Shown here piece after piece: positions 1 through 64,000 of a stretch of 64,000 bases of DNA (the first letter of the stretch is position 1; each line of letters begins with the position of its first letter). Below the pieces are notes generated by a model. It was not told the origin of the DNA and did no database searches. It was given only the letters and a program-made list of their open reading frames with translations. Source of the stretch: Bacteroidota bacterium (lineage in GTDB: Bacteria; Bacteroidota; Ignavibacteria; Kryptoniales; JAKASW01); the NCBI GenBank assembly GCA_021811615.1, contig JAJZNW010000077.1, positions 6,145 through 70,144 of the forward strand, in the 5' to 3' direction. The translations under genes and the position numbers were made by a program.

Positions 1-1171
1 TCACGTGATTGCCGATCTTCAGCTCGTACGGCTTGTCTTTAATGAAACCGCCTTCGCCGCGTGTGTTGATCAGCCGGACGGTAATGGAATTTTTTCCCGG
101 CTTCAGTATGCCGGCGGCGACGTCGTATCTTCTCGGAGGATACTGGTAAGTGATCGCTCCGACAGGGACGCCGTTCACGTAATCGTAGTCGGCATTGACG
201 ATCCTGCCCATGAGCAGCTTCGCGCGTTTCCCCGCGAGCGAGGGAGGAACATTGAAACTTCTCCTGAACCAGATAACGCCGTGTGTCTGCTTCAGCGGCG
301 TCACATCATAGAAATTAGGAACTTCCATCGTCGGCCATGACGAGTCGTTGTACGAAGGCGAGTACCAGGGTACATCGGCGCGGAGCCCTTTGTCCTCACG
401 GTTGATTTTACCGTACCATGCGGCATCGGTCGTGTAGTTGTAATTGGATACGCTGTCCCTGTAGCTCGCCTGCTTGTAATCGTCGGCCACCTGCCGCGCT
501 GCGGGAAATTCCTTGAGAGACGCGGCACTCAGCCACGCTTGTATCGGCGTTCCGCCGACGGCCGCCTCGATCAGGCCTATCGGCACATGGTGTTTCGCGT
601 AAATGTTGGTCGCAAAGAAGAGCGAGGCCGCGCTGAAGTTCAGAATAGTCCACGGGTTTTCGGGAAGCCATTGTCCGTACTGAAGGTCTTTCTGAGGAGC
701 ATCGAAGTTATAAACGTCCGGGACCATGAACATTCTTATGTCGTCGTTGTAAGCATGCGCGATGAATTCCCTGTACATGGGCTTCACTCTTTCCATGGGA
801 ATTACCATGTTTGACTGACCGGAGCAAAGCCAAACGTCGCCTATCATGATATCCTTCAGGACGACATGATTGCCGGGAATCCCGCTCGAGGGACTAGCGT
901 CTATCTCCATGCTGTACGGTCCGCCGGCATTCATCGGCGAAAGCATGACGGCCCAGTCGCCGTCCTGCTTCGTCGTAGTATTGTAAGTCTTTCCAAGAAA
1001 TCTTATGGTTACCTCTTGACCCGGTTTTGCCCATCCCCATAGCCGTACGCGGGTGTTTCTCTGAAGTACCATGCCGTCGCTGACGAGTTTCGGGAGTCTC
1101 ACTTGGGCGAAAGCTGTCAGCGATGTAGTTAAAAGAAACAGACTAACCGAATAAAGGAATATTTTCTTCAT
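1..1171 (-). CDS. Sialate O-acetylesterase (SASA) family carbohydrate esterase, 3' end runs off the window
   Basis: Not in the ORF track. Hand translation from ATG 1171 (GAGGA upstream) gives MKKIFLYSVSLFLLTTSLTAFAQVRLPKLVSDGMVLQR...LWGWA...GGPY...IGDVWLCSGQSNM, a signal peptide followed by the SASA-family GQSNM motif. Confidence 0.9.
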   Translation of the reverse strand, partial: MKKIFLYSVSLFLLTTSLTAFAQVRLPKLVSDGMVLQRNTRVRLWGWAKPGQEVTIRFLGKTYNTTTKQDGDWAVMLSPMNAGGPYSMEIDASPSSGIPGNHVVLKDIMIGDVWLCSGQSNMVIPMERVKPMYREFIAHAYNDDIRMFMVPDVYNFDAPQKDLQYGQWLPENPWTILNFSAASLFFATNIYAKHHVPIGLIEAAVGGTPIQAWLSAASLKEFPAARQVADDYKQASYRDSVSNYNYTTDAAWYGKINREDKGLRADVPWYSPSYNDSSWPTMEVPNFYDVTPLKQTHGVIWFRRSFNVPPSLAGKRAKLLMGRIVNADYDYVNGVPVGAITYQYPPRRYDVAAGILKPGKNSITVRLINTRGEGGFIKDKPYELKIGNHV

Positions 1172-1201
1172 TGTATGTCCTCTTGCTGGAGAAACCTCGA
1201 G

Positions 1202-1230
1202 ACCTTGCGAAGGTCCAACCTTCGCAAGGT
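1202..1230. repeat. Perfect 13-bp inverted repeat (REP-like hairpin)
   Basis: ACCTTGCGAAGGT-cca-ACCTTCGCAAGGT, intergenic, with no U-tract. Confidence 0.8.
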
Positions 1231-1268
1231 TACCCCGCTTGCCTGGGTCGCTTCGCGTTCCAGGTTTC

Positions 1269-2978
1269 TCAGTGATATGTATATAGTCTTACCTTCTGAA
1301 TACTAAACTCGTTTCCGGGGAGGAAAAATTGTCTTCCCTGGTTTGTCTGGTCGCCGTTCAGGGCGAGATCGGTCACCCATTTCCCGTTCACGAACTTTCC
1401 GAGATAATCATATCCGATTCCCGCGCGGGCATTCACATCGTCCTTCGGCCGGAAAGTGACGAGCATGCCGGTCCCGGCGATTATGAATTCGTCTGGAGAA
1501 AGCTCGATTATCAATCCCCCGACTCTCGGAGTCGGACCCGGTTCATGTTGCCAATACCTCCAGGCATATTCATGCTGGAACCTGAACACATAATTGCCGA
1601 GTGTGATATTGGATTCCTGGTCGGCGCTGTCGAACAGGACGCCTCTCATCGTTCCCATTCCCTGGTTCTTCAGGATCAGCGGCGTGAGGTCCTGCAGGAC
1701 TTTGTAACCCTGCTCTATCTGGTTGTGTGCGGGATCGGGGACACTCTCGATCGAGAAGGGGCTGAATCCCATGACATTATCTTCTGCGATCGCATAGTAA
1801 GCGTTCGCGATCCCCTGTGTGTTCTGGACTTCAGGAATGAAGAAATGGTTGTCAGGTGTATAGAACTTGTCCACCCACTCTTTGAATGTCGGGAAGTAGA
1901 TATCCGGCGCAAGGAAGTTTATGTCCGGCGCGGCGGCTTTCCAGATGTTCATCAGGTGCGGGAGCGGACCGCCGCTCGGGTACATCCCGGGTTTATATCC
2001 CGGTCTGATCAGCGCACAATTGACGTACATCGGGAGCGTGTATTCGCGCTTGCCTGCTTCAGCGACGTAGTTCGCATATCTCGCGTAGTACCATGCAGTG
2101 AAAAACTCGTCCGTAGCCAAGCCTTCTCCGAAAACCTGGATCCATGTTCCAGACGTCCTGTACCCGGAACTCGCCCAATGCTCCTTGAGAGCCGGCGTCA
2201 GGGAGTCCTTGTGTTTCTCGAGATAATCCATCAATGCGGAAGGAACGTTCGCGTTAAACGCTTTTTCAGCCTCGGGGGAATAATCGCGCGCCTGCGGTAT
2301 CATGCCCATCTCGTTTTCGACTTGTACCAGGATCACCGTATGCTGATTACCGTCCACTTCCTTTATATGCTTCATGAGCGCGGCAAAAGCCTGCGCATCC
2401 GCATCGCGATTATTCCTGCTGAAAGCCGTCAGTATATCCAGGGGCTTTCCGTCGCTTGTCCTTGCGCGGGGAAAGCGCTTCTCGTCTGTCTTCACCCAGA
2501 GCGGAACATAACACGACATGCTGTTCTTCCATGTCCCGAACCAAAGGAAGACGATCTTGAGATGGTGAGCCCGCGCAGCATGGATCACGCTGTCGATCGT
2601 CGAGAAGTCGAAATGTCCCTCTTCCGGTTCGATAAGTTCCCAGTATGCCGGCACGACGAGCGCGTTCATGTGCATTTCGTCGAAGTTCTTCCAATAAGGA
2701 TCCAGATAAGACGGGACGGAGGCGGATGAATTTCCGGTCTCACCCGCGAGAATGAGCATAGGCTTGCCGTCAACGATCAATTGGGTTGCATCTCCATGTT
2801 TGACAAGATGGGGGATGCCCGTATCGCTCGTCTGAGCCTCGACGCGCATTACTGCGAACAAAGCAGTAAACAGAAATACGAAGAGTGAAATCGTTTGTCC
2901 ATGCATCACTGAAATGCGCTGCGAATCAGAAAGGACATTCGCCGGTCCGCCTGCAAATTCAGATTTTGCCATTTTCAT
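1269..2978 (-). CDS. GH35-like beta-galactosidase with C-terminal DUF5597-type domain, secreted
   Basis: LIVDGKPMLILAGE, WELIEPEEGHFDF, LWFGTWKN, VQVENE, YPSGGP, APDIY and LNGDQT motifs. A signal peptide ends in VEAQ. The true start may be somewhat downstream. Confidence 0.8.
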   Translation of the reverse strand: MKMAKSEFAGGPANVLSDSQRISVMHGQTISLFVFLFTALFAVMRVEAQTSDTGIPHLVKHGDATQLIVDGKPMLILAGETGNSSASVPSYLDPYWKNFDEMHMNALVVPAYWELIEPEEGHFDFSTIDSVIHAARAHHLKIVFLWFGTWKNSMSCYVPLWVKTDEKRFPRARTSDGKPLDILTAFSRNNRDADAQAFAALMKHIKEVDGNQHTVILVQVENEMGMIPQARDYSPEAEKAFNANVPSALMDYLEKHKDSLTPALKEHWASSGYRTSGTWIQVFGEGLATDEFFTAWYYARYANYVAEAGKREYTLPMYVNCALIRPGYKPGMYPSGGPLPHLMNIWKAAAPDINFLAPDIYFPTFKEWVDKFYTPDNHFFIPEVQNTQGIANAYYAIAEDNVMGFSPFSIESVPDPAHNQIEQGYKVLQDLTPLILKNQGMGTMRGVLFDSADQESNITLGNYVFRFQHEYAWRYWQHEPGPTPRVGGLIIELSPDEFIIAGTGMLVTFRPKDDVNARAGIGYDYLGKFVNGKWVTDLALNGDQTNQGRQFFLPGNEFSIQKVRLYTYH

Positions 2979-3058
2979 TTATACTCAACCTTATGCTTTC
3001 GCAACTTCATACCGGAAGGTGAGAGGACAAGACGAAGCTGCCACACCGGGTCTGTATA

Positions 3059-4714
3059 TCACCGACCCGGTCCCTTTGCGTCGAAATACCTTGCCGCAAA
3101 TTTCAGAAAGTACGGCCAGTTCGGTACGACGGTATGTGCTCCATGATGCTGACGGAACGCAAGAGTACCCTTCATAAGAGGGGTTCCCATCGGCGGCATA
3201 GTATCTGTGCCGAGTCCCTTCCTGCCCAAAAACTCGTAGACAGGACTCGCGGCCGCTTCGGCCATGAACTGTCCGCGGTCGTCGACCCACCGACCTTCCA
3301 CGAGCGGAGATCCGCAGCTGACGAAAACGGGCCGAGGCGCGCAGAGTGCGAAGAGATCGTTAGAATCGACCGTCAGTCTGTCGGGATGCAGAACGTATTT
3401 CAGAAGATTGCCTGCGAACCAGTGGTATTCGCCTGATGAGCATATGTTTCCCATGTCCTCGCCGTAGTTCCGGCGGAAGAGCGCGGCCCCGCCCTTGCCG
3501 GATGACCCGACGAGTACGATAGCGAATCTCTGATCGTACGCCATCGTGACGAGGACGGCCTTGCCGTATCGCGAGAGGCCTTCCAGTCCTACTTTCTTTG
3601 CGTCGATGGCCTTGTCGGTTTGAAAATAGTTCAGGCATTGACTGGCGCCCCAGGACCAGGCGCGCAGTGCGCCCCACTGGTCTGGCTTGCGGAGTTTGCC
3701 TTTGTTCATCAGGCCGATAATACCTTCGTCCAGACCTGCGCCGTTGTCGGGCTGAACGCTCGTGGGATCGTAGACCGCGGCGCCCCAACCTCTTTCGAGA
3801 ACCTGCTCCTGCCAGCTCGGCCCTTTGGGCACGGGCATCCCCGGAAAATGAAAGCCGGGAGGGAAGTCGAAGCTGAAGGCCAGTATCACCGGAACCGGAC
3901 GAGTGATTTTCGCGGGAAGTGTCAAAGTCAAACTGATGTTCACATTTATCTTCGGGTCGATGGAATTATCGACGTGACCGACGAGCCGCCGCGTGACTGC
4001 GTCCACCTTGCCGATCAAAGTATCTCTCTTACTGATAACCTCCCAGTGTACCGGCGGCGTATGCTTCGGTGCCCAGCCGTAAATTTCGTCGTTGAACTCT
4101 CTGATTATCTGCGGTCTTCGTACCTTCCACCACATCGCGGCGTTCTTTACCGGCTTGCCGTCGTTCATTACGAGCGGGTTGGGAAGTTTCGGGTAAGGGT
4201 TCGCTTTGGCCTCGTCGTAGTTGTTCCATGTTCCCCATGCCGAGCGGGTATAAAGATCTCCTCTCTTCTTACCATACCAGTTGCTCGAGCCCTTTTTCTG
4301 GTATGTATCTTTCGGCCTGTTGGGATCATTCGCAGCGGGCGGGAGCTTCGGCAGCCTGATGTGAAGAATGTCGATCATCCTCGTCCAGTTCTGGTAAGAC
4401 TCTTTGTCGATCTTCGCGAAGTACGCGGCACGCTCCTTCGGCGACATCTCGAAGATGTTCTGGGAACGGGCCGGGATTGCCACGACGCATGTCAGGAAAA
4501 AGACCAGGAACAGAGCGGTTCTTCGCACCGGAAGGCCGGTGAGTCTATATCCCTCGCGGCTTGAACATGGCACATCAAATTCTTTTGTCTCTGTGTTACT
4601 CTGTGCCTTCTCAGTGTCTCTCCGTGTGATTGCTCTTCTCTTACACAGAGTGCCACGGAGAATCACGGAGTTCCACAGAGAGAACATTGTCTTCTCATCA
4701 GATTTATGCATCAT
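3059..4714 (-). CDS. CE15-like (glucuronoyl/acetylxylan) esterase, alpha/beta hydrolase
   Basis: Nucleophile motif GLSRYGK, with WGALRAW, SSGKGGA and ALCAPRP. Signal peptide ends in IPARSQ. The ATG at 4714 overlaps the upstream stop (ATGA). Confidence 0.8.
   Translation of the reverse strand: MMHKSDEKTMFSLWNSVILRGTLCKRRAITRRDTEKAQSNTETKEFDVPCSSREGYRLTGLPVRRTALFLVFFLTCVVAIPARSQNIFEMSPKERAAYFAKIDKESYQNWTRMIDILHIRLPKLPPAANDPNRPKDTYQKKGSSNWYGKKRGDLYTRSAWGTWNNYDEAKANPYPKLPNPLVMNDGKPVKNAAMWWKVRRPQIIREFNDEIYGWAPKHTPPVHWEVISKRDTLIGKVDAVTRRLVGHVDNSIDPKINVNISLTLTLPAKITRPVPVILAFSFDFPPGFHFPGMPVPKGPSWQEQVLERGWGAAVYDPTSVQPDNGAGLDEGIIGLMNKGKLRKPDQWGALRAWSWGASQCLNYFQTDKAIDAKKVGLEGLSRYGKAVLVTMAYDQRFAIVLVGSSGKGGAALFRRNYGEDMGNICSSGEYHWFAGNLLKYVLHPDRLTVDSNDLFALCAPRPVFVSCGSPLVEGRWVDDRGQFMAEAAASPVYEFLGRKGLGTDTMPPMGTPLMKGTLAFRQHHGAHTVVPNWPYFLKFAARYFDAKGPGR
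4589..4680. repeat. Inverted pair of ~10-mer arrays (CTCTGTG.. / ..CACRGAG) forming a long imperfect hairpin
   Basis: ctctgtgttactctgtgccttctcagtgtctctccgtgtg, then a short spacer, then tacacagagtgccacggagaatcacggagttccacagag. Confidence 0.75.
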
Positions 4715-6687
4715 TTGTCCTCACGTTCTTTGGCATTGAATACAAACGACTCCATTCTAAAAAGCTGTCCGGTATCTTTTCCGACAAATCTCAGATATAC
4801 ATCGTGGACTCCGCTCACCGCGCGAACCGGAGCCGTAAATGTCTCGTATTTGTTCCACCCGCCGGTCGGACGAATCCTGCACTCGCCGATTTCTTTCCCG
4901 GTGCCGATCGCGTCGAGCCACACCTGGACGGTTCCGCCCGCTCCGCCGCTCGCGGCAGTGACACTCATTGAAACAGGGACCTTCGGATAATCCTTCCCGC
5001 CGAACTCCACTCCCGCGTACATTGCCCACGAATCGTTCCCGATACTATCGAGGGGACACACTTTATGACTGTCGATGTTGTGCCATGTTCCATATTGATT
5101 TGCCGGGCACTCGGCTATTATCGGCGTATAGGCATCGCGGTAAATATAAAGATCGAAGTATGCCGGACTCCCTTCTATGTAGAGGCCCTGCCTGTTTCCT
5201 GTCCAGGCGTTGTAGTCCGGCTGCTGAACATCCATGCTCGCGACATTGACCGTATCGCCGATCTCTTTCCAGTCAGAACCGTTTGCGCTGTAGTAGCCGC
5301 TTATGTTATGGTTGACGCGGACGAGTCTCAGCCAGAGCGTATCGCCGATGGCGTTGGGGACACTATACCTTGTCTTGTCGAATGAGAACACGATGACTTT
5401 TTGCCCGTTGTCATAAGAGCTGTAGACTTTCGCAGCGAGAGTGCGCAGTCCTGTCATGACCCTGAGGCCGGCTTCATCTTTGGAGGACTTCGGGTCCGAA
5501 TCGACGCGGGTGATCAGCGAGTAGTTGTGCTCGGCGTCGCTTTGCACGATCGTGTTTTCCTGGTCGACAGGTTTAAGATACAGCCATCCCGGCCGCTTCG
5601 TCAGTGAATAAGGCAGCTGCGGGCAATATCCGAGAAGCTGCCAGGCGGGACTGAGTGTGTTGGAATTGAAGAAGTCCGCCTTCGGCACCATCCACGGTAT
5701 GCCGCTGCTCGGAAGATCGGGTGCTGCGAGAGGCTCATTCACCGGGAACTGTGCCACCGGTTTGCCTTCGGCATTGTAGGTGACCTGACTCAGGAGGCCC
5801 TGCCGTCCCTGACCCTGCCACTGTGGAGTGGAGTAAGCCGGAGTGAGGATCCACCAGGTGCCGTTTGGACCAGGAACGACCGCCGACGAATGATTCGGCG
5901 AAGGGAAAGACGACTCTGCCCTGACTGCCGAATCGCCGTTGAAGAAATCCCCGAGGTTCTGCCAGGCGCTGGAGTCGGAGGTGAGCGTGCGGCTTCGGAA
6001 AATTCTCTGTCCCGCGTAAACGTTTATCGCGAAGCAGTAATAATAATAACCGTCATGTTTCCACATCACGGGTCCTTCGGCCCAGGAGAACGGGTGATCG
6101 GGCGCGGGATTCAGCCAGCACAGATTGTAGATCGCGCCAGCGGGCTGACCATCCGCTCCCAATTCGAGTATCCAGTTGTTCGACTGCCCGTTCTTGACGA
6201 GGAGATACCATTTCTGGCCGTCGATGAATATCGAGTTGTCCATGCCGAGTCCCGGCACGCTCTTCGGACAATTCATCTCGACGGGTTCGGTCCACGGCCC
6301 TTCAGGTCTCTGAGCGGTGACGAAATACATCTTCGAACGGTTTCCGAAGAAATCCCAATATTTGTTTTCATGATAAACCACATCGCCGCCCCAGCATCCG
6401 TCAGTCGGAGTTCCCTCGAAACCTTTCCATGAGTTCGAGACCGGGTGACATATCGGTTCCCAGTGAACGAGGTCTGTCGAACGATAGATTGTCGGAGAAG
6501 TGCTGAACGACGAGCCTGTGGTATAATAATATTTGCCGACCTTCGAAAGAGTGCAGTCGGGATGATCGCCGGGGAAAACCGGATTGGTATAAGTCCGGTC
6601 CGAAGGATTTTCCTGAAGCGACGGCGATCGTCCGAACGCTGACGCAGATAGAAATAGAATAGAGCCGAGAAGCACGACGATTCTCAT
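4711..6687 (-). CDS. GH43 beta-xylosidase/arabinofuranosidase with GH43_C and C-terminal CBM6-like module
   Basis: YTNPVFPGDHPD, STDLVHW, DNSIFID and WAEGP motifs. C-terminal TGGWNKY...GVHDVYLRF is CBM6-like. Signal peptide present. Confidence 0.88.
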   Translation of the reverse strand: MRIVVLLGSILFLSASAFGRSPSLQENPSDRTYTNPVFPGDHPDCTLSKVGKYYYTTGSSFSTSPTIYRSTDLVHWEPICHPVSNSWKGFEGTPTDGCWGGDVVYHENKYWDFFGNRSKMYFVTAQRPEGPWTEPVEMNCPKSVPGLGMDNSIFIDGQKWYLLVKNGQSNNWILELGADGQPAGAIYNLCWLNPAPDHPFSWAEGPVMWKHDGYYYYCFAINVYAGQRIFRSRTLTSDSSAWQNLGDFFNGDSAVRAESSFPSPNHSSAVVPGPNGTWWILTPAYSTPQWQGQGRQGLLSQVTYNAEGKPVAQFPVNEPLAAPDLPSSGIPWMVPKADFFNSNTLSPAWQLLGYCPQLPYSLTKRPGWLYLKPVDQENTIVQSDAEHNYSLITRVDSDPKSSKDEAGLRVMTGLRTLAAKVYSSYDNGQKVIVFSFDKTRYSVPNAIGDTLWLRLVRVNHNISGYYSANGSDWKEIGDTVNVASMDVQQPDYNAWTGNRQGLYIEGSPAYFDLYIYRDAYTPIIAECPANQYGTWHNIDSHKVCPLDSIGNDSWAMYAGVEFGGKDYPKVPVSMSVTAASGGAGGTVQVWLDAIGTGKEIGECRIRPTGGWNKYETFTAPVRAVSGVHDVYLRFVGKDTGQLFRMESFVFNAKEREDK

Positions 6688-6825
6688 TGGCTTTCCTTTC
6701 CTGAAGTGACATTGAAGAAACGGAGGCGAGGTTCAAACGGAGCCCTCTGTCCGTCTCTCTTACTGTAAATTCGGCTCCCGTTTCCGTAATTGCAAAAGGA
6801 ATCGGGTGCTGAGCGTATGAAAATC

Positions 6826-6858
6826 ACATTCTCGTTTTCCGTGTTCCATTCTCCCTTT
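6826..6858 (-). repeat. Heptamer tandem repeat (GAGAATG/GAACACG/GAAAACG) just 3' of the GH115 stop
   Basis: Minus strand reads gagaatg gaacacg gaaaacg agaatg, the same type as the array at 10079-10156. Confidence 0.6.
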
Positions 6859-6882
6859 TAGCAGGACAGGACAATTGTGCCA

Positions 6883-9800
6883 TCATCTTTCGTTCATCAC
6901 GTCCCTGTGAAAACTCTCCGGCGGACCGAGGTAACTCTTTCTCATATTGACGAACCGCATGAAAGGTCTCTTGCCGTCGGCAGGCTTTGGCTGCGGATGA
7001 GGCTGCGGTCCGCATTTCACGACGATCTTTTCCAGCACGAGACCGGGATTGACCATCCATATCTTGAGAGTATGATAACCCGGCTTCGCCACCTTGAGTG
7101 AGGTATCGCTGTAACGGGCGTTGTCCATAGCCGACAGGGCCCAGTTGAAGTTGAACCCCCAGCTGTTGTAATTCTTCGGAACGAGTGTTACGATCTTCGG
7201 CGGCTGGTTATCGAACGCGACGGCATACTTAAGTCCGTGTGCCGGATTGAAATTGAGGGAAGGACCGAAAATCCCTTCCACATCCACCTTGCCCGAATCG
7301 AACAGATACATCCTGTATTCGAGACAGGGAGCGTTCTTGCCGGGGACTGCGGCCGGGTAGTCGACCGGCGACGTCGCTCTCATTCCGGACAGCGTGCGCC
7401 CGTAGTCCTGGACATTGATCCAGCGGTTCTTCCCCTGGCCGGTAAGCGCGGTGTAGTGCGCCGCTTCGATCGACACGAAACCATCTCCCTCGACAAAACC
7501 CTTGACATCGTTTCTCTTCGGATACGACGGATCGCTCACTTTAGCAAAAACGGTGACCCTATTCTGAGTACCGTTTTGACTGATGTAGATCGGCACCGTG
7601 TGTGTCCCCGCCGGCGCTTTCTTCCAGTCGACGGTTACATAGACACGACGCTGTCCGGTCACTTCACCATTTTCGGGAGAGATTCTCACATAGGGCTCGC
7701 CGGATCTTATCGTGTAGTCGTACGGCAACTTTCCGCGATTGAATACGTCGATGTGACAAGTCTGCCTGTCATAGGGATCGAACTGTGGAAGCACCGGTGT
7801 GGCTTGCGGCTTCGAGTTTCCACTATCCACTCCAGGCCAGGCGTCGCTCGATCCCTGGATCGCTATTCCCATCAGAGCCGAGTCCGGCGGGTTCACCTCC
7901 TCGAGGTGAATTGCGCTCAGGCTGTTCTCACGAGGCTGGTTCCAGCTCGTGTAGCCGAGCACCGGCTGGTCCATGAAGCCGTGCCACTCGCCGTGAGCCA
8001 GTGTGTCGTTGAAATAATTGATCAGACTCATTTCCTTATCGAACAGCCGGTGAGTTCTCGATGCCATGTCGTCGGCCGTCGCGCGGCCCTGTTTCGCATA
8101 GAGTTCGTTACGCCCAGCCGCATAGTAAAGATCGTTCAGTATGCAGCTCGCTTTTGTCGGGAAGAGTACCGTCTCGTAAAATGCGTCCCTTTCGTCCGCA
8201 GGAAGTTCTGCATAGATCTTCTCGGCCTCCTTCGTCAGAGCTTTGTAATCCCCGACCACGTTCTCAGCTTCGTTGTAATTGACGATGCTGTAGGTTGTGG
8301 GACTAAGGAGTTCCGGCTTTTTTCGTGCGTTGTACTTGCTGTAGGTCATCAGTATATGTGCAATCTCGTTCTCATACTTAGGACCAAACTGCTGGCGCGC
8401 CCACAGACGTGCGAACTCGACTATATTGCTGTTCGTCCACCTCTTTACGTCCCAGGCAAGGTTCATGAAGTACGAGATCGGGAGCGAGTAACCTTTCAGA
8501 TGGCCGACATTTACTATCCAGATCCTGTTCGCGCCGTACTCGTTTGCGAGAGTCATCTGATCCCATATCTTCGGAAGCGCGTTTGTGTTGATCCATTCGT
8601 AGCACCTGGGTCCGCCGTGAAAATCGAAGTGATAATAGATGCCCGCCCCGCCGCTCCATTTTCTCTCAGCCGGTGTCGGAAGCCTTCGCAGGTCTCCATA
8701 GTTGTCGTCCGGCCAGAGTATCGTCACATAACCCGGTACTCGGAACCCGGCGTTGAAATAGCTCAACACTTCGGAGTATGGGCACCATAACTGCCGGATC
8801 CTGGCGGGATCGGCGTTCATCTCGTCGGCAAGTATTTTTTCCTGCACCCTGACGATCTTTCCGAGGAGGGTCGTGTCCTGTTTGAGAGTTCCTCCGGGAA
8901 TCATCGGCGTATCGTTCTCACCGCGAAGTCCGATCGTCACTATCTCGCGGTAGTTTTTGTTCCGCTCTATCCCGGCTTTCCAGAAGTTTATCAGCGTATC
9001 GGGGTATTTGGCAAAATTCCAACTACCGAGAGTCTTCATGTACCGCCTGTCCCACTCCTTCTGTGCCCGCATCATGGGTTCCTGGTGAGACGTTCCCATG
9101 TAAATGCCGTACTTGTTTGCCAGGACAGGGTTAAGAGAATCGTCCTCGTTGAAGGCGTTGTTCCACATAGCGGGCCACAGGTAGTTCGCCTTCAACCGGA
9201 GCAGGAGGTCGAAGACATGCTCGTAGAATTTGTGGCCGTAGTTCGCGACTCCCGGCGGTATCGGAGGATTCTCGCCCGGCTTGACGTATCCATACCTGTG
9301 TATTACCCAGTTCGTCAGATCGGGAGCCTCGTCGTTCAGGAATATTCCCCGAAATTTCACTGTGGGCGGACCTTCCTCGAAAGTTCCAGGCTTCACATAC
9401 AGAGCGGCGTGATGCTGAGGCGGAACGTTATCCCACCAGTACCACGGCGAAACGCCGATCTTCTCGGACACATCATATATACCGTAGATCGTGCCGAGCA
9501 TGTCGCTTCCGACAATGACAAGCGCCCTATCGACTCCGGGGAAAGGCCGGTTGACAACTTCTATTATGAACGATTCCCATTTCCCATCGATCTGACGAAC
9601 GTTTATCTTCCTCTCTTTTATCAGTTCGTCAATCAGGCTGCTCTTCCCAATCGTCCCCGCAACGACAATCTCCTTCACCTTCGGCGGGTTCCCCGTAAAC
9701 AACTGCGGCTCAGAACCTGTCACCTTCGTAATATCCGACTGTAGATCCTTCAGGGCGTGCTTGACTCCCCAGTGGTCGTTTGCGCTGACACATAGAGGCG

Positions 9801-10173
9801 CCGACTTTCCAGATGCGGAGAGTACGAATTCGCCCGGCTCCATCTTCGCCGTTATGTACGTTCTTGTGCCAAGTGCAAAAGAATTCTTCACGGAGAAGGC
9901 GATCATCAAAAGGATGATCGGAAAGATGACCCGGACTTCTCTTCTCACGAATCTGAGACGCCGCAAGAACCGCCTTCCATCTTTGGTTCTCGAAGCTCCC
10001 TCCACGGTTTCGGGTGCAGTTGTAGTTTTGCTACACTGAGTCATTCGAAAAGCCGCGGAAAACCACAGAGAATCCCTTCTCCGTTCTCCGTTCTCCGTTT
10101 CCCGTTCTCCGTTCTTCGTTGTCATCTCTCCGTTCTCCGTTTTCCGTTCCCCGTTTATCGCGTCAGTTTTCAA
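6883..10173 (-). CDS. GH115 alpha-glucuronidase (copy 1), start uncertain
   Basis: GVSPWYWW, FRGIFLNDE, LRLKANYLWPAMW, GTSHQEPMMR, DDNYG, GIYYHFD and WIVNVG motifs. The N-terminal ~70 aa are partly repeat-derived and precede the signal peptide. Confidence 0.92.
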   Translation of the reverse strand: MKTDAINGERKTENGEMTTKNGERETENGERRRDSLWFSAAFRMTQCSKTTTAPETVEGASRTKDGRRFLRRLRFVRREVRVIFPIILLMIAFSVKNSFALGTRTYITAKMEPGEFVLSASGKSAPLCVSANDHWGVKHALKDLQSDITKVTGSEPQLFTGNPPKVKEIVVAGTIGKSSLIDELIKERKINVRQIDGKWESFIIEVVNRPFPGVDRALVIVGSDMLGTIYGIYDVSEKIGVSPWYWWDNVPPQHHAALYVKPGTFEEGPPTVKFRGIFLNDEAPDLTNWVIHRYGYVKPGENPPIPPGVANYGHKFYEHVFDLLLRLKANYLWPAMWNNAFNEDDSLNPVLANKYGIYMGTSHQEPMMRAQKEWDRRYMKTLGSWNFAKYPDTLINFWKAGIERNKNYREIVTIGLRGENDTPMIPGGTLKQDTTLLGKIVRVQEKILADEMNADPARIRQLWCPYSEVLSYFNAGFRVPGYVTILWPDDNYGDLRRLPTPAERKWSGGAGIYYHFDFHGGPRCYEWINTNALPKIWDQMTLANEYGANRIWIVNVGHLKGYSLPISYFMNLAWDVKRWTNSNIVEFARLWARQQFGPKYENEIAHILMTYSKYNARKKPELLSPTTYSIVNYNEAENVVGDYKALTKEAEKIYAELPADERDAFYETVLFPTKASCILNDLYYAAGRNELYAKQGRATADDMASRTHRLFDKEMSLINYFNDTLAHGEWHGFMDQPVLGYTSWNQPRENSLSAIHLEEVNPPDSALMGIAIQGSSDAWPGVDSGNSKPQATPVLPQFDPYDRQTCHIDVFNRGKLPYDYTIRSGEPYVRISPENGEVTGQRRVYVTVDWKKAPAGTHTVPIYISQNGTQNRVTVFAKVSDPSYPKRNDVKGFVEGDGFVSIEAAHYTALTGQGKNRWINVQDYGRTLSGMRATSPVDYPAAVPGKNAPCLEYRMYLFDSGKVDVEGIFGPSLNFNPAHGLKYAVAFDNQPPKIVTLVPKNYNSWGFNFNWALSAMDNARYSDTSLKVAKPGYHTLKIWMVNPGLVLEKIVVKCGPQPHPQPKPADGKRPFMRFVNMRKSYLGPPESFHRDVMNER
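10079..10156 (-). repeat. Heptamer tandem repeat array (consensus GAGAACG on the coding strand) at the GH115/GH115 junction
   Basis: Plus strand: ctccgtt ctccgtt ctccgtt tcccgtt ctccgtt cttcgtt ... ctccgtt ctccgtt ttccgtt ccccgtt. Confidence 0.85.
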
Positions 10174-10176
10174 ATT

Positions 10177-13167
10177 TCATCTCTCATTTCTAACGTCCCG
10201 ATGAAAACTTTCCGGCGGTCCGAGATAGCTCTTTCTTACTTCGCCGGCGTTAACCACAATTTTTTCCAGCACAACGCCCGGGTCGACCATCCATATCTTC
10301 AGAATATGATACCCCGGTTTGTCGATGTCGAAAGAAGTGAAGCTCTTCCTGACATTATCCTCGACGGTCTTGTTCCAGTCGGCACCGGAACCGGCATCAT
10401 AATCTGCAGGGACAAGCGTGACGGTTTTCGGAGCGCCGTTGTCGATGGAGATTGCATACTGAAGTCCGCGGCCCGGCATAAAATTCAGAGTCGGGCTGAA
10501 AATTCCTTCCACATCGACCTTACCCGAGTTGAACAAAAACATTCTGTACTCGAGGCATGGAGAATCTTTTCCCGGCACCGCGGGCGGAGCGTCAACAGGC
10601 GAGATCGCCCGCATCCCCGAAAGCGTGTTTCCGTAACCCTGGATATTTATCCACCGGTTTTTGCCTGCGCCGGTGAGCCCGGAATAATGGGCCGCTTCAA
10701 TCGAGACGCATCCGTCCTCTTCCACAAAACCTCTGAGCGTTTTTCGGGTTACCGCTGAAGGATTTTCCACATTCACCCTGACCGGCACCTGCTCACCGGT
10801 CCCACGGATCGTCACCGTCCCGTGCGATGAACCTTCAGGGACCTTGCCCCAGTCTATGCCGACCATGAGACGCGTTTGTCCGTGAACTTCTCCCTTCGGA
10901 TGAGAAACGGTAATCCACGGTTTGTCGGCGACGGCGGTGTACTCAAAGGGCTTTTTGCCTTTGTTAAACACATCTATATAATGACGAGTCTCATTGAACG
11001 GATCGAAACCGGGGAGAACGGGCTGTGCGGCCGGTCCCGGCCATGCCGACTCGGATCCATCAACGGCAACCCCCATCGATGCGGCATCAGGAACGGAAAT
11101 GTTCTTAAGGTCGACCGCATCGAGATTGTTCTCGCGAGGCTGGTTCCAGCCCGTGTATCCGATGAAAGGCTGATCCATGAAGCCGTCCCACTTGGCGTGA
11201 TCGAAAGTATGATTGAAATATCCCATCAGGCTTGTGTCGGCAGCGAACAGCTTGCGTGTCCTCGCGGCCATTTCGCCGGTCGTCGCGCGCCCCTGGCTGG
11301 CGTACAGCTCGTTCCGGCCAGCCGCATAGTACATGTCGTTGAGGATATACGATGCCTTTGTCGGGAAGAGGACGAGTTCATAAAACGCTTTCTTCTCGCC
11401 GACGGGAATCTCCCTGTAAATCCTCTCCGCTTCGTCCGTGATCTTTTTGAATTTCCCGACGACATTTGCCGCTTCGTTGTAATTGACGGTGCTGTAAGTA
11501 GTCGGGCTGAGAAGCTCGGGTTTGCGCCTGCTGTTGTATTTCGAATATTTCAGGAGGATATTCGCGATCTGGCCGGCGTACCTTTCACCGAACTGCTGAC
11601 GCGCCCACATGCGGGCATACTCGTCGATATTGTTGTTCGTCCATCGGTTCGTGTTCCATGCGAGGTCCATGAAATATGAAATGGGGAGCTCATATCCTTT
11701 CAGGTGTCCGACGTTGACGATCCAGATTCGGTCGGCGCCGTACTCTTTCGCGAGGGACATCTGGTCCCATATTTTGGGAAGTGCGTTGGTATTGATCCAC
11801 TGGTAGTTTCTCGGCCCGCCGTGATAGTCGAAATGATAATAGATGCCGGCACCGCCGCTCCGTTTTCTTTCGGCCGCGTCGGGGAGGCGGCGGAGGTTTC
11901 CGTAATTGTCGTCGGTCCAGAGAATCGTGACGTAGTTCGGGACACGGAAACCGGCATTGTAGTAACTCAGGACTTCTTTGTATGGACACCAGAGCTGTGG
12001 GATATTTGCAACGTCCGGGTTCATGTACTTTGCAAGTATCTTTTCCTGCACCCGGACGATCTTGCCGAGGAGGGTCGTGTCCTGCGTGAGTGTTCCGCCG
12101 GGAATCATGGGAGAATCGTTCTCGCCCCGGAGACCGATGGTGACAATCTCGCTGTAGTTCTTGTTCCGCTCGATGCCGTGCTTCCAGAAATTTATGAGCG
12201 TATCGGGATACTTTGCGAAGTTCCACGAACCGAGTGTTCTCATGTACCGCCTGTCCCATTCCTTCTGAGCACGCATCATGGGTTCCTGATGCGACGTGCC
12301 CATGTAGATGCCGTACTTGTTCGCCATGACGGGGTTCAGCGTGTCGTCTTCGTTGAAGGCGTTGTTCCACATCGCGGGCCAGAGATAGTTGGCCTTCAAA
12401 CGGAGAAGAAGATCGAAGACTCTCTCGTAGAACCTGTGTCCGTAATTCGCGACGTATGGAGGAACCGGCGGATGAACGCTCTGCTTCGCGAATCCGTAGC
12501 GGTGGATAACCCAGTTCGTAAGGTCGGGCCACTCGTCGTTCAGAAAGATACCGCGGTACTTGACGGAAGGCGGGCCCTCTTCGAAAGTCCCGGGCTTAAC
12601 GTAAAGAGCGTCGCGGTGTTTAGGCGAAACGTCAGCCCACCAGTACCATGGCGAGACGCCGATCTTCTCAGAAACGTCATAGATGCCGTAGATAGTACCG
12701 AGTTTGTCGCTCCCGGCGATCACCAGCGCACGATCGACGCCGTGGAACGGTTTGTCGACGACTTTTATTATGAAAGACTCCCATTTACCTTCGATTTCCC
12801 TTACGTCGATTTTCTTTTCATCGACCAGCCTGGTTATGAGCGGACTTTTGCCGATCGTACCAGCGACGACAATGTCCTTAGCAGACGGAAGTTTGGCCGT
12901 CGACAGTTCGGGCTTCGATCCCGTTACTTTTGCTATGTCGGATTGCAGATCGGTAAGTGCGTGAATTACTCCCCAGTAGTCTTCGGAGCTCACGCACAGC
13001 GGCGCCGATTTGCCGGATGCGGAGAGAACAAACTCACCCGGTTCTTTTTCTGTGGTGATATATGTCTTCGCGCCGAGGGCGAACGAATCACGCGGAATGG
13101 AAAGGAAGATTGCAATGGTGACGGCGGCGCCGAACGCCGATGAGCAAAAGATTTTCAGGATTTTCAT
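10177..13167 (-). CDS. GH115 alpha-glucuronidase (copy 2)
   Basis: Same GH115 motifs as copy 1 (YRGIFLNDE, KANYLWPAMW, GTSHQEP, YYHFDYHG) with a clean signal peptide. Long near-identical stretches shared with copy 1. Confidence 0.93.
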   Translation of the reverse strand: MKILKIFCSSAFGAAVTIAIFLSIPRDSFALGAKTYITTEKEPGEFVLSASGKSAPLCVSSEDYWGVIHALTDLQSDIAKVTGSKPELSTAKLPSAKDIVVAGTIGKSPLITRLVDEKKIDVREIEGKWESFIIKVVDKPFHGVDRALVIAGSDKLGTIYGIYDVSEKIGVSPWYWWADVSPKHRDALYVKPGTFEEGPPSVKYRGIFLNDEWPDLTNWVIHRYGFAKQSVHPPVPPYVANYGHRFYERVFDLLLRLKANYLWPAMWNNAFNEDDTLNPVMANKYGIYMGTSHQEPMMRAQKEWDRRYMRTLGSWNFAKYPDTLINFWKHGIERNKNYSEIVTIGLRGENDSPMIPGGTLTQDTTLLGKIVRVQEKILAKYMNPDVANIPQLWCPYKEVLSYYNAGFRVPNYVTILWTDDNYGNLRRLPDAAERKRSGGAGIYYHFDYHGGPRNYQWINTNALPKIWDQMSLAKEYGADRIWIVNVGHLKGYELPISYFMDLAWNTNRWTNNNIDEYARMWARQQFGERYAGQIANILLKYSKYNSRRKPELLSPTTYSTVNYNEAANVVGKFKKITDEAERIYREIPVGEKKAFYELVLFPTKASYILNDMYYAAGRNELYASQGRATTGEMAARTRKLFAADTSLMGYFNHTFDHAKWDGFMDQPFIGYTGWNQPRENNLDAVDLKNISVPDAASMGVAVDGSESAWPGPAAQPVLPGFDPFNETRHYIDVFNKGKKPFEYTAVADKPWITVSHPKGEVHGQTRLMVGIDWGKVPEGSSHGTVTIRGTGEQVPVRVNVENPSAVTRKTLRGFVEEDGCVSIEAAHYSGLTGAGKNRWINIQGYGNTLSGMRAISPVDAPPAVPGKDSPCLEYRMFLFNSGKVDVEGIFSPTLNFMPGRGLQYAISIDNGAPKTVTLVPADYDAGSGADWNKTVEDNVRKSFTSFDIDKPGYHILKIWMVDPGVVLEKIVVNAGEVRKSYLGPPESFHRDVRNER

Positions 13168-13210
13168 TTTCGTGCTCGACTCGTTTACTTGTCTTCATTT
13201 GGGAAAGAAT

Positions 13211-13282
13211 ATGTCACCCCTAAAGGGGCTCCGACGGAAGGCTTGCTGCCTCTTTCTACAAACATGTCGTCCTTATGGGACT
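13211..13282. repeat. Pair of REP-like mini-hairpins
   Basis: atgtcacccctaaaggggct (13211-13230) and atgtcgtccttatgggact (13264-13282), in the same orientation. Confidence 0.6.
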
Positions 13283-13368
13283 CGATGAAGATTTTGTCAG
13301 GTACCCATAGATTCTACGTTCCATCGACCTACCGCAAGTCATTATTCCGAGAAACGTCTCGCGTCGGA

Positions 13369-13401
13369 CAGTATTCCATCATTCCAGTATTCCATTATTC
13401 C
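13369..13401 (-). repeat. Octamer tandem repeat (GAATnnTG on the coding strand) downstream of GH8
   Basis: Plus strand: cagtattc catcattc cagtattc cattattc. Confidence 0.75.
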
Positions 13402-13428
13402 TCAATTGCCTGAAACAGTCAGGCTGTC

Positions 13429-14700
13429 TTACCTTCCAGCTGGAGCGTAAATTCTGAAATTTCCGCTGACCTGGAGCATGCCCAGCATGTACAACATACC
13501 ATCGTAATACCTGTAGTAACCCGACGGGATGGGAGCATCCCATAAAGCCTTGACAAATTCCTTCCGGTTCTTATTGGTCGATGCAAGTGCCGCGACTGCG
13601 TTCATCGACACCAGACCGGTACTGTGATTTTTCCCAAGCTCCTTGCCGCTCAGCGTGTACTGGTTGCCGTAAGTATTTATTCCCTGGCTGCTGAAGAAAT
13701 TGAGAAGCCTGTTGCACTCGGTGACCTCCCAAGGATCCGTCCCGAACCATTCGTGATCGACGGCAGCGTTCATACCGACGCGCCACGCGTCGAAGCGAAA
13801 ATCGTTGTGCCCGCCGAACCATGATTTGACGGCGGTCCCGTTGAAATTACAGTAGTCCGGGCACAAGCCGGTTTGAGGATTCGCCGCGTTCCTCAGGAGT
13901 TCGCGGCTCGAGTCGGCGGCGTCGCGCCAGAAATAATTATCCCGGTCGGCAAATCTCGCCCATAGCTCGTAGAAATGCGGAAGCTGGTACGACGGATCGG
14001 TGAATCTATCGGCACGTTTCGCTGGAACGAACACGACGAGCTTCTTCTCTTTATTGAACATGTCGGTCACCCTTCCGCGATCCGGCTGAGAATCCTTCTG
14101 AAGCATCGTATTGAGTATGTCCTGTGCCTGCTTCCCGTAATCGTAAATCCCTTTCCCGTTCCCCCATCTCGCGGAAGCGAAGAAGAGCGACATGACAAAC
14201 CAAGACTCACCGTCGGAAGCCGCATTTGAATCGAGGACAGTTCCGTCGGGCTTGCAATGCCATGCGAAGTATCCCTTATGCGGACCGCTCTTGTTCTGCA
14301 TGTAAGTCTTTGCCCACTTCCATATTCTGTCGAAGACATCCTTCCTGTTCATCTGGACGGCGATCATCATACCGTAGGACATGCCTTCGGTGCGGACATC
14401 GTGGTCGCTGACGTCTTTGATATATCCCATATCTTTCCCGACGGGATAGTAGACCCGCTGCGTGGAATCGTTTCCGAAGAAGAGCTGATGAAATGCGGCG
14501 TCCACCCTCCCCTCCACCTCGGCATCGCTTTTATGGAGGAGGCTGACAAAAAGATCGGGATACTTCCCGGTGGTAAACGATCCCCTGCCTTTGCCGCCGG
14601 ACAGGACCGAAGCGCGCGCGTCTTTGCTCACGGAGAAAAGGACGCCGGCTATGATCAGAAGGCACAGGGCGAAGTGCTTTACGAGAGTTTTGTTATTCAT
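13429..14700 (-). CDS. GH8 xylanase / reducing-end exo-oligoxylanase-like, secreted
   Basis: DVRTEGMSYGMM, ASDGESW, FTDPSYQLPHFY, FRFDAWR and RYYDGMLY motifs. Start placed at MNNKT (14700), just before the signal peptide. Confidence 0.9.
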   Translation of the reverse strand: MNNKTLVKHFALCLLIIAGVLFSVSKDARASVLSGGKGRGSFTTGKYPDLFVSLLHKSDAEVEGRVDAAFHQLFFGNDSTQRVYYPVGKDMGYIKDVSDHDVRTEGMSYGMMIAVQMNRKDVFDRIWKWAKTYMQNKSGPHKGYFAWHCKPDGTVLDSNAASDGESWFVMSLFFASARWGNGKGIYDYGKQAQDILNTMLQKDSQPDRGRVTDMFNKEKKLVVFVPAKRADRFTDPSYQLPHFYELWARFADRDNYFWRDAADSSRELLRNAANPQTGLCPDYCNFNGTAVKSWFGGHNDFRFDAWRVGMNAAVDHEWFGTDPWEVTECNRLLNFFSSQGINTYGNQYTLSGKELGKNHSTGLVSMNAVAALASTNKNRKEFVKALWDAPIPSGYYRYYDGMLYMLGMLQVSGNFRIYAPAGR

Positions 14701-14761
14701 GTTTTCGACGTGAAGTTTGATTGGTTTTATTTTTATCCGTGCCGAAGAAAAATCCCACCCC

Positions 14762-14798
14762 AAAAAAGTACACCGGCTCCGGACAAAGCCGGAGCCGG
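14762..14798 (-). terminator. Probable intrinsic terminator or stabilising hairpin
   Basis: 10-bp stem ccggctccgg/ccggagccgg followed on the minus strand by TGTACTTTTTT. Confidence 0.65.
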
Positions 14799-14821
14799 CA
14801 TACTAACCATAGGGAGGATAC

Positions 14822-17800
14822 TTACTTGATTAACATCATTTTGTCCACATGAACGTAGCTGCCCGCTACGAGTCTCACGAAGTAGACTCCGCTGGCAAAT
14901 TTATCCATGCTGAAGTTCACCTTGTACATTCCTGCGGCCTGGTTGCCGTTTACAAGCGTGGCCACCTGTCTGCCGAGTACGTCGTAGACCGTGAGGGTGA
15001 CATGAGAAGCTTTCGGCAACGCGTACTGGATCACCGTCGAAGGATTGAACGGGTTCGGGTAGTTCTGATCCAGAGCGAAGGCTTTGGGCACTCCCGCGCT
15101 GGACCCGCTCTCGACACCGGTGACAGTGGGCGGTGCCGCCATCGTGACTTCCACGTTGCTCACGTTCATGGCGGTGACACCCGACTCCTTAGCAAGGCCC
15201 AGGATAACGCTGTTAAACTGGGTGGTAATCGGGCTATGATCATCCACTGTAGTCTGTCCGAACGAGTAATTGCCGGGGTTCGCGCTGTCGGCAATTTCAA
15301 AGCCTACGTCCTGCGCGCCGCTGGCCGTCGGTGCAATGGATATTTCGAAGGTGTACGTGCCGGGTCCTGCAGTCGCGCCTGCGGGTTTCAAGACGCCATC
15401 GCCAAGGACATATCCGCTGTTCGTACTGTCCCAGACACCGTTAACAACACCGCCCCATGAGCCGGAGGTATTGCCGTACCATGTCATCGGTCCGCCCGAG
15501 CCGCTCATCGGGATGAAAAGGTAACCTGAATTTGCGGAATCGGCTCCGGACCAGACCTGGCTTGTATCGGCGGACGTATCCACCTGCACTGTTCCAGGAT
15601 CTTTGCTGTTGAACAGTCCAAGACGGAACTCTCCTGTCTTGAAACCGCCGCCGACAAATTGGACATCACCCGTTATCACCAGCGTGGAATCTTTGCCGTT
15701 GATGGGAGAAGCCGGCGCGTAAAATCCGGCGCGAACGGCGACGGGACCGGTCATGGCAGAGCCGCCGATCGTGGCGTTACCGGTAAGCGGAGTTCTAAGA
15801 CCCCAACCTCCGGTACGGCTGCCATAGAATCCCCAGTCGCTCGTCAGTATGTAATAGTTTGTCCATGGTGCACGCGGAATACTGATCGGGGTCCCCATGT
15901 TGACTTCAGCATTCTGGACATCGAATTCGGTTTCAGTGCCGCCTTTTATCCAGAATCCGATGCCATTGAATTTGTGGGTGAACGCAGGAGCATCAACAAC
16001 ACCGCCAATCCAATAGCTGTTATTTGTTGCGATCAGATACCATCTTACCTCATTGGTGGTGTCGTTTATTTGCTCGACCGAAATAGCCCAGTTGTATGTT
16101 CCTGTCGCCATTGATGCATTTGGAGGGGCCGGGTCCACAACCGACCCAATGACTCCGCCTCCGTTACCATAGGTACTGGGCCACTCACCATTACTGACTC
16201 CCCATACGGAACCATCGCCACCGCCGCCGTTTGGCTGGACGCTATGATCGCCGCTTCTCGGTGTGAATTCGTAACCGTAGTAACGGTTGTCAGGACCTAC
16301 CCAGCTGGCTGTGTCCGTGTATTGATTCTGTAAAGTTATGCTGTCTGAATTGAAAATGGCGAAACGGACCGGAGTATAATCAATGCCGGGGCCGCCGCCA
16401 ACAAATTTAAGCTGACCGCTCACTATGATAGCCTTGCCTGTGGGTATGTCGAAGGATTGACCAAAACCGCCGACGAGGTCGGCTCCGTTCGATCCGACAG
16501 CCATGGTGTCTGAAGTACCGGCAATACTTGCGTTACCGATGACAGTGGAAGAATCGTTCATTATCGGCCAGCCCTTTCCGAATCCATCGCCTGTTACGCC
16601 CCATTCTGAAATGTAGAATGAGGAGAACGGAGCAGTCGGAACCGTGATTGGGTTGCCCATCTGAGCCTTGACACCAGAGACTGCGAATTGACTTTCTGTA
16701 CCGCCTTTCATCCAGAATCCTACATAATTGAATTTACTAGTCATCGCAGGGGCATCGACCGTACCCCCAAACCAGTAACTGTTGTCAGACTTGACTATGT
16801 ACCAGCTTACCTGATTTGTTGTGTCATTTATCTGCATTACCGAAATAGCCCAGCTGTACGTTCCTGCCGACATTGACGCGCCGATAGGAGCCTGGTTGAC
16901 TACCGGTCCAATGACTCCACCGCCATTACCATAGGTGCTGGCCCATTCACCGTTTTGAACTCCCCAGACCGAACCGTCACCGCCGCCGCCGTTTGGCTGG
17001 AGAGCGTGACTGGAGCCGCTTCTTGGTGTAAACTCGTACCCATAGTAACGATTGGCGGGACCTGCCCAACTTGCTGAGTCGGTGTACTGATTCTGGAGGC
17101 TCACGCTGTCTGAATACATCAAGGCAAAACGAAGCGGGGTATAGTCAGCGCCGGGGGCTCCGCCTACGAATTGAAGTTGTCCGGTGACAACCACAGCCTG
17201 GCTGGTGGTTGCCGTAAGAGTATCGAAACCGCCTACCAAATCCGCTCCATTGGATCCGACGGCCATCGTATCAGAAGTGCCGCCGATACTCGCGTTGCCG
17301 GAATCCGCAGCTGAAGCGCCATATTGCATCATTGGCCAGCCCTTTCCGAATCCGTCGGCTGTTACACCCCACTGAGTGACAGTGGCAGGATTGATAGGAG
17401 CGGAGAGGGTTATGTCGTCGACATAGAAAGTGTCGAGCGCAGTGGAATCAGCGTGTGTCGCTTTCGGGATGGCCTGAATACCGATCCTGAGAACAGCCGT
17501 ATTGATGGAATCAAACTTGATTCCAACCAGGTTCCACTGATTTGCCTTTAGATCGCTGACTGGGATTAACTTACCGTTCCAGCCACTCCAATTGTTGTCC
17601 TGCCAGTACAATTGGTACTCCGACGTGTGCGTCGTATCGCTGACAGTTGGATATACCCAGAAAGAAAGACTATCATGAAGCGCGACCATAGACGGGCTAT
17701 CGAGTTGAAGATTGGGCTGCCAGCAACTGTCGCCCTTTTCCACTACAGCGCACTTGGTTCCGCCATGAGCGAATGAAACGGTGGTATCTGCCACATATGG

Positions 17801-17959
17801 GGCGGTACCGCTCTGATAGGCTCCTGCCCCGTACCAGCTTTGCAGGCCAGATTCGAAGTTCCAAGTTTGTACCGTGGAATAAGTCTGCGCCTGAGAGGTG
17901 CTCATTCCTATCACTAGAAACAAGACGGCCGCTCCAAGCGAACGTACAAACGTTTTCAT
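14822..17959 (-). CDS. Secreted T9SS-tailed protein: CBM-like N-domain plus three ~256-aa internal repeats
   Basis: Signal peptide, then WNFESG...FYVDDITL jelly-roll-like domain. The repeat-start Trp codons lie at 17371, 16603 and 15835. C-terminal tail FALDQNYPNPFNP...SGVYFVRL...KMMLIK. Confidence 0.85.
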   Translation of the reverse strand: MKTFVRSLGAAVLFLVIGMSTSQAQTYSTVQTWNFESGLQSWYGAGAYQSGTAPYVADTTVSFAHGGTKCAVVEKGDSCWQPNLQLDSPSMVALHDSLSFWVYPTVSDTTHTSEYQLYWQDNNWSGWNGKLIPVSDLKANQWNLVGIKFDSINTAVLRIGIQAIPKATHADSTALDTFYVDDITLSAPINPATVTQWGVTADGFGKGWPMMQYGASAADSGNASIGGTSDTMAVGSNGADLVGGFDTLTATTSQAVVVTGQLQFVGGAPGADYTPLRFALMYSDSVSLQNQYTDSASWAGPANRYYGYEFTPRSGSSHALQPNGGGGDGSVWGVQNGEWASTYGNGGGVIGPVVNQAPIGASMSAGTYSWAISVMQINDTTNQVSWYIVKSDNSYWFGGTVDAPAMTSKFNYVGFWMKGGTESQFAVSGVKAQMGNPITVPTAPFSSFYISEWGVTGDGFGKGWPIMNDSSTVIGNASIAGTSDTMAVGSNGADLVGGFGQSFDIPTGKAIIVSGQLKFVGGGPGIDYTPVRFAIFNSDSITLQNQYTDTASWVGPDNRYYGYEFTPRSGDHSVQPNGGGGDGSVWGVSNGEWPSTYGNGGGVIGSVVDPAPPNASMATGTYNWAISVEQINDTTNEVRWYLIATNNSYWIGGVVDAPAFTHKFNGIGFWIKGGTETEFDVQNAEVNMGTPISIPRAPWTNYYILTSDWGFYGSRTGGWGLRTPLTGNATIGGSAMTGPVAVRAGFYAPASPINGKDSTLVITGDVQFVGGGFKTGEFRLGLFNSKDPGTVQVDTSADTSQVWSGADSANSGYLFIPMSGSGGPMTWYGNTSGSWGGVVNGVWDSTNSGYVLGDGVLKPAGATAGPGTYTFEISIAPTASGAQDVGFEIADSANPGNYSFGQTTVDDHSPITTQFNSVILGLAKESGVTAMNVSNVEVTMAAPPTVTGVESGSSAGVPKAFALDQNYPNPFNPSTVIQYALPKASHVTLTVYDVLGRQVATLVNGNQAAGMYKVNFSMDKFASGVYFVRLVAGSYVHVDKMMLIK

Positions 17960-18197
17960 TGTTCCTCCAACATTTTTTGTGTTTACTCAAATCGAGAAGA
18001 AGTCCGCGTCTCCTCACGTCCGGTGAGGGAGCCCGACTTCACATCAAACACAATTCTGAAACGACTCATCCCAAAAGCGTGAAGAGTCGAACTCATATCA
18101 GCTCGTAGTCTTACAAGCCTTAATCTTATCACCTCCTTCTCCAATTGATAGGAAGCCGCGACACACATAAGGATGCGTGCCGCGCTCCAATTCTCAT

Positions 18198-20033
18198 CTA
18201 CTTGATCAACATCAGTTTCTTTGTCATCTGGACAGTGCCAGCATCGAGCCGGTAGAAGTAGACGCCGCTTGCCAGACTGCTGCCGTTGAAAGTTGCAGTA
18301 TATTCGCCGGGAGATCTCATACCGCTGAATAGCGTCGCGACTTTCTGACCGAGGATGTTATACACATTCAACGTCACGAAGCTGTTCTTCGGTACGCTGT
18401 ACTCTATTAGCGTCGTGGGGTTGAACGGGTTCGGATAATTCTGGCTCAACGTGAATGTCCTGGGTTGATTCGCCCCTGGAGACTGAAGGACCGGGGTCGG
18501 GCCGCCAATCGCCGCCAGATCTCCCGTCATTTCTGCCTTGGTGATGTTTGCATCCTGTGTAGCTTCCACCGCCTTCCACTGCGAGTAGTAGTCGGTCCCG
18601 CCGTTGCTGCCGTTCCACCAGTGGTAAAGGTCTCCCAGCGGAAATCCGTTGATGCCGGCCGTCATGAGAGTATCGTTTGTATAGGCGAGATTACCGGGTA
18701 ACGGCCAAACCTGGTTGAGATCACTGTCCGGCTCGAAGGCCCAGTTGACATCGTTATCCGCTGTCCAGTGCTCATACAAAAAGCCCTCGATTGAATCGAT
18801 GTTCGACAATTGGGCGACGAATTCCGGATTCACGCCGTTATAGCGATTGACTTTATACCAGTTCATATAAGGGAAGGCTTTGGCGCCTGACGAGTCTTTC
18901 ATCGTGAAGAACTTCTCCGTGGCAACATTGAGCATGCTGTCGGGCATAGGTATCGACGAGTCCGCTCTGGTCTGTATCAGGCTCTTGGTATACGGACCGT
19001 TCGCCATATAGTTCAGGAGCCACGGCTCGTAGGAATAGCTGTTGTTCGCAAACAGAATATGCCGTTGTTGATCGGTGAACGGCACCGAGAAACCGAATGT
19101 CGACACACTGTCGATCGGGAACACGCCGCTTCCGCCGCCGCCGCCGGAGTTGATGGAGGCCTGGGTCTCACCATACATCCAGGGGTTGTCGACTATGCAA
19201 TTAGTGAAGACAAGGTTCTTCCACCAGCCCGATTCGAGGACAAACTCTATGACGTTTTCGAAAGTGCAGTGATTGAACCATACGTTGGAGCTGTATTCGC
19301 TTCCTTCCTGCATCAACACGTATCCCAAATTCGCGAAGGTGCAGTTGGTGAACGAAACGCTGTCCGTGTGCCAGCCTACTGAGTTATACGGGAACGAGAC
19401 CGCCCTTCCGTAGTAAAGGAAGTGCGTATCCACGTCGTTTCTGAAAAAGCAGTTGGTAAATGTTCCCTTGAAGTCCTTGCACGATACGTTCACATCTCCA
19501 CCGCCGGCGGCTATCGGACAGTAATCGAAGATCACGTCGTCGAAAGTACCGCGTTCCCCCGCGCCGGAAAGGTCTGCGAGGGAATCATCCTCCATCTGCA
19601 ATGAAGATCCCACCTGCGCTCCGCTCTTGTTGGCATACATCAACCACACGTTCTTCAGATAAATGTTGCCGAAACAATCGAAGTTATAGGTCTCGGCGGG
19701 GTTTCCCGTGGCGGTCCATATTATCTGCGGGAGAGCTGTCGCCTGGGTATTTCCAGGAGTCGGCCCGACGATGTTCAGAGTCTCACCTAGCGGAACCGTG
19801 ATAGTCCCCGTCAGAACGTACTGGTCGTTCGCAGTCAGTTTAAATACCGTGCTGGACAACTTGTCCGTGTTGTTCAACGAATCTGCGCTTTCCACGGCGC
19901 TGACGGAATCGTTGAGGGTACCCTCAACGCCCGTAGCGTAGACGCCAGGGACGGACACAGTATCCATCTGGGCGCGCGCCGTAATCGGCACCATTGCTGC
20001 TGCAAAAAGCAACAGGTAAATAACCCTTTTCAT
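18198..20033 (-). CDS. Secreted T9SS-tailed protein with probable right-handed beta-helix
   Basis: Start at MKRVIYLLL (20033, AGAGGAG upstream). Stacked FTNCFF/FTNCTF/FNHCTF/FTNCIV motifs, GFPLGDLYHW, and C-terminal QNYPNPFNP...SGVYFYRL...KKLMLIK. Confidence 0.85.
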   Translation of the reverse strand: MKRVIYLLLFAAAMVPITARAQMDTVSVPGVYATGVEGTLNDSVSAVESADSLNNTDKLSSTVFKLTANDQYVLTGTITVPLGETLNIVGPTPGNTQATALPQIIWTATGNPAETYNFDCFGNIYLKNVWLMYANKSGAQVGSSLQMEDDSLADLSGAGERGTFDDVIFDYCPIAAGGGDVNVSCKDFKGTFTNCFFRNDVDTHFLYYGRAVSFPYNSVGWHTDSVSFTNCTFANLGYVLMQEGSEYSSNVWFNHCTFENVIEFVLESGWWKNLVFTNCIVDNPWMYGETQASINSGGGGGSGVFPIDSVSTFGFSVPFTDQQRHILFANNSYSYEPWLLNYMANGPYTKSLIQTRADSSIPMPDSMLNVATEKFFTMKDSSGAKAFPYMNWYKVNRYNGVNPEFVAQLSNIDSIEGFLYEHWTADNDVNWAFEPDSDLNQVWPLPGNLAYTNDTLMTAGINGFPLGDLYHWWNGSNGGTDYYSQWKAVEATQDANITKAEMTGDLAAIGGPTPVLQSPGANQPRTFTLSQNYPNPFNPTTLIEYSVPKNSFVTLNVYNILGQKVATLFSGMRSPGEYTATFNGSSLASGVYFYRLDAGTVQMTKKLMLIK

Positions 20034-20118
20034 TTGTGATTCTCCTCTTGGTTTAATTCCCGAAGGTGCTGCTTCGGAAAAGTTGTGACGATTTTTGAAA
20101 AACATGTGCTCTACCCTC

Positions 20119-23100
20119 CTACATTTGGTATCGAATACCGATGTCAGCAGTGAGACCATAATTCTCTTCATTCGTGAAGCCGCCTATTGACGGCTGGACG
20201 GACTTGTTCCACTCGCTATTCAGGTTACTTGCATCAAGAAAGAGCTGGAATCCCGGCAAGGGCAGATTTTGTTGGACCTGGACATCCATCCTGAAGTAAT
20301 TAGAAGTGAACCCGTCCGTAACCGGATAATTGCCGATGTAACTGACTGAGTTGCCCTGGAACAGGAAAGACAACCTCGCCGAGAAACCTTCAAAGTCGTA
20401 TCCGACATAAGCGTTCATCAAATTGTTCGGCTGATCGACCAGACGTCCGGAAACTGAACTATCCACAATGACGGTCTCACTCTTGTGTATCCCGTTTACG
20501 GTAGTGTAAATGGTTTTCTGGTCGATGAAGGGATAGGTAGCATTGGACGACATGAGAGTATAGTTGATGCCGGCAAGCAGGCCGCTGAAAGCGCCGGGCA
20601 GATACCAGAATCTCGTTTCGAAGCTGAATCCGAGTCCCCTCACGTAGGCCGCATATTTGCTGTTCACGAACGTGAAGAACGTTGCAGCGTTGGCCTCCGG
20701 TGTCACGCCATTTATATTTATATCCGCAGCGTCCAAGAATCCCGGCGTCGGGGTGGACAGGAGAGGATATTGGGTTGAATAGACAAAATTTTTCAGGGTC
20801 TTGTAAAATCCATCCACTGAGAACAGACCCAGAGAGTTACTGTATGCGGTGATTATCAAGTCGTGGTTGAATGCCCGGCCTGGTGTAAGACTAGGGTTGC
20901 CTCCCCAAACAGTCCGTCTGTACGCATCGATGGCGAGGTGAGGCGACATTTCCGAATAGGCAGGCCGCGCAAGAGTCTGAGTGTAGGCATACCGGATATT
21001 GAGCCAGTTCGTTATGTCGAATTTTGCCTGTACCATCGGCAAGAGGTAGTGATTCTGCGGATATGTTGTTACTGTGTCGATGGGTTGATTCTGCGGATCT
21101 CGATTGTCAACCAGGTTATATACCCGGTACAACCCCTTTTCCTGTTCAAAGCGCGCGCCGCCAACCACCATCAGGTTGCCTACGTTAAACTGCGCCATTG
21201 CGTACGCAGCGTAGTACTTATCGATGAATTTGTAGTCATTGGCCAGGGTTTGATACGCTCCGTCAAACCATCCGCCGGGCTGGGAAACGTTAAAGAGCGG
21301 GCCGCTCGCGCTGAACAGCGGATTGGAGGCCACGTAGTTGACCATATTATTGAGCAATCCGGCGTTTCCGGCCCAATAGAAGGGACCAAACTGATTATTC
21401 AGAAAAGAATTGTAAAGACTGGAATTTCCGGAAGTGAAACTGGTCGAAGGAAACTTTCCGGCTGCGGAATCGAACACCGCTGAGAAGTTGTTCCGGATCC
21501 CCGCTACTATCGAATCCTGAATGGGGGTTCCGGTACCCAACGCGGCGTAGGGAGTGTTCTGAGAATTCGTGATGTAATTGTAGCGATACTCTCCGCCGAC
21601 CTTGAAGAATCCGGTGAAGTTCGAAGCAACGGTCAGAGGAATCTTGAAGTCCACCTTGTAGTGTTGGTCATTCTCTTTGTAATCGGAGCTGAGCAAAGAA
21701 ACGGCATCCAGGTAGTTGGTCGCGTTGCCGTAGTAAGTGTCCAGATTTGTAAGATCCTGAGGAAGGGTGTTGGCGCTGATTCCTCCAGGAGCGACACCGC
21801 CGGTCTGGTTTAGCTGGAAGTTGGCCTCCGGGGGAAGGAGGTTCCGCGAGTAAGTATTTGCGGCCAGCACATCCACTGACATGAAACCAAAATCGTTCTG
21901 CCACTCCAGTGAATTGACGGCCTGTGTGACGGTATTTTTTCCCGAAGTGAAACCGAAATTCATTCCGTGTCCGACGTAATCGAGCTGCTGAGTGTAGTCC
22001 TGGGCGTTGGAGACCAGCTCGCTGAACATATTGATGGACCTGATCACCCCGTGCGGAAGCTTGTAATCCAGAATCGCGTTTGCTCCATACCTGTTCCTGG
22101 TCTCTATGTGCCTGTCAAAGGTAACGCTGGTCACCTTCACCGGAGGGTAGCCGTTGGACAGGGGGGCATTGGTAACAGGGGCGTAACCGGCATTCATGAT
22201 GTCTGCATCCCGGTTATATGACTCCGCATCGCCGAGGACGTAAACACCCAGCATGTTATTGAAAAACCTGTCGCTGGCCGATGCTACCGCCCTGTAGTTA
22301 CCGTATGTGTTCGCCTTCTGCCCATAACCCGACTGCCAGAGAAGGTTGCTGTGAAATCCCCTAGGTGCCTCTCTGAGCTGCATGTTCACATAACCTCCGA
22401 CGGCATTCGCATTCATGTCGGGCGTCAGGTCTTTGTAAACTTCAATCGACTTGATCATATAAGGTGTCACCGAGGCAAGGTCGACGCTCCTGGTGTTATT
22501 GAGAGAGCCTGCTGTCCCTCCCTGGGATGAAACGCCGATCTGGTCGCTCCCCGTGGATGCCAGTGTTACACCGTTGATGGCGACCTCGTTATATTGAGGC
22601 TGCATGCCATTGATCACGACCTTCTGTGCTTCTCCGTCGCCCCTGACCACGGACACTCCGGGGAGGCGGCCGATGGCACTCGCGGCATTGAAGTTCGGCA
22701 GCGATTGGATCTTCGCGGCGGACACGATATTGACGATCTTGTTCGACGCCAGCTGCTGGTTGATCGCCTGTATCTGACCTTCAGCCTGTGCAGTGACAAC
22801 GACGACCTTACCTTGCACCGCCGTTGCGGTAAGGTAAAAATCCTTGGTGAGCGTCTGGTTGGCAGGCACGTCCACCTTCTCATCGAAGGGGGAGTAACCG
22901 ACATATTGCACTACTATTGTTTGTTGGCCGGCCGGTACGTTGTGGATCACGAAACCGCCGTTTAGGTCCGTCGACGCCCCTATGCTCGTCCCCTTGACGA
23001 GCACTGTTGCACCCGGAAGGGCCTGCTTGGTATCCTTATCGAACACCCTTCCTTGAAGTGTCGCGGACCCGGCTGCGAAAACCGTTTGAGCGGCGAGGAA

Positions 23101-23160
23101 TATTACCAGACCTGCCGCGATCTGAATGCTTGTGAGCAGTTGCCTGAACAGCTTTGGCAT
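20119..23160 (-). CDS. TonB-dependent receptor with N-terminal carboxypeptidase-regulatory-like domain (non-SusC type)
   Basis: GRVFDKDT...LPGATVLVKG...STDLNGGF N-domain. Plug motifs LPNFNAASAIGRLPGVS and IEVYKDLTPDMNANAVGG. Barrel end GIRYQM. Confidence 0.92.
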   Translation of the reverse strand: MPKLFRQLLTSIQIAAGLVIFLAAQTVFAAGSATLQGRVFDKDTKQALPGATVLVKGTSIGASTDLNGGFVIHNVPAGQQTIVVQYVGYSPFDEKVDVPANQTLTKDFYLTATAVQGKVVVVTAQAEGQIQAINQQLASNKIVNIVSAAKIQSLPNFNAASAIGRLPGVSVVRGDGEAQKVVINGMQPQYNEVAINGVTLASTGSDQIGVSSQGGTAGSLNNTRSVDLASVTPYMIKSIEVYKDLTPDMNANAVGGYVNMQLREAPRGFHSNLLWQSGYGQKANTYGNYRAVASASDRFFNNMLGVYVLGDAESYNRDADIMNAGYAPVTNAPLSNGYPPVKVTSVTFDRHIETRNRYGANAILDYKLPHGVIRSINMFSELVSNAQDYTQQLDYVGHGMNFGFTSGKNTVTQAVNSLEWQNDFGFMSVDVLAANTYSRNLLPPEANFQLNQTGGVAPGGISANTLPQDLTNLDTYYGNATNYLDAVSLLSSDYKENDQHYKVDFKIPLTVASNFTGFFKVGGEYRYNYITNSQNTPYAALGTGTPIQDSIVAGIRNNFSAVFDSAAGKFPSTSFTSGNSSLYNSFLNNQFGPFYWAGNAGLLNNMVNYVASNPLFSASGPLFNVSQPGGWFDGAYQTLANDYKFIDKYYAAYAMAQFNVGNLMVVGGARFEQEKGLYRVYNLVDNRDPQNQPIDTVTTYPQNHYLLPMVQAKFDITNWLNIRYAYTQTLARPAYSEMSPHLAIDAYRRTVWGGNPSLTPGRAFNHDLIITAYSNSLGLFSVDGFYKTLKNFVYSTQYPLLSTPTPGFLDAADININGVTPEANAATFFTFVNSKYAAYVRGLGFSFETRFWYLPGAFSGLLAGINYTLMSSNATYPFIDQKTIYTTVNGIHKSETVIVDSSVSGRLVDQPNNLMNAYVGYDFEGFSARLSFLFQGNSVSYIGNYPVTDGFTSNYFRMDVQVQQNLPLPGFQLFLDASNLNSEWNKSVQPSIGGFTNEENYGLTADIGIRYQM

Positions 23161-23837
23161 GTGCTTCTCCCTTTTTTGAATTGTAAAACAAACACCTTAG
23201 GTCAAAATCAAATTCCGATGTATCCGGCAGCGCAACTTCCTGAAACGTCGCCGGAGTTACTGAATGAATACTGGTTCAAGCCTTAATCAAATCTCATGTA
23301 GCCTTTCCTTTCGTCGTGTGTTTTTCTGAATCGCACCCGTCCATACCTCAACGCCACGGAGAAAGAATCACCCCTCCCATTTCCCGATCGAGACATATGG
23401 GGGTGCATTTGGCGGCAATAGTAAGTTGCCGGCCGCAAACCGTTCAATGGGGTGAGATGCGTGTGATGAGAAAACTCAAAGGGCGGGATTTGTTTGGCAT
23501 TCTCCCGGTCGGCCGGGGGGAGGTCTTTTCGCTCTGTCGCAGAAGCGACACGGCAATCCATGCCGTGGGCCTGGCCCGGCAATGAGGCGACAACGGATTT
23601 GCTCTCCGCTGCCGTTGTGCCGTTCTTCCTTTTGAGAAACCCTACCGGGGTTTCCGGATCAAAGAATCGCGGTAACCTTCTCCGAAGGTTTGTTACGACT
23701 GCCTTTTCCGTAAAGGTGGTGCTTAGGCATCTTGCCTGTTGCAGATACATCGTACTTGCTGCTGCTCCATTTAATTGGTGCGTCGTCGAATTCAATCACG
23801 CATAATGGTGCACAGATAATATTTGTTTCCATGAATA

Positions 23838-25391
23838 TCAACTTACTTCGAAAGCCTTGTGTCTTTCTGCCAGCTCGTTCTGGATCTGAAGGTTCAGTTT
23901 CTTGTCGATGCCGTAGAAGAAGATCGCAACGACACCTATGAAGAACGTCAGGGCCGGGTAAAGGCTCGACGCCATGCGAATTCCGAACAATGCGTGAGCC
24001 GTCTGCGCGACGTTAGGCACATAGCCGTATCCAGAGAGTATCCAGCCGCAGATCGCGCCGCCTAACCCGAGCCCGGCTTTCAGACCGAAAACTATCCCCG
24101 CAAATACAAGTCCCGTCGCCCGCCTGTTCGATTTCCATTCCGAGTAATCCGCAACGTCAGCCATCATCGCCCACAAGAGGGGGATGGTCGGTCCGTAAGC
24201 GAGTGACTTCAGGATGTTCAGCAGAAACGCCATGCCGATAGCCTGTGCGGGCAGCAATATGAACAATCCGGTGAACAGCGCCGTGAAGAAAAGCCCGACC
24301 ATGAACACTGCCTTCTTGCCGAATCGCGTCGCAAGGGCAGTCGAGACGATGACACCGATTATGGTGACGAATTGTCCCGCCATGTTGAACAGGCTGAATC
24401 CCACCGATGCGGTATTGCTCCCGTCTTTGCTGACGATAAGTCCGAAAGCGTTCATGATACCGTACACGAAGCCGCCGTGTCCCGAACTGACTTTTCCGAG
24501 TCCGATCGACTGGAGGAAATTAAACAGCGCATTCTTGTCGGCGTAATATGTGAAATAGTAAAACATCCCGCTTCCCCACATCGCGAGAGTGATGAAGACG
24601 AATAACGTGGCAACGAACATCGAAATCCATGGCCCGGTCTTAAGCAGGCCCAGCAGGTCCTTCTTCGGTGAAGACTTCTGCTTGGGATCCGGCTTTATCC
24701 TCTCTTTGGCCGCAAAAAAGGTTATGAGAAGAAAGACAACTATTATGATGCCATAGACACCCATCGTCATCGACCATCCCTTCTGGGCATCTCCGTGGCC
24801 GAACTTATCGACCAGCGGAAGAGTCAAACCCTGGACAAGGAAAGCGATCGACATAGAAAAGAAAAAGCGGAAAGAGGAGAGAGACGTTCTTTCATTTACA
24901 TCGCCCGTCATCACGCCGTTGAGAGCCGAGTAAGGTGTATTGTTCATCGAATAGAAAGCCATCAACAGGATGTAAGTCACGTAAGCGTAAACGAGTTTTC
25001 CCGTTGCACCGAAGTGAGGAGTGGTGAACGCGAAGATGAATACCGCGGCAAACGGTACGGCCGTCCATAGAACCCAGGGACGGAACTTCCCCCACTTCGT
25101 CTGCGTCTTGTCAGCCATGATGCCAACGAAGGGATCAAAGAACGCATCCCAAAACCGTCCGACGAGCAAAAGTATCCCTGCCGAGACCGCACTGATACCG
25201 AAGACGTCTGTGTAAAATGGAAGCTGGAATATCAACATTGTCTGGAAGACGAAGTTTGCCGCACCGTCTCCCAGGCCGTACCCGACCTTTTCCCTTACGG
25301 AGAGTTTGCCGAACGCTTCGCGTATCGCGGCCTCTGCCGCATTTTTCTTCGCGTTATCGTCCAAAAGCAGTCCTTCAGTGCTGTTCTCCAA
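23838..25391 (-). CDS. GPH (MelB/XynP-like) glycoside:cation symporter
   Basis: EKVGYGLGD, FYTDVFG, WDAFFDP, TKWGKFRPW and WAMMADVADY motifs, with about 12 TM segments. Confidence 0.92.
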   Translation of the reverse strand: MENSTEGLLLDDNAKKNAAEAAIREAFGKLSVREKVGYGLGDGAANFVFQTMLIFQLPFYTDVFGISAVSAGILLLVGRFWDAFFDPFVGIMADKTQTKWGKFRPWVLWTAVPFAAVFIFAFTTPHFGATGKLVYAYVTYILLMAFYSMNNTPYSALNGVMTGDVNERTSLSSFRFFFSMSIAFLVQGLTLPLVDKFGHGDAQKGWSMTMGVYGIIIVVFLLITFFAAKERIKPDPKQKSSPKKDLLGLLKTGPWISMFVATLFVFITLAMWGSGMFYYFTYYADKNALFNFLQSIGLGKVSSGHGGFVYGIMNAFGLIVSKDGSNTASVGFSLFNMAGQFVTIIGVIVSTALATRFGKKAVFMVGLFFTALFTGLFILLPAQAIGMAFLLNILKSLAYGPTIPLLWAMMADVADYSEWKSNRRATGLVFAGIVFGLKAGLGLGGAICGWILSGYGYVPNVAQTAHALFGIRMASSLYPALTFFIGVVAIFFYGIDKKLNLQIQNELAERHKAFEVS

Positions 25392-26312
25392 TGATTCACC
25401 CTGGATAAGTTTGAGTTACTGAACTGTATTTCAATCTATGAATACGACCGCTGTTTACGCGTGACGCGTGACAAATGTGCCGCCATGATAAATCTTGGAC
25501 CAAAGGATTCTTGATGTCCCGTTCGGTTGTGGTATGGAGAGAACCGGCTGGGTTAGTCAAATGAATTAACAAATTGCCGGGAGTATAGAATGCGGAGCGT
25601 AGAAACGACTTGGCTGACGAAACGGATCGAAAGATACCGCATCCTCCTGATCCGGTACGGACGCAACCATTCGTAGGATGAAACCGTGGGCCGCTGAGAC
25701 ACGAACCCACTTCTGCATGGAACGCCAACGTCAGCTCTCTTCCCCCGATGCTAAGCATTTGCGCTTCTCCTCCTTCGATGGTCGCTTAGTTCAATGGATC
25801 GGCATCACCACCTTACGGTACTTTCAGCCGAGCATCTCTTCGATTATCAGTATCTTACCGTGCCAACAGAATCGACGACTGTACAAACCGTCACCTCTCT
25901 CAAGTCTCACGATCGAATCCACATCAGGTGACAGAACCGAATAAGGTGATCCTCAATCAACCACCTGCACCATAATTACATACAGGCCTTAGAGCAGACT
26001 TGCTACAACAGTTCAATTCTATTTGAACCGGTTTAATTATACAAACATTAAAATCTAATGTCAACAACAAACCACCGGATGCTTCGCGAAATCCTCTGTT
26101 CACGTGGGGGAGGAAGACTCTTTGTGGGAACCAACAAATCGACTCCTTTCTACCGGCGATGTTTATCATTAAAATTTTGAAAAACAAAAGGTCTCACGAT
26201 TCGGCCGAACAAATTGAAAGGCAAGTCATACCAAAATTGGTTAACTGCGTATGATAGTAACAATAAGAACCATTAACTGGTGCCCGAATCCTATCCCGCG
26301 GGAAAAGAAATT

Positions 26313-26362
26313 GAAAAGGCCGGGGCGAAACGGCGCTGCAGCGCACATCTCGTCCCGGCCTT
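26313..26362 (-). terminator. Probable intrinsic terminator after the ROK gene
   Basis: Minus-strand stem aaggccgggacga / tcgccccggcctt with a following T run. Confidence 0.6.
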
Positions 26363-26395
26363 CGAACGGTCGTTGATCGGCTGACCAGGGTTCGT

Positions 26396-27499
26396 CTATT
26401 TGTCCAATGAATTCAAAGCAAAAGCGTAGGCGCCGATGGCTATGGCTTCACTAGTCCCGATCTTCGAGATACCGACTCCGATCCTCATCTCCGAATCATA
26501 TTTGACCTTTTTCTTCGAGCCGTAGACGGTTATCTCCTTCGTCAAGCCGCGTACGAATTTCTCCCGGTCAGCTTCGTCCTCGAGGTTATAGACTCTGGCG
26601 GCGAGGCGGTGGAACTTGCTGCCGTTAGGGGATGTGAAAGTGCCGTTCATCTCTTCGACCAAATAGGGAAGGAAGACCGATGAGGCACCCGCGAGGCCAC
26701 CACCGATCACCACCAATCCGTCAATCAGCGTGATCGCGTTTGATATCGCATCGCCAGCGGCCTCAGCCATCTCCCGGAACGCCGAGATTGCCGCCTGTTT
26801 GTTGCCTTTCTTTTCTCCGATCGCTATTTCATATATATCCTTCGGTTCGGGAGCCTCTTCGAAATTAATCTTCGCCTCGTTGGCGTAACCTCTTTTTACT
26901 CCTCTGATGCTCGCGTGCTCTTCGACATTCATAGCTGGATTGAGTTTGTCCCTGAGAAGCCAGACCTCACCGGCAATCGAGTTATCTCCGACGAACAGAG
27001 TGCCGTCGCGCACGATGCCGCCTCCGAAGCCGGTACCGAGGGTCAGACCGAGAAGATTTTTGTATCTTTTGGGACTTCCTGCCTTTTCCAGAAGCTGATT
27101 CACATACGGGAGAAAACCGGCGATCGCTTCGCCGTAGGCATAAAGGTCACCGTCATTATTTATGAAGACCGGAAGGCCGAATTTTTCCTCGAGCATCGGG
27201 CCGAGCGCGATGCCGCCGCGGAACGCTGGGAGGTTGGGAAGATCCCCGATTATTCCGTTCGGATAGTCGGCCGGACCGGGGAAAGCAAAGCTGATCGCGA
27301 CAGGCTTCTCTTTCAATCCGGACTTCACGCGGTTGAATCCGTCCGCGATTGTAGCCATGCATCGGTCCAAATTGTCGGCGTTAGAGGGAAGCGTGATCTC
27401 CTTGAGGACCTGCTTATTTCCGCTTATCGCCGTGAATACTAAATTGGTTCCCCCGGCGTCCAGTGTCATTACTGTTCGTTTATCATTATCGTACTTCAT
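26396..27499 (-). CDS. ROK family sugar kinase
   Basis: TLDAGGTN, FPGP, FINNDG, TLGTGFGGG, AGE and VVIGGG motifs. No N-terminal HTH is evident. Confidence 0.88.
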   Translation of the reverse strand: MKYDNDKRTVMTLDAGGTNLVFTAISGNKQVLKEITLPSNADNLDRCMATIADGFNRVKSGLKEKPVAISFAFPGPADYPNGIIGDLPNLPAFRGGIALGPMLEEKFGLPVFINNDGDLYAYGEAIAGFLPYVNQLLEKAGSPKRYKNLLGLTLGTGFGGGIVRDGTLFVGDNSIAGEVWLLRDKLNPAMNVEEHASIRGVKRGYANEAKINFEEAPEPKDIYEIAIGEKKGNKQAAISAFREMAEAAGDAISNAITLIDGLVVIGGGLAGASSVFLPYLVEEMNGTFTSPNGSKFHRLAARVYNLEDEADREKFVRGLTKEITVYGSKKKVKYDSEMRIGVGISKIGTSEAIAIGAYAFALNSLDK

Positions 27500-27509
27500 T
27501 TTAAAACCT

Positions 27510-28682
27510 TCATGCTTGGGATGTTCTTAAATTCTTGATTGAGGTCCATGCTATATACAGGAAAGCTATGAGAGGGACAAAGAAGCCGTACTCGAGTTTC
27601 GTCTGATCCGCGATAAAGCCCATCAAAGGCGGGAGGAACGCTCCACCCACGATCGCTGTCACCATAAGGCCGGACAGCTCGTCCGATTTATCAGGCATCG
27701 CATCCACCGTAATCGAGAATATCAGCGGGAAAACGTTTCCGAAGGCGAGACCCGTAACAATCACGCAAGCCACGACTACCCCGGCGATTCCGGTAAACAA
27801 ACCGAGTATTGCCAGGATCGAGATCGCCACCGTGCTGATGAGGAATTTCCGGGGGGACATCCAGTTCAGTATCACGCCGCCGAGAAATCTTCCGATCATC
27901 AGGCAGGTGAAGAAGAGCCCGGTGCCGAGCAATCCCACCTTTTCCACGTTCACTCCGAACTTCGAGTGGAGGTAGAGAGGTATGCCGGAACTCATGCATA
28001 CTTCCGAGCCGACATAGAGGAAAATCGCCGCGACCATCATGGCGACATAGCCGTTCTTCAGAAGGGCAAGACACGACTTCAAAGTCACCGGCGCCTTTTC
28101 GTTTTCCGCTTTCTCCTCTACTTTCAGCGTCGCGACAAAGATGATGGTAATTATCACGAGAACTGAGTAAATCGGGAAGAGGACTTTCCAGCTCGCTCCG
28201 GAATAGTAAGCGGTGATTGCCGGGATGGAGACTGCTATCGTAGGTATGATCGGACCCGTGAGTGAGCCGATCGCCTTCACGAACTGTCCCAGGGACAAGT
28301 TCCTCGAATATTTCCCTTCAGGAGAGACATCTCTCATTATCGGGTTGCCGGCCACCTGAAGTATCGTTGCACCTGCGCCGAGGAACAGGACCGTCACGAG
28401 GAGAACGCCGAACGACGACAGGCCGAAATTAGGTATGAGAATTCCGAGAAGCATAACCGATAGCCCGAGTAGAAGGATGAATTTTCTTCCTTTCTTTGCC
28501 TGGTATACGCCCATCGGAACGGAAATTATGCCGAACATTATGAAACCCATGAACGCCGTAAGGAAAGCGACGGTGTTGGAGAGGTGGAACTCGCCCTTGG
28601 CAAGCGAAACGAATGGGCCGACCGCGTCGCCGAATCCCATTGCGAGGAAAGCGAGAAAGACGGGAAGCGTCTTATTCTTCAT
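27510..28682 (-). CDS. MFS sugar transporter, FucP/GluP family
   Basis: LQVAGNP, IFLYVGSE, FPLIFS and AIVGGA motifs, with about 12 TM segments. Confidence 0.88.
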   Translation of the reverse strand: MKNKTLPVFLAFLAMGFGDAVGPFVSLAKGEFHLSNTVAFLTAFMGFIMFGIISVPMGVYQAKKGRKFILLLGLSVMLLGILIPNFGLSSFGVLLVTVLFLGAGATILQVAGNPIMRDVSPEGKYSRNLSLGQFVKAIGSLTGPIIPTIAVSIPAITAYYSGASWKVLFPIYSVLVIITIIFVATLKVEEKAENEKAPVTLKSCLALLKNGYVAMMVAAIFLYVGSEVCMSSGIPLYLHSKFGVNVEKVGLLGTGLFFTCLMIGRFLGGVILNWMSPRKFLISTVAISILAILGLFTGIAGVVVACVIVTGLAFGNVFPLIFSITVDAMPDKSDELSGLMVTAIVGGAFLPPLMGFIADQTKLEYGFFVPLIAFLYIAWTSIKNLRTSQA

Positions 28683-28744
28683 ATATCACTCCGTTCAATT
28701 TTTTTGTTTGATGTGTTTTTCATTCTCAAGCGTGATCTTCAGGG

Positions 28745-29635
28745 TCAGCGATCTTTCGCCACCTCCACCTTTATCATGCTCGTGTCACAAACTGTTCCTG
28801 AGGTTATCAAAGTGTAAACGCTCGTCCGTTCCGGATGCACGACCAGCGAATCCGATTCGTTCACTTTCCGGCCGTCAAGGGTCACGCCTGATCCTTTCGT
28901 CGTTTGCCAGTATAACGTAACCGGTCCTGCCGCGGTAAGCCGGTTCCTGCTCGCGCTGAAATTTCTTATGACCCCGGACGGACTACTTTCGATCGCATCG
29001 TAGACAATCCGGGCCATAATTGAATCACCTGTCGAATCGGGATGGACTCCATCGAAGAAATCCGCGCTGTCCTTCGTCATGTCGTCGTAATAATCGATCA
29101 GCGACGTATTCGATGAAATCTGCACCGCCCTGATGATCGGAATCACCTGCAGATGAACGATGGAATCGGTGATGCCGAATTTCGAATGGAACACCGGCGG
29201 CGGGAGGCAGACGAAGATTTGCACTTTCGGATTGACTTCTCTAAACGCCTTCATCATGTCCATGTAGTCGTCGAAAAAGTCAGCTTTGTATTTCCAGTTC
29301 CACGGCTTGCTGTCGTTAGTACCGAGGCAGATCGTGACTATTTCAGGTTTAAAGGCGAGAGCTTCTCTGTAAAATCTCTCTTTCCAGTACGGGTAGTCGC
29401 CCTTCTTCAGCATAGTCCTGCCGCTGACGCCGAAGTTCCTGACGTCATAACCATTCCCGAGCAGTCTCCCAAGCTGCTGCGGGTAGGCGCTGTTCCGATC
29501 GGGGAGGCCGTACCCGATCGTTATACTGTTCCCGACACAAGCGACACGAACCGGCGGCATCTGTGCCGCGGCCGTGACAAAGCTCAGCAAAGAAAGGGCG
29601 ATAACCATCCTGGCAACATTTAACATCTTCACCAT
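28745..29635 (-). CDS. SGNH/GDSL-family esterase, secreted (carbohydrate acetylesterase-like)
   Basis: Blocks VACVGNSIT, NFGVSG, LGTND and DGVHP. Start moved to MVKMLN (29635) because the ORF-track extension overlaps the upstream gene. Confidence 0.85.
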   Translation of the reverse strand: MVKMLNVARMVIALSLLSFVTAAAQMPPVRVACVGNSITIGYGLPDRNSAYPQQLGRLLGNGYDVRNFGVSGRTMLKKGDYPYWKERFYREALAFKPEIVTICLGTNDSKPWNWKYKADFFDDYMDMMKAFREVNPKVQIFVCLPPPVFHSKFGITDSIVHLQVIPIIRAVQISSNTSLIDYYDDMTKDSADFFDGVHPDSTGDSIMARIVYDAIESSPSGVIRNFSASRNRLTAAGPVTLYWQTTKGSGVTLDGRKVNESDSLVVHPERTSVYTLITSGTVCDTSMIKVEVAKDR

Positions 29636-29685
29636 TTTCACCTTAATCTGTTTCCTGATCAATGCAAAACTATTTGCCTGCCGGT

Positions 29686-31011
29686 TCACTGAACGACGAC
29701 GATCCTCTCGAGTTCTTCGAGGGTTTTCCCCTTCGTCTCCGGCATAACCTTCCAGACAAAGAAGAAGAACGGTATCATCATCACGGCGAAAAACATGAAC
29801 ACATTTCCGCCGCCGACGCCGGCGAGTGCGATGGGAAAAAGGAGACCTATCACGGCATTCATTATCCAGTGCGTGAATGAACCGAGTGCCTGTCCTTTCG
29901 ACCTCACTTTGTTTGGGAATATCTCGGCAAGGAAAACCCATATGACGGCTCCCTGCGAGAATGCGAAGAACGCTATGAACCCGACTATAAAAGCGACGAT
30001 GCCGGTGCTGCCGAAGAGGGTCTCGTCATAATAGTGAAGCGCCGCACCTGCAAGCGAGAGGAACATTCCGACTGCCCCTATCAGTAATAATGTCTTTCGC
30101 CCGAACTTATCGATGAAAAACATAGCCGCTATCGTGAAGAGCATATTCGTAACGCCGACTGCGACCGCTTCCAGCATGGCGGCGTTGGTGCTCGCGCCTG
30201 CCTTCTCGAAGATCATCGGCGCGTAGTACATTATTACGTTAATCCCTGAGAGCTGGTTGAAGGCAGCAAGAAGCATCGCACACATTATCACGAAGCTGTA
30301 TTTCTTCTGAAGCAGCTTCGTGGTATGCTGTCCGGCTTCCTCCTGGAGCGAGCTTACGATCTCCGACATCTCACTGCCGACATTCCCGACTCCGATGCTC
30401 TCCAGTACATCCCTCGCTTCGTCTACGCGCGATTTCTTAACGAGCCAGCGCGGGCTCTCCGGCACGAAGAAGAGGAGTAGAAAGAAGAGTGCGGAAGGGA
30501 TCGCCATTACGCCGAACATCCACCTCCAGCTGTCCGGCCCAATACCGAGGAGAAGATAATTGGAGAAGAATGCCACAAGTATGCCCAGAACAATATTGAA
30601 CTGCGCCACCGCCACGAGCCTTCCTCGAAGACGTCCCGGCGCCAGTTCGGCGATGTACATCGGTGCCATCACAGAAGCCGCTCCAATAGCCAGACCTCCT
30701 GCGAACCGGGAAATGAGAAGGGTATGCCACCCCGAAGAGAAAGCACATCCGAGAGAAGAGAAGAAGTACAATACCCCGCATATCGAAAGGAGTCTTTTGC
30801 GGCCGAGTATGTCGCCCGGCTTCCCGACCGCTATTGCACCGATGACCGTTCCCCAGAGAGCAATGGAGACCGTTATTCCTAGCGTCGCATCGGTGAGATG
30901 AAAATAACCGGTAATGAATTTTGTCGTTCCAGATATGACCGCCGTGTCGAAGCCAAATAGGAAACTGCCCAACGCCGACACGACCGTCGCAAAAAGAAGC
31001 TTACGGCTCAT
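29686..31011 (-). CDS. Sugar porter family MFS transporter (XylE/AraE-like)
   Basis: FGFDTAVISG, PMYIAELAP, PESPRWL, QLSGINVIMYY, AEIFPN and PETKGKTLE motifs. Confidence 0.93.
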   Translation of the reverse strand: MSRKLLFATVVSALGSFLFGFDTAVISGTTKFITGYFHLTDATLGITVSIALWGTVIGAIAVGKPGDILGRKRLLSICGVLYFFSSLGCAFSSGWHTLLISRFAGGLAIGAASVMAPMYIAELAPGRLRGRLVAVAQFNIVLGILVAFFSNYLLLGIGPDSWRWMFGVMAIPSALFFLLLFFVPESPRWLVKKSRVDEARDVLESIGVGNVGSEMSEIVSSLQEEAGQHTTKLLQKKYSFVIMCAMLLAAFNQLSGINVIMYYAPMIFEKAGASTNAAMLEAVAVGVTNMLFTIAAMFFIDKFGRKTLLLIGAVGMFLSLAGAALHYYDETLFGSTGIVAFIVGFIAFFAFSQGAVIWVFLAEIFPNKVRSKGQALGSFTHWIMNAVIGLLFPIALAGVGGGNVFMFFAVMMIPFFFFVWKVMPETKGKTLEELERIVVVQ

Positions 31012-31202
31012 GAGGTTCTCCGCTCGATAACGAGATGAAATTTACCACATTTGAACGTTAATTCAACGCTTAAAACAGGCCGGTGTTGGATAAAAGCGTC
31101 GGTCGTTTTCCTGAACTTAAACGCTTATGAGGAAATGAATGGCGCCGCCGGCTCGCGTGGGTGAGCTATCTGCCGAGAGCGCAATAGAGGAAGGCGGCTG
31201 CT

Positions 31203-33116
31203 TCAGAGTTCGTGGTCCGCTCCGAGCGATTTGGATTTTTCTCCATCCTCAGCGGCAAAGAACTCCTTTATATTAGCCGCGGCTTTCGTGCCGACGACTG
31301 CCGCAAGTTGTTCTGCCGATGCTTCCTTTATTCCCTTCACCGAGCCAAACTCGCGCAGGAGCCTGGTAGCTTTCGCCTGACCGACGCCTTCAATATCTGT
31401 CAGTTGTGTGGAGATTACCCGTCTTTCCCTCAGCGACCGGTGGAACGTAATTGCAAATCTGTGCGCCTCGTCGCGGATGTGTTGGAGAAGTTTAAGTGCG
31501 GACGACGTCCGCGGAAGGAGTATCGACTCGCTTTCGCCGGGAACAAATACTTCTTCGAGCCTCTTGGCAAGTCCTACGATCGGCTGGTTTGGGAGATCGA
31601 TGGAGTGCAATGTCTCGACCGCCGCGGATAGCTGGCCTTTGCCGCCGTCGACGACGACGAGATCCGGGAGCTGTCCTCCCTCGCGCATGACTCTCGTGTA
31701 TCTGCGCTCTATGACTTCCGCCATGCTGGCGAAGTCGTCCGCGCCAACGACCGTCTTTATCTTGAACTTCCTGTAATCGCTCTTTCTCGGCTTGCCGTCG
31801 ACGAAGACGACCATCGACGCGACCGGATCGCTTCCCTGTATGTTCGAGTTGTCGAAGCACTCGATGCGTCTCGGCGGTGCTGGTAAATGCAGGTCGCGCT
31901 GAAGCGCCTGGAGGGTATGCGGGACCGTCTCCTTTCCCTTTTCCTTCTGGATCTTCAGCTCGTCCAACATGAACTTCGCGTTCGCCCGGCACATCCTGAT
32001 CAGCTTCAGGTCCTCGCCCTCATCAGGGACGGTTATCTTGACATCGCCACTTCGCTTCGTTGTGAGGAGCTGTTCCACCATCTCGATATCGGTCGGCTCG
32101 GCAGAAAGGAACAGTTCCGGGGGGACGTAATCTGACGTTATGTAATATCTCTCGATAAGAGTCTCTATCATTTCGGACTCCGATCGCTCCGATACATTGG
32201 AGAGATAGAAATGCTGCTTGCCGATGAGCTTCCCGTCACGAACCTTGAAGATTACCCCGCAGCCGTCGTCGTCTTCGCTCACGGCGGCTATTATATCCCG
32301 CTCGATGAGCTCGAACGATACCATCTTCTGCTTCTCCGTGTAAACCTTGATCGCCGAGATTTTCTTCTTGGTCTCGCCCGCTTTTTCGAACTCGAGCCTG
32401 TCGGAATACTCCTGCATTTTCTCAGTAAGCTGGCCGATAAGATCCCGCGTCTTCCCCTTCAACAGTCGCTCGACCTGGGAGATCATCTCGTTGTATTCTT
32501 CGAGCGAAACCAATCCTTCACATGGTCCGCCGCATTTTCCGATGTGGTAGTCGAGACAGACTTTCCACTTCTTTCTGGCGATTCCCTCTTCGGTCAGCGG
32601 GAGTTTGCAGCTCCTTATCTGGAAAATGTCGCGGACGGATTTCAGTGCGAACCTCATCGTTTTTACGTCGGTATATGGCCCGTAATACCGGGAACCGTCC
32701 TGTCTTACTTTCCGGGTGACGTAGACCCTCGGAAACGGCTCGTTGGTCACGACTATATAAGGATAGCTCTTGTCATCGCGGAGATCGATGTTGTAGCGCG
32801 GTTTGAGCTTCTTTATGAGCGTGTTCTCGAGTATGAGCGCTTCCATCTCCGAGTCCGTGACGATCACTTCCAGGTCCGCGATTTTGGATACGAGTACTTT
32901 CGTCTTCGGGTCGTGGTTATGACCTTTCTGGAAATAGGAGCGGACGCGGTTCCTGAGTATCTTCGCCTTGCCCACGTAGATGATCTTACCGTCGGCGTTC
33001 CTGAACTGGTAGACGCCCGGCAGACGCGGGAGGTTGTCGAGCTTCTCTTTAAGCCCGAAGCCGACTTCCTGGATCTCTATGTCTTCGTAAAGGCCTGGCA
33101 TCAAAGCAAAGCGCAT
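31203..33116 (-). CDS. uvrC: Excinuclease ABC subunit C
   Basis: GIY-YIG domain PGVYQF...IIYVGKAK, UVR coiled coil, RIECFDNS, VVDGGKGQL, RDEAHRFA and HhH motifs. The start may be 33101. Confidence 0.97.
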   Translation of the reverse strand: MRFALMPGLYEDIEIQEVGFGLKEKLDNLPRLPGVYQFRNADGKIIYVGKAKILRNRVRSYFQKGHNHDPKTKVLVSKIADLEVIVTDSEMEALILENTLIKKLKPRYNIDLRDDKSYPYIVVTNEPFPRVYVTRKVRQDGSRYYGPYTDVKTMRFALKSVRDIFQIRSCKLPLTEEGIARKKWKVCLDYHIGKCGGPCEGLVSLEEYNEMISQVERLLKGKTRDLIGQLTEKMQEYSDRLEFEKAGETKKKISAIKVYTEKQKMVSFELIERDIIAAVSEDDDGCGVIFKVRDGKLIGKQHFYLSNVSERSESEMIETLIERYYITSDYVPPELFLSAEPTDIEMVEQLLTTKRSGDVKITVPDEGEDLKLIRMCRANAKFMLDELKIQKEKGKETVPHTLQALQRDLHLPAPPRRIECFDNSNIQGSDPVASMVVFVDGKPRKSDYRKFKIKTVVGADDFASMAEVIERRYTRVMREGGQLPDLVVVDGGKGQLSAAVETLHSIDLPNQPIVGLAKRLEEVFVPGESESILLPRTSSALKLLQHIRDEAHRFAITFHRSLRERRVISTQLTDIEGVGQAKATRLLREFGSVKGIKEASAEQLAAVVGTKAAANIKEFFAAEDGEKSKSLGADHEL

Positions 33117-33184
33117 GGGGCAGAGAGCATGGAGCGGATCAGGAGAGGCATCCCCCCGCGTTTCGCGCTCTGCGCTGTGCTGCT
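33106..33184. repeat. Inverted pair of heptamer arrays between mce and uvrC
   Basis: gcaaagc gcatggg gcagaga gcatgga gcg ... cgcgttt cgcgctc tgcgctg tgc. Confidence 0.55.
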
Positions 33185-33189
33185 CCTTC

Positions 33190-33597
33190 TCATTTCATTT
33201 TTTCGCTCAACTCAACCAGCACGCCGCCGGTAGTCCTCGGATGTAAGAAGGCGATCAGGTGTCCGTCCGCTCCGAGCCTCGGCGTCTCGTCGATGAGCTG
33301 GAAACCGGCTTCCTTCAGGCGCGCAAGCTCCGCCTTGATGTCCGAGACTTCAAAGCAGATATGATGTATCCCCTCGCCGCGCTTCTCTATGAACTTAGCT
33401 ATCGTCGATGTGGAATCGGTAGGCCCGGCGAGTTCGAGACGCGACTCACCTATCGGAATCATACCGACTTTCACTTTCTGGTCGGGCACCTCTTCGACGG
33501 CCTGCACCTTGCTGCCGACGAGAGTCTCGAACGCTTTCTTTGCCGTCTCAAGGTCTTCAACGGCGATTGCTATGTGGCTTATCTTCAGGAAACTCAT
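33190..33597 (-). CDS. mce: Methylmalonyl-CoA epimerase (VOC family)
   Basis: HIAIAV, EEVPDQKV, IAKFIEKRGEGIHHICFEV and FLHPRTTGGVLVEL motifs. Start at MSFLK (33597) with GGAGG upstream. Confidence 0.93.
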   Translation of the reverse strand: MSFLKISHIAIAVEDLETAKKAFETLVGSKVQAVEEVPDQKVKVGMIPIGESRLELAGPTDSTSTIAKFIEKRGEGIHHICFEVSDIKAELARLKEAGFQLIDETPRLGADGHLIAFLHPRTTGGVLVELSEKMK

Positions 33598-33658
33598 CTC
33601 AAGTCCTCCGGAAAAATTTAGCCGATTCGCGGGCCAAAGTCTATGAAAGTACAGATAC

Positions 33659-33690
33659 AAAAAGGGTCGTCCTTTTTCCTGGACGACCCT
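33659..33690 (-). terminator. Intrinsic terminator after ssb
   Basis: Stem agggtcgtcc/ggacgaccct followed by TTTTT on the minus strand. Confidence 0.7.
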
Positions 33691-33715
33691 GGATCAGGAA
33701 ATATTTCTTCAAGAA

Positions 33716-34150
33716 TCAGAACGGAAGGTCATCTTTTTCTTCCGAGACCGACGGAGGCGCGCCCGGTGCGGATTCCTCCTTCCCGAACGATCCGCCCGAC
33801 GATTCTCCGCGCTCCTGGCGTGAACCGAGCATGACCAGGTCGTTGGCTACTATCTCGGTAATGTATCGTTTGTTGCCGTCCTTACCCTCATAGTCCCTGT
33901 ATTGGATTCGTCCTTCGACGTATATCTTGTTCCCTTTCTTCAGGTATTCCGCCGCGATCTCCGCGAGTTTCCCCCACATCACAATGTTGTGCCATGAGGT
34001 CTTTTCCTGCGGATTTCCTTCCTGATCTTTCCACTGCTCGCTCGTCGCAAGACTGAAGTTGACGACTGCGGCCCCGCTCGGAGCATAACGCAATTCCGGA
34101 TCCTTGCCGAGATTGCCGATCAGAACAACTTTGTTTACACTACGAGCCAT
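33716..34150 (-). CDS. ssb: Single-stranded DNA-binding protein
   Basis: MARSVNKVVLIGNLGKDPELRY...KDDLPF. Start at 34150 with AGGAG upstream. Confidence 0.97.
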   Translation of the reverse strand: MARSVNKVVLIGNLGKDPELRYAPSGAAVVNFSLATSEQWKDQEGNPQEKTSWHNIVMWGKLAEIAAEYLKKGNKIYVEGRIQYRDYEGKDGNKRYITEIVANDLVMLGSRQERGESSGGSFGKEESAPGAPPSVSEEKDDLPF

Positions 34151-34269
34151 GACTACTCCTTCCTGTTTTGAATTTAGGCGATTAAAAATAACAGCGGACG
34201 ATTTCTTAACCAAACGGAAGAGCGTCGACAACGGCGCGCGCTCTCCCGTCCTCCGCTATTCAGATCGAA

Positions 34270-34497
34270 TCAGAGATTGACTCCCAACTCGGGCGCGACT
34301 TTCTTGAGCGCGTCCAGGACCGGCGTAAGTCCTTCCTTGAAGATGATGATTCTTTGGCGATCGAACTTTCCATCCTGATTCTTCCGGCTCTCGGTCAGGA
34401 CCAGGTACTTGGACCCGGTCTTCGCCTCCTTCACATCAAGGAAATAGTTTCGCTGACCCGCCTGAATTCTGATTGCTTCTGATTTCTCGTCAGACAT
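34270..34497 (-). CDS. PUR-family (DUF3276-like) ssDNA/RNA-binding protein
   Basis: AGQRNYFLDVKEAKTGSKYLVLTESRK...RQRIIIFKE matches the single bacterial PUR repeat pattern. GGAGG upstream. Confidence 0.8.
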   Translation of the reverse strand: MSDEKSEAIRIQAGQRNYFLDVKEAKTGSKYLVLTESRKNQDGKFDRQRIIIFKEGLTPVLDALKKVAPELGVNL

Positions 34498-34850
34498 TGT
34501 TCCCTCCAGTTTTTCTTTCCGTTTTTGAATTAGGCCCCAAATCGCGGATTTTCACGATTTTTCTATCCTACACCGGTTTCCGAAGCACGATTTCAGAGAC
34601 CCGTTAACAGCAGAAACTAAGTTACAGGGTTATCAAAGTCAACTCGATTGCAGAGGAAAATATCTCCGGCAAATCGCGGGGCCGGTCCATCATGTCAAGA
34701 CTAAATTAGTGACTTTGAAAATACGAACACACGATGTGCCGGTGTATGCAAATTCTTTTCAACAAGAAGTCTTCCGACCGGCCACGGCGCCTCCAGATGA
34801 AATCGTTTGCCACCCTGATCTGGCCTGTACCATGACACAGGCCGATCATG

Positions 34851-34881
34851 AAAAAGCCCGCCGGCAATCGCTGCGGCGGGC
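34851..34881 (-). terminator. Intrinsic terminator after the SLBB protein gene
   Basis: Stem gcccgccg/cggcgggc followed by TTTTT on the minus strand. Confidence 0.7.
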
Positions 34882-34906
34882 CCTTTGTCATACTTGCGGT
34901 TGTTCT

Positions 34907-36643
34907 CTATTTACCCTGCAATGTCCGTATAAGCAGGATTGCGGTAACGGCTACCGACGCGACGGAACCGACTGTGCCGATTATGTCCTTGAAGAGATTC
35001 CACGAATACAATTCCGGCTTTATCGAAATACGTGGGACGAAGACTAAATCGCCGGGTTCAATCTGAGTCTCACCGGGCTTGTACCATTGGTAGGTCCCCT
35101 GTTTGAGGATCCTGACTACGCTCTCGGCTCCTTCTTTGGCTCCCCCGGCGGCAGCGATGTAGTCTTCCGAGTTCCAGCCGCTGTGATAGCTGATGTATCC
35201 CGGATAGCGAACCTGGCCGAACACGTAAACGGCACGCTGACTCTGCGGAACATATATGCTGTCTCCGGCGCGGAGCGTGACGTTGTATTTTTCTTCCTTG
35301 TCGACAAACAACTTCAGAAAATCCGTGGAGACGACTTCTCTGCCGGCCCGCATGGAGAGTTCCTGTGAGGCGTATGCGAGATCTTCCTGGCTAACGTCGG
35401 CAGCGCGATTAGTGAAGAATGACGGGTTCGTCGGCTGCGGAGGAGTAAAGGCGTTTGGTTCCCTCGTTCTGTAAATCACCGCGGCCGGAAGCGAAGCCCA
35501 TTTCGTAAATCCTCCCGCAAGCTTGATGATCTGAGTCAGCGTCGTAGTGTCCGGAGAAATCGGATAGATCCCTGGGACGTTCACCTCTCCGTCCACATAC
35601 ACGTAGTAATTATCCATCTTATTCCTATCGATGGGAACTACGACCCTCGTGTTCGCGGGGATCGGCATATCTATCGAAGAAGAATCATCGAGGTTCACTA
35701 TTCTCTCGGCGTATCCGCCGTGCCCGTTCGGCTCGAAGACCTCGACGTGTGAAGAGTCGGCAATTCGCGTGAGTCCCTGCGATATCTCAAGCAAGTCTTT
35801 TATCCTGTCGCCGTGTACATATTCGTAAGTCCCGGCCATCTTGACGCCTCCGGAGATGCTCAGACTTCCGAGCGCAAAGTCTTCCCTCGGGACCACCACG
35901 GCATCTCCTTGCTGAAGGTACGGATCATCGGAGACGTCGCCCGACTGATAGAACTTCAGCAGGTCGACGTTCTGGACCTTGCCGTCGGGGTGAACGAGTT
36001 TTATTCTTCTCAATGAAAATGGGGGAAGTGGGGATGCGTCGCCGGCAAACTTCGGGAGGTTAGCCAGGGTGAAGACCCGGTCGACCCGGTCGAATGCATT
36101 CACCATATAGCGGGCGGGGGTTTTGACCTCGCCAGCCACGATCACGTAAAATGTCCTCGGGTAAACGAGTGTCAGAGTGATCTTTGCGTTCTTATACTGC
36201 TCGCCGAGGAGTCTGACCGCGCGGTCTTTTGCCGCCGCTATCGTCATGCCGCCGACTCTGAGAACGCCGTAAGCCGGAATAACGAGAGTTCCTTCCGGGG
36301 TTACGCTGAGTGTGTAGGACATCGGTGTGGCTCCCCAGACTCCTATATTTACAAGATCGCCCGGACCGAGGACGTACTTGTTGGTGTCTACCGGAGCATC
36401 ATATGCCGGCGGCTGAATGGTAACGCCCTGACTCTGCAGGTTACGGTACAATTCGGCGCTAGATGTAAACATGCTGGTACTCGGGATCCCCATTCCCTGA
36501 GTCTGTCCGGTGGTGCCGCCGTACGGCGATTGGAGGACATTCATGGCGTTTTGCTGCTGTTGCTGCTGACCGTTCTGAGCCTGAGCAAATGCGATGGAAG
36601 AGCAGACGGCACAAATAGCCACTGCAAGGATGATTCTTTTCAT
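34907..36643 (-). CDS. Polysaccharide export protein with SLBB domains (Wza/KpsD-like)
   Basis: YVLGPGD, VTPEGTLVIP and repeated VxGEVxxPG / GDxxxVP modules. Start at MKRIILAV (36643) with a signal peptide. Confidence 0.88.
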   Translation of the reverse strand: MKRIILAVAICAVCSSIAFAQAQNGQQQQQQNAMNVLQSPYGGTTGQTQGMGIPSTSMFTSSAELYRNLQSQGVTIQPPAYDAPVDTNKYVLGPGDLVNIGVWGATPMSYTLSVTPEGTLVIPAYGVLRVGGMTIAAAKDRAVRLLGEQYKNAKITLTLVYPRTFYVIVAGEVKTPARYMVNAFDRVDRVFTLANLPKFAGDASPLPPFSLRRIKLVHPDGKVQNVDLLKFYQSGDVSDDPYLQQGDAVVVPREDFALGSLSISGGVKMAGTYEYVHGDRIKDLLEISQGLTRIADSSHVEVFEPNGHGGYAERIVNLDDSSSIDMPIPANTRVVVPIDRNKMDNYYVYVDGEVNVPGIYPISPDTTTLTQIIKLAGGFTKWASLPAAVIYRTREPNAFTPPQPTNPSFFTNRAADVSQEDLAYASQELSMRAGREVVSTDFLKLFVDKEEKYNVTLRAGDSIYVPQSQRAVYVFGQVRYPGYISYHSGWNSEDYIAAAGGAKEGAESVVRILKQGTYQWYKPGETQIEPGDLVFVPRISIKPELYSWNLFKDIIGTVGSVASVAVTAILLIRTLQGK

Positions 36644-36982
36644 GTTTTGTCTTACACTCAGTTCTATAGGTGATAGAAACATTCGTCGAGGATTAATTAT
36701 AGTAAGAAACAAAAAGGGTTTACTCAAGGTATTTCTGCTCCGGCCAGCCTTATTCCGGCAGACATCAAAACACGGAAGGGACCTTTTAGTATTTCTCCAA
36801 TCATTAATATTGACTCTCCGCACAATCGGGAAAACGCGAAGTACTTTGCCTGCCTCTCAATCCATGTGACCCTGGACCGGATCCGTTCATTTGATGCCTT
36901 GAGTGTCCCGGCGATCAAATAATTCCTCTTTGCCAAATGCATTCTGCGGGGGTTATATTCTCAAATCAACCGGAGACTAAAA

Positions 36983-37327
36983 ATGTTCGAGCATCGAAAC
37001 GATCCGCTCCTGCCGCGCACGAAATACGTCAGGAGAGTCGCCAGACATGGGCTGTTCTCATTTGCGCTGATATCGGTATCGCTTGCAATAGGGATAATCG
37101 GATATCATTTCCTCGAGGGACTCGGATGGATTGACGCCACCGTAAACGCTGCGATGATACTCGGCGGAATGGGACCGGTGAACCGGTTGCACACAACAGC
37201 GGGAAAGCTGTTCGCGGCGGCCTACGCTCTGTTTTCAGGGATCATATTCCTCGCGGCAGTCGCAGTCCTCTTCGCACCGGTGTTCCACAGGTTCCTTCAC
37301 AAGTTTCATCTTGATTCAAAGAAATAG
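36983..37327 (+). CDS. Small 2-TM membrane protein with ion-channel-like pore segment
   Basis: TM-GYHFLEGLGWIDATVNAAMILGGMGP-TM layout resembles a 2TM/1P channel with a divergent filter. Confidence 0.65.
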   Translation: MFEHRNDPLLPRTKYVRRVARHGLFSFALISVSLAIGIIGYHFLEGLGWIDATVNAAMILGGMGPVNRLHTTAGKLFAAAYALFSGIIFLAAVAVLFAPVFHRFLHKFHLDSKK

Positions 37328-37443
37328 CGGGATACTTTTTCCGGGAGTTCCCTCTTCCCTATCGATGAAACGGTGGTCACTATTATTTATATTCCAACAG
37401 CAGAATTTTCAGATAATAAGAGTTCCGAAGGAGGAAAACAGAA

Positions 37444-39126
37444 ATGAAGAGCGGTTTGAATAAATACAGCTCGGAGCTGACACAGAAGACATCTCAGCCC
37501 GCCTCGCGGGCGATGCTGTACGGCGTCGGCCTGAAGGACAATGACATGGTAAAGCCGCAGGTCGGCATCGCAAGCATGGGATGGGAGGGAAACACATGCA
37601 ATATGCACCTCAACGATCTCGCGAAAGTTGTAAAGCAGGGAGTTCAGGAAGCCGGCATGGTAGGACTGATTTTCAACACGATCGGCGTGAGCGACGGCAT
37701 CTCGATGGGGACCGAAGGAATGAAGTCTTCGCTCCCTTCGAGGGAAATCATAGCCGATTCGATCGAGGCTGTGATGCGGGCACAGTGGTACGACGCGAAT
37801 ATCTCGCTTCCGGGATGCGACAAGAATATGCCGGGCTCCGTCATGGCGATGGGAAGACTGAACCGCCCGAGCCTGATGATCTACGGCGGGACAATAAGGG
37901 CCGGCCACCTCGGTGAGCGGAAGCTGGATATCGTTTCGGTTTTCGAGTCATACGGCGAATTCATTGCGGGAAATATAAAGGAAGCCGAAATGAACGAGGT
38001 CGTGAAACACGCATGCCCTGGGCCCGGCGCCTGCGGCGGAATGTACACGGCAAACACAATGGCCACAGCAATCGAGACTCTGGGCATGTCTCTTCCATAC
38101 AGCTCGTCGCTTCCCGCGGATAGCGACGCGAAGAAGAAGGAGTGTCTAGCCGCCGGAAAGGCCATCCTGGGCCTTCTTGAAAAAGACCTGAAGCCGCGCG
38201 ACATCATGACGAAGCAGTCGTTCATCAACGCCATCACGATGGTGACCGCTCTCGGCGGCTCGACAAACGCGGTGCTCCATCTCATAGCCATCGCGAAATC
38301 CGTCGGTGTCAGGCTGACGATCGACGATTTCCAGAACGTCAGCAACCGAGTGCCGTACATCGCGGAGCTCAAGCCGAGCGGTAAATTCGTGATGGAGGAC
38401 ATCAACGACATCGGCGGGATACCCGCAGCGCAGAAAATGCTGCTTAAGGAGGGTCTTCTCGACGGCAACTGCATGACCGTGACCGGAAGGACACTCGGAG
38501 AGAATATCGAGAAGGTTGCAGATCTGAAGGCCGGGCAGAAGATCGTTCACCCGCTTTCCGACCCGATCAAGAAGACCGGTCATCTCCAGATTTTATACGG
38601 TAACCTCGCGAAGGAGGGAGCGGTCGCGAAGATCACCGGCAAGGAAGGACTGCGCTTTTCCGGCCCCGCCAAGGCTTTCGATTCGGAAGAAGATACTTTA
38701 AAAGCACTCGAAGAGAAGAAGGTCGCTCCGGGGGATGTGGTGGTAATCAGGTATGAAGGACCAAAAGGCGGACCCGGAATGCGTGAGATGCTGACTATCA
38801 CATCCGCCATCATGGGCGCAGGGCTCGGGAAGAGCGTCGCCCTCATCACTGACGGCAGATTCTCCGGCGGCACACACGGCTTCGTCGTAGGTCACATAAC
38901 CCCTGAGGCCCAGGCAGGCGGGGTGCTCGCGGTGGTGCACGACGGAGACAAAATAACTATCGACGCCGAGAAGAACACGATAGTGCTTGAAGTGCCGGAT
39001 GCAGAAATCGCGAGACGTCTGAAGGCGTGGAAGGAACCGCCTTACAGAGCAAAGAGCGGTATGCTTTATAAGTACATCAAGAACGTTTCTTCCGCTTCCG
39101 AAGGCTGCGTGACGGACGAGAACTAG
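37444..39126 (+). CDS. ilvD: Dihydroxy-acid dehydratase
   Basis: [40 protein letters not shown] and ITDGRFSGG motifs. Confidence 0.97.
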
Positions 39127-39157
39127 AAGAATGGAATGTCGGAATCGTGGATTATGG
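39126..39157 (+). repeat. Degenerate octamer repeat (GAATnnTG-like) immediately after the ilvD stop
   Basis: gaagaatg gaatgtcg gaatcgtg gattatgg. Confidence 0.45.
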
Positions 39158-39224
39158 GATTGTTCAACTCGCCCGGGCGATTTGATCCGTTGATTCGACG
39201 AAAGATTCCGATCCGCAACATATG

Positions 39225-39255
39225 AGGCCGGTTCACAACCGGCCTTCTTTTTTTT
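39225..39255 (+). terminator. Intrinsic terminator
   Basis: aggccggtt-cac-aaccggcct followed by TCTTTTTTTT. Confidence 0.85.
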
Positions 39256-39359
39256 ACGATCACGAAACGGAAATGCAAAAAAGCATGCTTCCGCCGGAAT
39301 TGGAAGTGGAATTTCCCGGACTGCACCGGTTATATTGAGACAAATGCCGGAGGCTTATC

Positions 39360-39812
39360 ATGGAACTCAGCCAACTCCTTCACGAGCGAATGAACGAGAT
39401 AATCTCCGAAGCGGAGACTTCTCTTTCACGGTCTCATCTTACCCACTATGATAAAGAAGGTGCCGAGCACAACCGCCAGAAATTGAAAGCTCTCTACGTT
39501 CTTGCGGTCAGGGCGATCGCGGAGAAAAACCTCGGGCCGATGCTATCATACTCGGAGACCATCGCACGGGAACGATACGAAACAGGTTTCGATCTTTCTG
39601 AAGTCCAGACCGCTTTCAACGTGCTCGAAGAAGCGGCATGGAGGTTCGTCGTGAAGAACCTCCCGCCGGTCGAATACGGCGAGGCTATAGGCATGATCAG
39701 CACAGTGCTCGGCGCCGGTAAGGACATGCTCGCCAGGACGTACGTTATGCTGGCCAGCAAATCCAGGGCGCCTTCTTTCGACCTTCGCTCTATGTTTGCA
39801 GGAACTTACTGA
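39360..39812 (+). CDS. Hypothetical all-helical protein (RsbRD_N / globin-like sensor module?)
   Basis: GGAGG RBS. The IARERYETGFDLSEVQTAFNVLE pattern resembles RsbRD_N-type domains. Confidence 0.6.
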   Translation: MELSQLLHERMNEIISEAETSLSRSHLTHYDKEGAEHNRQKLKALYVLAVRAIAEKNLGPMLSYSETIARERYETGFDLSEVQTAFNVLEEAAWRFVVKNLPPVEYGEAIGMISTVLGAGKDMLARTYVMLASKSRAPSFDLRSMFAGTY

Positions 39813-39982
39813 CCCGTTCCCAAACGACTGCAGGTACACACCCTCTCCCCGTATGCCTGTGCTCGCAGGTGTAGCAGCCGCGATCGTTTGGCATAATGGA
39901 AGTTTCCCTTCTCCCGGATAAACTATCGGGGTGTATTTAGTGTTAGGTAACGAGACACCCTAACCATCGAAAGACAAACAAT

Positions 39983-41218
39983 ATGGCAGCCGAAAAACAG
40001 AGGTTGGCAATCCTCGGAAGCGGTTTCGCTTCTCTGAGCCTTGTCAAAAGGATCGACCTCTCTCTATACAAAATCGCAATCGTGAGTCCGCGCAATCACT
40101 TTCTTTTCACGCCCCTTCTTCCCAGTACCACGGTCGGGACGATCGAATTCCGCAGCATAATCGAACCGATAAGATCCTCAAGAAATGAGATCAGATACTA
40201 CCAGGCGGAATGTATTTCGATAGATCCGGAGAAGAGCATTGTGAAATGCGAGACGGTACAGAGCAAGGAGATCTTTGACCTGGAATACGATCATCTCGTG
40301 ATCACAGTCGGGGCGGTGAATAACACATTTGGGATACCGGGAGTTGAAAAGCACGCATTGTTCCTTAAAGAGCTTCAAGATGCCCGTAAGATAAGGGGGA
40401 AGATAATAGAGAATTTCGAGCGGGCCGCCGTGCCGGGCACTGCCGACGAAGAAAAGAAGAGGCTTCTGCATTTCGTGGTGGTGGGCGGTGGGCCGACAGG
40501 CGTCGAGTTCGCGGCGGAACTCAGCGACTTCATAAAGGACGACCTCGTTAAATGGTACCCGAAACTCGCACCTCATGCGACGATAACGCTGCTGGAAGCG
40601 GCAACACAAATTCTCGGCACATTCGACTCAAAGCTGTCGGAGTATGCCATGAAAATATTCCAGCGGCAGAACATCGTCATAAAGACCAATTCACCCGTGA
40701 AGGAAGTTCTGGAAAAAACCATCCTGCTCCATGACGGTACGGTGATCCAGCACGGACTGGTAGTGTGGTCGACGGGAATCGGGCCGACGAAGCTTCTGCA
40801 GTCACTTCCTTTTCCGAAAAACCGCGCTTCCCGTCTCCTCACCGACGAGTTCCTCAGAGTTCCAGGTACCAGGAACATCTACGCAGCCGGGGACTGCGCG
40901 ACATCCGAGGACGAGAATTATCCGGCCACTGCGCAGGTCGCGCAGCAGGAAGGGAAATATCTCGCCTGCTCTTTCAATCGTACGGCACTCGGGAAGAAGG
41001 CGGAGCCGTTCCGCTACAAGAATCTCGGGATGCTCGCGTACATCGGCGACAGGCGCGCGCTCGCGGACCTTCCTAATGTTAAAGGACGTGGCTTTGCGAC
41101 TTTTCTTTTCTGGAGATCCGCATACCTGACCCGGCTCGTAAGCATGAAGAACAAGATTCTCGTGCTCTTCGATTGGATTAAGGCATCGATCTTCGGAAGA
41201 GACATAAGCAGCTTCTGA
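39983..41218 (+). CDS. ndh: Type II NADH:quinone oxidoreductase (NDH-2)
   Basis: LGSGF, FLFTPLLPSTTVGT, VVVGGGPTGVEFAAEL, AGDCA and PATAQVAQQEG motifs. Confidence 0.93.
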   Translation: MAAEKQRLAILGSGFASLSLVKRIDLSLYKIAIVSPRNHFLFTPLLPSTTVGTIEFRSIIEPIRSSRNEIRYYQAECISIDPEKSIVKCETVQSKEIFDLEYDHLVITVGAVNNTFGIPGVEKHALFLKELQDARKIRGKIIENFERAAVPGTADEEKKRLLHFVVVGGGPTGVEFAAELSDFIKDDLVKWYPKLAPHATITLLEAATQILGTFDSKLSEYAMKIFQRQNIVIKTNSPVKEVLEKTILLHDGTVIQHGLVVWSTGIGPTKLLQSLPFPKNRASRLLTDEFLRVPGTRNIYAAGDCATSEDENYPATAQVAQQEGKYLACSFNRTALGKKAEPFRYKNLGMLAYIGDRRALADLPNVKGRGFATFLFWRSAYLTRLVSMKNKILVLFDWIKASIFGRDISSF

Positions 41219-41315
41219 CAAGCTATAAGCGGACAACATAACTACTCGTGTTTGATTTTTAGCACGCCGGATAGCAACTTTCACCGTCAGGGAATGAAAT
41301 CGCGGGGGGACGGAC

Positions 41316-44300
41316 ATGAAATGGAAATCTGCGCTTGCGGTGTGTATGGTGACGAGTGTGGGCTACGCACAAGTCGTGGTCAATGAACTCATGTACGCCC
41401 CTTCCGGCGGACAGCCGGAATGGGTCGAACTCTACAACAGCGGCCCCGACAGCGTCAACATAAAAGAGTGGACGATTCATAATAAGAACGGTGTCCGTTA
41501 TGCTCTCAGGCTGTCGGACCGCTACATTTCTCCACACTCTTACCTTGTGCTCACAAACTCGAATGAGTTCGCAAATTTTCATCCAGAGGCTGCCGGGAGC
41601 TACATCGTCGTCGACTGGTCGCAGTATTTTCTGGTGAACACCGGCGATACCGTCGCCGTCCATGATGAGTACGGCAAGCTCGTCGACTCCGTTTACTACG
41701 CTTCGTCATGGGGCGGCAGCGGAGGCAAATCGCTGGAGAGAAAATCCGCATCCGCTCCATCCAGAGTCCAAAGCAACTGGGGAACATCTGTCGATCCCGC
41801 CGGAAGCACGCCCGGGAGGATAAACAGTATTTCCATGAGGAGAATCGATCTCGCGATCTCGCACTTCTCAGCTTCCTATTCTCCCGCCGAATCAAAACTT
41901 GAATTCGAAGTGCTTGTGAAGAATACAGGAAAAGAGCCGGTGACTTCATTTTCACTTAACATATTCATCGATTATGACGGCGACTCATCCGCACAACCTC
42001 ATGAGCTTGCCGCTACTACTACAGGCAACACTCTCGAACCCGAAGATTCCCTTTGTCTTCACCTAATGAAGGAAATGAATCAACCGGGCCGCTCGAACGC
42101 CATCGCGGTTCTCGATCTGAATTCAGACGAGGACACGACCAATAATAAGTTCATTTCGAGAATTGTACTTTCGTACAAACCTGGTTCATTCGTGGTGAAT
42201 GAAATCATGTATGCGCCTACAAGCCCGCAACCGGAATGGGTCGAGCTATTCAACGCTTCAACCGATTCCATTTCATTGGAGGGTTTCATGATTGGCGACA
42301 ACTCCGGAACGATGTCGCGAGTGAAAGAACCGGATCGCGTCCTGCCGCCGTCGGGTTATGTCGTGATCGCGGATGACTCTTCATTCCTTGAATATCATCC
42401 CGGCCTTCAGTCTTGCGTAATCGTCCTGTCGATTCCTTCGCTCAACAATTCCGGAGATGCCGTTATAGTACGCGATCAATCCGGGACGACAATCGACAGC
42501 GTCGCATATTCGCCTTCATGGGGAGGAAATTCAGGCGGGAAGTCGTTGGAACGAATCCTCGCTAATGGAAGCTCGAACGATCCTCAAAACTTCGAGACGT
42601 GTATCGACACGTCGAAGAGCACACCGGGACGAATTAACAGCGTTACTCCGCGCGATCACGACCTGGCAGTCGGCGCTGTCAGCTGGTCGCCCGCAACACT
42701 TCAATCCGGCAACGCGGCGGTGATAACTGCAAGCATCGTCAATGCGGGACTCCGCACAAGCGGGACTTCAACCGTTTTTCTGTTTCAGGACTCGAACAGC
42801 GACCTTAGATACGATGCGAACGAATTACGCGATTCAGTCGTAGTTGGGGAGATATCTCCAGGAGATTCGGTAGAACTCAGCCTTAGAACCGGCGCGCTTA
42901 CCTTCGGCTCCCACCGATTCGGAATAGTTGTCAACTCCGCCAGCGACGAAAGGACATCCAATAATTCCAGGAGCTTCATTCTAAAAGTGGGGCTCGCCCC
43001 TTCTACCGTCGTGATCAACGAGCTGATGTACGCTCCCGTGAGCCCCGAAGCGGAGTGGATAGAATTGTACAACACGAGCGGCGCAGCGGTCGATCTTTCC
43101 GATTTCAGGATCTCGAGCCACACAAGTGCGGTGAGAATCAAGCCGGGGACAATTATCGCGCCGGCCGGATATCTGGTGTTATGCAAGGATTCGTCCGTCC
43201 AGCGGCTTCATGACAATGCGAGAGACTTGGTGATCCAATCCGTGCCGACGCTGAACAACGCCGGAGCGGGCGTCGCGCTTCACGATAATCTCGGAAGTCT
43301 GCTCGACACTATCGACTACCGTCCGTCCTTCGGTGGAGACACGGGACGGTCTCTCGAGAGGATAGACTTTCTTGCAGTAAGCGACTCCACGAACTGGGCG
43401 GAAAGCGCGGACACGACCGGAGCGACTCCCGGTTTGCTGAACAGTGTGGCGATTCTTCCCGTCGATGCCGCGATCAGACGCATCGACATCTCCGCCGCGC
43501 CGGCAGCTCCCGGACGCGCGGGAACTATCTCCGTCGTTGTGACCAACTGCGGCAGGCAACCCGTCTCCGGCATTCCGGTGAGCTTCGATGTCGCCGGCAT
43601 CATCGACCCCTCGAGGATTTACAGGGAGACAAGGAACATCATTCAAACACTTTCTCCGAAAGACAGCATTAACGTGCAATTCGACTTTACTCCGCCGAAT
43701 TCGGGCGCCTACGTCGTGAAGGCAGCCGTCTCGCTTAAAGACGACCCGAGAAACTGGAACGACACGCTGTCTGCCGTCTTCAGCGTCGGGTATGAACCTC
43801 AGTCGCTCGTCATAAACGAAATCATGTTCACGAAAGGATCGATGGGAGAATATTTCGAGTTATACAATCAATCCGCAAACCCGATCGATTTGTCGCGCTG
43901 GACGTTCAACACATCGTCTTCGCAGCCCAGGTTATTCCAATATTCCAAGTTTCCATTATTCCTTGCCCAGGGCGACTACTATATTATCTCCTCCGATTCT
44001 TCCGTCCTGGCGCTCGTTCCCGACACGAACATGGTGGGTATCGTGAAATCGCTGAGTCTACGCGACGACGGCGATCGCGTCGTGATCGAGGACCCTTCCG
44101 GCAACATAGTCGACAGCGTGAGTTACCTTCCATCATGGCACAATGCCGACATTGCAAAGACGGCGGGTCGTTCGCTGGAAAAGATTAACCCAACCCTCCC
44201 TTCCGGTGAGAAGACAAGTTGGTCCACATGTGTCTCGAAGCCGGGAGGCACACCCGGAAGCAGAAACAGCCTCTTCATAAGCCCTTCACGGACAACCGGC

Positions 44301-44618
44301 AGCATCTCAGTGTCGCCGAATCCTTTCTCCCCGGACGGCGACGGGCATGACGATTTCACATTCGTCACCTACTCCTTTCCAGTCACCTCCGTGAAAATCC
44401 GGATCAGAATTTTCGACACGATGGGGAGATCGATCGCGACTCCGGCAGACAATATTGTCGTTCCATCTACGGGAAGGCTGGTGTGGGACGGCAGGGACGG
44501 CTCTGGGAAGATTGTTAGGTTCGGATTGTATATTTTATTCATGGAAGTAACCGGTCCAGATGGCAATTCGCTGGCGATATACAAGAAGCCGGTCGTGGTG
44601 GCGAAAAAGCTAAAGTGA
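41316..44618 (+). CDS. Secreted lamin-tail-domain/CARDB repeat protein with FlgD-Ig / T9SS type-B-like tail
   Basis: Four VVNE(L/I)M...E(W/Y)xEL(Y/F)N...DSVxY...G(K/R)SLE(R/K)...TPG units alternate with Ig-like units. C-terminal PNPFSPDGDG...VWDGRD...GLYI. Confidence 0.88.
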   Translation: MKWKSALAVCMVTSVGYAQVVVNELMYAPSGGQPEWVELYNSGPDSVNIKEWTIHNKNGVRYALRLSDRYISPHSYLVLTNSNEFANFHPEAAGSYIVVDWSQYFLVNTGDTVAVHDEYGKLVDSVYYASSWGGSGGKSLERKSASAPSRVQSNWGTSVDPAGSTPGRINSISMRRIDLAISHFSASYSPAESKLEFEVLVKNTGKEPVTSFSLNIFIDYDGDSSAQPHELAATTTGNTLEPEDSLCLHLMKEMNQPGRSNAIAVLDLNSDEDTTNNKFISRIVLSYKPGSFVVNEIMYAPTSPQPEWVELFNASTDSISLEGFMIGDNSGTMSRVKEPDRVLPPSGYVVIADDSSFLEYHPGLQSCVIVLSIPSLNNSGDAVIVRDQSGTTIDSVAYSPSWGGNSGGKSLERILANGSSNDPQNFETCIDTSKSTPGRINSVTPRDHDLAVGAVSWSPATLQSGNAAVITASIVNAGLRTSGTSTVFLFQDSNSDLRYDANELRDSVVVGEISPGDSVELSLRTGALTFGSHRFGIVVNSASDERTSNNSRSFILKVGLAPSTVVINELMYAPVSPEAEWIELYNTSGAAVDLSDFRISSHTSAVRIKPGTIIAPAGYLVLCKDSSVQRLHDNARDLVIQSVPTLNNAGAGVALHDNLGSLLDTIDYRPSFGGDTGRSLERIDFLAVSDSTNWAESADTTGATPGLLNSVAILPVDAAIRRIDISAAPAAPGRAGTISVVVTNCGRQPVSGIPVSFDVAGIIDPSRIYRETRNIIQTLSPKDSINVQFDFTPPNSGAYVVKAAVSLKDDPRNWNDTLSAVFSVGYEPQSLVINEIMFTKGSMGEYFELYNQSANPIDLSRWTFNTSSSQPRLFQYSKFPLFLAQGDYYIISSDSSVLALVPDTNMVGIVKSLSLRDDGDRVVIEDPSGNIVDSVSYLPSWHNADIAKTAGRSLEKINPTLPSGEKTSWSTCVSKPGGTPGSRNSLFISPSRTTGSISVSPNPFSPDGDGHDDFTFVTYSFPVTSVKIRIRIFDTMGRSIATPADNIVVPSTGRLVWDGRDGSGKIVRFGLYILFMEVTGPDGNSLAIYKKPVVVAKKLK

Positions 44619-44645
44619 ATTGCCATAGGATTCGGAGAAGAAGGA

Positions 44646-45170
44646 ATGAAAAGAGATCGCGATCTGATCCCCACAGAACTGATTGAAAGCAAGATACTCC
44701 TGGTAAGGGGCCGGAAAGTCATACTTGATTTCCATCTTGCGGCTTTATATGGCGTAGGGACGAAAGTTTTGCTACAGGCGGTGAAACGAAATGCCTCCCG
44801 CTTTCCTGAAGATTTCATGTTCGAGCTGAACGAACGCGAGTCTGCCCGTTTGAGGTCACAGATTGTGACCTCAAACCGGGGAGGCAGAAGATACCCTCCT
44901 CGCGCCTTCACTGAGCAAGGCGTCGCCATGTTGTCAAGCGTGCTGCGAAGCGAAAGAGCGATACAGGTCAACATCGCGATCATGCGCGCGTTCGTGAAAC
45001 TCAGGGAGATCATCTCTGCCCACAAAGAACCGGCACTCAAATTGAAACGGCTCGAAATGAAACTCGAAAAACACGACGAAGAAATTCAGGCGATATTCCG
45101 GGCAATAGCGGATCTAATGTCGCCTCCGCCGGAGAAACCTAAACGCCCGATCGGATTCACAAGAGAATAG
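44646..45170 (+). CDS. ORF6N-domain DNA-binding protein
   Basis: RGRKVILD, LAALYGV, QAVKRNASRFPEDFMFEL, AFTEQGVAMLSSVLRS and C-terminal PIGF. Confidence 0.9.
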   Translation: MKRDRDLIPTELIESKILLVRGRKVILDFHLAALYGVGTKVLLQAVKRNASRFPEDFMFELNERESARLRSQIVTSNRGGRRYPPRAFTEQGVAMLSSVLRSERAIQVNIAIMRAFVKLREIISAHKEPALKLKRLEMKLEKHDEEIQAIFRAIADLMSPPPEKPKRPIGFTRE

Positions 45171-45176
45171 GGAATC

Positions 45177-47750
45177 ATGAACCTTACGGAAAATCACGCT
45201 GATCTTCAAAAACGCATCTCACTTTACATCACGGCGCTCCAAAATGAAATCGAGGCGCTGAGAAATTACTCTTCACGAAACTACTCGCTCGTCGCAGGCA
45301 AATTCATCGGCAACGCCGACACGGAATTCCTCTACGAGTTCAGGCTGGAAGACGAAGTCAGGATAGTCGAGGACATGCCGGTCGAGATCGAAGTCGGCGG
45401 AGACATCACTCACGGCTCCGTCATATCCGTCGACGGCGACAGGATAGTCCTGCTTCTGCAGAACGACATTGGCGATGCCGTCGAACAGGCGACCCTGCGG
45501 ACCGCGCCGTTCTTTCTCCTCGAGCAGCTGATCGAACGCCTCGACAGCCTGGAAGACAAGGATATCGAGACGCTTGAAACGCTTTTCGATGAAGACGCTG
45601 AGAAGGCATTCGAGGATGACCTGACCCTCGATCCTAAACAATTAAATGAGTTTCAGATCGGGGCCGCGCGAGCCGTGCTGAAGAAGCCGGTCTCGTTCGT
45701 GTGGGGACCACCGGGAACCGGCAAGACCCAGACGCTTGCATTCACCGCCGCTAACCTTGTCGCGCTCGGTGAAAAAGTGCTGATCATCTCGAACACCAAC
45801 ATAGCGGTCGACGTCGCGCTCCAGAAAACTCTCGAATACCTTCAGGAGGATAACGAATACTTCGAGGGAAAATTCGTCCGCTTCGGAATACCGCGCCTCC
45901 CCGACCTTGCAGATTTCCCGTGGTCTCTCCCGCAGTACGTATCGCGCGACAAGAATCCGGGGCTTTACGCGTCGATCGAGAAAATCGAGACCGACATCCG
46001 CGGCGTCATGACACGCATGAGAAATCCGCGATCGAAGCGGGGACCGAACCAGGAGAAGCTCTCCAACATGCGTGAGAAGCTTTACTCGCTTCGCGAGGAA
46101 GCTTACGGCAAGGAGAGCAAAATTGTCCAGCAGGCGAACCTCGTCGCATGTACCGCGGCAAAGGCCGCGATTTCTTCCCAGGTTTCGTCGCGGAAGTTCG
46201 ACACCGTCCTGATCGACGAAGCGAGCATGCTGTATGTGCCCTATGTCGCTTTCGCAGCATCGCTCGCCAAGAAGAGGGTGGCGATATTCGGCGACTTCAT
46301 GCAGATCCCGCCGATCACGCAATCGTCGACTAAGGTTCTGAACGTACTGGGGAAAGACATATTCCGCGAAACGAAAATGCACCGTTTTATGGCGAAGCAG
46401 CATCCGCGGATGAGCACTCTGGAAATTCAGTACCGAATGCAGCTCGCGATCATGGACCTCATAAACGACAGGATCTACGCCGGCAGGCTGAAGGCAAGCC
46501 AGCAGATAAAATCGTCCGAGCCTAAACAGGAGCCCGTAGTCTTCTACGATACCTCGAAGCTCGACTCGAAGGCTTTCCGCGAAGCCACATCGAACAGCCG
46601 TGTCAATATTTTCTCCGGAGTCACGGCAATAGATCTCGCGGTCGACGCTCTCAAGCACGGTGCGAAAACCGTCGGAATCATTACGCCTTACCGCGCGCAG
46701 GCTCGGTTCCTTCGAAGCGTCCTGACAAGCATGAATCTCGACAGCGCCGTCATCTCGGCAGCCACGGTACACACATTCCAGGGCAACGAGCGCGACGTCA
46801 TCGTATTCGACTTCGTCGACGACAACCCTCTCCCGCTCGGCGTCCTCCTTGCGACATACGAGCGAGAGGATCCCGACGACATATCCGAAGGCGAGCGGCT
46901 ACTGAACGTTGCCATGACACGCGCGAAGAAGCGTCTCCTCTTCGTCGGCAATTTCGAATACCTTTCCAAAAGGTCCACCGAAGGGTCGCTTCTCAGGTTC
47001 GTACTCGACAAGCTCAAGCGCGACAAAGTCGTTAACACCGTCCAGATCGACGACAGCAAAGCCAGGCACTACATCGGGAATAACTTTCCCGGACTCGCGA
47101 TCCATCGTGGATTTGTCGACAGCACAGTCCCGCTTTTGCGTGACATACAGGAATCTTCGGAAGAGTTGCGACTCGTACAGCCGATAAAGGCCAAGCTTCA
47201 GTTTTTCAAGTACGTCCTCAACAAGGAAGTGGAGGCATCCAAGGAATTCAAATCGCTGGAGATGAGTCTCCTGCAGCAGAAGCTGAAGAACACGAACCTC
47301 GTGACGTCGGACAAGTCGGAGCTTTTCTTCTGGCTCATCGACAAGAAGTATCTCCATGTCTTCGACTTACTCGGGAAAAAGGAACCGGTCGGCATAAGGA
47401 TCGGCATTCCCGAGATAGCAAAGACCTTCAATTTTATTTTGCCGAGGAAGAGTTCAAAACTGACGGGCACGGGCAACCGGGAAGTGGATGCACACTGCGC
47501 CGTCTGCGGCGGGAAGATGGAGCTCAGGGAAATGAAGGGGATGATCGTGGCACAGTGCGCCGACAACCAGTGCGTCACGGTGCCGGCAGACGGGAAGATC
47601 ATCGAGGCTGTTCTCGAAGAGAACGGACAGAGCTGTCCCATCTGTGCCGGGAAGATTCGAGTGAAGAAAGGACGGCGCGGGTTCTTCGCCGGGTGCGCGA
47701 ACTACCCGGGGTGCACCTGGACGGCGGAGCTGGGTGAGATACTGAGATAA
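45177..47750 (+). CDS. SF1 (DNA2/NAM7/Upf1-like) helicase with two C-terminal C4 zinc ribbons
   Basis: GPPGTGKT, IDEAS, GDFMQIPP, QYRM, IITPYRAQ, TVHTFQGNERD and NVAMTRAK motifs. Zn ribbons CAVC..C..C and CPIC...FAGCANYPGC. Confidence 0.9.
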   Translation: MNLTENHADLQKRISLYITALQNEIEALRNYSSRNYSLVAGKFIGNADTEFLYEFRLEDEVRIVEDMPVEIEVGGDITHGSVISVDGDRIVLLLQNDIGDAVEQATLRTAPFFLLEQLIERLDSLEDKDIETLETLFDEDAEKAFEDDLTLDPKQLNEFQIGAARAVLKKPVSFVWGPPGTGKTQTLAFTAANLVALGEKVLIISNTNIAVDVALQKTLEYLQEDNEYFEGKFVRFGIPRLPDLADFPWSLPQYVSRDKNPGLYASIEKIETDIRGVMTRMRNPRSKRGPNQEKLSNMREKLYSLREEAYGKESKIVQQANLVACTAAKAAISSQVSSRKFDTVLIDEASMLYVPYVAFAASLAKKRVAIFGDFMQIPPITQSSTKVLNVLGKDIFRETKMHRFMAKQHPRMSTLEIQYRMQLAIMDLINDRIYAGRLKASQQIKSSEPKQEPVVFYDTSKLDSKAFREATSNSRVNIFSGVTAIDLAVDALKHGAKTVGIITPYRAQARFLRSVLTSMNLDSAVISAATVHTFQGNERDVIVFDFVDDNPLPLGVLLATYEREDPDDISEGERLLNVAMTRAKKRLLFVGNFEYLSKRSTEGSLLRFVLDKLKRDKVVNTVQIDDSKARHYIGNNFPGLAIHRGFVDSTVPLLRDIQESSEELRLVQPIKAKLQFFKYVLNKEVEASKEFKSLEMSLLQQKLKNTNLVTSDKSELFFWLIDKKYLHVFDLLGKKEPVGIRIGIPEIAKTFNFILPRKSSKLTGTGNREVDAHCAVCGGKMELREMKGMIVAQCADNQCVTVPADGKIIEAVLEENGQSCPICAGKIRVKKGRRGFFAGCANYPGCTWTAELGEILR

Positions 47751-47866
47751 AATCAGCCTTGCGATCATAAGCCGGGCAGCTTAACTTGACCTAGATTCAG
47801 CGGGCCGGATGCATGCGTCGTTGCGGCCGGACAGTGCAAGCACAAACGTGCGGGGAGGTTTAACGG

Positions 47867-48934
47867 ATGAGTTTCTTCATATCGAGAAGGTCGGCAGCCT
47901 GCATACTATTTCCGTTGATCTTTACTTTGGCGGTGCGCGCACGAGCACAAGTCGGCGCCGACAGCGTCGCGCAGGACACGAGCGCTGACAGCGTTCGCTC
48001 CGCATTCGCGGCCACTTTCCTGACCGCCATGACGGGTACCATCCTTGAAGGAATCTCAGACGCGAACGGTTTTTCGATACCCTATTTCGGTGCCGTGCAT
48101 TTCGCCGACGGAGGCTGGAAAGCTGGAACAGCATTTCTCGGTACTGAGCTCGGCTTGCTTCTGCTACGTAAACAATTGCTGGACGCCGCTGGCCCTTCCG
48201 GACCTGGATATCCGTTCACCGACAACAATCTGCTCTACCGGAGAGATGGAGGATACAGCCCCCAATCCGATTCATATCTGGTGACCGCCCATGCCACGGA
48301 CTGGTTGCTTGAGGACATCGGTTTCATGGACCTGTTTTCTTCTTTCAGGGAACTGCACGACCGGACATCGACCATCAACAAGGTTACCATGGACCAGACG
48401 AGTATTCCGAGCCTGATGCTTTCGCCGTTCAAACCGAAATACCTGACCGACCCTTGGGTACTCGCTCCCGTGTTCGTCGGATGCGCCGCGAATTACTTAT
48501 ACAACAAAGACAGCAAACCACTTTCCCTGGCAAGAAACGTGACGATGTTCAACAGAACAATGACTCCTGTGCAGGCAATGCTGCTCATGGGCGGTGTCGG
48601 CGCCTTACAGACCATTTTCGTCGCCGCGGGCGAGGAAATGATGTTCCGCGGTGTAGTGCAGACCGAAGCGACGGAGCTAAGCACTCCGGCAGTCGGTCTC
48701 GTCGTGAGTTCGGTGGTTTTCGGTCTGTGGCATGTACCGCGTGGGAATCTGGCTTACGGCCTGAGTGCGGCTATCGGCGGTTTTTACATGGGCTGGCGCT
48801 ACCAGGAAAACGGGTACAACCTTGGAGAAACAATTGCCATGCATTTCTGGAATGATTTCGTGGCGAATTTGATCGTGATGGTACGCAACCCCAGGACTGC
48901 CGAATACGTTTACAGCATCAATTGGAAGTTCTAG
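47867..48934 (+). CDS. CPBP (CAAX protease/Abi) family intramembrane metalloprotease with signal peptide
   Basis: EEMMFRG, FGLWH and MHFWND motifs. Confidence 0.82.
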   Translation: MSFFISRRSAACILFPLIFTLAVRARAQVGADSVAQDTSADSVRSAFAATFLTAMTGTILEGISDANGFSIPYFGAVHFADGGWKAGTAFLGTELGLLLLRKQLLDAAGPSGPGYPFTDNNLLYRRDGGYSPQSDSYLVTAHATDWLLEDIGFMDLFSSFRELHDRTSTINKVTMDQTSIPSLMLSPFKPKYLTDPWVLAPVFVGCAANYLYNKDSKPLSLARNVTMFNRTMTPVQAMLLMGGVGALQTIFVAAGEEMMFRGVVQTEATELSTPAVGLVVSSVVFGLWHVPRGNLAYGLSAAIGGFYMGWRYQENGYNLGETIAMHFWNDFVANLIVMVRNPRTAEYVYSINWKF

Positions 48935-49113
48935 TCTGCCGCATTGTACTTATCGCGGACAGAGTTGCCAATGGGTTTGTCGATTCGAAGCGTGACTTGT
49001 CTCCGTGCTTGCGACAATCGCTTCCCCCTTGACGCGCGGAAAGGAGCATGATTCTCAAAATCGGTTTGGAACATTAAGACAAGAAATTCTTATCTTACTT
49101 CGTCAGAGCGGGC

Positions 49114-49332
49114 ATGAGCAAGAAGACTACAGATATACTCAAAGAAATCGAAGACCTACCTATCCAGGATCGTATCCTGGTAATTGAAAAAGCCCTCAAA
49201 TCGCTTAAGAAAGAGGGAAATAAGAGAGAATTACGCCGGGCTGCGAGAGAGCTTCTCGAGGATTATAAAACCGACAAAGACCTCACTTCGTTCACAGATC
49301 TCGACATGGAAAACTTCTATGAACCAAGGTGA
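49114..49332 (+). CDS. Putative type II antitoxin
   Basis: 72 aa with an acidic C-terminus, overlapping the downstream toxin start by 14 bp. Confidence 0.75.
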   Translation: MSKKTTDILKEIEDLPIQDRILVIEKALKSLKKEGNKRELRRAARELLEDYKTDKDLTSFTDLDMENFYEPR

Positions 49333-49663
49333 CGTCTGGCTAATAACCCTCGACCCGACCGTGGGTGCCGAAATCTCGAAGGCCCGTCCATGCGTCATCG
49401 TCAACGACGATAACCTCGGCCGCCTGCCGCTCAAGATGGTGGTACCGATCACCGACTGGAAAGACCACTTCTCAGTCGCACCATGGATGGTGAAGATCGA
49501 GCCGTCGAACGGGAACGGGCTCGACAAGGACTCTGCCGCAGATTGCTTCCAGCTCCGCTCGATATCGGAGCAGCGGTTAATCAGACGCATCGGGAAACTC
49601 GATGAACCTCAGGTCGAGCGAATCAAAGCAGCGCTTGCGATTGTACTGACTATAAAAGGATGA
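49319..49663 (+). CDS. PemK/MazF family endoribonuclease toxin
   Basis: MNQGDVWLITLDPTVGAEISKARPCVIV...VVPIT...DSAADCFQLRSISEQRL. Confidence 0.92.
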   Translation: MNQGDVWLITLDPTVGAEISKARPCVIVNDDNLGRLPLKMVVPITDWKDHFSVAPWMVKIEPSNGNGLDKDSAADCFQLRSISEQRLIRRIGKLDEPQVERIKAALAIVLTIKG

Positions 49664-49804
49664 AGTTTCCGGACCCAAACTGTGGTCTTCCTCTCTCGGG
49701 CGGTAACTTCGAGGGAACGTATCCGTTATGACCAACGTTGGGATTGCGGCTTGATATTCACGGATTCCGTAGGTAAGCCATATACAAATCGGAGCGAGAG
49801 ACTA

Positions 49805-51373
49805 ATGGATAATACTGGTTCCAACGAGAATTCCGGGCGGCGCATCACGCACATCATCTTCGCGTTTGCGCTCGCCGAGATACTGGTCCATCTTTTCTCA
49901 AATGCGTTCGCGCATTACGGCTATTTCCGCGACGAGCTCTACTACATCGCCTGCAGCAGGCACCTCGCAGCCGGGTATGTCGACCAGCCTCCACTCTCGA
50001 GCTTCATATTATTCATCAGCATTAAGCTCTTCGGCGACTCGATATTCGCGTTGAGACTACTTCCTGCACTGGCGTCCGGCATAACGGTGTACGTGACCGG
50101 GCTGATCGCCCGAAAGCTCAACGGCGGAACGTTTGCGGTAACGCTCGCCTGCCTGACGATGGCCATAACTCCGCAATTTCTCGGAACAAACACGATATAT
50201 TCCATGAACAGCTTCGACTGGCTCTTCTGGTCGCTCGGGGCATATATCGTTTTGCTCATCGTTCAGTCGGAAGAGGGCGGTTTACGAATAAAACAATTGT
50301 GGATTCTCCTCGGTGTTGTTCTCGGTCTCGGATTGCTTAACAAGATAGACATGCTCTGGTTCGGATTTAGTCTTTTCGTCGGACTCCTGCTGACACCGCA
50401 GAGGATTCACCTCAAGACGATATGGCCGTACATCGCGGCGATTATCGCCCTCGTCATATTCAGTCCGTACATCGTGTGGAACATTACGCACAACTTCGCG
50501 ACGCTCGAGTTCATACACAATGCATCATCCATCAAATACGCATCTCAGAACCCTCTGAACTTTATATCGGACACGATACTGGCTATGAACCCTCTCGCTT
50601 TACCCGTCTGGCTGGCGGGAATTTATTTTTTCTTCTTCAATAAAGAAGGAAAGAAGTTCCGCCTGGTGGGACACCTGTTCCTGGTCTCTTTCGTAGTTCT
50701 GATTATCAACTGGCATTCGAAAGCCGAGTATATAGCGCCCGCGTTCCCGATACTCTTAGCCGGCGGCGGAGTGATGTTCGAGCGGAAAGCGTCCCGCCGC
50801 GGTTTCGGCTGGACGAGAATCGCGATACCTTCGGTGGTCACTATTTCCGGATTGCTCCTGCTCCCATTCGCCCTTCCGGTTCTCCCGGTCCAGACGTTCA
50901 TCGATTATTCGAAGGCGACCGGGATCACCCCTTCTTCGGGCGAATCCAACGAAGTGGCGTCGCTTCCGCAATTCTATGCCGACATGTTCGGGTGGGAGAA
51001 TATGGCCGCAACTGTCTCGAAGGTATATCTCTCACTTCCCCCCGATGAACGGAAACAGACGGTAGTCTTTGCGCGCAACTACGGCGACGCCGGCGCGATA
51101 GACTTTTATCGCTCCCGATATCCGCTCCCTAAAGTAATCAGCGGACACAACAACTACTGGTTCTGGGGAAAAGGAGACAGCACGTTCGCAACGGTCCTGG
51201 TGATCGGCGGGACTTTGAAAGGAAACCTTGAAGTCTGCGATTCGGTAACCGAAGCTGCGATCATACGCGACAAGTATTCCATGCCTTACGAGAACAATCT
51301 GCCCGTATTCGTTTGCAGGGGGTTCAATATCCCGTTCGCAGAGATTTGGAATCGAATGAGGGTGTTTATCTGA
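49805..51373 (+). CDS. GT39/PMT-like (GT-C) glycosyltransferase
   Basis: YGYFRDELYY, GYVDQPPL, GLGLLNK and NYGDAGA...SGHNNYWFWG motifs in a multi-TM protein. Confidence 0.85.
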   Translation: MDNTGSNENSGRRITHIIFAFALAEILVHLFSNAFAHYGYFRDELYYIACSRHLAAGYVDQPPLSSFILFISIKLFGDSIFALRLLPALASGITVYVTGLIARKLNGGTFAVTLACLTMAITPQFLGTNTIYSMNSFDWLFWSLGAYIVLLIVQSEEGGLRIKQLWILLGVVLGLGLLNKIDMLWFGFSLFVGLLLTPQRIHLKTIWPYIAAIIALVIFSPYIVWNITHNFATLEFIHNASSIKYASQNPLNFISDTILAMNPLALPVWLAGIYFFFFNKEGKKFRLVGHLFLVSFVVLIINWHSKAEYIAPAFPILLAGGGVMFERKASRRGFGWTRIAIPSVVTISGLLLLPFALPVLPVQTFIDYSKATGITPSSGESNEVASLPQFYADMFGWENMAATVSKVYLSLPPDERKQTVVFARNYGDAGAIDFYRSRYPLPKVISGHNNYWFWGKGDSTFATVLVIGGTLKGNLEVCDSVTEAAIIRDKYSMPYENNLPVFVCRGFNIPFAEIWNRMRVFI

Positions 51374-51374
51374 G

Positions 51375-52040
51375 TCAGTAAACAAAAGGTATCAGGCGCG
51401 CGGTTCGCTTCGCATAAGACCTGTACTCGTCGCCATAACGGTCTGCAAGATATTTGTCCTGCGCCGGTACGTTGGCGAACGCGAAGCTGCCGAACATCAG
51501 TGCCGGTATGATGAGAAGTGCAGGCTGCCCCGACATCAGAACCCACCCCGTAAAAAGGACAATATCTCCGAAGTAGTTCACATGGCGCGAAAGTCTCCAC
51601 ATACCGCCTGTGTAGAGATGACCTTTGTTCTCCGGACGCCGTTTCCAAACCATCCTCTGCCACTCCGATCCCGTATTGATCGCAGAACCCATTAGTACCA
51701 TTACTCCGCCGACAAGCGTCCATATTCCTACCCTCACATCGCTCATCGCGCCGAAGTAGGCGATGAGAATATCGATGAGGCCCACCCACACGGCAATCAT
51801 GGCGACTTCGCTCCAGCCAACTTTTCGTTTTATGAAGACAACGATTGTCGCCAGCACGCGCAGGAAGTAAAGGCTCGCGGCCATCGCAAGCAATAAACGT
51901 CGCAGCGCCGAGCTTTCCTGATGTTGGCCGCCGAAGAGAATCAACAACGCCACAACGACAATCAGGAAATGCAATGCGGCGAGAGTTCCCTTTGACTTAG
52001 GTGACGGCGATTTGTCCCGATATATTTCTGATTGATCCAT
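51375..52040 (-). CDS. DUF1295 / steroid 5-alpha-reductase-like membrane protein
   Basis: LYTGGMWRLSRHVNYFGD and YLADRYGDEY...LIPFVY motifs. Confidence 0.82.
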   Translation of the reverse strand: MDQSEIYRDKSPSPKSKGTLAALHFLIVVVALLILFGGQHQESSALRRLLLAMAASLYFLRVLATIVVFIKRKVGWSEVAMIAVWVGLIDILIAYFGAMSDVRVGIWTLVGGVMVLMGSAINTGSEWQRMVWKRRPENKGHLYTGGMWRLSRHVNYFGDIVLFTGWVLMSGQPALLIIPALMFGSFAFANVPAQDKYLADRYGDEYRSYAKRTARLIPFVY

Positions 52041-52330
52041 TTCCGCTCTTGCGTAGTTGCTTGTTGAAGTGATTTAGAATAATAGAGAACCCGATACTGA
52101 GAATCAATTATCGGAATACCTGCCCGCTTGAAACTTCCGCGCGAGAATTTTACATTTTTCCGGGATGCAGTAGGACGGGGCCGATTATAACCGCGCTTTT
52201 TCAGAGTCAAGCACCAGCAGAATCGATTTCGCCAGGAATTTAAAGGAAGGACGATTCATAATGGTAGCTGTATCGTGTGAGAAATTATCCCGAACTTCCG
52301 CCGGGATTCATCAGAGGACGACGAAGTAAA

Positions 52331-53572
52331 ATGATCCGGCGTGATCTCTCCAGGCGGGAGTTCATCTCCATATCAGGTTTAGCCGCCGGTAGCACGTATG
52401 CCGCGCTCTCTTCGCCAGCACTCTTCCGGCAACTCCTTTCGTGGGTGGAGCGGATTCCCGAGGTAAACCCATATCAGAAATTTCTCGCGGACCAGCCGAT
52501 CGCGAGATACTGGGTGTCGACAGAATCGATAAACGCAGATTGCCTCAGATGCCACTCCTCCTCCGAGACAGGCGGCAGGAAAAGCTTTGACCACGAAGAA
52601 AGATTTGTGAAATGTCTTTTGTGCGCGCAGGGCTGTGTGATGAAAGAGAACGAGCGCGGGAAATGCAGGGCGAGGATGAATGTGAAGGGACGGCTCAGAA
52701 GCCTCGTCTACGGACGACCCATCGCGATTCATGTGGACCCGATAGAGAAGAAACCATTCTACCATTTCCTCCCGGGAAACCAGGCATACTCTCTTGCCAC
52801 CGCCGGATGTCCCCTGTCATGTCAGTTCTGCCAGAACTGGGAGATCTCACAGGCGAAGCCGGAGGACTACGATGTAAAATTCGTCCCGCCCGACAACATC
52901 GTATACAACTCGATGTCGGAAAGCGCACCTATTATCGCGTTCACCTACAACGAACCGACTGTCTTCGTGGAATACCTGACCGACATATCCCGTGCGGCAC
53001 GGAAGAAGGGAATCAGAACTGTCCTGGTAAGCTGCGGTTTCATGAACGAGGAACCTCTTCGAGAAATGTGCGACGTACTCGACGCGATCAAGATCGATCT
53101 GAAGGGATTCAGCGAAGACTTCTACCGCAAGGTTTGCGGTGCTGAACTGAAACCGGTGCTTCGGAGCATAAAGCAGGTCGCGTCGAGCAGGGTCCATCTC
53201 GAAATCGTGAACCTCGTCGTTCCCACTCTGAACGACTCCGACAAGATGATGAGTGCCCTCTCGGAATGGATCGTCGGCGAGACCGGCACCGACGTCCCGG
53301 TTCACTTCACGAGGTTTCATCCCGATTATCGCCTGCTCAATCTTCCGCCCACTCCCATTTCGACGCTCGAACGGGCGAGAGACATCGCCATTTCGAAAGG
53401 AATTCATTACGCGTTTGTGGGAAACGTCCCGGGACATCCTGGCAACTCGACCTACTGCCCTTCCTGCGGGAAGATCGTGATAAAGCGGAGCGGTTTCTTC
53501 CCGGTCGAATATCATTTGAAGGACGGCCGCTGTGAATTCTGCGGCCGTGAGATAGCGGGCGTCTGGAAATAA
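52331..53572 (+). CDS. amrS: AmmeMemoRadiSam system radical SAM enzyme with N-terminal twin-arginine signal
   Basis: VDPIEKKPFYHF, GCPLSCQFCQNWEISQ (CxxxCxxC), TYNEP, PVHFTRFHP, GNVPG and C-terminal CxxC..CxxC. N-terminal SRREFI. Confidence 0.93.
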   Translation: MIRRDLSRREFISISGLAAGSTYAALSSPALFRQLLSWVERIPEVNPYQKFLADQPIARYWVSTESINADCLRCHSSSETGGRKSFDHEERFVKCLLCAQGCVMKENERGKCRARMNVKGRLRSLVYGRPIAIHVDPIEKKPFYHFLPGNQAYSLATAGCPLSCQFCQNWEISQAKPEDYDVKFVPPDNIVYNSMSESAPIIAFTYNEPTVFVEYLTDISRAARKKGIRTVLVSCGFMNEEPLREMCDVLDAIKIDLKGFSEDFYRKVCGAELKPVLRSIKQVASSRVHLEIVNLVVPTLNDSDKMMSALSEWIVGETGTDVPVHFTRFHPDYRLLNLPPTPISTLERARDIAISKGIHYAFVGNVPGHPGNSTYCPSCGKIVIKRSGFFPVEYHLKDGRCEFCGREIAGVWK

Positions 53573-53631
53573 CTTGTCCGGAGCGTTCCGAGGTCTGACC
53601 GACATTAGTGCTCCATGAATGGAGGTGACCG

Positions 53632-55161
53632 ATGAAGGAAATAATATGTTGCTTCGCCCTTCTCCTGTTGATAGGTTCGTGCCGTGGCCAGAAAATCGAA
53701 ACGCACGGATCGAAAGAGAAGCCGGTAAAGCCGGCCGCGTTCGCTGGTAAGTTTTATCCTGCCGATTCGACCAAGTTGAGAGCGGCCATCAAAGCTTTTC
53801 TTGCTGATGCGAAACCAGCAGTCGCCGCACATCCCGTCGCCATCATCGTCCCACACGCCGGCTATATCTTCTCCGGCCAGATAGCTGCCGACGCATATAA
53901 CCAGACGAGGAACGGTGACTACGAACTGGTTGCCGTGCTCGGGACTAATCACACCACTGCCGGATTCGAAGGAGCCTCAGTCTACAGCGACGGAGGATTC
54001 GGGACACCGTTGGGTACCTCGGCGGTTGACGACAGCACCGCGAATGAGCTCCTCACAGCGTATCCCCCCGCGACGCTGGACATTGCCGTCCATGAGAACG
54101 AACACTCGGTCGAAGTACAGATCCCGTTCATTCAATATCTCTTTCCGAACGCGAGAATCCTTCCCATCGTGGTAAGCGAAACAGATCCCGGCAACTGCGC
54201 CGCATTCGGACGCGCCCTTGCAGGAGTATTGAAGAATCGCAAAGCGCTGATTGTCGCGAGCTCCGACCTTTCACACTATCCACGGTTCGAAGACGCCGTA
54301 AGGATCGATTCCGCTTCACTTGAAGCGATAGCGAGCCTGGACATGGACCGGATGGTCTCTCATTTCAGGAAGACGATCCGACAGAGAGTTCCCCAGTTGT
54401 CGACGTGCGCGTGTGGTGAAGCGCCGATTATAGCCGCAGTAGCCGCGGCTAAGGAACTCGGCGCGAGCAAGGGAACAATAATCAGCTACAGCAATTCCGG
54501 CTACAATCCAGCCGGAAAGAGCGACCAGGTAGTCGGGTACGGCGCCGTGGTGATAACCGAAGGCGGGCAGACTCTTCCGCCGGAACCCGACACGGCTATT
54601 TCCGGCACCGGGTTCAAACTCGACCCGCAGGAAAAGTCGGCTCTCCTGAAATACGCGCGAAAGACACTCGAGCAGATCTTCGCCACCGAAACCGTCCCTC
54701 TCCCCCGCGATCTTGGGAGTATGGCGGAAGCGAGGCGCGGAGCATTCGTGACGCTGAGGAAAGGCGGCGAACTCCGCGGCTGCATCGGAAGCATGACCGA
54801 CGACAGGCCTTTGGGAACAGTTGTCGGCGCGATGGCGCTCCATGCGGCATTCAACGATCCGAGGTTCCCGCCCTTGAGAGAATCGGAATTGAAAGATGTC
54901 GAAATCGAGATATCGGTTCTCACTCCTTTCAAGGAAGTGCACGGTGCAGAAGAAATCGTCCTCGGCCGCGACGGCGTGGTGATCAGGAAAGGAGACAGGC
55001 AGGCTGTATTTCTTCCGCAGGTCGCGACGGAAACGGGATGGGACAAGGAAACCTTCCTCGACCAGCTCTGCAACAAGGCCGGATTAATATCGGGAGATTG
55101 GAAGGATGCTCAGCTGTTCACTTTCCAGGCCGATGTTTTCGCCGAGCCTGCGGCACATTGA
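53632..55161 (+). CDS. AmrB-AmrA (Memo + AMMECR1) fusion with probable lipoprotein signal
   Basis: Memo motifs AGKFYP, PHAGY, EHSVEVQ, ASSDLSHY and CG. AMMECR1 motifs GAFVTL, LRGCIG, DPRF and FLPQV. N-terminus MKEIICCFALLLLIGSC. Confidence 0.92.
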   Translation: MKEIICCFALLLLIGSCRGQKIETHGSKEKPVKPAAFAGKFYPADSTKLRAAIKAFLADAKPAVAAHPVAIIVPHAGYIFSGQIAADAYNQTRNGDYELVAVLGTNHTTAGFEGASVYSDGGFGTPLGTSAVDDSTANELLTAYPPATLDIAVHENEHSVEVQIPFIQYLFPNARILPIVVSETDPGNCAAFGRALAGVLKNRKALIVASSDLSHYPRFEDAVRIDSASLEAIASLDMDRMVSHFRKTIRQRVPQLSTCACGEAPIIAAVAAAKELGASKGTIISYSNSGYNPAGKSDQVVGYGAVVITEGGQTLPPEPDTAISGTGFKLDPQEKSALLKYARKTLEQIFATETVPLPRDLGSMAEARRGAFVTLRKGGELRGCIGSMTDDRPLGTVVGAMALHAAFNDPRFPPLRESELKDVEIEISVLTPFKEVHGAEEIVLGRDGVVIRKGDRQAVFLPQVATETGWDKETFLDQLCNKAGLISGDWKDAQLFTFQADVFAEPAAH

Positions 55162-55266
55162 TGGATCGGAAGCCGCGGCACCAGGCGCCTCGTTCGCTCT
55201 TAGCGCCCGGGTTTTTGCGTTTGAATTGAACACCTGCATCTTGATGCTACTTTGTTGCGGATCGAG

Positions 55267-57462
55267 ATGATAAAGAGCGGACGGTTACAAAATTCATCCA
55301 CAGCATCATACCTGATCGCGGTTGGCTTCGTTTCCATTTTCGGACAGGTTGTAGTACTTCGCGAGCTGAGCGTGTCGTTTTACGGAATAGAACTCATATA
55401 TATCCTGTCACTCGGTATCTGGCTTCTCGGCACGGCTCTCGGTGCCGCTATCGGGCGCCGATCCGGCGACCCCGGCAAAAAGTGGGTGCATACCCTCTTC
55501 CTCATCGCATCTGCCTCACTGGCGATGGACATCGTATTCATCAGGGGAATGAGGACGCTGTTTAACGCCGTCCCCGGTGGGTTTCTCCCGTTTCAGACTC
55601 AGATGATCGGCATGTCGCTGGCAATACTCCCGCTCAGTATGATCACAGGGCTCCTTTTCCGGTGGAGCGCGCGACTCTTTGCCGCCGGGGGGCACACACT
55701 TGCCGAATCATACGCGCTCGAAAGCGCAGGCGGAGTACTCGGAGGTCTGATGTCCACCCTTCTCTTAGCCTGGGGACTTCAGAACATTTTCGCCGGGATC
55801 TTTTGCTGCGCCTGCTCACTCTTCGTCGTGAACGCCTGCTCATGGAAATCCGGATTCGAGGTGCAAAGGTACATTTCATTTGCAGGCCTGATCTTCCTTA
55901 TCGTTGCCGCGGCGTTCTCGAACAGCCTCGACATGTGGATGACGTCGTGGGATCATCCGGATTTGAGCGCGTCGCGAGATACACCGTATGGACGCATTAC
56001 AGTCACCTCGCGAGATGGCCAGGTGATCGTTTTCGAAAACGACGCTCTCTCTTATGAAACGGAAACGACCTCGGCGGAAGAACTCGTTCAACTCTCCACC
56101 CTGCAGAGAGACGTTCCGCGAAAAGTCCTCGTTATCGGAGGCGGATTTGCAGGGGTTGTCAATGAGATGTTGAAACTCCCCGTCACAAGAATCGATTACG
56201 TGGAGATAAACAAAAGAGCTATCGGCATCCTCCGCATTCATCTCCCCGCGGAAATGTCAAGTTCGCTTAACGATGAAAGAGTCCGCATCATCTATGATGA
56301 TCCGAGACGATTTCTTCGGACTCGAAACTCATATGACGCGATCCTGACGGCAATGCCGGAGCCGATGTCGGCGCAGGTAAATCGATTCTACACCACCGAG
56401 TTTTTCAGGCAATGTTCATCGAGTTTGAATTCGGGCGGAATATTCTCGTTCGCCATCCGTTCCGCGGAGAATTTGTGGACACCTCACCTTCTAAACAGAA
56501 ACAGGAGTGTTTACGCGGCGCTGAAAGCCGTCTTCAGGCATGTCGTGGTCGTGCCAGGTGTCACCAACATCTTCATCGCATCCGACTCCGCGCTCACCAC
56601 CCATCCCGCCATTCTCGGGGAACGTCTTTCAAAAAGAAGAATCGAAACGCGGCTCGTCAGCATTGAGTATGTCAACTACCTTTACACAAACGACAGGTTC
56701 TCTGCCGTAAACACCGTACTCTCTCAGGAGATCTATGATCCCAATTCCGACACTCATCCGGCATGTTACAGCCACACGATCTCCATATGGTTATCAAGGC
56801 TGCTTGTCGGTTTCGACTTGCCCGGTTTGCGTTCGTTTGGGTTGAACAGGATTCTTAAGTCTCCGGCATTATGGATTCTCGCCTTGGCGGCAGTTGTGTT
56901 GGGGGTTGGAAAAAGATTCGCCTCAACACGCAGGTTCATCGTGATGTTTCTGGCCGGGGCTGTCGGTATGATATCGGAGACAGTGATTCTGCTGAATTAC
57001 CAGAGCTCGTGCGGGGCACTGTACCAGGACATAGGACTCCTTCTCATGATGTTCATGACGGGGCTCGCCGCCGGCGCCGCGTTGACGGCAAGGTTGATAT
57101 CCAAACGGCAATCCGCGGGAAGAAGGAACGGATGGTGGGGGGCGATAATTCTCGGCGGGCTCGGATTACTTAATCTCCTTGTATATTACGGAGTAAAATT
57201 CGATCTACTAGGCGGCCTTGCAATCGCATCAGTAATACTGGCACTAGACGGTGCTTTCGTCGCCGGAGTCTTCGCTTTTGAAAGCCTGCGCGGCATCGAT
57301 GCGCGAACCGGTTTTATGTCATGGCTTTATTCCGCCGACCTGATTGGCGGGTGTATTGGCACGGTAGCCGCGAGTCTGTTTCTCATACCTATCTTCGGGA
57401 TACCGGTGACGACGCTTTCGGGAGCGGCGATTGCCTTCCTGGCCATCGCATTTCTGAGATAG
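55267..57462 (+). CDS. Fused MFS-like / spermidine-synthase-like membrane protein
   Basis: About 7 TM, then DTPYGRI, VLVIGGG, YVEIN, DDPRRFL, YDAIL and FYTTEFF, then about 7 TM with YSADLIG. Alternative TTG start at 55252. Confidence 0.85.
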   Translation: MIKSGRLQNSSTASYLIAVGFVSIFGQVVVLRELSVSFYGIELIYILSLGIWLLGTALGAAIGRRSGDPGKKWVHTLFLIASASLAMDIVFIRGMRTLFNAVPGGFLPFQTQMIGMSLAILPLSMITGLLFRWSARLFAAGGHTLAESYALESAGGVLGGLMSTLLLAWGLQNIFAGIFCCACSLFVVNACSWKSGFEVQRYISFAGLIFLIVAAAFSNSLDMWMTSWDHPDLSASRDTPYGRITVTSRDGQVIVFENDALSYETETTSAEELVQLSTLQRDVPRKVLVIGGGFAGVVNEMLKLPVTRIDYVEINKRAIGILRIHLPAEMSSSLNDERVRIIYDDPRRFLRTRNSYDAILTAMPEPMSAQVNRFYTTEFFRQCSSSLNSGGIFSFAIRSAENLWTPHLLNRNRSVYAALKAVFRHVVVVPGVTNIFIASDSALTTHPAILGERLSKRRIETRLVSIEYVNYLYTNDRFSAVNTVLSQEIYDPNSDTHPACYSHTISIWLSRLLVGFDLPGLRSFGLNRILKSPALWILALAAVVLGVGKRFASTRRFIVMFLAGAVGMISETVILLNYQSSCGALYQDIGLLLMMFMTGLAAGAALTARLISKRQSAGRRNGWWGAIILGGLGLLNLLVYYGVKFDLLGGLAIASVILALDGAFVAGVFAFESLRGIDARTGFMSWLYSADLIGGCIGTVAASLFLIPIFGIPVTTLSGAAIAFLAIAFLR

Positions 57463-57706
57463 AAAATCATACCACTTCGCGCAAAACATTTCCATCATCT
57501 GTGACAATATCGGCTAATCCTAGAACGTAATCGAAGAAAAGGATGTTAATAGTCTTGTATTCGACGGATAACACCTTCCGCAGGCAAGGCTGCTGACAAT
57601 CACAGGTCCGGCGGTGTCGATTACAGTGACTCCAAGTTTCACAAAAAACATTCCGAATGAAGAAATCGAGAACGGCGTGTATTAATATCACCGGATTGCA
57701 AGCCAG

Positions 57707-58912
57707 ATGAGCGGATCACGCAGGTGGCCGCGTCCATGGGCATTCGGCCTTTTGATTTTGCCCGTCGCGGTTTATGTCGGTTTCACGACGACGACGCTCC
57801 CCTTCCTTCTAAGCAAAGCGGGAGTATCGGTCTATGAGATCGGGACTATCGGCTCGATTCTCCAGCTGCCGAATATCCTGGTCTTCCTCTGGGCCCCGCT
57901 TGCCGACGTAAGGCTTAGACGCAGGGCATGGCTCGTGCTCTCGGCGAGCGTGACTGCGTTGTGTCTCTGGATCGCGTTACCGCTGGTCAGCGCGTCCAGC
58001 TTACACATCATGACCGGTCTGCTTTTGCTTGGGGGAATCACAGTCTCGCTCGTGCTCGCTTCCTCCGGCGGCTTGATGGTGACCGCGCTCCCCACAGCGG
58101 ATCAATCGAAAGCCGCCGCTTGGAATCAGGCCGGCTATCTCGCGGGAGGAGCATTGGGCGGCGCACTGATTCTCTGGCTGGTAACTCATCTCCCCATTTT
58201 CGTAAGCGGCCTGATCGCAGCGCTGGCCCTTTCTGTCCCCGCTTTCCTTGCACTTTCGCTTCCGGAGAAAGAGCCCGCGGTCTCGCACTGGTTCAAGGGA
58301 CGCCTGGCCGCCATGAAGCGGGAAGTCAGCAGTGTTTTCAGGAACCCGGTTCGTAAATGGACCGCTCTTCTGCTGATGGCACCGGCGGGTACGGGCGCCG
58401 CACAGGTTCTTCTCCCTGCGATCGCGTCGCACTACGGCGTCGGCGCGTCGGGAGTCATCTGGATTAACGGGCTCGGAGGTGGGATCGCTCTCGGCGCCGG
58501 CTCGCTCCTCGGCGCGATGGTTCCAGGAAATTGGGACGGACGGGGCGTCTATGCCGCTGCCGGATTTCTTAACGGCATTGCAGCAATTGTACTCATGTCG
58601 GTCAGCGGATCGACCGGTTATCTCATCGGGACCATCGTTTACCTCGTGACACAGGGACTTTGCTGGGCGAGATTCACCGGGCTCATCGTGGAGATCGTCG
58701 GGCCGGACACGCAGGATGCGAGTACCCTCTACAGCGCACTGTCGGCTGCGGGAAGCATTCCGCTTGCATACATGACGTGGCTCGACGGGTTCGGCTATTC
58801 AAAGTTCGGCACGCACGGGCTCTTGATGACCGATGCGACAGGAAACATCGTTGTGTTCGGGATAGTAGTCGCGGCATTCCTGGCCAACGGCTTGCCCTTC
58901 CGGCATGCGTAA
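57707..58912 (+). CDS. MFS transporter (AmpG-like)
   Basis: FLWAPLAD...RRRAW motif and about 12 TM segments. Confidence 0.78.
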   Translation: MSGSRRWPRPWAFGLLILPVAVYVGFTTTTLPFLLSKAGVSVYEIGTIGSILQLPNILVFLWAPLADVRLRRRAWLVLSASVTALCLWIALPLVSASSLHIMTGLLLLGGITVSLVLASSGGLMVTALPTADQSKAAAWNQAGYLAGGALGGALILWLVTHLPIFVSGLIAALALSVPAFLALSLPEKEPAVSHWFKGRLAAMKREVSSVFRNPVRKWTALLLMAPAGTGAAQVLLPAIASHYGVGASGVIWINGLGGGIALGAGSLLGAMVPGNWDGRGVYAAAGFLNGIAAIVLMSVSGSTGYLIGTIVYLVTQGLCWARFTGLIVEIVGPDTQDASTLYSALSAAGSIPLAYMTWLDGFGYSKFGTHGLLMTDATGNIVVFGIVVAAFLANGLPFRHA

Positions 58913-58963
58913 AACCGATAAATCAGTTTGGCACAGGCTGGATGTCTGTTTGCCCCGCGATAA
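58911..58963 (+). repeat. 53-bp direct repeat, copy 1 (decayed REP unit)
   Basis: Matches 59707-59759 at 52/53 positions. The right arm of the palindrome is eroded in this copy. Confidence 0.85.
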
Positions 58964-59163
58964 GTCTAGAGCAAACTCAGCAATGCTGCGGCTGAATTCG
59001 TCTCAATGGGTTGGAAGTTGACTATCCCACAGAAAATCCGTAGAATTCTCGCGGACGGTAGAGCAACATCGGATGGAAAAACGGTAGCTGCCGGATTTAG
59101 TGCATCCTGGTAGAATCCTCAACGGGCTACGGGATTTTGCGTACCGCGACGAGTCCACAATCG

Positions 59164-59227
59164 AGCCACGCGATTTATCGCGTGGCGGGCAATCAATAAC
59201 AAAATTGAAACCGCTTCAGCGGTTTCA
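59164..59227. repeat. REP doublet upstream of tnpA
   Basis: gccacgcgatttatcgcgtggc plus tgaaaccgcttcagcggtttca. Confidence 0.85.
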
Positions 59228-59246
59228 CGGAAAGGGGGAAAAGGGC

Positions 59247-59717
59247 ATGGGCCATTCATTCGTTCGAATCTTCGTACATCTCGTATGGTCTACGAAAAAC
59301 TGGAGACATTTCATAACAAGCAATCTGAGACCTCGATTATTTCAACATTTCCAAGAGTACAGCAGGCTCAACAACATCCACATCGACTCAATAGGAATTC
59401 AACCCGAGCACGTGCACTTCCTCATCAGCCTGAGGAGCGATCAGAAAGTCGATGATGTTGTGAAGCTGATTAAAGGAGAATCTTCTCACTGGATCAATTC
59501 GGAAAACCTCATTCATTCCAAGTTCAGCTGGCAAAAAGGGTACGGTGCTTTCTCAGTGAGCTCATCGAATCTCGACGGAATCAGAGAGTACGTTAGAAAT
59601 CAGGACGCGCATCACCGGAAAAGATCGTTCAGGGAGGAACTCGAGGCGATTTTGGCTGAGCATGCGTTTAATATTTCCGAATTGACACCTGAAGACCCAC
59701 CCGAAGAAAACCGATAA
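59247..59717 (+). mobile_element. tnpA: IS200/IS605-family Y1 (HUH) transposase, REP-associated (RAYT-like)
   Basis: HLVWSTK, EHVH (HUH), IKGESS, WQKGYGAFSVS and EYVRNQ (catalytic Tyr). No tnpB. Flanked by REP hairpins. Confidence 0.9.
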
Positions 59718-59773
59718 ATCCGTTTGGCACAGGCTGGATGTCTGTTTGCCCCGCGATAAATCGCGGGGCAAAC
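59707..59773. repeat. REP doublet downstream of tnpA (direct repeat copy 2)
   Basis: aaaccgataaatccgttt plus the perfect palindrome gtttgccccgcgat-aa-atcgcggggcaaac. Confidence 0.88.
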
Positions 59774-59804
59774 TATCAGTGTGAAACCATCCGGCACCGG
59801 ACTC

Positions 59805-59975
59805 TTTCCTCCTCAAACCCACAGCCGTTCAAAGACCAAACACAACTGACCGGGTGTAAGAACCATTTGTCATCGGCGCCTTTTCCTCCTCAACCCCACC
59901 GCCGATCAAGTACCAATCAGAACAGGCCGGGTGTGAAAAACCACTTGTTATCGGGACCCATTCCTTCTCAACCCC
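59805..59975 (+). repeat. Degenerate ~77-bp tandem repeat (2 full units plus a partial)
   Basis: Units start tttcctcctcaa at 59805 and 59882 and ttccttctcaa at 59961. The two full units share ccgggtgt..aacca.ttgt.atcgg. Confidence 0.7.
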
Positions 59976-60033
59976 GCGATTTATCGCGGGGTAGGGAACC
60001 CAACGCATATGTTGAAACCGTTTTAACGGTTTC
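59971..60033. repeat. REP doublet
   Basis: accccgcgatttatcgcggggt plus gaaaccgttttaacggtttc. Confidence 0.85.
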
Positions 60034-60035
60034 GC

Positions 60036-60422
60036 TTACGCCAGCTCGGCCCCCTTCTCCTTCAGCAACTCCCGCAGCACCGATCTATGACAATGGGACT
60101 CGTTCTCACAATAACAGCCGACGGAGAAGTCCATGTGGTGCGACAATTCGGCAAGCAGCTCCAGTGAATGAACGTTCTCCGGAGTCGACATTTCAGAGCG
60201 GTATTTCCTCACGAAATCGTTCCACTGGGCCGGGGTCTCTGCCGCCTGAGCAAGCTTCACAGTTTTCTCGCTGGGCGCGAGATTGGGAAACCATACGTCG
60301 TAGAAATTTCTGGACGCGAATTCCGACTTAGGCACGCCGCGCGGCGGACGGCGAACGGTTCCGATTCGCGGCCCCTCGCCCTTCACACGAGTACTACCGA
60401 GCCTTACAATGCGTATGGCCAT
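60036..60422 (-). CDS. DUF488 family protein
   Basis: RIGTVRRPPRGV, WFPNLAPS and CYCENESHCHR motifs. Confidence 0.85.
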   Translation of the reverse strand: MAIRIVRLGSTRVKGEGPRIGTVRRPPRGVPKSEFASRNFYDVWFPNLAPSEKTVKLAQAAETPAQWNDFVRKYRSEMSTPENVHSLELLAELSHHMDFSVGCYCENESHCHRSVLRELLKEKGAELA

Positions 60423-60725
60423 TTCACACTACTCCCTTATCCATTTATTCCTTGAGACACAGATCGCCTAAGATATTCACGTTCTGCCCGTAAGGAAGAA
60501 CGACTCTTTCCATTTCTTCCGGCCGGAACTTCATCCAGGCCTTACGCCTGCCCGACAAAATCGCGGCTACCGGGACCGTTCCGATCATTTCAATCACCAC
60601 ATAAAATACGAGGTCTTCGGCCGGACATCAAAACCGGCTCACCGCTTTCCCGGCATGGCGCTCTATCTCACATGCCCGCGATCCGGCTCGGCGATGATCG
60701 TGTCTCATTGAGAAATACGCAGACG

Positions 60726-62558
60726 TCACAAATTGTCCTGCGACAATATCAGAACGGAATAAGGCCCGACACCGATGTTCGCCTGGAAAGGCATATTATC
60801 AAGAGGAACATCGTTACCCAGGGTGTCGTAACCCGGTTGGCTGCCGAAGTCGGGGCTGTATCCCTGCCAATCGCTGTTGAAGCGCACTCGCCAAATTCCT
60901 TCCCGAGGCATACCTATAGTATAGCTGTCGTAACTGCGGTCGGCGAAGTTCGCCACGACGACAACATCGTCGCCCGGTCCGCCGTTTTCCCAGCGATGAA
61001 AGGCGATGACTTTGTCCGCATTATTGACGTGATAGACGTTGATATGCTCTCCCCGCAGCCCGCGTGTCTGGTTGTACCAGTTTCTGCGCAGACGGATCAG
61101 GTCGCGGTAGAGGAGCTTAATGCCGCCGAAAGTTTCTAGTCTCTTCCAATCGAGGGGCACCGTGTCGCTGAAATATCCGTCTTCGAGGAATTCCTGCCCC
61201 TGGAAAATCATGGGAATTCCGGGTGCGGTGAAGACCATCGCCGCGCCGAGAGTAGACCGCTTTCGGGAGAACCAGCTGTCTGCATTTCCAGGCCAAATCT
61301 CTTCCGGGACTCTGCTTTTTCCATTCGCCACCTCATCGTGAGACTCGGTGTAGATGACCCGCCGCAAAGGATTTTCATTGTACCGATGCTGTAGAGCGTC
61401 ACGCACGGCAAGCATATCGCGGTCCGCATCGTTCGCTTGGATGACGGCACTTCGGATAGGGTGCACAAAACCCGCATCCCACTGGGTAGAGAAGCCTGCT
61501 CCTCCCTCTTCTGTCTCCTTCGTAATCCATTCATTGTTCTGCAGATCTTCGGCGATCGTAACCTTCCATGGCTGACTTGCCCGGATCTCGTTGTTGATCC
61601 TCTGCAGGAGGTTCCAACCGTCCGGCAAGTCGCCCGCGGCATCGTTGTTACCGTTCCTGTTGCGGATGCTGACGACCGAATCGAAACGCAGTCCGTCCAG
61701 CCGATATTTGTTGAGCCAGAAAAGTGCATTGTCACGTAGATACTGCCGCACTTCGCAACGGCCATAATCAGGCCGCGGTCCCCATCGTGTCCGGGCGCGG
61801 CCATTATCGTAAAAATAAATCCCTCCCTCGTGATCGGAATCAGTCCACCCGTCGAAGCACCAAAGGTCGTTATCACCCGGGCCGAAATGATTGTAAACCA
61901 CATCGAGAATCACGGCGATCCCGTGCGCATGCGCCGACTTGACGAACTTGTACAGCCCCTGCGGTCCGCCGAGGGCCGATTCTACGGCAAACGGCTGCGA
62001 TGGATTGTAGCCCCACGAAAAATCCAATGCGTATTCCGCGACCGGCATAATCTCGACGGCGTTGAACCCCAGATCGCGAAGGTAATTGAGCTTCGGCATG
62101 ATATTCTCGAATGTACCCGGACCGCCGCCGGGTTCATCGTTGAATGTGCCTACATGCATTTCGTAGACTGCAAGTTCATTCCGTGGCGGCATTGTGAAAT
62201 CATCGCCTGCCCAGTCGAAATCAGGATTGTGAATTACTGCGTTGCGTGCCGAGTTGATTACTTCACTCGCATAAGGATTCTTTCTCCAGATAAAACTTCC
62301 CCCGCCGTCGCGGATTACGAACTTATACTGCTGGCCGATTTTTGCTCCGGGAATTTCCACCGACCAATAGCCGTTCCCTTCATTGGCAAATGGATTCGCA
62401 GTGCTGCTCCAACCGTTGAATTCTCCGGCCGCAAACACTTCGGAGGCAAAAGGAGCCCAGACGCGAAACGCGACTCCTCCCGGAAAAAGTATTGTCCCCA
62501 TTCCCTGACGCCTTGTGGGCGATGAAGTAGGCGGCCGATTCGACGACTCTTTTGTCAT
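60726..62558 (-). CDS. GH13 alpha-glucan enzyme with CBM48 (branching enzyme / trehalohydrolase-like)
   Basis: FRVWAP, YEMHVGTF, SWGYNP, DVVYNH, GLRFD, IAED and SHDE motifs. Confidence 0.9.
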   Translation of the reverse strand: MTKESSNRPPTSSPTRRQGMGTILFPGGVAFRVWAPFASEVFAAGEFNGWSSTANPFANEGNGYWSVEIPGAKIGQQYKFVIRDGGGSFIWRKNPYASEVINSARNAVIHNPDFDWAGDDFTMPPRNELAVYEMHVGTFNDEPGGGPGTFENIMPKLNYLRDLGFNAVEIMPVAEYALDFSWGYNPSQPFAVESALGGPQGLYKFVKSAHAHGIAVILDVVYNHFGPGDNDLWCFDGWTDSDHEGGIYFYDNGRARTRWGPRPDYGRCEVRQYLRDNALFWLNKYRLDGLRFDSVVSIRNRNGNNDAAGDLPDGWNLLQRINNEIRASQPWKVTIAEDLQNNEWITKETEEGGAGFSTQWDAGFVHPIRSAVIQANDADRDMLAVRDALQHRYNENPLRRVIYTESHDEVANGKSRVPEEIWPGNADSWFSRKRSTLGAAMVFTAPGIPMIFQGQEFLEDGYFSDTVPLDWKRLETFGGIKLLYRDLIRLRRNWYNQTRGLRGEHINVYHVNNADKVIAFHRWENGGPGDDVVVVANFADRSYDSYTIGMPREGIWRVRFNSDWQGYSPDFGSQPGYDTLGNDVPLDNMPFQANIGVGPYSVLILSQDNL

Positions 62559-63254
62559 AGATAGCTCCTTTCACATTTGATTTGTGAACAGATCAATCCG
62601 GCGCCGATTGGGAATAGACCGGCCAACCACAGTATCCGTCCGGGACAATTGCCCGGAAGAGACCTTTCCGGTTTCGACTCTCTTGTTCGGCGCCTTCAGG
62701 AAACGGGTAGTGAATTTGCGCTTGGTAATGATCGGGCTTTCCTCAGCCTCTCTGAGTCGGCGGATGAAAGTGGAAAGGGACCTTGCGGAAAGATGAGATA
62801 CGCGGAGTGAGAAGGCGAGTCTGTATTATTTTTCTTACCGCTCGGGCTGTCGGCGGTCTCCTCCCGGAAAGTTGACGGTCTGTCACCTGCCGTTTTCACG
62901 ACTCGGTAGAAATATATGCCAACGTCGGGGAAGAGGCAACCCTGACTGAAGATGATTGATTGTCACAGGCATAAGAAGGCATGAGATCCGTCAATCTCCT
63001 GGCTCGCGGCCTCATCGCCTTTACCACAGGAGAGTGAATCAAATTCCGACCATGAACGTGGTTCATTAATTCGATGCTTAACGTACTCTCTCGATTTGTG
63101 GTATTTAAATTCCGGTTCATCCAATTCGCGGAATTCGTGTCCGATCGAAATTGTTTTGAAAGAGACTTCTTAATCTAACATTCACGATTAGGCTTTGAAT
63201 ATCGTTGTCAATTTTTCGGTTGCACAACCGCTTCAGACGGAATTAGATTGAGAC

Positions 63255-64000
63255 ATGAAATCTGAAACGACACTTTGGAACGAAGACACGATGTATGACG
63301 CCTTCATGAAACGGGACGTATCATACGAAGGGATCTTCTTTGTGGGCGTGAAGACTACAGGAATTTTCTGCCGTCCGACATGCCCCGCCAGGCGTGCGAA
63401 AAGAGAGAACGTCGAATTCTTTCAATCCGCCAGGGATGCGCTCCTCAGCGGTTACCGGCCCTGCAAAACGTGCAAGCCCCTCGAGCCGCTCGGAACGACG
63501 CCGGACTACATCCAGAAACTCATCGACCAGGTCGCGGCGAGCCCGCCGAAGAAGATCACCGACTATGACCTTACTAAGATGAACATCGAGCCGAACAAAG
63601 TCCGCCGATGGTTCAAGGCGAATCACGGATTATCGTTCCAGGCATACCAGAGAATGCTCCGGATCAACGGTGCATTGCATCAAATCAAGAACGGCGGAGA
63701 GGTTACCGAGGCTGCGTTCGAGAACGGTTACGACTCCGTGAGCGGGTTTTCTGACGCTTTCAGGAAAATCATGGGGACAAATCCCTCCAACGGGAAATTC
63801 GTTAATGTCATTAACATTCACCGTATAGCTACTCCGCTCGGGCCGATGATCGCCTGCGCTACCGACGAAGGGATATGCCTTCTCGAGTTCACAGACAGAA
63901 GAATGTTCCCTCTGGAGCTGAAGGATCTTCGACGGCTGCTGAAAGCGAACTTCGTCTACGGCGCTAATGAACATATCCTGGGCATCGAAAAGGAACTCGG
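63255..64000 (+). CDS. ada: Bifunctional Ada regulator / methylated-DNA-protein-cysteine methyltransferase, 3' end runs off the window
   Basis: Not in the ORF track. Hand translation gives MKSETT...FFVGVKTTGIFCRPTCPAR...GYRPCKTCKP, an AraC-type HTH (GYDSVSGF), then TPLGPMIAC. Confidence 0.92.
   Translation, partial: MKSETTLWNEDTMYDAFMKRDVSYEGIFFVGVKTTGIFCRPTCPARRAKRENVEFFQSARDALLSGYRPCKTCKPLEPLGTTPDYIQKLIDQVAASPPKKITDYDLTKMNIEPNKVRRWFKANHGLSFQAYQRMLRINGALHQIKNGGEVTEAAFENGYDSVSGFSDAFRKIMGTNPSNGKFVNVINIHRIATPLGPMIACATDEGICLLEFTDRRMFPLELKDLRRLLKANFVYGANEHILGIEKEL

Follow-up and report, generated by a model that had tools for sequence, protein, structure and literature searches.

The 64,000 nt analysed here (contig JAJZNW010000077.1 of assembly GCA_021811615.1; 'the window' in the following) contain, at positions 52331-57462, three open reading frames in one orientation, on the forward (+) strand like all features located below. 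The first, amrS (52331..53572; 413 aa), encodes a radical SAM enzyme of the AmmeMemoRadiSam type whose N-terminus is extended by a putative export region; the second is an amrB-amrA fusion (53632..55161; 509 aa), in which Memo occupies residues 35-306 and AMMECR1 residues 339-503; and the third encodes an MFS-fold membrane protein with a SpeE-like insert (55267..57462; ATG start, 731 aa, with an alternative TTG start at 55252). A preliminary description of this DNA had given gaps of about 60 and 100 bp between these co-oriented genes, and they indeed measure 59 nt (amrS/amrB-amrA) and 90 to 105 nt (amrB-amrA/membrane gene). That the real starts might lie downstream of the signal regions discussed below is not what we find: the upstream starts are backed by a Shine-Dalgarno sequence and by homologue lengths, with GGAGGTGA (53621..53628), as read from the sequence, lying 3 nt upstream of the ATG of amrB-amrA.

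AmrS matches TIGR04337 with 370.1 bits (cut-off 220) over residues 89-412 and the Radical_SAM Pfam model with 65.4 bits; its fold model has a pLDDT of 89.7, and the radical SAM cluster motif CX3CX2C (CPLSCQFC, 52808..52831, i.e. C160, C164 and C167) occupies columns that are invariant in the family alignment. Classification as a glycyl-radical activase was rejected, with TIGR02493 (64.8 vs 231.75) and TIGR02494 (52.7 vs 174.35) far under their cut-offs, and no glycyl-radical enzyme was seen near the trio. Since the TIGR04337 match opens at residue 89, about 88 N-terminal residues, MIRRDLSRREFISISGLAAGSTYAALSSP, are extra. Residues 1-35 (52331..52435) form a putative Tat signal region consisting of an n-region, the motif SRREFI, a weakly hydrophobic h-region and ALSSP, and SRREFIS followed by an uncharged stretch fits a Tat motif of the S/T-R-R-x-F-L-K type. 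The proposal that AmrS carries a genuine twin-arginine signal gains from its conservation: RRx[FL][LIVFM] occurs in 115/120 close homologues (62 to 100% identity), the called starts of the other five sitting downstream of the motif, and a twin-arginine motif was read by eye at 71 of 73 genomic loci in many phyla (63/73 by a strict rule), the two remaining loci having a contig-truncated gene and an unclear start, respectively; all these counts come from simple in-house rules, not from TatP or SignalP. The full n-h-c layout is kept in relatives across 47 to 82% identity, and a more distant AmrS subfamily has [ST]KR[ED]FL in place of the RR motif. Canonical AmrS ORFs were read for comparison, 29 of them drawn from 30 loci, and none shows such a motif. 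The h-regions of AmrS are less hydrophobic than the AmrB-AmrA signals (best 10-residue hydropathy 1.16 in the window and 1.86 on average over 70 loci, vs at least 2.16 in 70/70). The window N-terminus gave no match to the Tat profiles PF10518 and TIGR01409 at E <= 10, these being short profiles for which HMMER filters drop weak hits; across the family, the short PF10518 is matched at E <= 1 by 6/41 members, and 2/41 N-termini weakly match a Rieske Tat-signal model. A tatC gene is present in the same genome (199.4 bits) and in 14/14 other carrier genomes searched, in 13 of them over the cut-off.

After the signal, an insertion of about 28 residues contains CLRCH (CxxCH; 52541..52555), followed by a later conserved His (residue 88 in the A3 alignment numbering) that is nearly invariant in the family. 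CxxCH is found in 119/120 close homologues and in 41/56 aligned rows; 15/56 rows are without it, and it is missing from a Smithella-like group. Profile matches of this region are weak (DmsE, E 0.0045; NrfH, E 0.051), and family scans are mixed between zinc-ribbon and cytochrome c models, zinc-ribbon being the most frequent Pfam assignment (14/41 members). Haem-maturation genes are represented by three PF01578 matches. Attachment of c-type haem normally occurs after Sec export and would be unusual after Tat export; overall, we lean somewhat against CxxCH carrying haem.

The AmrB-AmrA fusion matches TIGR04336 (246.2 bits, cut-off 26) and TIGR04335 (174.2 bits, cut-off 99) as well as the Memo (205.4 bits) and AMMECR1 (180.9 bits) Pfam models. 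Its N-terminus, MKEIICCFALLLLIGSC, terminates in the lipobox I-G-S-C (LLLLIGS-C), which conforms to the pattern [LVI][ASTVI][GAS]C and follows a hydrophobic signal; read from the sequence, the lipoprotein-type signal peptide is MKEIICCFALLLLIGS followed by C (53632..53682). The lipoprotein-like signal suggested earlier is thus present, and an N-terminal hydrophobic signal is shared by 70/70 homologous fusions, with a Cys after the h-region in 46/70 by a loose rule and the remainder resembling AxA-type signals. A second amrS-amrA-amrB operon in the same genome is canonical and signal-less, its AmrB showing no signal (best 10-mer hydropathy 0.68).

The fold model of the membrane protein (pLDDT 87.7, pTM 0.88) comprises 14 membrane helices in the order seven helices, SpeE fold, seven helices, with the domain between helices 7 and 8, i.e. 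the same architecture as previously deduced from the sequence (about seven transmembrane segments on either side of a SAM-type domain). Structurally, the membrane core comes closest to VMAT2 (9kqa, Z 29.9, rmsd 3.4, 335 aligned residues), VAChT (8zmr, Z 28.4) and SotB (6kki, Z 27.1); the MFS fold with its two six-helix halves is taken from the predicted model, in matches that span model residues 1-731. The two halves are weakly alike (hhalign probability 21%), and Pfam MFS models gave no match, with only Spermine_synth and MTS listed at E <= 0.01. Invariant charges (R32, E33, E42, R93, E152, D222 and D691) are embedded in the membrane. Loops assigned to the inside contain on average 17.06 Lys and Arg residues vs 2.64 for those assigned to the outside, inside exceeding outside in 50/50 homologues. 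This positive-inside bias and the MFS fold agree in predicting a periplasmic location of the SpeE-like domain, i.e. on the exported side, where an odd number of N-terminal helices had initially been suggested to put it.

Linkage of the three features, for which a test across genomes had been suggested earlier, holds in both directions. All three genes occur together at 64/80 loci, and nine further loci offer no room for a judgement. At two loci (L033 and L073) there is room and the adjacent transporter is absent, with a transporter of 40 to 44% identity elsewhere in both genomes. Any other neighbour gene is common to at most 14 loci, and a Myxococcota group of Tat-type AmrS (L080-L083) is without a Memo/AMMECR1 neighbour. 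In the reverse test on 301 genomes sampled from the phylum, the transporter (counted at E <= 1e-30) was found in 11, and in each of these it lies next to AmrS and/or Memo/AMMECR1, with the order of the genes differing; AmrS itself is over cut-off in 77 of the 301. The features of the trio are not a matter of chance, because they recur across phyla.

The SpeE-like domain (residues 228-520; 55948..56826) has a spermidine synthase fold (PF01564, Spermine_synth, 72.6 bits, cut-off 22.9; 1uir, Foldseek E 6.8e-14, Z 30.2). The roles of its residues, mapped by alignment, we take to be those given in the SpeE literature for the catalytic Asp of D-x-x-D-P, the dcSAM-selecting Asp of GGGDG and the active-site Tyr. 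The glycine loop is retained, with G291 and G296 invariant over 50 homologues; the window domain also retains E313 and D345, the ribose acid being E or D and the adenine Asp being D in 49/50 homologues each. The catalytic positions are substituted: over the same 50 homologues, the catalytic Asp position is mostly G (33; A in eight, S in three) and the Tyr position is A in 45, and the position of the dcSAM-selecting Asp is mostly hydrophobic (F 20, I 13, Y 4, V 3, M 3, A 3). Because these residues are gone and all SpeE equivalog models score below cut-off, the domain is not classed as a spermidine synthase. Retention of the ribose and adenine ligands suggests that it still binds a nucleoside, and judging by these residues it is probably a nucleoside-binding protein domain that is not an aminopropyltransferase.

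A complex model of AmrS (residues 45-413) with this domain (residues 228-520) reached a score of 0.88, the best of three controls reaching 0.00. The pass mark of this score is reached by 58/80 solved complexes and by 2/110 mismatched pairs, counts that are only approximate here because in-house alignments served as input. At least 89% of contacts are shared between runs, and the partner pLDDT is at least 85. On AmrS, the modelled contacts lie at residues 131-137 (DPIEKKP region), 169-172 (directly past CX3CX2C) and Y206, so that the active-site face of AmrS would meet invariant residues on the domain surface (E401, N402, W404, Y471, N475 and R477), and the adenosine-pocket residues lie outside the listed interface. 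Clade-specific residues account for 9/31 interface positions vs 70/325 overall, i.e. without clear enrichment. From the model we consider binding of AmrS to the SpeE-like domain fairly likely.

What such a contact would be for can be read in different ways. The SpeE-like domain of an exported system could serve AmrS, itself related to glycyl-radical activases, as a protein target or a scaffold, with the MFS core moving a small-molecule substrate (a polyamine-like amine or lipid head group) rather than SAM and with AmrS carrying bound SAM through Tat and perhaps regenerating it. In this case a nearest solved fold that is the pyruvate formate-lyase (PFL)-activating enzyme with a peptide substrate bound (3cb8, E 2.3e-16), an interface between the AmrS active-site face and invariant domain residues, and adenosine-pocket residues set apart from that interface would all fall into place, and the Tat pathway does move cofactor-loaded proteins. 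However, canonical systems function without a SpeE-like domain, AmrS is far under the TIGR02493 cut-off, and the retained ribose and adenine ligands speak for nucleoside binding by the domain; we give this explanation a low probability. Somewhat differently, the membrane protein might be a genuine alkyl or methyl transferase of the periplasm that uses an exported donor of its own to produce a modified polyamine or an envelope lipid, with AmrS and AmrB-AmrA acting earlier or later in the pathway and no hand-off of SAM. A complete SpeE fold with an invariant glycine loop and invariant membrane charges that suit a cation transporter are compatible with such an enzyme, and operon linkage alone would be accounted for; yet the aminopropyltransferase catalytic Asp and Tyr positions are substituted in at least 44/50 homologues, the equivalog models all stay under cut-off and the AmrS complex model passes its controls; we regard this reading as quite improbable. 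Remnant Tat motifs do occur in cytoplasm-facing enzymes, and the window AmrS is without a Tat HMM match; that the RR motif is vestigial or a chaperone-binding remnant, as in NarG, of a system residing in the cytoplasm, where SAM and reductants are located, is nevertheless highly implausible: the partner fusion has Sec or lipoprotein signals throughout, charge bias and MFS fold independently place the SpeE-like domain outside, the motif sits within a conserved full signal layout, and canonical paralogues of the same genomes are without it.

Overall, the prediction that the whole system is extracytoplasmic is supported, in that checks of signals, start sites, topology and co-occurrence all failed to refute it. 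We consider it highly probable that the three parts form an exported system, and an extracytoplasmic AmmeMemoRadiSam variant with a dedicated membrane partner is the best explanation, in which we have good confidence. In this variant AmrS would fold and gain its Fe-S clusters in the cytoplasm and then, as the conserved signal suggests, be exported by Tat. AmrB-AmrA would follow the Sec route and, going by the lipobox, be lipid-anchored in this organism. The third protein would be an MFS transporter of the amine/proton antiporter type, in which two extra central-loop helices put the SpeE-fold domain into the periplasm; this domain, in which the residues for aminopropyltransferase catalysis are lost and those for holding adenosine are kept, is placed against the active-site face of AmrS by the complex model. 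The MFS core might then export S-adenosylmethionine or a chemically close compound, either an adenosyl-sulfonium or an amine, which the periplasmic domain would hold and hand over to AmrS. AmrS would act by radical chemistry on a substrate of the envelope that AmrB-AmrA handles, and CxxCH...H may provide electrons through a haem or a metal. Supply of SAM or substrate by the membrane protein would fit an amine-antiporter-like MFS fold, the adenosine-binding residues that are kept and a complex model that passes its controls; delivery of SAM by the transporter is nevertheless a tentative idea, and rather unlikely. The complete scenario, i.e. a first extracytoplasmic radical SAM system in which a proton-driven MFS protein exports SAM into a periplasmic pseudo-enzyme domain that loads a Tat-exported AmrS, reduced via a CxxCH haem or metal and acting with Memo and AMMECR1 on an envelope molecule, is speculative, and we regard it as unlikely in this full form.

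Radical SAM enzymes depend on SAM, on a strong reductant and on being shielded from O2, and for this reason they are regarded as cytoplasmic. To our knowledge, oxygen-sensitive, SAM-consuming radical SAM chemistry has not been described outside the cytoplasm, and a literature search gave no report of exported or Tat-linked radical SAM enzymes in the parts of the sources it returned. We also know of neither SAM nor a low-potential reductant in the periplasm, so that exported chemistry would need supply routes such as those proposed here. A widely conserved exported set would widen the range of places where radical SAM chemistry can happen, and the periplasm would then have to contain SAM or a related compound. 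Two domains of the AmmeMemoRadiSam trio, Memo and AMMECR1, have relatives linked to human disease. An obligate partner in which an amine-transporter fold is joined to a probable nucleoside-binding domain, in a defined compartment, offers a new handle on what the trio does, as it narrows the search for substrates to envelope molecules, and with all three genes present in the cultured Rosettibacter primus (locus L018) the question is open to testing.

Each component of the system has known counterparts. The nearest solved structures to AmrS, both by fold (E 2.3e-16, TM 0.80 on target) and by sequence (E 5.8e-11), are PFL-activating enzymes (3cb8, 8fo0), from which AmrS differs in its export signal and in the additional Cys4 motifs that it carries at either end. 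With Tat-exported Fe-S proteins, such as Rieske proteins, hydrogenase small subunits and DmsB-type ferredoxins, it shares an S/T-R-R-x-F-L signal and a cofactor-bearing passenger, but those are electron carriers, whereas AmrS is a radical SAM enzyme; we know of no Tat-exported Fe-S protein that belongs to the radical SAM enzymes and would have to be supplied with a consumable co-substrate outside the cell. The membrane core is most similar to DHA1/SLC18 amine:proton antiporters (VMAT2, VAChT and SotB; Z 27 to 30 over 335 to 345 residues), including conserved buried acidic residues, yet the sequences are about 10 to 13% identical, and those transporters have neither the two-helix central-loop insertion nor a 300-residue outside domain. 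In PRK03612, a membrane-anchored polyamine aminopropyltransferase that aligns to residues 20-399, and in proteins that NCBI names 'fused MFS/spermidine synthase', a SpeE domain likewise comes after membrane helices; the window protein, however, scores 92.5 vs a PRK03612 cut-off of 472, and its SpeE domain, predicted to face outward and without the catalytic Asp, interrupts a 14-helix protein between helices 7 and 8. With canonical AmmeMemoRadiSam, finally, the window system has in common that TIGR04337, TIGR04336 and TIGR04335 are all over cut-off in adjacent genes and that AmrS retains CX3CX2C and the N- and C-terminal Cys motifs. In contrast to the canonical copy of the same genome and the 29 canonical AmrS ORFs, which are without the features of the exported variant, its AmrS adds a Tat-type signal and a CxxCH insertion, its AmrB-AmrA bears a Sec/lipoprotein signal, and the MFS-SpeE membrane protein is a conserved additional linked gene.

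On the plus strand at 52331-57462 lie three co-oriented ORFs, with 59 nt between the first two and 90 to 105 nt between the last two. The first encodes an AmrS protein of 413 aa that scores 370.1 bits with TIGR04337 (cut-off 220); since this match begins only at residue 89, the enzyme has about 88 extra N-terminal residues, and this extension opens with MIRRDLSRREFISISGLAAGSTYAALSSP. The second encodes a Memo–AMMECR1 (AmrB–AmrA) fusion of 509 aa (TIGR04336, 246.2 bits; TIGR04335, 174.2 bits), whose N-terminus is MKEIICCFALLLLIGSC and whose ATG has the ribosome-binding site GGAGGTGA immediately 5' of it. The third, read from an ATG at 55267, encodes a membrane protein of 731 aa in which a Spermine_synth match (72.6 bits) lies between two hydrophobic blocks. 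Terminator scanning of the window gave 4 hits against a shuffle mean of 7.7, i.e. none above shuffles, and promoter scanning gave 8 promoter-like sites against a shuffle mean of 4.0. The genome, which is 84% complete in 150 contigs, contains a tatC gene as well as a second, canonical amrS-amrA-amrB operon (G000, the window's own genome, contig C118; locus L002, 1444-3912) with separate genes that have neither signals nor N-terminal extensions, and this operon served as an internal control for the signals of the cassette.

These signals are widely conserved. A search of 5.8 billion proteins gave at least 8000 AmrS matches, of which the best 120 (identity 62 to 100%, nearly all about 413 aa) were used for motif counts: RRx[FL][LIVFM] stands ahead of the canonical Cys motif in 115, and in the remaining five the called starts lie 3' of it, with the DNA upstream of the called start encoding the motif in one of these (locus L004). 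A locus scan with one genome per species yielded 80 loci from Kryptoniota, Ignavibacteria, Melioribacteraceae (among them the cultured Rosettibacter primus), KSB1, Fibrobacteraceae, Acidobacteriota, Desulfobacterota, Eisenbacteria and others, and 73 of these have an AmrS ORF long enough for signal scoring. A strict Tat rule of our own, i.e. RR and then, no more than 8 residues on, a run of at least 12 uncharged residues, holds in 63 of the 73; S/T-R-R-x-F-L is visible by eye in 71, the other two being a contig-truncated gene (L070) and one with an unclear start (L079). Curated Tat signal HMMs gave no match to the N-terminus of the window's AmrS, and curated Tat profiles match only 6 of 41 AmrS family members at E <= 1, so that assignment to Tat is based on motif, layout and conservation. 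All 70 evaluable fusions have a hydrophobic signal no more than 50 residues from the conserved Memo start, followed by a cysteine in 46 (lipoprotein-like by a loose rule), with AxA-like signals in the rest; no such hydrophobic signal was found in the canonical AmrB of the window's genome (best value 0.68). The best 10-residue Kyte–Doolittle mean of the AmrS h-regions is 1.86 over 70 loci (1.16 in the window), that of the fusion signals at least 2.16 in 70/70. The AmrS h-regions are less hydrophobic than the fusion signals, which is the difference expected between Tat and Sec. We infer that AmrS is exported through Tat with its cluster loaded, and that AmrB–AmrA is exported through Sec and lipidated.

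Also conserved is the linkage to the membrane protein, termed transporter here. All three genes occur together in 64 of the 80 loci, 9 end too soon for a judgement, 5 contain AmrS alone and two (L033, L073) lack the transporter despite available room. The genomes of L012, L028, L033 and L073 have a transporter homologue elsewhere, full-length or cut by a contig end and with 40 to 53% identity, which in the L012 genome stands behind Memo–AMMECR1 on a small contig. Many of the 80 loci come from metagenome bins, some with frame breaks, and related genomes among them are not independent samples. At six of them (L006, L007, L013, L032, L034 and L044) tblastn aligns the fusion or the transporter in two separate frames, which suggests frameshifts or assembly errors in the bins. 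When all ORFs surrounding the loci were clustered, no other gene proved common to more than 14 of them.

For the reverse test, 301 genomes were drawn evenly from the window's phylum. The membrane protein is present at E <= 1e-30 in 11 of these, and in 11/11 it is directly adjoined by AmrS and/or Memo/AMMECR1, even with varying gene orders and with transporter identity down to 25 to 34%. Besides the AmrS next to the transporter, each of these carrier genomes has a second AmrS match away from it. AmrS as such is over cut-off in 77 of the 301 genomes; among the 30 highest-scoring loci, all from transporter-less genomes, 29 ORFs were read, and these lack an RR/KR signal, opening at once with the canonical domain, and have no transporter in their vicinity. 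Clustered at 50% identity, the family of the membrane protein comprises 2755 representatives at E <= 1e-30, and most of the best 150 of these have one common layout of about 715 to 745 residues. Taken together, sequence and prediction show the three-gene cassette as a conserved unit with conserved export signals on two of its proteins.

Two outlying groups show variations of this pattern. In a distant subfamily from the same class (L101-L107, loci of the phylum sample), AmrS opens with [ST]KR[ED]FL and a hydrophobic stretch, and the fusion is likewise signal-bearing; lysine–arginine here replaces the twin arginine, two cysteines lie within the h-region, and the gene order is fusion–AmrS–transporter or fusion–transporter–AmrS. 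In four bins of Myxococcota and Desulfarculales (L080-L083), AmrS at about 9900-11050 has a Tat-like N-terminus (DRRQFLK, NRRQFLK) and neither a CxxCH insertion nor a Memo/AMMECR1 neighbour; in three of the four the next gene encodes a signal-bearing protein that is vWA-like by eye, and the L081 genome has a transporter homologue elsewhere (29% identity).

The CxxCH insertion is a segment of about 28 residues that follows the signal of AmrS and precedes its canonical Cys4 motif; it contains CLRCH and a later conserved histidine. CxxCH is found in 119 of the best 120 of at least 8000 homologues and in 41 of 56 aligned AmrS rows, and is absent from a Smithella-like group, the Myxococcota group and canonical AmrS. 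The window's segment weakly matches the cytochrome models DmsE (E 0.0045) and NrfH (E 0.051), and the matches among 41 family members are divided, with zinc-ribbon models on one side (Ribosomal_S27e in 14) and several cytochrome c models, each in few members, on the other. Genes for cytochrome c maturation occur in the window's genome (3 PF01578 matches). Attachment of haem to a Tat passenger would be unusual. A bis-His c-type haem on the insertion is a tentative reading, somewhat improbable in our estimate; if present, it would be a periplasmic electron entry point for AmrS.

The confident fold model of the membrane protein (pLDDT 87.7, pTM 0.88) consists of seven helices, a SpeE fold (residues 233-486 approximately) and seven further helices. 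In an exhaustive structural comparison, the membrane part matches MFS transporters over residues 1-731, i.e. VMAT2 (9kqa; Z 29.9, rmsd 3.4, 335 aligned), VAChT (8zmr; Z 28.4) and SotB (6kki; Z 27.1), and the soluble domain has its counterpart in Thermus SpeE (1uir; Z 30.2, Foldseek E 6.8e-14); the layout is therefore six helices, a unit of helix 7, domain and helix 8, and six helices. By its predicted fold, the protein is an MFS member in which a hairpin takes the place of the cytoplasmic central loop and brings the domain to the other side of the membrane. Over 50 homologues, loops assigned to the inside contain on average 17.06 Lys+Arg versus 2.64 outside, the inside value is higher in 50/50, and the loops flanking helices 7 and 8 alone give the same orientation. 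The preliminary description had proposed seven helices, a SAM-type domain and seven more helices with the domain outside, and the predicted fold and the charge counts both agree; sequence and prediction together place the partner domain on the outer face. The invariant buried charges (R32, E33, E42, R93, E152, D222, D691) would, as we assume by likeness to DHA1 carriers, fit a cation/proton antiporter. Both membrane halves contain a common motif, Y-A-x-E-S-A-G-G in helix 5 (residues 149-160) and Y-A-A-D-L-I-G-G in helix 13 (688-698), each with an invariant acid (E152, D691), and these may form the transport site; hhalign gave an internal repeat of the two halves a probability of only 21%.

Positions of the SpeE-like domain were mapped by alignment to Thermus SpeE and counted over 50 homologues, with residue roles which we take to be those of the SpeE literature. 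The ribose-binding acid (E or D) and the adenine-binding Asp are each kept in 49 of 50, and the glycine loop is retained. The position of the Asp that selects decarboxylated SAM is mostly hydrophobic (F20, I13, Y4, V3, M3, A3; n=50), glycine, alanine or serine occupies that of the catalytic Asp in 44 and alanine that of the active-site Tyr in 45 of the 50; SpeE equivalog models all stay below cut-off for the membrane protein. From these residues, we read the domain as nucleoside-binding but not an aminopropyltransferase.

A complex model of AmrS (residues 45-413) and the SpeE-like domain (228-520) scored 0.88, the best of three controls 0.00. Of 80 solved complexes, 58 attain the score mark, as do 2 of 110 mismatched pairs; these counts are only a rough calibration because our own alignments were used in the complex model. 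Runs agreed in at least 89% of contacts, with partner pLDDT of at least 85. On AmrS, the contacts lie around DPIEKKP (131-137), at 169-172 directly behind the cluster motif, at Y206 of TYNEP and at the clade-typical GFF (388-390); on the domain, they include the near-invariant E401, N402 and W404 and the Y471/N475/R477 stretch. PDB sequence searches with both chains returned only PFL-activating enzyme and soluble SpeE entries. No comparable complex of known structure was thus seen, and this speaks against a score that merely reproduces one. Clade-specific residues make up 9 of 31 positions at the modelled interface versus 70 of 325 overall, not a clear enrichment. The model supports a putative binding of AmrS to the SpeE-like domain.

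In the mechanism that we favour, the MFS core would export SAM or a closely related compound, and the periplasmic domain would receive it and load AmrS. Alternatively, in an activase-like arrangement, the SpeE-like domain would be the target or scaffold of AmrS, and AmrS would carry its own SAM through Tat. The membrane protein might also be a separate transferase of the same pathway, a role to be weighed against the substituted catalytic positions of its domain. A cytoplasmic system with a vestigial RR motif is unlikely because of the Sec signals of the fusion and the topology of the transporter.

Neighbouring genes do not seem to belong to this cassette. Directly downstream, an MFS gene (57707-58912, plus strand; MFS_1 E 3.4e-19, weak BT1 E 9e-5) follows the cassette again in just two of the 80 loci, L005 and L067, which belong to the closest relatives (78 to 79% identity), and was dropped as a member. 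Some members of the folate–biopterin transporter family carry SAM in other organisms. An ORF at 59100-59717 (plus strand) resembles, by eye, an IS200/REP-associated tyrosine transposase. The upstream genes at 47867-52040 are all envelope-related, encoding a signal-bearing, CPBP/Rce1-like intramembrane protease, a PMT_2 (ArnT-like) glycosyltransferase and, on the minus strand, a DUF1295/isoprenylcysteine-methyltransferase-like membrane protein; they too were rejected, as they are not conserved beside the cassette elsewhere.

Memo/AMMECR1 contexts are reportedly treated by Burroughs et al. 2019 (J Biol Chem), and may there include secreted or membrane-linked ones. The literature searched, whose coverage excludes that paper, contained no exported AmmeMemoRadiSam system or periplasmic radical SAM enzyme; on AMMECR1/AmrA/AmrB it held efflux-pump papers only, and on SpeE-like domains with MFS nothing relevant by title. 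PMC7159879 cites Burroughs et al. Among the matches listed, databases name these AmrS proteins only 'AmmeMemoRadiSam system radical SAM enzyme' or 'pyruvate formate lyase activating enzyme'. The families in the cassette are all known ones, and it is their combination and their predicted compartment that are new.
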